A stretch of 15,649 bases of DNA from a virus. Shown piece by piece: positions 1 through 15,649 of the stretch; the first letter of the stretch is position 1, and each line of letters begins with the position of its first letter. The stretch lies in UHGV virus genome UHGV-0257549; one strand, given 5' to 3'. The notes beneath the pieces were generated by a model. That model was not told the origin of the DNA, did no database searches, and was given only the letters and a program-made list of their open reading frames with translations. The position numbers and the translations under genes are program-made.

Positions 1-474
1 CGTTTCAGTCGGTGTGGACAGTACAAAAGAGACACTGACCGCGCTCAGTTCGCTGCACTGCTCGATGCGCCAGCGGCTGATCACCTCCTGCTCCGGATCG
101 GCTTCGCTGTTTCCGTTGACGAAGTTCACCGCATCCAGAAAGCGGGCGTAAACCTTACGCCGGACCACCGTTCCTCCGACCAGACTCTGCAGGTCTTCCG
201 CCATCCCGGTGACCATGCCGTGCAGGTTAGAAACCGTCAGTGTCGGACGGGCAGCACTGCCCTTGCCGTTCATCTCAAATCCACTCCCCTGAATGGGATA
301 GGCCTGATACTGCCGACTCTGCCAGGTGACAGACTCACCTTTTTCGTTCTGCTCATTACAGAAAAAGTAGCGATCCCCGCCTACCTCGGTCAGGTCGATT
401 TCCCAGAGCACCACGCTGGCCGACTGCTCCGCACGGGTGCATTCATTCAGTGTTTCCTGCCGGATATCCTGCAT
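1..474 (-). CDS. L: Tail protein L (gpL), N-terminal 158 codons only; the 3' end runs off the window start
   Basis: Minus-strand ATG at 472-474 overlaps the M stop codon (ATGA coupling). The frame is open to position 1 and begins MQDIRQETLNECTRAEQS, which I recognise as the lambda gpL N-terminus. Position immediately downstream of M fits lambda gene order. Confidence 0.85.
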   Translation of the reverse strand, partial: MQDIRQETLNECTRAEQSASVVLWEIDLTEVGGDRYFFCNEQNEKGESVTWQSRQYQAYPIQGSGFEMNGKGSAARPTLTVSNLHGMVTGMAEDLQSLVGGTVVRRKVYARFLDAVNFVNGNSEADPEQEVISRWRIEQCSELSAVSVSFVLSTPTET

Positions 475-803
475 CAGTTCACCACCTGTTCAAACTCTGC
501 GCTGAACTCAACACGCAGCATACTGACCCGCGACGACCATTTTGCGCAGGTCACCTTTATCTGCCGCCACTCATAAGGCGGCGTCCACAGAAAGGCTTTC
601 CAGCCCCCGTGCTCTTCCAGAAACGACTCCAGTACCGTGGCCTCCTCACGGGGGACAGAAAGCGTCACGCTGTACGTTTTCAGGTTGGCATTCAGCCCGG
701 CAGGCGCTCGCTGGGAACAGCCATCACCAAAGCGCACCTTTCTTACAGAAGGGGCCGAAGCCACATCCATACCGGGTTTCACTTTCCAGCGGAAGGTTTT
801 CAT
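474..803 (-). CDS. M: Tail protein M (gpM), 109 aa
   Basis: ORF 474..803 (-), 109 aa starting MKTFRWKVKPGMDVAS; same length and near-identical sequence to lambda gpM from memory. Start overlaps the H stop (ATGA). Confidence 0.93.
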   Translation of the reverse strand: MKTFRWKVKPGMDVASAPSVRKVRFGDGCSQRAPAGLNANLKTYSVTLSVPREEATVLESFLEEHGGWKAFLWTPPYEWRQIKVTCAKWSSRVSMLRVEFSAEFEQVVN

Positions 804-3361
804 CGTCCACCTCCGGAGAACAGACCACCATCACGCATCTGCCCGGTCACAACATCCATTGCCGCCTTACGGGCTACGTCATAAACAGCCTTCAGCGCCT
901 GTGGCCCTATCTGACCGTTCGTGCCGTCGTTGTTAATCACCACATGGTTATTCTGCTCAAACGTCCCGGACGCCTGCGACCGACTGTCCGCCATGCTGCC
1001 CGGTGTACCGACATAACCGCCGGTGGCATAGCCGCGCATCAGCCGGTAAAGATTCCCCACGCCAATCCGGCTGGTTGCCTCCTTCGTGAAGACAAATTCA
1101 CCACGGTGAACAATCCCCGCTGGCTCATATTTGCCGCCGGTTCCCGTAAATCCTCCGGTTGCAAAATGGAATTTCGCCGCAGCGGCCTGAATGGCTGTAC
1201 CGCCTGACGCGGATGCGCCGCCACCAACAGCCCCGCCAATGGCGCTGCCGATACTCCCGACAATCCCCACCATTGCCTGCTTAAGCAGAATTTCTGTCAT
1301 CATGGACAGCACGGAACGGGTGAAGCTGCGCCAGTTCTGCTCACTGCCGGTCAGCATCGCCGCCATATTCTGTGCAATACCATCAAAGGTCTGCGTGGCT
1401 GCACTTTTTACCTGCGACATACTGTCCGTGGCGCTCTCTTCCCACTCACTCCAGCCGGACTTCAGGCCTGCCATCCAGCTCCCGCGAAGCTGGTCTTCAG
1501 CCGCCCAGGTCTTTTTCTGCTCTGACATGACGTTATTCAGCGCCAGCGGATTATCGCCATACTGTTCCTTCAGGCGCTGTTCCGTGGCTTCCCGTTCTGC
1601 CTGCCGGTCAGTCAGCCCCCGGCTTTTCGCATCAATGGCGGCCCGTTTTGCCCGTTGCTGCTGTGCGAATTTATCCGCCTGCTGCGCCAGCGCGTTCAGG
1701 CGCTCCTGATACGTAACCTTGTCGCCAAGTGCAGCCAGCTGGCGTTTGTACTCCAGCGTCTCATCTTTATGCGCCAGCAGGGATTTCTCCTGTGCGGACA
1801 GCTGGCGACGTTGTGCCGCCTCCTCCAGTACCGCGAACTGACTTTCTGCCTTCCACAAATCCCGGCGCTGCTGGCTGATTTTCTCATCCGCTCCGGCATG
1901 CTTCTCCAGCGTCCGGAGTTCTGCCTGAAGCGTCAGCAGGGCAGCATGAGCACTGTCTTCCTGACGATCGCCCGCAGACACCTTCACGCCGGACTGTTTC
2001 GGCTTTTTCAGCGTCGCTTCATAATCCTTTTTCGCCGCCGCCATCAGCGTGTTGTAATCCGCCTGCAGGATTTTCCCGTCTTTCAGTGCCTTGTTCAGTT
2101 CTTCCTGACGGGCGGTATATTTCTCCAGCGGCGTCTGCAGCCGTTCGTAAGCCTTCTGCGCCTCTTCGGTATATTTCAGCCGTGACGCTTCGGTATCGCT
2201 CTGCTGCTGCGCATTTTTGTCCTGTTGAGTCTGCTGCTCAGCCTTCTTTCGGGCGGCTTCAAGCGCAAGACGGGCCTTTTCACGATCATCCCAGTAACGC
2301 GCCCGCGCTTCATCGTTAACAAAATAATCATCCTTGCGCAGATTCCAGATGTCGTCTGCTTTCTTAAACGCAGCCTCTGCCTTAATCAGCATCTCCTGCG
2401 CGGTATCAGGACGACCAATATCCAGCACCGCATCCCACATGGATTTGAATGCCCGTGCTGTCCTGTCTGCCCAGGTTTCCAGCGTGCCCATGTTCTCTTT
2501 CAAGCGTCGGGTCTGGTCATCAAACCCTTTCGTTGCGGCCTCGTTCGCCGCCTGCAATGCCCCGGCTTCATCGCCGGAACGCTGCAACTGAGCAACATAC
2601 GCAATCTGCTCCGCCGTCACGTTATGGAACTGGCGTGCCATCGCCGTCAGCCCCGACGTCGGGTCTGTGGTCAGCTTCCCGAAGGCTTCAGCGACCTTGT
2701 CCACCTCCACGCCGGATGCAGAGGAGAAACGCGCCACACTCTGGCTGATGGACGCAATCTGAGCCTCACCGCTTACCCCCGCCTTAACCAGTGCGCTGAG
2801 TGACTCGCTGGTCTGGTTAAACGTCAGCCCTGCCGCCTGCCCGGCTCTGGACAGGACCAGCATACGATCTGCCGTCAGTCCCGCCTGATTGCCGGAAAGG
2901 ACCAGCGTTTTGTTGAAATCGGACAGGGTTGAGTTGCCCTGATACCAGGCATACGCCAGCGCTCCGGTCGCCACCGCCAGCGAGGTAGCCCCCACCATCG
3001 GCAGGGTGATCGCACCGGCAAGCCCCCGGAACATGGGGATCATCCCGCCGAAGGAGTCCTTCACCTGACCCCCCTGTTGCAGCAGGATCAGCCACGGACT
3101 TTGCCCGCCTGCAAGCTGCGTGGCCACGTCAGTGAACTGCGCAGGCAGCATACGCATGGCGGCTTTATACTGCCCGACGGAAATTCCCGCTTTCTGTGCA
3201 GCCAGCGCCTGCCGGTTCATCGACTGTTCAACGACTGCCGCTGTTTTTTTCGCATCACTTTCCGTACCGGAAAAATGACGCCTGACTCTGGCCATCTGCT
3301 CGTCAAATCTGGCCGCATCCAGACTCAAATCAACGACCAGATCGCCTACCGGTTCAGCCAT
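800..3361 (-). CDS. H: Tail tape measure protein H (gpH), 853 aa
   Basis: ORF 800..3361 (-), 853 aa, the lambda gpH length. Long coiled-coil-like Ala/Gln/Glu/Lys/Arg-rich central region and Gly-rich hydrophobic C-terminal part typical of tape measure proteins. Sits between T/G and M. Confidence 0.95.
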   Translation of the reverse strand: MAEPVGDLVVDLSLDAARFDEQMARVRRHFSGTESDAKKTAAVVEQSMNRQALAAQKAGISVGQYKAAMRMLPAQFTDVATQLAGGQSPWLILLQQGGQVKDSFGGMIPMFRGLAGAITLPMVGATSLAVATGALAYAWYQGNSTLSDFNKTLVLSGNQAGLTADRMLVLSRAGQAAGLTFNQTSESLSALVKAGVSGEAQIASISQSVARFSSASGVEVDKVAEAFGKLTTDPTSGLTAMARQFHNVTAEQIAYVAQLQRSGDEAGALQAANEAATKGFDDQTRRLKENMGTLETWADRTARAFKSMWDAVLDIGRPDTAQEMLIKAEAAFKKADDIWNLRKDDYFVNDEARARYWDDREKARLALEAARKKAEQQTQQDKNAQQQSDTEASRLKYTEEAQKAYERLQTPLEKYTARQEELNKALKDGKILQADYNTLMAAAKKDYEATLKKPKQSGVKVSAGDRQEDSAHAALLTLQAELRTLEKHAGADEKISQQRRDLWKAESQFAVLEEAAQRRQLSAQEKSLLAHKDETLEYKRQLAALGDKVTYQERLNALAQQADKFAQQQRAKRAAIDAKSRGLTDRQAEREATEQRLKEQYGDNPLALNNVMSEQKKTWAAEDQLRGSWMAGLKSGWSEWEESATDSMSQVKSAATQTFDGIAQNMAAMLTGSEQNWRSFTRSVLSMMTEILLKQAMVGIVGSIGSAIGGAVGGGASASGGTAIQAAAAKFHFATGGFTGTGGKYEPAGIVHRGEFVFTKEATSRIGVGNLYRLMRGYATGGYVGTPGSMADSRSQASGTFEQNNHVVINNDGTNGQIGPQALKAVYDVARKAAMDVVTGQMRDGGLFSGGGR

Positions 3362-3788
3362 ACCGGACTCCTCCTGCGATCCCTTCTGATACTGTCATCA
3401 GCATTACGTCATCCTCCGTCATGTCCGCCACATCCGGGGAAGCGGGGATAACTTCATTCCCGTCCGGGCCAAAGCGGACGCCTCCGGCAAGCCCTGCCGC
3501 TTTCTGCATCAGCACATCATCTTCAGGCTCTTCGTCAGCCTCGCGCCGGTTCAGCAGACTGAAATCCAGCGGATGCATATCCGGATCGCTGAAAAACAGG
3601 CTGAGTACGGTGTACGTCAGCCCGGAAAAGTGCATATCCAGCAGAACATCATGAAAATAATGGGTACTGTAAAAGCGGTGCCAGTCGGCATACTCCGTGG
3701 ATGACATCCCGGCAAGCATGGCGCGCCAGTCGGGTCGCCCCATCTCACGCGCCAGTTTCAGGGCAAAACTCAGCTCACCGTCGAACAC
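3354..3788 (-). CDS. T: T-frame portion of the tail assembly chaperone gpGT, made by programmed -1 frameshift from G; no independent start expected
   Basis: Open frame 3354..3788 (-) in the -1 frame relative to G, entered at the slippery heptamer. Its stop overlaps H codons 2-3. The in-frame start in the ORF track is a GTG inside the slip site, not a real initiation site. Confidence 0.85.
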   Translation of the reverse strand: MFDGELSFALKLAREMGRPDWRAMLAGMSSTEYADWHRFYSTHYFHDVLLDMHFSGLTYTVLSLFFSDPDMHPLDFSLLNRREADEEPEDDVLMQKAAGLAGGVRFGPDGNEVIPASPDVADMTEDDVMLMTVSEGIAGGVRYG

Positions 3789-4192
3789 TTTCCCGCAGAA
3801 ACAGGCTCTGCTGGCCCGGCGTCATCTGCCTGTTCAGGTGCATCATTCACAACAAACTCAGACATACCGGACAGACGCATTACCACATTTTCAGCCTGAG
3901 CAATTGCCTCTGTGGGCCAGGTGGTAAGCACTTCCTGCTCAATTTGTTTAACGGCTTCATTCATGGACGGCATCTTTGTCTTCTGCGGATGGCTATGCCA
4001 CAGGGACATCGCCACCAGAAAAGCACCGGTTCTGACGAGATCTTCCACGCTCACCTGTCGATTGAGACTGGATCCCGCCTGTTCTGCCTGTCGTTTCAGC
4101 AGGGCGAGATGCTCAATTCGCTGCAGGGCTGACAGTTCAGAAAGCGTGACGCTCACACCGTTATATTCAAATGATTCGGTTTTCAGGAACAT
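3770..4192 (-). CDS. G: Tail assembly chaperone G (gpG), 140 aa
   Basis: ORF 3770..4192 (-), 140 aa, MFLKTESFEYNGVSVTLSEL; lambda gpG length and sequence from memory. Ends ...SAGKCSTVS, with the slip site near its 3' end. Confidence 0.93.
   Translation of the reverse strand: MFLKTESFEYNGVSVTLSELSALQRIEHLALLKRQAEQAGSSLNRQVSVEDLVRTGAFLVAMSLWHSHPQKTKMPSMNEAVKQIEQEVLTTWPTEAIAQAENVVMRLSGMSEFVVNDAPEQADDAGPAEPVSAGKCSTVS
3788..3794 (-). promoter_or_regulatory. Programmed -1 ribosomal frameshift slippery heptamer G GGA AAG (G to G-T)
   Basis: Minus-strand sequence GCG GGA AAG in the G zero frame at 3794..3788 (plus strand reads ctttccc). Classic X XXY YYZ motif located 6 codons before the G stop. 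Confidence 0.85.
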
Positions 4193-4207
4193 CGCTGACT
4201 CTCCGGA

Positions 4208-4948
4208 TTAACTGTCGGTGACGGTGATTTCTGCAACCACAGCAAGTTCACCATTACCGGATACAACCGGAATGTTGACCTTGCCTGCAGCAACACCTTT
4301 CACGGTGATGGTCATACCACTGACCGACACGGTGGCTTTTGTTTTATCCGCAGACACCGCACGGAAGCTCTTGTCGGTTGCGCCTTCCGGCTGGAATGCC
4401 ACGGTCAGCGTGGTGCTCTGCCCTTTCACCACCGAGGTGCTGGCAGGCGTCACGGTCATGCCGGTTGCCGCTGTGACCGTGCTGCGATCTTCTGCCATCG
4501 ACGGGCGTCCCACATTGGTGACCTTCACCGTGCGGGTGATCACTTCCTTCGCCGTCACCGCTTTACCGATACTGCTGACCCAGCCACGGAACACATCGAC
4601 CGTGCCGTTCGGGAAGCGGATTTTATAGGCACGGGTATCACCTTCATTAAACCACGCCAGCAGCGCCTGCTGCCCCTGCTCTCCGGGCATCCACGCCAGC
4701 GTGAAGCTGGTATCTCCGGCTGATTTCTGCCCCTGCCCGGTCGCAGTCCAGTCCGCATCTTCATCATCGAGATAGCTGTCGTCATAGGACTCAGCGGTCA
4801 GTTCGCCGGGCGTCAGGTCTTTAACTTTTGCCAGACGCGACCAGTCAACGTCTGAAAGCGGATTCGCATAAGGGTCACCGCTCCCCTTATAAACCCACAG
4901 GGTGGTCCCGGCACCTTTCACCGGCATTACAGGATTTGGTACAGGCAT
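4208..4948 (-). CDS. V: Major tail tube protein V (gpV), 246 aa, with C-terminal Ig-like domain
   Basis: ORF track gives 4208..4978; I place the start at the ATG at 4946-4948 ([16 protein letters not shown]), which has GAGGA about 7 nt upstream. The upstream ATG lies inside the end of U. 246 aa matches lambda gpV. The C-terminal Thr/Val/Ser-rich segment is typical of a Big_2-like domain. Confidence 0.9.
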
Positions 4949-4955
4949 AGCGTCC

Positions 4956-5351
4956 TCACATTTCATAGGTAATGACATAAGTCAGATCGGCTGAACTCCA
5001 CAGGCCCGCATCATCGTCGCGTCGGTAGTCATAGCCACTGGCCACCATACTGGTGATCAACTCTGACAGTGCCGGGATATCGCTCATCACCGGATAAATC
5101 CGGGACTCCATCCACGCATCCAGCTCTGAATCCGGCACCTGAGCAGGCAGGAAAACTTCGATATGCAGCTCCGCCTGCCAGGTATCGCTGTCCAGCTCTT
5201 CGCCCGTGTATTCAGCGCCGGTGAGATAAACGGCAACTGCCGGAAAATCCGCCTCATCAAAAACAGCGGGGCGACCATCAAAAAACGTCGCCCCGGTGTC
5301 ATGCTTCTCCAGTGCATCCAGTACGGCTGCACGGAGTTCAGTATGTTTCAT
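4956..5351 (-). CDS. U: Tail terminator protein U (gpU), 131 aa
   Basis: ORF 4956..5351 (-), 131 aa, [17 protein letters not shown]; length and sequence match lambda gpU from memory. Start overlaps the Z stop (ATGA). Confidence 0.93.
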
Positions 5352-5926
5352 CGCTTTATTACCATCCTCAGTTGATGCTGCAGCGCATAGCCCAGCTCTT
5401 TCGGAAGACGTTCACGCCGTATCCGCTCAATATTTTGTTTAAACGCCGTGGTCAGCGGCACCGCCATCGGGATTTTCACCACATCAATGGGGTAACGGTT
5501 TTTCCTGGCCACACGCTGCATGACATGCCACCGGCCATTTTTCAGTTGCTGAATAAACGCGCCGGGAATACGACGGTTTCCCACCACAAGCACGCTGCCG
5601 CCACCTTTCAGGGATGAACGCTGCCCCTTTTTACGACGTCTGCGGCGGGAAAGGACAACCCGCGCGTTACCCAGCTTGATTACGGGCAAATCCCCCCGGT
5701 TAACCCTGATTCTGGCCTGCGGATTTTTGACCGTGGCCCTTTTCAGCCTGGCCCTTTCCTTTACCAGTTTCCGGCGTACCTTTGTCTCACGGGCAACCTG
5801 TGACGCAGACTGCGATATCGCGGATGACGCAACGCGGTTAATGGCCATTGCGGCGGCACCAGGCACCGCCGTTTTGCTGATACGGCTGAGGTTTTCAACG
5901 GCCTGCTCAAGACCTTTTATGGCCAT
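5348..5926 (-). CDS. Z: Tail completion protein Z (gpZ), 192 aa
   Basis: ORF 5348..5926 (-), 192 aa, MAIKGLEQAVENLSRISK, with a basic RRRRRKKGQR patch; matches lambda gpZ length and sequence from memory. Confidence 0.93.
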   Translation of the reverse strand: MAIKGLEQAVENLSRISKTAVPGAAAMAINRVASSAISQSASQVARETKVRRKLVKERARLKRATVKNPQARIRVNRGDLPVIKLGNARVVLSRRRRRKKGQRSSLKGGGSVLVVGNRRIPGAFIQQLKNGRWHVMQRVARKNRYPIDVVKIPMAVPLTTAFKQNIERIRRERLPKELGYALQHQLRMVIKR

Positions 5927-5937
5927 ACATCCCCCTT

Positions 5938-6291
5938 TCAGCGGCGACGGTTAACGGCAGGCGGCACGCCACGCCCAAGCCAGAGATGACAGCTTCCGCC
6001 ATCATCCGGCGAAATCCGGTCCACCCAGAAGTTTTCCTCGCCGATGGTCAGTGTGTCTCCACGCCGCAGCTGCCGCACATCATCAGTCCGGACAAACAGG
6101 GACGGGCTGGAGCCTTCAACGCGCACCCCCTGTCCGGCATAGCTGATATTTTCAGGGTCATCAAAAACACCACGTATCACAGCACCGGACAGCTCACCGG
6201 ATGTCATGGTGGCTGACGTTCCCATGTACCCGCGTATCGTTTCATCGGCGCGGGCAATGGCAGCATCGAACAGGTTATCGGAATCAGCCAC
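5938..6291 (-). CDS. FII: Head-tail connector/head completion protein FII (gpFII), 117 aa
   Basis: ORF 5938..6291 (-), 117 aa, MADSDNLFDAAIARADETIRGYMG; matches lambda gpFII from memory. Confidence 0.93.
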   Translation of the reverse strand: MADSDNLFDAAIARADETIRGYMGTSATMTSGELSGAVIRGVFDDPENISYAGQGVRVEGSSPSLFVRTDDVRQLRRGDTLTIGEENFWVDRISPDDGGSCHLWLGRGVPPAVNRRR

Positions 6292-6302
6292 AGCGCCTCC
6301 CG

Positions 6303-6698
6303 TTATTGCATTCTGGCCAGGCCATGTTCTGTCATTTCGGCTGCCACACCGGCAGAGACACGAAACGCCGTTCCCGGCAGCACAAATGCCACAGCCTCAT
6401 CCCGCGTGGCGTGAAGTGCATCAGTATGCAGCGTCACCAGTGCCACAACCGTGACCAGATCAGCCGTATCAGTCACGGTATCCGGCTGCGCTGATACAAC
6501 CTCATTTTCACGTCCGGTCAGCGCATTTTCCGGGCTGACAGATGTGTCCTGACCAGCAGCGTCATCCGTGTCATCAAGCTCCTCTTCCAGCTCTGCCACA
6601 CGGAGTGCCAGTTCTTCTTTCGTCCCCGTCAGGCTGACATCACGGTTCAGTTGCTCACCCAGCACCTGAAGACGGGCAATCAGTTCATCTTTCGTCAT
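6303..6698 (-). CDS. FI: DNA packaging/head assembly protein FI (gpFI), 131 aa
   Basis: Start chosen at the ATG at 6696-6698 (MTKDELIARLQVLGEQ), preceded by GTGGAGGAG as ribosome binding site. The longer 144-aa ORF begins inside the upstream hairpin and is rejected. About one codon shorter than the lambda gpFI length I remember (132 aa). Confidence 0.88.
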   Translation of the reverse strand: MTKDELIARLQVLGEQLNRDVSLTGTKEELALRVAELEEELDDTDDAAGQDTSVSPENALTGRENEVVSAQPDTVTDTADLVTVVALVTLHTDALHATRDEAVAFVLPGTAFRVSAGVAAEMTEHGLARMQ

Positions 6699-6719
6699 GG
6701 ACTCCTCCACAGAGAGAAA

Positions 6720-6737
6720 ATGGCCCCGAAGGGCCAT
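6720..6737 (-). terminator. Stem-loop immediately after the E stop codon (7-bp stem, 4-nt loop) followed by a T-rich run on the coding strand
   Basis: Perfect palindrome atggccc-cgaa-gggccat at 6720..6737. The minus-strand downstream sequence is TTTTCTCTCTG. It lies in the 41-nt E-FI intergenic gap. Confidence 0.5.
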
Positions 6738-6739
6738 GA

Positions 6740-7765
6740 TTACGCCAGTTGTACGGACACGAACGCATCAGGGTCAGCCAGCAGCATCAGCGGTGCTGAC
6801 TGAATCATGGTGAACTCACGCGCCGGATCGCCGGTGGTCACCCAGTTTTTCGGGTAGCGGGCAGAGGCGTTAATACCTTCGCGCTGTGCGTCCGCATCCT
6901 GAATGCAGCCATAGGTGCGCAGACCGCGTGCCTGAGTGTTCCCCAGCACCATCGTGTTGTCCGGCAGGAAGTTCTTTTTGACGTCGTTTTCCACGTACTG
7001 TCCGGAATACACGACGATCGCCGTATCGCCATACATCCCCTTATAGGACACCGCTTCGCCCAGGTCTTTTACCGCTGTCTCCAGCTCGGAATTAGAGCCG
7101 CGACGGGTATCCAGCTTCTCCTTGACGGCTTTGAAGGAACGGAACAGCGCCCAGCCTTTCGGATCAAACACGATGATATTCACCACACCGCTGGCGTTCA
7201 GCGCGTAGGCTTCGATATCGTCGGTCGGGTCATACGTGGACTTGTCACGCTTGCTCCACTCCGTACCGCCGGACTGCGTGATGTTGTTCGCCACACTGCG
7301 GCCCATATCCACTTCAACCGGATCGAAGGCTTCACCGGTCATGGTATATTTGCCCTTAAGCACGGCAGAAACGGCCTGCATCTCTTCGACCTGAGCAATG
7401 GCCAGCTCTTCGTCTCGCATGTTCTGCAGGATGATGCGACGGCGGCGGTAAGCCGGGTCCGCCAGATTCTGTGGATCTTCATCCGGCAGGCGACGCAGGG
7501 TCATCTGCGGATTCACCTCATGCTTCGGCTTGACATATCCCGGTGTAAATTCAGAGGTGGAGCCGCCACGGGAGCGGATAACCTCACCGGAAACAATCGG
7601 CGAAACGTACAGCGCCATGTTTACCAGTCCCGGAATTTGTGAGAGATAGACTTTCTCCGTGGTGAAGGGATAGCTCTCACGGAAAAAGAGACGCAGAAAC
7701 AGCGGATCAAACTTAAATTTCTTCTCATTTGCCGCCAGCAGCTGGGCGGTTGTGTACATCGACAT
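6740..7765 (-). CDS. E: Major capsid protein E (gpE), 341 aa
   Basis: Start placed at the ATG at 7763-7765 (MSMYTTAQLLAANEKKFKF), giving 341 aa, the lambda gpE length. The 9-codon upstream extension in the ORF track runs into the D-E hairpin. Sequence is near-identical to lambda gpE from memory. Confidence 0.93.
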   Translation of the reverse strand: MSMYTTAQLLAANEKKFKFDPLFLRLFFRESYPFTTEKVYLSQIPGLVNMALYVSPIVSGEVIRSRGGSTSEFTPGYVKPKHEVNPQMTLRRLPDEDPQNLADPAYRRRRIILQNMRDEELAIAQVEEMQAVSAVLKGKYTMTGEAFDPVEVDMGRSVANNITQSGGTEWSKRDKSTYDPTDDIEAYALNASGVVNIIVFDPKGWALFRSFKAVKEKLDTRRGSNSELETAVKDLGEAVSYKGMYGDTAIVVYSGQYVENDVKKNFLPDNTMVLGNTQARGLRTYGCIQDADAQREGINASARYPKNWVTTGDPAREFTMIQSAPLMLLADPDAFVSVQLA

Positions 7766-7778
7766 AAAAAAATCCCGT

Positions 7779-7800
7779 AAAAAAAGCCGCACAGGCGGCC
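7779..7800 (-). terminator. GC stem-loop plus U-tract between D and E (rho-independent terminator-like attenuator)
   Basis: Minus strand reads GGCCGCCTGTGCGGC followed by TTTTTTT (plus strand 7781..7799 aaaaagccgcacaggcggc). Lies between the D stop and the E start. Confidence 0.55.
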
Positions 7801-7820
7801 TTTAGTGATGAAGGGTAAGG

Positions 7821-8153
7821 TTAAACGATGCTGATTGCCGTTCCGGCAAACGCGGTCCGCTTTTTCGTCTCGTCGCTGGCAGCCTCCGGCCAGAGCACAT
7901 CCTCATAACGGAACGTGCCGGACTTGTAGAACGTCAGCGTGGTGCTGGTCTGGTCAGCAGCAACCGCCAGAATGCCAACGGCAGCACCGTCGGTGGTGCC
8001 ATCCCACACAACCAGCTTACGGGTGGAGGTGTCCAGCATCAGCGGGGTCATTGCAGGCGCTTTCGCACTCAATCCGCCGGGCGCGGTTGCCGTATGTGCC
8101 GGGTCACTGTTGCCCAGCGGCTGGTAATGGGTAAAGGTTTCTTTGCTCGTCAT
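7821..8153 (-). CDS. D: Head decoration protein D (gpD), 110 aa
   Basis: Start at the ATG at 8151-8153 ([20 protein letters not shown]) gives 110 aa as in lambda gpD. The ORF track's 112-aa version starts 2 codons upstream. Confidence 0.92.
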
Positions 8154-8162
8154 AAACATCCC

Positions 8163-8768
8163 TTACACTGGTGTGTTCAGCAAATCGTTAACGGCATCAG
8201 ATGCCGGGTTACCTGCAGCCAGCGGTGCCGGTGCCCCCTGCATCAGACGATCCAGCGCAGTGTCACTGCGCGCCTGTGCACTCTGTGGTGCAGCTGCCAG
8301 AATGCGGCGGGCCGTTTCCACGGTCATACCGGGGGTTTCGGCCAGCACGCGTGCCTGTTCTTCGCGTCCGTGAGCCTCCTCACAGTTGAGGATCCCCATA
8401 ATGCGACTGTTTTCTGCCGCAACCGCTGCGGTGATCTGCGCGTTCACGTCCGGCTGCGCCGCGCTGGCGTTCTCGCCCTCCGTCGCTTGCACCACGCCAG
8501 TAACGTCAGCCTGCGAAGCAGTGGCTGAAACAGTTGTTGATTGAGTCTCTTTGGTCATTCGCCCTCCTGAGAGACGGGATTTACGTGCATCCAGTGCATC
8601 ACGCATGACGGTGATCGCATCGGTACTGTTAACAAGTTCATCAGCCAGTCCGGCATCAATGGCCTCCTGACCGCTGTACACTGCAGCCTCGGTATCCAGC
8701 ACAGCCTGCACGGACAGGCCGGTATATGCCGACACCTTCTGTGCAAACATCCGGCGGGTTGCATCCAT
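8163..8768 (-). CDS. Nu3: Scaffolding protein Nu3, in-frame internal start within C, 201 aa
   Basis: In-frame ATG at 8766-8768 (MDATRRMFAQKVSAYTGL) shares the C stop codon. This is the known nested C/Nu3 arrangement in lambda. Assignment rests on homology and position, not on a strong ribosome binding site. Confidence 0.7.
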   Translation of the reverse strand: MDATRRMFAQKVSAYTGLSVQAVLDTEAAVYSGQEAIDAGLADELVNSTDAITVMRDALDARKSRLSGGRMTKETQSTTVSATASQADVTGVVQATEGENASAAQPDVNAQITAAVAAENSRIMGILNCEEAHGREEQARVLAETPGMTVETARRILAAAPQSAQARSDTALDRLMQGAPAPLAAGNPASDAVNDLLNTPV

Positions 8769-9482
8769 CCGGGACTGCAGTGTTTCCCGGACATCATCCG
8801 GTAGATGGCTGTAGGGGTTGCCATCCACCTTATGGCTGCCGCTGTAAATCAGCGTGATTTCCACGCCCTGTTTCTCCAGCGCAGCACCGTAATTACTGTG
8901 AGCCATCATGACGCCGATGGAGCCTGTCCGGGCGGTCTGCGTGACCAGACGTCGGGAGGCGGCGCTGGCAAGCAACTGACCTGCACTGCAGTTCATGTCG
9001 TTGGCCAGCGCCCATACCGGCTTTATGTCACGCACACGGGCGATGATGTCAGCGCAGTCAAATGCCCCTGCCACCATCCCGCCTGGCGTATCCATATCGA
9101 GCAGAATGCCGTCCACCATCGGGTCGCTGGCAGCCTGTTGCAGACGGGCGATAATGCCGTTGTAACCGGTCATCCCCGAATACGGCTGCAGCGCTCGCGT
9201 CCGACTGACCAGCGTGCCGGACACCGGCAGCACGGCGATGCCGTTCATGACCTGATAACTGCGGGCCTGTCGTGGTCCGTCATCATCAACGGATAACGCC
9301 AGCGCCGCGGGTGCCTCTCCGGCAGTCAGGCTGTCGCCGGATACCGCATCCGTCAGGCGGCTGATCCCAAGCTGGCCTGCAAGCGCACAAAAGAAAACCC
9401 GCGCATAGGCGGGTTCAAGCATCAGCGGCTCATTAAAGGCCATACTGGCAATATGCGGGAGATTACGCAGCTCTGCTGTCAC
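8163..9482 (-). CDS. C: Capsid assembly protease / prohead protease C (gpC), 439 aa, GTG start
   Basis: The track ORF (484 aa) extends upstream into B. A GTG at 9480-9482 preceded by GGAGGAG gives VTAELRNLPHIASMAF and 439 aa, the lambda gpC length. ClpP/S49-like protease region present. Overlaps the B 3' end by 20 nt. Confidence 0.88.
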   Translation of the reverse strand: MTAELRNLPHIASMAFNEPLMLEPAYARVFFCALAGQLGISRLTDAVSGDSLTAGEAPAALALSVDDDGPRQARSYQVMNGIAVLPVSGTLVSRTRALQPYSGMTGYNGIIARLQQAASDPMVDGILLDMDTPGGMVAGAFDCADIIARVRDIKPVWALANDMNCSAGQLLASAASRRLVTQTARTGSIGVMMAHSNYGAALEKQGVEITLIYSGSHKVDGNPYSHLPDDVRETLQSRMDATRRMFAQKVSAYTGLSVQAVLDTEAAVYSGQEAIDAGLADELVNSTDAITVMRDALDARKSRLSGGRMTKETQSTTVSATASQADVTGVVQATEGENASAAQPDVNAQITAAVAAENSRIMGILNCEEAHGREEQARVLAETPGMTVETARRILAAAPQSAQARSDTALDRLMQGAPAPLAAGNPASDAVNDLLNTPV

Positions 9483-10746
9483 TCTTCTCCTCCTCTGTTG
9501 ATTGTCGCAGCCCGGATTCAAATGCCGCAGCCGCCCAGGCGGGCGGTTTAAGACCGGCTGCACGGCGCTCCATCGTTTCACGGACCTGCTGGGCAAAAAT
9601 TTCCTGATAGTCGTCACCGCGTTTTGCGCACTCTTTCTCGTAGGTACTCAGTCCGGCTTCTATCAGCATCACCGCTTCCTGTACTTCTTTCAGACCATCG
9701 ATGGCCATACGACCGGAGCCTATCCAGTCGCAGTTCCCCCAGGCACTTCGGGCTTCCTGAAAACTGAAGCGCGCTTTTGAAGGTAACGTCACCACGCGGC
9801 GAACGATGGCCTCTTCCAGCCAGCACAGAAACATCTGGCTCGCCTGACGGGATGCGACGAATTTTCGCCGCCCCATAAAGTACGCCCACGACTCGTTCGC
9901 ACTGGCCCGTGCCGTGGAGTAGCTCATCTGGGCGTAATTCCGGGAAAGCTGCTCATACGAGACACCCAGCCCGGCAGCGATATACCGCAGCAGTGACTGC
10001 TCAAACACGGAGTAGCCGTTATCCGTATCCTGAGCCGTCTGCAGGTTCAGTGAGTCACCCGGCATCAGGTGCGGTACTTTTGCGCCTCCCAGCCGGACCG
10101 GCGCTGCGGCGTAATACGCGGCAATTTCACCAATCCAGCCGGTCAGCCTTTCCCGCTGCTCCTGACTGTTCGCGCCCAGAATAAAATCCATCGCTGACTG
10201 CGTATCCAGCTCACTCTCAATGGTGGCGGCATACATCGCCTTCACAATGGCGCTCTGCAGCTGCGTGTTCTGCAGCGTGTCGAGCATCTTCATCTGCTCC
10301 ATCACGCTGTAAAACACATTTGCACCGCGGGTCTGCCCGTCCTCCACGGGTTCAAAAACGTGAATGAACGAGGCGCGCCCGCCGGGTAACTCACGGGGTA
10401 TCCATGTCCATTTCTGCGGCATCCAGCCAGGATAGCCGTCCTCGCTGACGTAATATCCCAGCGACGCACCGCTGTCATTAATCTGCACACCGGCACGGCA
10501 GTTCCGGCTGTCGCCGGTATTGTTCGGGTTGCTGATGCGCTTCGGGCTGACCATCCGGAACTGTGTCCGGAAAAGCCGCGACGAACTGGTATCCCAGGTG
10601 GCCTGAACGAACAGTTCACCGTTAAAGGCGTGCATGGCCACACCTTCCCGAATCATCATGGTAAACGTGCGTTTTCGCTCAACGTCAATGCAGCAGCAGT
10701 CATCCTCGGCAAACTCTTTCCATGCCGCTTCAACCTCGCGGGAAAA
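9463..10746 (-). CDS. B: Portal protein gpB-derived segment of the fusion ORF (lacks its own N-terminal ~106 codons and start codon)
   Basis: C-terminal 427 aa of the fusion ORF match lambda gpB residues ~107-533 from memory. No W gene and no B initiation region are present upstream. Confidence 0.85.
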   Translation of the reverse strand, partial: FSREVEAAWKEFAEDDCCCIDVERKRTFTMMIREGVAMHAFNGELFVQATWDTSSSRLFRTQFRMVSPKRISNPNNTGDSRNCRAGVQINDSGASLGYYVSEDGYPGWMPQKWTWIPRELPGGRASFIHVFEPVEDGQTRGANVFYSVMEQMKMLDTLQNTQLQSAIVKAMYAATIESELDTQSAMDFILGANSQEQRERLTGWIGEIAAYYAAAPVRLGGAKVPHLMPGDSLNLQTAQDTDNGYSVFEQSLLRYIAAGLGVSYEQLSRNYAQMSYSTARASANESWAYFMGRRKFVASRQASQMFLCWLEEAIVRRVVTLPSKARFSFQEARSAWGNCDWIGSGRMAIDGLKEVQEAVMLIEAGLSTYEKECAKRGDDYQEIFAQQVRETMERRAAGLKPPAWAAAAFESGLRQSTEEEKSDSRAA

Positions 10747-12651
10747 GGCACGGGCGTAATCTGCCAGTGTTTTCTTGTTGGTTGCTGCACCATCCTCTTC
10801 CTGCAGGCTCGCCAGCAGTGCACTGAGATCCAGCTGCCAGCGGGAAATACTGATGCGCAGCGCCGCCAGCGCATAAACGAAGCAGTCGAGCGCCTCATTG
10901 CGTCGCTTTTTGCTGTCCCACAGTATTTTTTTCCTGCCATCCACCCATTTTTCGACCTGCTCTTCAGCAGTCAGCTGCTGCGCTTCGGTCAGATCAAAAA
11001 TATCCGGGTTATTCGGGAAGTGAACGGCACCGGGAAGCGGTTCATCCCCTTCCGGCGTCAGTGTGAAGCGGTTATAAATCTGCTCTTTCGCGGTATCCGT
11101 ACCGATTTCGGTAAGGTAAACCCCGTTTTTGTTTCGCTTACGAGGCATGCTGGCCACCGGCTTACCGTAGACGGATGCCCCTTTAATGGGGATCACCCGG
11201 AACAGCCCATGCTTTTTCGAGCGTTCATACACAATGGTCGGGTCAATCCCGCCAATATCCCAGCAGATACGGGATATCGACATTTCTGCACCATTCCGGC
11301 GGGTATAGGTTTTATTGATGGCCTCATCCACACGCAGCAGCGTCTGTTCATCGTCGTGGCGGCCCATAATAATCTGCCGGTCAATCAGCCAGCTTTCCTC
11401 ACCCGGCCCCCATCCCCATACGCGCATTTCGTAGCGATCCAGCTGGGAGTCGATACCGGCGGTCAGGTAAGTCACACGGTCAGGAACGGGCGCTGAATAA
11501 TGCTCTTTCCGCTCTGCCATCACTTCAGCATCCGGACGTTCGCCAATTTTCGCCTCCCACGTCTCACCGAGCGTGGTGTTTACGAAGGTTTTACGTTTTC
11601 CCGTATCCCCTTTCGTTTTCATCCAGTCTTTGACAATCTGCACCCAGGTGGTGAACGGGCTGTACGCCGTCCAGATGTGAAAGGTCACGCTGTCAGGCGG
11701 TTCAATCTCTTCACCGGATGACGAAAACCAGAGAATGCCATCACGGGTCCAGATCCCGGTCTTTTCGCAGATATAACGGGCATCAGTAAAGTCCAGCTCC
11801 TGCTGGCGGATGACGCAGGCATTATGCTCGCAGAGATAAAACACGCTGGAGGGGTCATCCGGCGTCCATTTGAGGCCAAACGGCGTCTCTTTGTCGCCAA
11901 ATTTAAGATACTGCTCCTCCCCGCAGTGCGGGCAGGCAACATGAAAACGCATAAAATGCGGGGATTCACTGGCTGCACGCTCAATCTGGCAGGTGCCTCT
12001 CACTTTGGGCGTGGAGCCACGGATGGACTTTGGCCAGACCGAGCCTTCAATACGTTTGTCGCCAAGGAACGTCGGAGAGCCTTCCTGTTCAATATCCTCA
12101 TCAAAGGCAGCAAGTTCATCATAACCCGCCACATCCACCGACTTTTCACGGTAGTTTTTTGCCGCTTTACCGCCCTGGCACCAGAAGCCACGACCATTGG
12201 AAAAACGCTTCATAGTGAGCGTGTTATCCCGGTGCTTTTTGCCATACCACGGAGCCAGCGCCAGCAGCGACGGAATATCGCGGATGGTCGGCTCAACGTG
12301 GGTTTTCATAAAGTTCTCGGCATCACCATCCGTCGGCAACCAGATAAGTGTGTTGCGCTGCTTATGCTCTATAAAGTAGGCATAAACACCCAGCAGCATT
12401 TTGGAATAACCGACACGGGCAGACTTCACCACATTCACCTCACGGATGTAGTCGCTGCCCATCGCATTCATGATGGCCCGCTGAAAGGGCAGTGTTTCCC
12501 AGCGCCCTTCCTGGTATGCGGATTCTTTCGGGAGATAGTAATTAGCATCCGCCCATTCAACGGCGGTCTGTGGCTCCGGCCTGAACAGTGAGCGAAGCCC
12601 GGCGCGGACAAAATGCCGCAGCCTGTTAACCTGACTGTTCGATATATTCAC
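9463..12651 (-). CDS. A: Fused terminase large subunit (gpA, residues ~1-635) and portal protein (gpB, from residue ~107) in one 1062-aa reading frame; gene W absent
   Basis: Single uninterrupted ORF 9463..12651 (-). The N-terminal ~635 aa are terminase large subunit (MNISNSQVNRLRHFVRAG..., Walker A-like KSARVGYSK). Sequence after ...KKTLADYARA continues directly as portal (FSREVEAAWKEFAEDDCCC... to acidic tail EEEKSDSRAA). The start overlaps Nu1 by 26 nt and the end overlaps C by 20 nt, as in lambda. Confidence 0.9.
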   Translation of the reverse strand: MNISNSQVNRLRHFVRAGLRSLFRPEPQTAVEWADANYYLPKESAYQEGRWETLPFQRAIMNAMGSDYIREVNVVKSARVGYSKMLLGVYAYFIEHKQRNTLIWLPTDGDAENFMKTHVEPTIRDIPSLLALAPWYGKKHRDNTLTMKRFSNGRGFWCQGGKAAKNYREKSVDVAGYDELAAFDEDIEQEGSPTFLGDKRIEGSVWPKSIRGSTPKVRGTCQIERAASESPHFMRFHVACPHCGEEQYLKFGDKETPFGLKWTPDDPSSVFYLCEHNACVIRQQELDFTDARYICEKTGIWTRDGILWFSSSGEEIEPPDSVTFHIWTAYSPFTTWVQIVKDWMKTKGDTGKRKTFVNTTLGETWEAKIGERPDAEVMAERKEHYSAPVPDRVTYLTAGIDSQLDRYEMRVWGWGPGEESWLIDRQIIMGRHDDEQTLLRVDEAINKTYTRRNGAEMSISRICWDIGGIDPTIVYERSKKHGLFRVIPIKGASVYGKPVASMPRKRNKNGVYLTEIGTDTAKEQIYNRFTLTPEGDEPLPGAVHFPNNPDIFDLTEAQQLTAEEQVEKWVDGRKKILWDSKKRRNEALDCFVYALAALRISISRWQLDLSALLASLQEEDGAATNKKTLADYARAFSREVEAAWKEFAEDDCCCIDVERKRTFTMMIREGVAMHAFNGELFVQATWDTSSSRLFRTQFRMVSPKRISNPNNTGDSRNCRAGVQINDSGASLGYYVSEDGYPGWMPQKWTWIPRELPGGRASFIHVFEPVEDGQTRGANVFYSVMEQMKMLDTLQNTQLQSAIVKAMYAATIESELDTQSAMDFILGANSQEQRERLTGWIGEIAAYYAAAPVRLGGAKVPHLMPGDSLNLQTAQDTDNGYSVFEQSLLRYIAAGLGVSYEQLSRNYAQMSYSTARASANESWAYFMGRRKFVASRQASQMFLCWLEEAIVRRVVTLPSKARFSFQEARSAWGNCDWIGSGRMAIDGLKEVQEAVMLIEAGLSTYEKECAKRGDDYQEIFAQQVRETMERRAAGLKPPAWAAAAFESGLRQSTEEEKSDSRAA

Positions 12652-13171
12652 TCAGCAACCCCGGTATCAGTTCATCCAGCGCGGCTGCTTTGTTCATGGC
12701 TTTGATGATATCCCGTTTCAGGAAATCAACATGTCGGTTTTCCAGTTCCGGAAAACGCCGCTGCACCGACAGGGGGATCCCGTCGAGAATACTGGCAATT
12801 TCACCTGCGATCCGCGACAGCACGAAAGTACAGAATGCGGTTTCCACCACTTCAGCGGAGTCTCTGGCATTTTTCAGCTCCTGTGCGTCGGCCTGCGCAC
12901 GCGTAAGTCGATGGCGTTCGTACTCAATAGTCCCTGGCTGGAGATCTGTCTCGCTGGCCTGCCGCAGTTCTTCAACTTCCCGGCGCAGCTTTTCGTTCTC
13001 AATTTCAGCATCCCTTTCGGCATACCATTTTATGACGGCGGCAGAATCATAAAGCACCTCATTACCCTTCCCACCACCCCGCAGAACGGGCATTCCCTGC
13101 TCCTGCCAGTTCTGAATGGTACGGATACTCGCGCCGAAAATGTCAGCCAGCTGCTTTTTGTTGACTTCCAT
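12626..13171 (-). CDS. Nu1: Terminase small subunit Nu1 (gpNu1), 181 aa
   Basis: ORF 12626..13171 (-), 181 aa, MEVNKKQLADIFGASIRTIQNWQEQGMPVLRGGGKGNEV (winged helix-turn-helix at the N-terminus). Lies immediately adjacent to cosB. Confidence 0.95.
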   Translation of the reverse strand: MEVNKKQLADIFGASIRTIQNWQEQGMPVLRGGGKGNEVLYDSAAVIKWYAERDAEIENEKLRREVEELRQASETDLQPGTIEYERHRLTRAQADAQELKNARDSAEVVETAFCTFVLSRIAGEIASILDGIPLSVQRRFPELENRHVDFLKRDIIKAMNKAAALDELIPGLLSEYIEQSG

Positions 13172-13196
13172 TGTTCATTCCACGGACAAAAACAGA

Positions 13197-13312
13197 GAAA
13201 GGAAACGACAGAGGCCAAAAAGCCCGTTTTCAGCACCTGTCGTTTCCTTTCTTTTCAGGGGGTGTTTTAAATAAAAACATTAAGTTATGACGAAGAAGAA
13301 CGGAAACGCCTT
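13197..13312. repeat. cosB: three gpNu1-binding R elements (core GGAAACG / CGTTTCC) with intervening IHF-site region
   Basis: R1-like ggaaacgacag at 13201..13211, R2-like inverted ctgtcgtttcc at 13238..13248, R3-like cggaaacgcc at 13301..13310. Spacing and orientation match the lambda cosB layout. Confidence 0.75.
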
Positions 13313-13348
13313 AAACCGGAAAATTTTCATAAATAGCGAAAACCCGAG

Positions 13349-13360
13349 AGATCGCCGCCC
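13349..13360. other. cosN cohesive-end sequence (joined form); 12-nt overhang region
   Basis: Plus strand agatcgccgccc is the reverse complement of GGGCGGCGATCT. This equals the lambda cohesive end GGGCGGCGACCT except for one base, by my recollection. Flanked by right-end sequence ...cgtaacctgtcggatc. Confidence 0.75.
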
Positions 13361-13395
13361 CGTAACCTGTCGGATCGCCGGAAAGGACCCGCAAA

Positions 13396-13412
13396 ATGAT
13401 AATAATTATCAT
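13396..13412. repeat. Perfect 17-bp palindrome atgataat-a-attatcat near the cosQ side of cos
   Basis: 8-bp inverted repeat with 1-nt spacer, read directly from the sequence. Function unknown (possible protein-binding site). Confidence 0.5.
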
Positions 13413-13559
13413 CTACATGTCACAACGTGCATCTACGCCATCAAACCACGTCAAATAATCAATTATGACGCAGGTATCGTATTAATTGATCTGCATCAAC
13501 TTAACGTAAAAACAACTTCAGACAATACAAATCAGCGACACTGAATACGGGGCAACCTC

Positions 13560-13754
13560 ATGTCAACGAAGAACAGAACCCGCAGAACAACAACCCGCAA
13601 CATCCGCTTTCCTAACCAAATGATTGAACAAATTAACATCGCTCTTGAGCAAAAAGGGTCCGGGAATTTCTCAGCCTGGGTCATTGAAGCCTGCCGTCGG
13701 AGACTAACGTCAGAAAAGAGAGCATATACATCAATTAAAAGTGATGAAGAATGA
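13560..13754 (+). CDS. Small basic protein, 64 aa, YlcI/DUF3950-like with predicted ribbon-helix-helix DNA-binding fold
   Basis: ORF with ATG at 13560 preceded by GGGG about 8 nt upstream. Arg/Thr-rich N-terminal arm, then IRFPNQMIEQINIALEQKG..FSAWVIEACRRRL, a typical beta-strand/helix/helix RHH pattern. The equivalent position in E. coli cryptic prophages holds a similar small gene (ylcI), from memory. Confidence 0.6.
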   Translation: MSTKNRTRRTTTRNIRFPNQMIEQINIALEQKGSGNFSAWVIEACRRRLTSEKRAYTSIKSDEE

Positions 13755-13854
13755 ACATCCCGCGTTCTTCCCTCCGAACAGGACGATATTGTAAATTCAC
13801 TTAATTACGAGGGCATTGCAGTAATTGAGTTGCAGTTTTACCACTTTCCTGACA

Positions 13855-13882
13855 GTGACAGACTGCGTGTTGGCTCTGTCAC
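13855..13882. terminator. Hairpin between the convergent YlcI-like ORF and the lambdap79-like ORF (8-bp stem gtgacaga / tctgtcac, 12-nt loop)
   Basis: Inverted repeat read directly. Located between two convergent stop codons. No clean U-tract, so terminator function is uncertain. Confidence 0.3.
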
Positions 13883-13918
13883 AGGCTAAATAGTTTGAAT
13901 GATTAGCAGTTATGGTGA

Positions 13919-14125
13919 TCAGTCAACCACCAGGGAATAATCCTTCATATTATTATCGTGCTTCACCAACGCTGCCTCAATTGCTCTGAATGCTTCCAGA
14001 GACACCTTATGTTCTATACATGCAATTACAACATCAGGGTAACTCATAGAAATGGTGCTATTAAGCATATTTTTTACACGAATCAGATCCACGGAGGGAT
14101 CATCAGCAGATTGTTCTTTATTCAT
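13919..14125 (-). CDS. Hypothetical protein, 68 aa (lambdap79 / YbcW-like)
   Basis: ORF 13919..14125 (-), [27 protein letters not shown]. Same size and position as the 68-aa right-end ORF of lambda. AT-rich codon usage, unlike the structural genes. Confidence 0.7.
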
Positions 14126-14287
14126 TTTGTCGCTCCATGCGCTTGCTCTTCATCTAGCGGTTAAAATATTACTTCAAATCTTTCTGTATGAAGATTTGAG
14201 CACGTTGGCCTTACATACATCTGTCGGTTGTATTTCCCTCCAGAATGCCAGCAGGACCGTACTTTGTTACGCAACCAATACTATTAA

Positions 14288-14821
14288 GTGAAAACATTCC
14301 TAATATTTGACATAAATCATCAACAAAACACAAAGAGGTCAGACCAGATTGAAACGATAAAAACGATAATGCAAACTACGCGCCCTCGTATCACATGGAA
14401 GGTTTTACCAATGGCTCAGGTTGCCATTTTTAAAGAAATATTCGATCAAGTGCGAAAAGATTTAAACTGTGAATTGTTTTATTCTGAACTAAAACGTCAC
14501 AACGTCTCACATTATATTTACTATCTAGCCACAGATAATATTCACATCGTGTTAGAAAACGATAACACCGTGTTAATAAAAGGACTTAAAAAGGTTGTAA
14601 ATGTTAAATTCTCAAGAAACACGCATCTTATAGAAACGTCCTATGATAGGTTGAAATCAAGAGAAATCACATTTCAGCAATACAGGGAAAATCTTGCTAA
14701 AGCAGGAGTTTTCCGATGGGTTACAAATATCCATGAACATAAAAGATATTACTATACCTTTGATAATTCATTACTATTTACTGAGAGCATTCAGAACACT
14801 ACACAAATCTTTCCACGCTAA
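14288..14821 (+). CDS. Hypothetical protein, 177 aa (lambdap78 / YbcV-YdfO-like, annotated in lambda as putative envelope protein)
   Basis: ORF 14288..14821 (+). Size and position match lambdap78. The true start is uncertain: an alternative TTG at about 14349 lies 9 nt after AAGAGG. AT-rich. Confidence 0.7.
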
Positions 14822-15111
14822 ATCATAACGTCCGGTTTCTTCCGTGTCAGCACCGGGGCGTTGGCATAATGCAATACGTGTACGCGCTAAACCCTGTGTG
14901 TATCGTTTTTAATTATTCCCGGACACTCCCGCAGAGAAGTTCCCCGTCAGGGCTGTGGACATAGTTAATCCGGGAATACAATGACGATTCATCGCACCTG
15001 ACATACATTAATAAATATTAACAATATGAAATTTCAACTCATTGTTTAGGGTTTGTTTAATTTTCTACACATACGATTCTGCGAACTTCAAAAAGCATCG
15101 GGAATAACACC

Positions 15112-15405
15112 ATGAAAAAAATGCTACTCGCTACTGCGCTGGCCCTGCTTATTACAGGATGTGCTCAACAGACGTTTACTGTTCAAAACAAACCGGCAGC
15201 AGTAGCACCAAAGGAAACCATCACCCATCATTTCTTCGTTTCTGGAATTGGGCAGAAGAAAACTGTCGATGCAGCCAAAATTTGTGGCGGCGCAGAAAAT
15301 GTTGTTAAAACAGAAACCCAGCAAACATTCGTAAATGGATTGCTCGGTTTTATTACTTTAGGCATTTATACTCCGCTGGAAGCGCGTGTGTATTGCTCAC
15401 AATAA
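15112..15405 (+). CDS. bor: Bor outer-membrane lipoprotein (serum resistance, lysogenic conversion), 97 aa
   Basis: MKKMLLATALALLITGCAQQ: signal peptide with lipobox LITG-C. Sequence matches lambda Bor from memory. ATG at 15112 is preceded by an AGGGAATAACACC region. Confidence 0.92.
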   Translation: MKKMLLATALALLITGCAQQTFTVQNKPAAVAPKETITHHFFVSGIGQKKTVDAAKICGGAENVVKTETQQTFVNGLLGFITLGIYTPLEARVYCSQ

Positions 15406-15415
15406 TTGCATGAGT

Positions 15416-15433
15416 TGCCCATCGATATGGGCA
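15416..15433. terminator. Hairpin between the convergent bor and Rz stop codons (7-bp stem tgcccat / atgggca, 4-nt loop cgat)
   Basis: Perfect inverted repeat read directly. Sits in the 31-nt gap between the bor stop (15403-15405) and the Rz stop (15437-15439). Confidence 0.4.
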
Positions 15434-15436
15434 GCT

Positions 15437-15649
15437 CTATCTGCACTGCTCATTAATATACTTCTGGGTTCCTTCCAGTTGTTTTTGCATAGTGATCAGC
15501 CTCTCTCTGAGGGTGAAATAATCCCGTTCAGCGGTGTCTGCCAGTCGGGGGGAGGCTGCATTATCCACGCCGGAGGCGGTGGTGGCTTCACGCACTGACT
15601 GACAGACTGCTTTGATGTGCAACCGACGACGACCAGCGGCAACATCATC
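15437..15649 (-). CDS. Rz: Spanin inner-membrane subunit Rz, C-terminal part; the 5' end lies beyond the window end
   Basis: Minus-strand frame open to the window edge, ending ...HIKAVCQSVREATTASGVDNAASPRLADTAERDYFTLRERLITMQKQLEGTQKYINEQCR; matches the lambda Rz C-terminus from memory. Confidence 0.85.
   Translation of the reverse strand, partial: DDVAAGRRRLHIKAVCQSVREATTASGVDNAASPRLADTAERDYFTLRERLITMQKQLEGTQKYINEQCR
15495..15649 (-). CDS. Rz1: Spanin outer-membrane lipoprotein Rz1, embedded in the +1 frame of Rz; N-terminus truncated by the window edge
   Basis: Manual translation of the minus strand gives MMLPLVVVGCTSKQSVSQCVKPPPPPAWIMQPPPDWQTPLNGIISPSERG with stop at 15495-15497. Lipobox VVG-C and proline-rich stretch are typical of Rz1. 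Absent from the ORF track, probably on length. Confidence 0.8.

Follow-up and report, generated by a model that had tools for sequence, protein, structure and literature searches.

The window, the whole stretch of 15,649 nucleotides analysed here (UHGV virus genome UHGV-0257549), is collinear with phage lambda in inverted orientation and about 97.5% identical to it over its entire length. Its gene order runs from tail gene L through H and the head genes to Nu1, cos and the lambda right end, of which a YlcI-like ORF, ybcV/ybcW-like ORFs, bor and the 3' end of Rz are present. Flanked by Nu1 on one side and by this right end on the other, a complete lambda-type cos comprising cosQ, cosN, I2, R3, I1, R2 and R1 occupies positions 13196..13390 of the minus strand in the joined state (Table 1). 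Nu1 lies directly downstream of cosB, starting approximately 190 bp from the cohesive end, and precisely this protein is extremely common in E. coli. Since cos is interior and continuous in the window, as it also is in two independently assembled contigs from this lineage (see below), the DNA represents the joined form and not the virion form. An earlier note on this DNA had drawn the same conclusion from the contiguity of Nu1 and the right end, and the artificial joining of contig ends that it named as the contrary case is contradicted by all three sequences.

Table 1. Features of the cos region and of the adjoining packaging and right-end genes. Positions are those of the window; bp numbers are those of lambda.
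Feature	Position	Strand	Remarks
A-B deletion junction	10745..10755	-	sole remaining copy of the 11-bp repeat, GCCCGTGCCTT; comparison with lambda
gpA-gpB fusion	9463..12651	-	gpA 1-635 and gpB 107-533 in frame, 1062 aa; ORF, alignment, Pfam
Nu1 (TerS)	12626..13171	-	181 aa, intact; ATG at 13171
cosB R1	13196..13211	-	same as lambda
R2-R1 spacer	13212..13236	-	GAGGC..GCCTC stem of reference lambda shortened to GGGC..GCCTC
cosB R2, inverted	13237..13252	+	CTGTCGTTTCCTTTCT on the plus strand of the window; same as lambda
I1 (IHF) region	13253..13295	-	between R3 and R2; two changes relative to lambda (13264, 13259)
cosB R3	13296..13311	-	TerS binding site, bp 50-65; same as lambda; PMC9026076
I2 segment	13311..13343	-	bp 18-50; no difference from lambda; definition from PMC4856287
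cosN core	13347..13362	-	CG/GGGCGGCGATCT/CT, bp -2..14; site definition from PMC9026076
12-nt cohesive-end sequence	13349..13360	-	GGGCGGCGATCT; lambda, GGGCGGCGACCT
G14T	13347	-	conserved CG to the right of the nick becomes CT
C10T	13351	-	lineage-private substitution; makes a GATC (Dam) site at bp 8-11
cosQ heptamer	13384..13390	-	GGGTCCT, lambda bp -30..-24; same as lambda; direct reading and alignment
YlcI/YnfO-family ORF	13560..13754	+	lambda right end; ORF and comparison
bor	15112..15405	+	97 aa; ORF and comparison
Rz, 3' part	15437..15649	-	cut by the window end; comparison with lambda

For comparison with the reference phage, the region was aligned to NC_001416 with its ends joined (48353..48502 followed by 1..260). 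Identity across cos was 96.5% over 461 bp, which is far beyond chance, and the order, orientation and spacing of the subsites are alike in lambda (cosQ at 48473-48479, Nu1 at 191) and in the window, with no indel between cosN and R3. With these values across cos and over the whole window, the element is a close relative of lambda and not the reference phage itself, as the earlier note had held, and the region is not base-identical to the reference. The cohesive end, which was given there as one base away from that of lambda, reads AGATCGCCGCCC on the plus strand of the window, and the alignment places the single difference at bp 10 (C>T). Nicking is predicted between 13361 and 13360 on the top strand and between 13349 and 13348 on the bottom strand. 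A second cosN difference lies at bp 14 (G>T), and both changes are at two-fold-symmetric positions, so that 6 of the 16 bp of cosN are symmetric in the window against 10 of 16 in lambda. Outside cosN, the window departs from lambda in I1 at bp 97 (T>C, 13264) and bp 102 (T>C, 13259), in the R2-R1 spacer at bp 134 (G>A, 13227) with one base fewer at bp 137 (13225), and at nine positions on the right-end side of cos (13377..13436). A further difference from lambda is that the terminase of the window is fused to a portal fragment (see below).

Eleven of the 12 cohesive-end bases, cosQ at the lambda spacing, the R3, I1, R2 and R1 elements together with I2, and Nu1 place the site among the lambda-type cos sites. 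Of the CG dinucleotides that flank the nicks, the left one is present and the right one is CT owing to G14T; since this allele occurs in 227 E. coli genomes, it is a natural deviation and gives no reason to exclude the site from that class. A PICI-type cos, which consists of cosQ-cosN with rpp and is without R sites, was considered and rejected, as a full lambda cosB and Nu1 are present. The small hairpin that the earlier note had described for the lambda spacer is indeed found in NC_001416 at bp 135-150 (GAGGC-TTTTTG-GCCTC) and is altered in the window (GGGC-TTTTTG-GCCTC). Resequenced lambda (PV340536), DE3 and all relatives examined have one G fewer than NC_001416 in GAGGC, so that NC_001416 is the odd one out in the spacer, either because the base is particular to that strain or because of a sequencing difference of long standing.

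The changes that the earlier note had remarked close to cosN and in the spacer are present (bp 14 and the spacer), but other phages and prophages have them too. When ten phage relatives were compared, bp 10 and bp 14 were the only positions at which the window stood alone. Within I1, the changes at 13264 and 13259 are common to an Stx1 phage (Stx1a) and PhiR47_2, and the spacer changes at 13227 and 13224/5 to 2H10, Stx1_9793 and PhiR47_2; the cosB, I1 and spacer changes are shared polymorphisms. A 39-mer query able to seed only on T14 picked out 227 of 5,426 complete E. coli genomes (about 4%) but none of 50,697 phage records, and G14T is therefore a pre-existing minority natural allele of E. 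coli prophages (an example lies at 16198..16225 of the relative L011). The best-matching complete E. coli genomes were 99.6% identical over 461 bp with T14 already in place. The T14-type cos of strains Z1322HEC0001 (NZ_CP148583.1) and 120899 (NZ_CP025916.1) carries G14T together with all of the cosB, I1 and spacer alleles of the window, and differs from it only at bp 10, which is C, and at 13288, which is G in place of the base that the window shares with lambda. The T14-type cos is evidently the parental allele of the window cos. In the prophage of Z1322HEC0001, the one T14 prophage examined in full, A, W and B are intact.

In the window, by contrast with lambda, 539 bp are missing between two 11-bp direct repeats, which lambda has at the 3' end of A and within B, 539 bp apart. 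Lost with this segment are gene W, the final 6 codons of gpA and the first 106 codons of portal B, and what is left is an in-frame fusion with Pfam matches to GpA_ATPase, GpA_nuclease and Phage_portal_2. The remaining head and tail genes in the window are all open. A complete terminase large subunit, gpW and portal, by which an intact prophage would be recognised, are not found; both gpW and the portal are essential components of the lambda head. The C-terminal domain of TerL is known to dock on the portal (PMC9026076). Since W, the portal N-terminus and the C-terminal tip of TerL have all been lost, the element cannot package its own DNA or fill heads alone. The earlier note named an integrated prophage as one possible form but missed the deletion that makes the element packaging-defective; given this defect, a defective prophage is the right context for the site, and neutral drift is the simplest reading of C10T.

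The exact 1062-aa fusion protein was found on two other contigs. One of them, ENA UPWK01001047 (L016), is a 22.9-kb human gut metagenome contig that is 99.93% identical to the window (11 SNPs), and the other is a 13.6-kb contig from the Logan assembly of ERR998776, 99.96% identical (5 SNPs). Both read GATCTCT, that is T10 and T14, and both have the deletion. An identical deletion junction is present in E. coli STEC388 (NZ_CP041425.1), in a decayed prophage at the DLP12 locus. The A gene of this remnant is nearly the same as that of the window, with 13 SNPs in 2.7 kb (0.5%), whereas its cos/Nu1-proximal 0.7 kb is 3.9% diverged and its cosN is canonical (C10, G14); its fusion ORF has been further truncated by an IS66 element and its head and tail genes are gone. 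The disparity between the two divergence values indicates that the cos region has been exchanged by recombination, and because of this recombination the comparison with STEC388 gives no order for C10T and the deletion. The deletion allele was either shared by descent with STEC388 or arose recurrently at the microhomology. Towards the right end, nothing in the STEC388 prophage corresponds to segment 13771..15055 of the window, which lies between the ylcI-like ORF and bor and, as in lambda, has ybcV/ybcW-like ORFs; the bor region of that prophage is only 94% identical, indicating mosaicism around the right end.

The genes for int/xis, immunity and replication and the sites attL/attR lie outside the window. 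The prophage reading rests instead on the defective state of the element, on the chromosomal location of all of its close relatives and on the deletion allele shared with STEC388. In UPWK01001047 the lysis genes adjoin host murB-birA-coaA-thrU-tyrU-glyT, with the host crossover falling within approximately 70 identical bases of tRNA-Gly, and this junction of a lysis gene with the coaA-tRNA region was found in no complete genome. Upstream of the holin, lambdoid prophages have their own genes for tRNA-Thr and tRNA-Gly, which differ very little from host thrU and glyT, and a comparison of L016:3440..4200 with L028:8900..9500 shows that in L016 the host coaA-thrU-tyrU-glyT sequence meets the phage holin region inside tRNA-Gly. 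The junction may represent either a real recombination or an assembly chimera, and was set aside as a prophage boundary.

C10T is much rarer than G14T. In 3,357 complete E. coli genomes, none of the 5,348 copies of a lambda-type cos matched the 59-mer of the window. A T10-dependent 39-mer with the G14 background seeded in one of 5,426 E. coli genomes, at a PICI, and in none of 50,697 phage records. An exact-pattern scan of IMG/VR for the T10 cosN returned no matches, and a scan of GTDB species representatives returned no enterobacterial match; a looser T10 pattern gave six GTDB matches in Streptomyces, Rhodococcus and other high-GC genomes, which were judged to be chance. The only contig recovered by a metagenome scan for the T10 cosN was UPWK01001047, already found via the fusion protein. 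T10 was thus found only in the window lineage (three sequences) and, independently, in one PICI. Within the lineage C10T is real and inherited. Deamination at a Dcm site was rejected as its source, the context being GACCTC and not CCWGG.

The PICI is located next to clpS in E. coli 51489 (NZ_CM135151.1; L030:8960..9060) and has the same GGGCGGCGATCT with the same cosQ spacing as the window. It differs from the window in that its cohesive-end sequence is followed by CG (G14), in being without the lambda R sites and in having a different small-terminase-like gene downstream. The island has genes for int, primase, SSB, capsid, decoration and small-terminase-like proteins. Its T10 is therefore of independent origin.

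The rate of private change in the lineage provides a background for C10T. Over about 10.4 kb we counted 24 substitutions that are private to the lineage (10 nonsynonymous, 13 synonymous and 1 intergenic). At this rate the non-coding cos region of 389 bp would be expected to contain approximately 0.9 such change, and one was observed. C10T, as one of the 24 private changes, therefore fits the background. The private nonsynonymous to synonymous ratio of 10:13 (0.77) against 0.40 among intact relatives leans towards relaxed selection, but this is a non-significant trend (Fisher p = 0.16, with pooled pairs that are not independent) and was not used as evidence. In residues 1-635, gpA has five substitutions relative to lambda, of which L159Q (12176) and A394T (11472, near the start of the nuclease region) are lineage-private; A730S in the portal part (fusion numbering; 10464) is also private to the fusion lineage. 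At none of these three residues is there any variation among 11 intact gpA or gpB homologues, and their replacement is compatible with drift after inactivation. None of the five gpA substitutions shows evidence of a link to the cosN change. The A gene also contains four synonymous SNPs within 34 bp (11668, 11689, 11698 and 11701) that separate the window from L016, the ERR998776 contig, STEC388, lambda and L011, and of these only the C at 11689 has no parallel in any of the 13 relatives compared; the stretch looks as if a short tract had been acquired by gene conversion from a different lambdoid copy.

What is known of cosN variation, for which we rely on PMC4669245 and PMC9026076, indicates that bp 10 lies in a tolerant part of the site. 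The 5'-CG-3' flanking the nicks has been described by the Feiss laboratory as highly conserved. Functionally, cosN is asymmetric, changes at bp 7-12 having a minimal effect on cleavage (PMC4669245). C11G had no phenotype, whereas the symmetric G2C carried a 10-fold cost, and bp 7-12 vary naturally in N15 and gifsy-1 and were judged not to be under strong selection (PMC4669245). The lambda and N15 terminases show no cosN specificity (PMC4669245). We found no published test of a bp-10 mutation, and bp 10 is not listed among the variant positions of N15 (bp 9, 12) and Gifsy-1 (bp 8, 9, 11). These variants are the cohesive ends of viable phages with diverged terminases, whereas the element of the window is defective.

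We consider it probable, at roughly 0.8, that the site is the cos of a lambda-family E. coli prophage that has become packaging-defective, left uncut in double-stranded DNA like the cos of any integrated prophage, and that C10T is a near-neutral change and not a change of specificity. In lambda, IHF bends the DNA at I1 and TerS occupies R3, R2 and R1 about this bend; two nicks 12 bp apart are made by TerL protomers that sit symmetrically on cosN, and cosQ is needed for packaging termination (PMC9026076, PMC4856287). The near-identity of the window to lambda suggests that its Nu1 would likewise be bound at the three R sites around a bend at I1 and would place gpA on cosN to make the two nicks, and that cosQ would serve termination. 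A microhomology-mediated deletion of 539 bp took out W, the N-terminal part of the portal and the tip of TerL that docks on the portal, fusing TerL to the portal remnant, and C10T is a private C-to-T transition on a pre-existing G14T background. Since the right half of cosN tolerates mutation and the site is no longer needed by its own phage, C10T would be near-neutral. A terminase of lambda specificity supplied in trans would probably still cut the GGGCGGCGATCT site. The combination of C10T and G14T may have an effect on nicking, as both are at symmetric positions and G14T falls in the conserved nick-flanking CG. The absence of T14 from deposited phage genomes is counted against our explanation, since it may bear on the neutrality of T14.

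That the T at bp 10, or the joined cos with the deletion, or both, arose from sequencing or assembly error has next to no probability. The ends of cos phages are known for assembly errors and the host junction of UPWK01001047 may be chimeric, but T10, T14 and the deletion are found together in three independently assembled sequences that are 5-11 SNPs apart, the deletion junction recurs in the complete genome of STEC388, and cos is interior in all the sequences. It is also very unlikely that the site is a functional specificity variant, that is, a distinct cohesive-end type with a terminase co-evolved to nick a GATCT-type cosN. The fall in symmetry from 10 to 6 of the 16 bp through two changed positions, the two lineage-private substitutions in gpA and the stable inheritance of the allele in three sequences would suit such a variant. 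However, an element missing W, an intact portal and the TerL C-terminus is no propagating phage, right-half cosN changes are tolerated by the lambda and N15 terminases (PMC4669245), the private gpA changes are explained equally by drift, and T10 was in no intact phage or prophage of the E. coli genomes, phage records and IMG/VR searched. The earlier note had pointed out that changes at cosN can affect nicking specificity; for this element the suggestion is not supported, as the element is defective, the right half of cosN is tolerant and no gpA change shows evidence of a link to cosN. A functionally distinct cosN could be envisaged in which C10T and G14T together expose a GATC within the cohesive end to Dam methylation and take away 4 of the 10 symmetric bp, making nicking methylation-sensitive or asymmetric. 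In other forms of this idea, mismatched cohesive ends would keep the element partly apart from canonical lambdoid helpers, or the in-frame TerL-portal fusion would be a retained functional protein and not debris. Even taken jointly, we regard these forms as remote.

Use of cos in trans, where the lambda-specificity terminase of a lambdoid helper, either co-resident or infecting, would cut the site and mobilise the element or adjacent DNA, with T10 tolerated under some selection, is unlikely but deserves more weight. It would be consistent with cosQ, I2 and all three R sites being the same as in lambda and with the intact Nu1, and passive prophages were packaged by helpers in the experiments of the Feiss laboratory (PMC4669245). 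The independent T10 in a helper-dependent PICI also suggests that T10 is compatible with cutting, although that case is one genome in 5,426. Mobilisation would need a second cos about one genome length downstream, and there is none in the 15.6-kb window or the 22.9-kb contig. A mismatch with canonical helper ends would also cut the yield, which falls about 4-fold with two cohesive-end mismatches (PMC4669245), and excision and replication functions are not evidenced.

On the reading we prefer, a defective prophage with a near-neutral C10T, the finding is an additional allele of a site already known in detail, borne by an unexceptional prophage in decay, and offers one data point on the natural history of cosN. 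In practical terms, the prophage from which the window derives is a defective one, and the packaging genes should be checked for integrity before a cos variant is read as a change of specificity. Among the approximately 5,300 copies of a lambda-type cos in complete E. coli genomes, the 12-nt cohesive end shows practically no variation, and T10 alleles were found only in a packaging-defective prophage lineage and one helper-dependent island. This pattern fits a cohesive end that is held constant in working phages, even though right-half cosN changes barely affect cutting, perhaps via the cost of mismatched ends after recombination.

Follow-up and report, generated by a model that had tools for sequence, protein, structure and literature searches.

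What are the small genes that lie between cos and the lysis gene Rz of a lambdoid phage, and when would they be expressed? The question arises from the last part of a 15,649-nt stretch of the viral genome UHGV-0257549 (the window), where a reading made from the sequence alone had described an AT-rich block of short, independently transcribed and horizontally acquired genes (morons), with bor and two hypothetical genes among them. We find that this block is very probably the accessory (moron) region that phage lambda and many lambdoid prophages carry between cos and the lysis cassette, comprising four small, independently acquired and host-regulated units that are made in the lysogen. The region is already known as the textbook right end of lambda, and together with lom it is a textbook example of morons; the observation is correct and ordinary.

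Composition and identity of the block

Between cosN (13361) and the stop of Rz (15437), at positions 13362-15436, the DNA has a GC content of 0.399, compared with 0.571 in the structural genes (positions 1-13171). The lowest GC among 444 sliding 2075-bp windows of the structural part is 0.539 (SD = 0.014), which puts the block about 12 SD under the mean of that part. A sliding-window check of GC content had been set beforehand; it shows that the composition is not uniform and that the block value is far outside the range of the structural genes, in agreement with the sequence-only reading, which had called the DNA from cos to the Rz stop the more AT-rich. GC at third codon positions is 0.31-0.43 for the four block genes vs 0.57-0.68 for the genes Nu1, H, and E, and overall GC returns to 0.535 in the Rz part. 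The base composition of the block is foreign to the remainder of the window.

Identity of the DNA is 99.3% to bases 46215-48502 of phage lambda, its right end, and reaches 98.6% over 2474 gap-free nt with the E. coli K-12 prophage DLP12. The corresponding part of lambda (46427-48502) has the same genes in the same order and orientation, namely Rz, bor (lambdap77), lambdap78, lambdap79, an unnamed 64-aa ORF, and cos. Lambda differs by ~15 substitutions plus a 1-nt indel within the T-run of the junction element E described below, and the DUF1398 protein has a single residue changed (D to N). In another part of the window, A and B are fused by a 538-bp deletion. The junction of this deletion is also present in E. 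coli STEC388, the right end of which is different (ylcI-iss). The gene order of DLP12, rzpD-borD-ybcV-ybcW-ylcI-nohD, is likewise that of the window, and its Fur, PdhR, and PhoP boxes as well as element E are identical; DLP12 is a decayed prophage that has lost its structural genes, whereas the window keeps a nearly complete set of head and tail genes. The regulation experiments cited below were mostly done on the DLP12 copy, and we infer from the close identity that the window copy is probably regulated in the same way.

At the left border of the block, window position 13361 (query position 262) corresponds in the alignment to base 48502 of lambda, where the lambda map ends on the right, and the left arm resumes at window position 13360. 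The cohesive-end sequence is one base off that of lambda (AGATCGCCGCCC here vs AGGTCGCCGCCC). The heptamer GGGTCCT next to it is a putative cosQ. An 85-aa ORF running across cos (13287-13544) was considered as a gene and rejected, with 18, 13, and 15 variable sites at the three codon positions and stops in 5 of 28 copies.

Table 1. Features of the cos-to-Rz region in window coordinates (a dot stands for no strand)
Feature	Position	Strand	Basis and remarks
cosN, cohesive-end site	13349..13361	.	alignment to lambda
cosQ-like heptamer GGGTCCT (late strand)	13383..13389	-	read from sequence
perfect 7-1-7 Fur box TGATAATaATTATCA	13397..13411	.	consensus match; adjoins presumed cosQ
64-aa DUF3950 (YlcI-YnfO family) gene	13560..13754	+	PF13132, NF041551, phrog_949; antisense to late transcription
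hairpin between convergent 64-aa and 68-aa genes	13855..13882	.	folding
68-aa gene, lambdap79 / YbcW, orphan family	13919..14125	-	phrog_657; late-transcript strand
divergent regulatory region of 68-aa and DUF1398 genes	14126..14410	.	PdhR box and, weaker, hairpin 14174-14199
136-aa DUF1398 gene, lambdap78 / YbcV (likely start)	14411..14821	+	PF07166, 2HH8, K-12 lengths
conserved non-coding junction element E	14845..14996	.	comparison of copies, folding
predicted bor promoter: PhoP box TGTTTAgggttTGTTTA (15043-15059), 12 nt, -10-like TACGAT (15072-15077)	15043..15077	+	motif match
bor, 97-aa outer-membrane lipoprotein	15112..15405	+	PF06291, phrog_260; antisense to late transcription
11-bp hairpin between convergent bor and Rz stops	15412..15437	.	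folding
3' part of Rz, with Rz1 inside; end of lysis cassette	15437..15649	-	lambda annotation transferred

Genes of the block and their predicted regulatory sites

The three genes named at the outset are all present, and a fourth, the 64-aa DUF3950 gene, had been overlooked. The alternating orientation ascribed to them is right as far as the strands are mixed and wrong as a strict rule, the order being + - + + between Nu1 (-) and Rz (-). Three of the block genes are antisense to the late strand, with only the 68-aa gene in the sense orientation, and since they oppose late transcription these three presumably have promoters of their own. The hairpins expected between the genes were found at 13855-13882, 14174-14199, 14880-14910, 14914-14978, and 15412-15437. 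A generic sigma-70 scan of the block returned 6 sites vs 4.8 expected, that is no enrichment, and a comparison of the five ORFs of the block with the PADLOC models identified no defence system, the best match reaching an E-value of only 0.017.

The bor product, described earlier as a lipoprotein with the lipobox LITGC, is indeed one: it matches PF06291 (E = 2e-30, 105 bits, cut-off 25), carries the lipobox MKKMLLATALALLITG directly before the C, and is 100% identical to Bor of lambda. The variable sites of the gene number 12, 3, and 22 at codon positions 1, 2, and 3. The PhoP box upstream of it has zero mismatches (0.09 expected), and the promoter falls by its sequence under architecture I of the PhoP-activated promoters, defined as one direct-orientation (T/G)GTTTA-N5-(T/G)GTTTA box 12 nt upstream of the -10 (PMC3335776). 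The identical box is found at -69 of borD in DLP12, and borD belongs to the PhoP regulon, being induced by PhoQ/PhoP at the level of both mRNA and protein in uninduced K-12 (PMC5740661). In vivo dependence on PhoP belongs to the identical DLP12 promoter only, and the promoter in the window is a predicted one. Lambda bor is also among the genes listed as expressed by the lysogen (PMC7067206). The Iss/Bor alleles of other lambdoid prophages and of ColV plasmids encode the same lipoprotein family (91% identity between Bor and a protein annotated Iss), but they have a different upstream region; no PhoP box precedes the Iss/Turner-type bor alleles, so their regulation probably differs. The hairpin between the stops of bor and Rz has a folding energy of -20.6 kcal/mol (z = -3.6) on the + strand and -16.9 kcal/mol (z = -2.4) on the - strand, with no clear U-run after it on either strand.

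The DUF1398 gene had been reported as a 177-aa ORF, the position of which (14288-14821, +) is confirmed and the length of which is over-extended from a GTG at 14288. The real start is most likely ATG 14411, preceded at 8 nt by a GGAAGG motif and giving a protein of 136 aa, and the 177-aa frame is probably just the mechanical longest ORF. The PF07166 match (E = 3e-46, 157 bits, cut-off 22) spans residues 49-167 of the longer frame, the alignment with YdfO (PDB: 2HH8; 136 residues, E = 4e-71) begins at Met42, and both ybcV and ydfO of K-12 are 411 nt long. The variable sites number 18, 12, and 39 at codon positions 1, 2, and 3, and no copy has a stop. 2HH8, the sole solved member of the family, is a hypothetical protein from structural genomics, and the predicted structure model of the window protein was too poor for use.

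Upstream of this gene, in the region shared with the divergent 68-aa gene, we identified a predicted PdhR box, AAGAGGTCAGACCAGAT, at 14333-14349, an exact match with none expected by chance. The same site is bound by PdhR in DLP12 according to SELEX, and the mRNA of both ybcV and ybcW drops about 10-fold in a pdhR mutant, as measured in uninduced K-12 (PMC7660256). Both genes are also de-repressed more than 1000-fold when T4 MotB perturbs H-NS. The stretch 14332-14405 shares homology with the 3' end of the ynfO gene of Qin-type prophages.

The 68-aa ORF is located where it had been placed, and its product is identical to the lambda counterpart and has no match in Pfam, NCBIfam, PADLOC, or PDB. 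Copies with a DNA identity of 81-88% keep the length of the ORF and have an almost invariant core (residues 16-57), with third-position changes in excess. The family comprises just ~199 clusters at 50% identity, the majority of them read-error variants; searches of large protein sets for YbcW are swamped by error-laden copies of the lambda segment on ~3.5-kb ENA contigs, which presumably derive from the nanopore lambda control amplicon, and yielded no usable alignment of the family. The gene may be read from the late transcript, perhaps mainly.

This orientation bears on a second reading of the locus, in which ordinary late lytic functions belong to some of the small genes or to all of them, and the 68-aa or DUF1398 protein, for example, is a virion or assembly component. 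The co-orientation of the 68-aa gene with the late transcript would fit, as would the drop in plating of about 10^4-fold upon CRISPRi knock-down of p79 (PMC10695390) and the label of "head protein" that the DUF1398 family carries in PHROGs and RefSeq. However, the authors of the CRISPRi study explain the effect of p79 knock-down as a late-mRNA roadblock (polarity), p79 being non-essential in earlier genetics, and knock-down of lambdap78, as of bor, left plaque formation unaffected with an EOP near 1 (PMC10695390). The "head protein" label, like that of "putative envelope protein", has no visible support, the family being simply DUF1398. Moreover, close relatives with the same head genes, such as phage Turner, lack the small genes, and cryptic prophages, which produce no virions, have retained and transcribe them. 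We therefore regard late lytic functions as very unlikely.

The 64-aa protein matches PF13132 (E = 2e-20, 72.8 bits, cut-off 25) and NF041551 (E = 2e-9, 37.6 bits, cut-off 30) and is 100% identical to the ORF of lambda; its gene is annotated as ylcI in DLP12. An AF2 model (pLDDT = 71) has an extended N-terminal segment and then two helices. The sequence upstream of the gene showed no clear promoter. The hairpin separating it from the convergent 68-aa gene is modest (-14.8 kcal/mol on the + strand; -17.6 kcal/mol with z = -2.0 on the - strand), and ybcW-ylcI is included as a convergent excludon in a K-12 RNA-seq list (PMC12288877).

The Fur box beside the gene fits the 7-1-7 consensus TGATAATnATTATCA without a mismatch; even at a tolerance of 2 mismatches, only 0.03 matches would be expected. 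Of the 31 related loci that have the DUF3950 gene, 30 carry a perfect box, with variation at the central base only, and the box is degenerate or missing in most loci that lack the gene. It is also found in DLP12 and Qin. These same sites, upstream of nohA and nohB in K-12, are predicted to be strong Fur sites, and the nohA site was bound by Fur in a gel shift and recovered by in vivo selection (PMC2189734). Binding in vitro is thus a property of the Qin copy, and the site in the window is a predicted one with a perfect sequence match.

A conserved non-coding junction

Between the DUF1398 gene and the bor promoter lies element E, a stretch of ~170 nt without annotation, conserved across 76% of the complete genomes of E. 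coli. Its 5' half forms a hairpin with a T-run on the + strand (14880-14910) resembling an intrinsic terminator and located after the DUF1398 gene, and its 3' half contains a 10-bp inverted repeat (14914-14923 / 14969-14978), the hairpin of which (14914-14978) has a folding energy of -27.3 kcal/mol (z = -3.3). When the block and a Sakai-type copy of E were scanned against Rfam, only chance-level matches came up. RNAalifold yielded -8.6 kcal/mol for the + strand and -22.5 kcal/mol for the late-sense strand, with covariation terms of just -0.2 and -0.9, and the one apparent compensatory change in the inverted repeat of the window is unmatched in other copies of E. The low covariation and the unmatched change leave a conserved RNA in E unsupported. 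A coding role was rejected, given that no frame is open across all copies and local +1/-1 shifts are present. If E is a boundary element at all, it could work as an anti-late terminator, as an insulator, or through a structure that forms in the late mRNA.

The location of the block inside the late transcript and adjoining cos, the spurious ORF across cos, and the non-coding nature of E may suggest that the low GC reflects cis-acting needs of cos-proximal DNA or of the late mRNA, with the ORFs being incidental. This is extremely improbable. The four ORFs have family models, codon-position bias, and conserved length, with a solved structure for one of them, and the BorD protein has been detected in K-12 by proteomics (PMC5740661). 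Nor is the block required in cis, since most of it is missing from many lambdoid phages whose cos and Nu1 are the same.

Modular assortment and probable expression in the lysogen

A comparison of 132 related loci identified 13 arrangement classes, always between Nu1/terminase and Rz, in which bor, DUF1398, YbcW, and DUF3950 are each found with and without the others. The arrangements include E alone, DUF3950 alone, DUF3950 with DUF1398, bor alone, and all four genes. Modular assortment was likewise seen in a collection of phages. The Qin prophage of K-12 (nohA-ynfO-ydfO-gnsB...) provides another example: its DNA next to cos, which includes the Fur box and DUF3950 gene, shares 95.8% identity with that of the window and its DUF1398 gene 84.5%, but ybcW and bor are absent, the DUF3950 (77 aa) and DUF1398 genes stand in tandem and co-oriented, and the pair is followed by gnsB, ynfN, and cspI.

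Such a pair could be seen as a toxin-antitoxin or anti-phage cassette, with a small DNA-binding regulator or antitoxin followed by its effector, that was split in lambda and DLP12 by insertion of the 68-aa gene. We consider this unlikely, as PADLOC gave no match, DUF3950 occurs alone in at least 41 loci, and DUF1398 occurs without DUF3950 in locus L133; no toxicity data were found for the pair.

Composition, modular assortment, the hairpins and terminator-like site, the host regulator sites, and the literature on DLP12 all support the initial proposal of independently transcribed, horizontally acquired morons. No essential difference is apparent from the morons of HK97 and HK022, which, in the part of Juhala et al. 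2000 that is cited in PMC7067206, are extra transcription units of deviant composition, located between conserved modules, variably present, and expressed by the lysogen.

According to this moron model, four small units would have been acquired independently and would now sit within the long late operon. bor would be a PhoP-activated outer-membrane lipoprotein raising the serum resistance of the lysogen. The units would have their own promoters wired to host regulons, PhoPQ for bor and PdhR together with H-NS-type silencing for the divergent YbcV/YbcW pair, while the predicted Fur site adjoins cos and the DUF3950 gene. With promoters under host regulons, the genes would be made in the uninduced lysogen on host-type signals, such as low Mg2+ or osmotic upshift, carbon status, and perhaps iron, and they are probably dispensable for lytic growth. 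The three small genes would then serve conversion functions. A further step, in which the uncharacterised DUF3950, YbcW, and DUF1398 form a conversion cassette that answers to Fur, PdhR, and H-NS and has a real cellular role, either in tolerating stress or in excluding phages, and E is a functional boundary element defining a universal slot where morons insert between the lysis module and the packaging module of lambdoid phages, is speculative and in our opinion rather doubtful.

The analysis adds little new knowledge, and its practical value is in annotation: the 177-aa model of lambdap78 is too long, and the reference record of lambda lacks the 64-aa gene. Three of the four genes of the block, those of the uncharacterised families, are present in a very large share of E. 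coli genomes, and for the biology of lambdoid prophages the block illustrates how accessory genes may be put under host regulators, here PhoP, PdhR, Fur, and H-NS-type silencing.

Identity and composition of the block

The window is lambda-type prophage DNA in reverse orientation. Lambda bases 46215-48502, together with the left end, match window 13100-15649 at 99.3% identity, the right cohesive end at lambda base 48502 falling at window 13361. DLP12, a cryptic prophage of E. coli K-12, matches the same interval at 98.6% identity without gaps. On these alignments, the block at 13400-15440 runs from cos to the Rz stop, the span that the sequence-only reading had assigned to it. The 12-nt cohesive end (window 13349-13361) has one base unlike lambda (GGGCGGCGATCT vs GGGCGGCGACCT, late strand). 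The block is already known as a standard example of phage morons, and our results leave that unchanged.

The AT-richness noticed earlier is confirmed as a large break in composition, with a GC content of 0.399 in 13362-15436 vs 0.571 in the structural genes. A sliding-window check gave a minimum of 0.539 among 444 windows of equal size in the structural part. GC3 is 0.31-0.43 in the four block genes and 0.57-0.68 in Nu1, H, and E. The interpretation as a moron block is supported, with minor corrections.

Elsewhere in the window, at about 10729-10755, 538 bp are absent compared with lambda (about lambda 2634-3144). Gene W is lost along with the first part of B, the portal gene, and terminase A is fused in frame to B as a 1062-aa ORF (9463-12651, minus strand). 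As a consequence, virion production should be defective. Among the matches listed, E. coli STEC388 has the identical A-B junction and the other genomes all have the undeleted form.

Genes and their distribution

Features of the window and of its right-end block
Feature	Position	Strand	Remarks
Head and tail genes, Nu1 to H	800-13171	-	
DUF3950 / YlcI-YnfO gene	13560-13754	+	64 aa; PF13132, E 2e-20; NF041551
Weaker hairpin	13855-13882		
68-aa gene	13919-14125	-	
Weaker hairpin	14174-14199		
177-aa ORF	14288-14821	+	
Terminator-like hairpin and T-run	14880-14910		3' of DUF1398 gene
10-bp inverted repeat	14914/14969		-27.3 kcal/mol, z -3.3
bor	15112-15405	+	
11-bp stem	between bor and Rz stops		-20.6 kcal/mol, z -3.6
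Rz, lysis gene	stop codon 15437-15439	-	enters at the right end of the window

The sequence-only reading had placed bor, the 68-aa ORF, and the 177-aa ORF correctly but missed the 64-aa DUF3950 gene, which is annotated in some lambda records and named ylcI in K-12. The strand order is + - + + and not the alternation that it had stated; the 68-aa gene shares the orientation of the late transcript, to which the other three are opposed. The 177-aa frame is present but over-extended. Its Pfam DUF1398 domain spans residues 49-167, the solved YdfO structure 2HH8 aligns over 136 residues beginning at Met42, ybcV and ydfO of K-12 are each 411 nt, and the N-terminal extension at 14288-14410 includes a PdhR operator at 14333-14349 and shows homology with the ynfO 3' end of Qin-type prophages. 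Given these observations, the gene, ybcV in K-12, most likely occupies 14411-14821, and the upstream part of lambdap78 as annotated (177 aa) is probably non-coding.

Comparison with related copies gave variable sites at codon positions 1, 2, and 3 of 12, 3, and 22 for bor and of 18, 12, and 39 for the DUF1398 gene, with no stops in either. Copies of the 68-aa gene, which corresponds to ybcW of K-12 and to lambdap79, retain its exact length at 81-88% DNA identity, with nearly invariant residues 16-57 and an excess of third-position changes. The DUF3950 gene is matched by family models and its first 50 residues are conserved. An 85-aa ORF spanning cosN (13287-13544) was rejected as a gene, showing no codon-position bias and stops in 5 of 28 copies; it matches phrog_9395 and is a spurious gene call propagated through databases.

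Comparison across the phage collection shows the block to be mosaic. The 933W-type Stx phages have bor and its upstream DNA in common with it at 98%, and phages 2851 and BP-4795 have the DUF3950 gene in common at about 83% with a different packaging module. In phage Turner, lambda-like head genes are accompanied by no more of the block than DUF3950 and another bor allele. Gene order is constant across 132 related loci: Nu1(-), DUF3950(+), [YbcW(-)], DUF1398(+), element E (the non-coding DUF1398-bor junction), Bor(+), Rz, each gene being present or absent independently. DUF3950 and DUF1398 stand in tandem in the cryptic prophage Qin, whereas in lambda and DLP12 the YbcW segment lies between them; YbcW is also found without the other two. 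Taken with the ynfO homology of the extension, on which this reading is based, the arrangement suggests that an ancestral tandem of DUF3950 and DUF1398 was split when the YbcW segment inserted.

Bor, an outer-membrane lipoprotein linked to serum resistance (lambda annotation; PMC7067206), matches lambda Bor at 100% identity and an Iss-annotated protein at 91%. The DUF1398 protein sequence has no signal peptide and no membrane segment, so nothing visible justifies calling it a "putative envelope protein" or a "head protein"; the latter, its RefSeq/PHROG name, appears unfounded. The 68-aa protein belongs to a very small family and is an orphan, with no relative in Pfam, NCBIfam, PADLOC, or PDB. 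The 64-aa protein has two helices and a basic N-terminus and resembles ribbon-helix-helix proteins, although all tests for that fold were non-significant. A PADLOC search of the block returned no defence protein. Public protein collections hold thousands of error-laden or frameshifted copies of this lambda segment from ENA contigs about 3.5 kb long, some of them labelled Staphylococcus aureus, Veillonella, or plant, which are probably sequencing-control lambda DNA; protein homology searches for window 13560-14821 were defeated because these copies swamped them.

Hairpins and element E

Hairpins do separate the block genes, as had been noticed. Element E comprises about 170 nt of non-coding sequence (about 14845-14996) and recurs in related loci (L004:2914-3085, L005:2442-2613, and more than 120 others), with 74-98% identity among lambdoid prophages. 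Of 5426 complete E. coli genomes, 4141 contain it (median two copies, maximum 11), in no case with an annotation. The type of terminase makes no difference to its position, which is always between the lysis cassette and the packaging genes, 3' of the anti-late (plus-strand) genes and 5' of bor. The 5' half resembles an intrinsic terminator serving the anti-late genes. No convincing covariation, Rfam match, or conserved reading frame was found in it.

Regulatory sites and role of the block

A perfect 7-1-7 Fur box, TGATAATaATTATCA, lies at 13397-13411, 7 nt from a cosQ-like heptamer. Of 31 loci with the DUF3950 gene, 30 have a perfect box in which the central base alone varies, whereas most loci that lack this gene have a degenerate one; in one locus the DUF3950 module is present and the box is missing. 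Overlapping the box is a promoter-like site directed leftward into cos/nu1 (13423 to 13396), and both this putative promoter and the 64-aa gene are candidate targets. The K-12 copies of the box, which precede nohA and nohB, rank with the strongest Fur predictions, and Fur binding in vitro has been shown for the nohA copy in Qin (PMC2189734).

A perfect PhoP box, TGTTTAgggttTGTTTA (15043-15059; 0.09 matches expected), is followed before bor by 12 nt and a -10-like TACGAT ending at 15077, a spacing that corresponds to "architecture I" of PhoP-activated promoters (PMC3335776). The identical box lies upstream of borD in DLP12, whose mRNA and protein are induced by PhoQ/PhoP (PMC5740661), and is also common to 933W-type bor, whereas Iss/Turner-type alleles lack it.

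The PdhR operator, in the ybcV/ybcW divergent region, is an exact copy of the SELEX-derived site. In a pdhR mutant the ybcV and ybcW mRNAs are each down about 10-fold (PMC7660256), and each rises more than 1000-fold when T4 MotB perturbs H-NS repression (PMC7827196). The block sits within the 27-kb late mRNA. CRISPRi of bor and lambdap78 is harmless, and that of lambdap79 lowers plating, which its authors blame on a roadblock to late transcription (PMC10695390). Judged from this context and the DLP12 literature, the general role of the block is most likely a lysogen-expressed, host-regulated accessory function.
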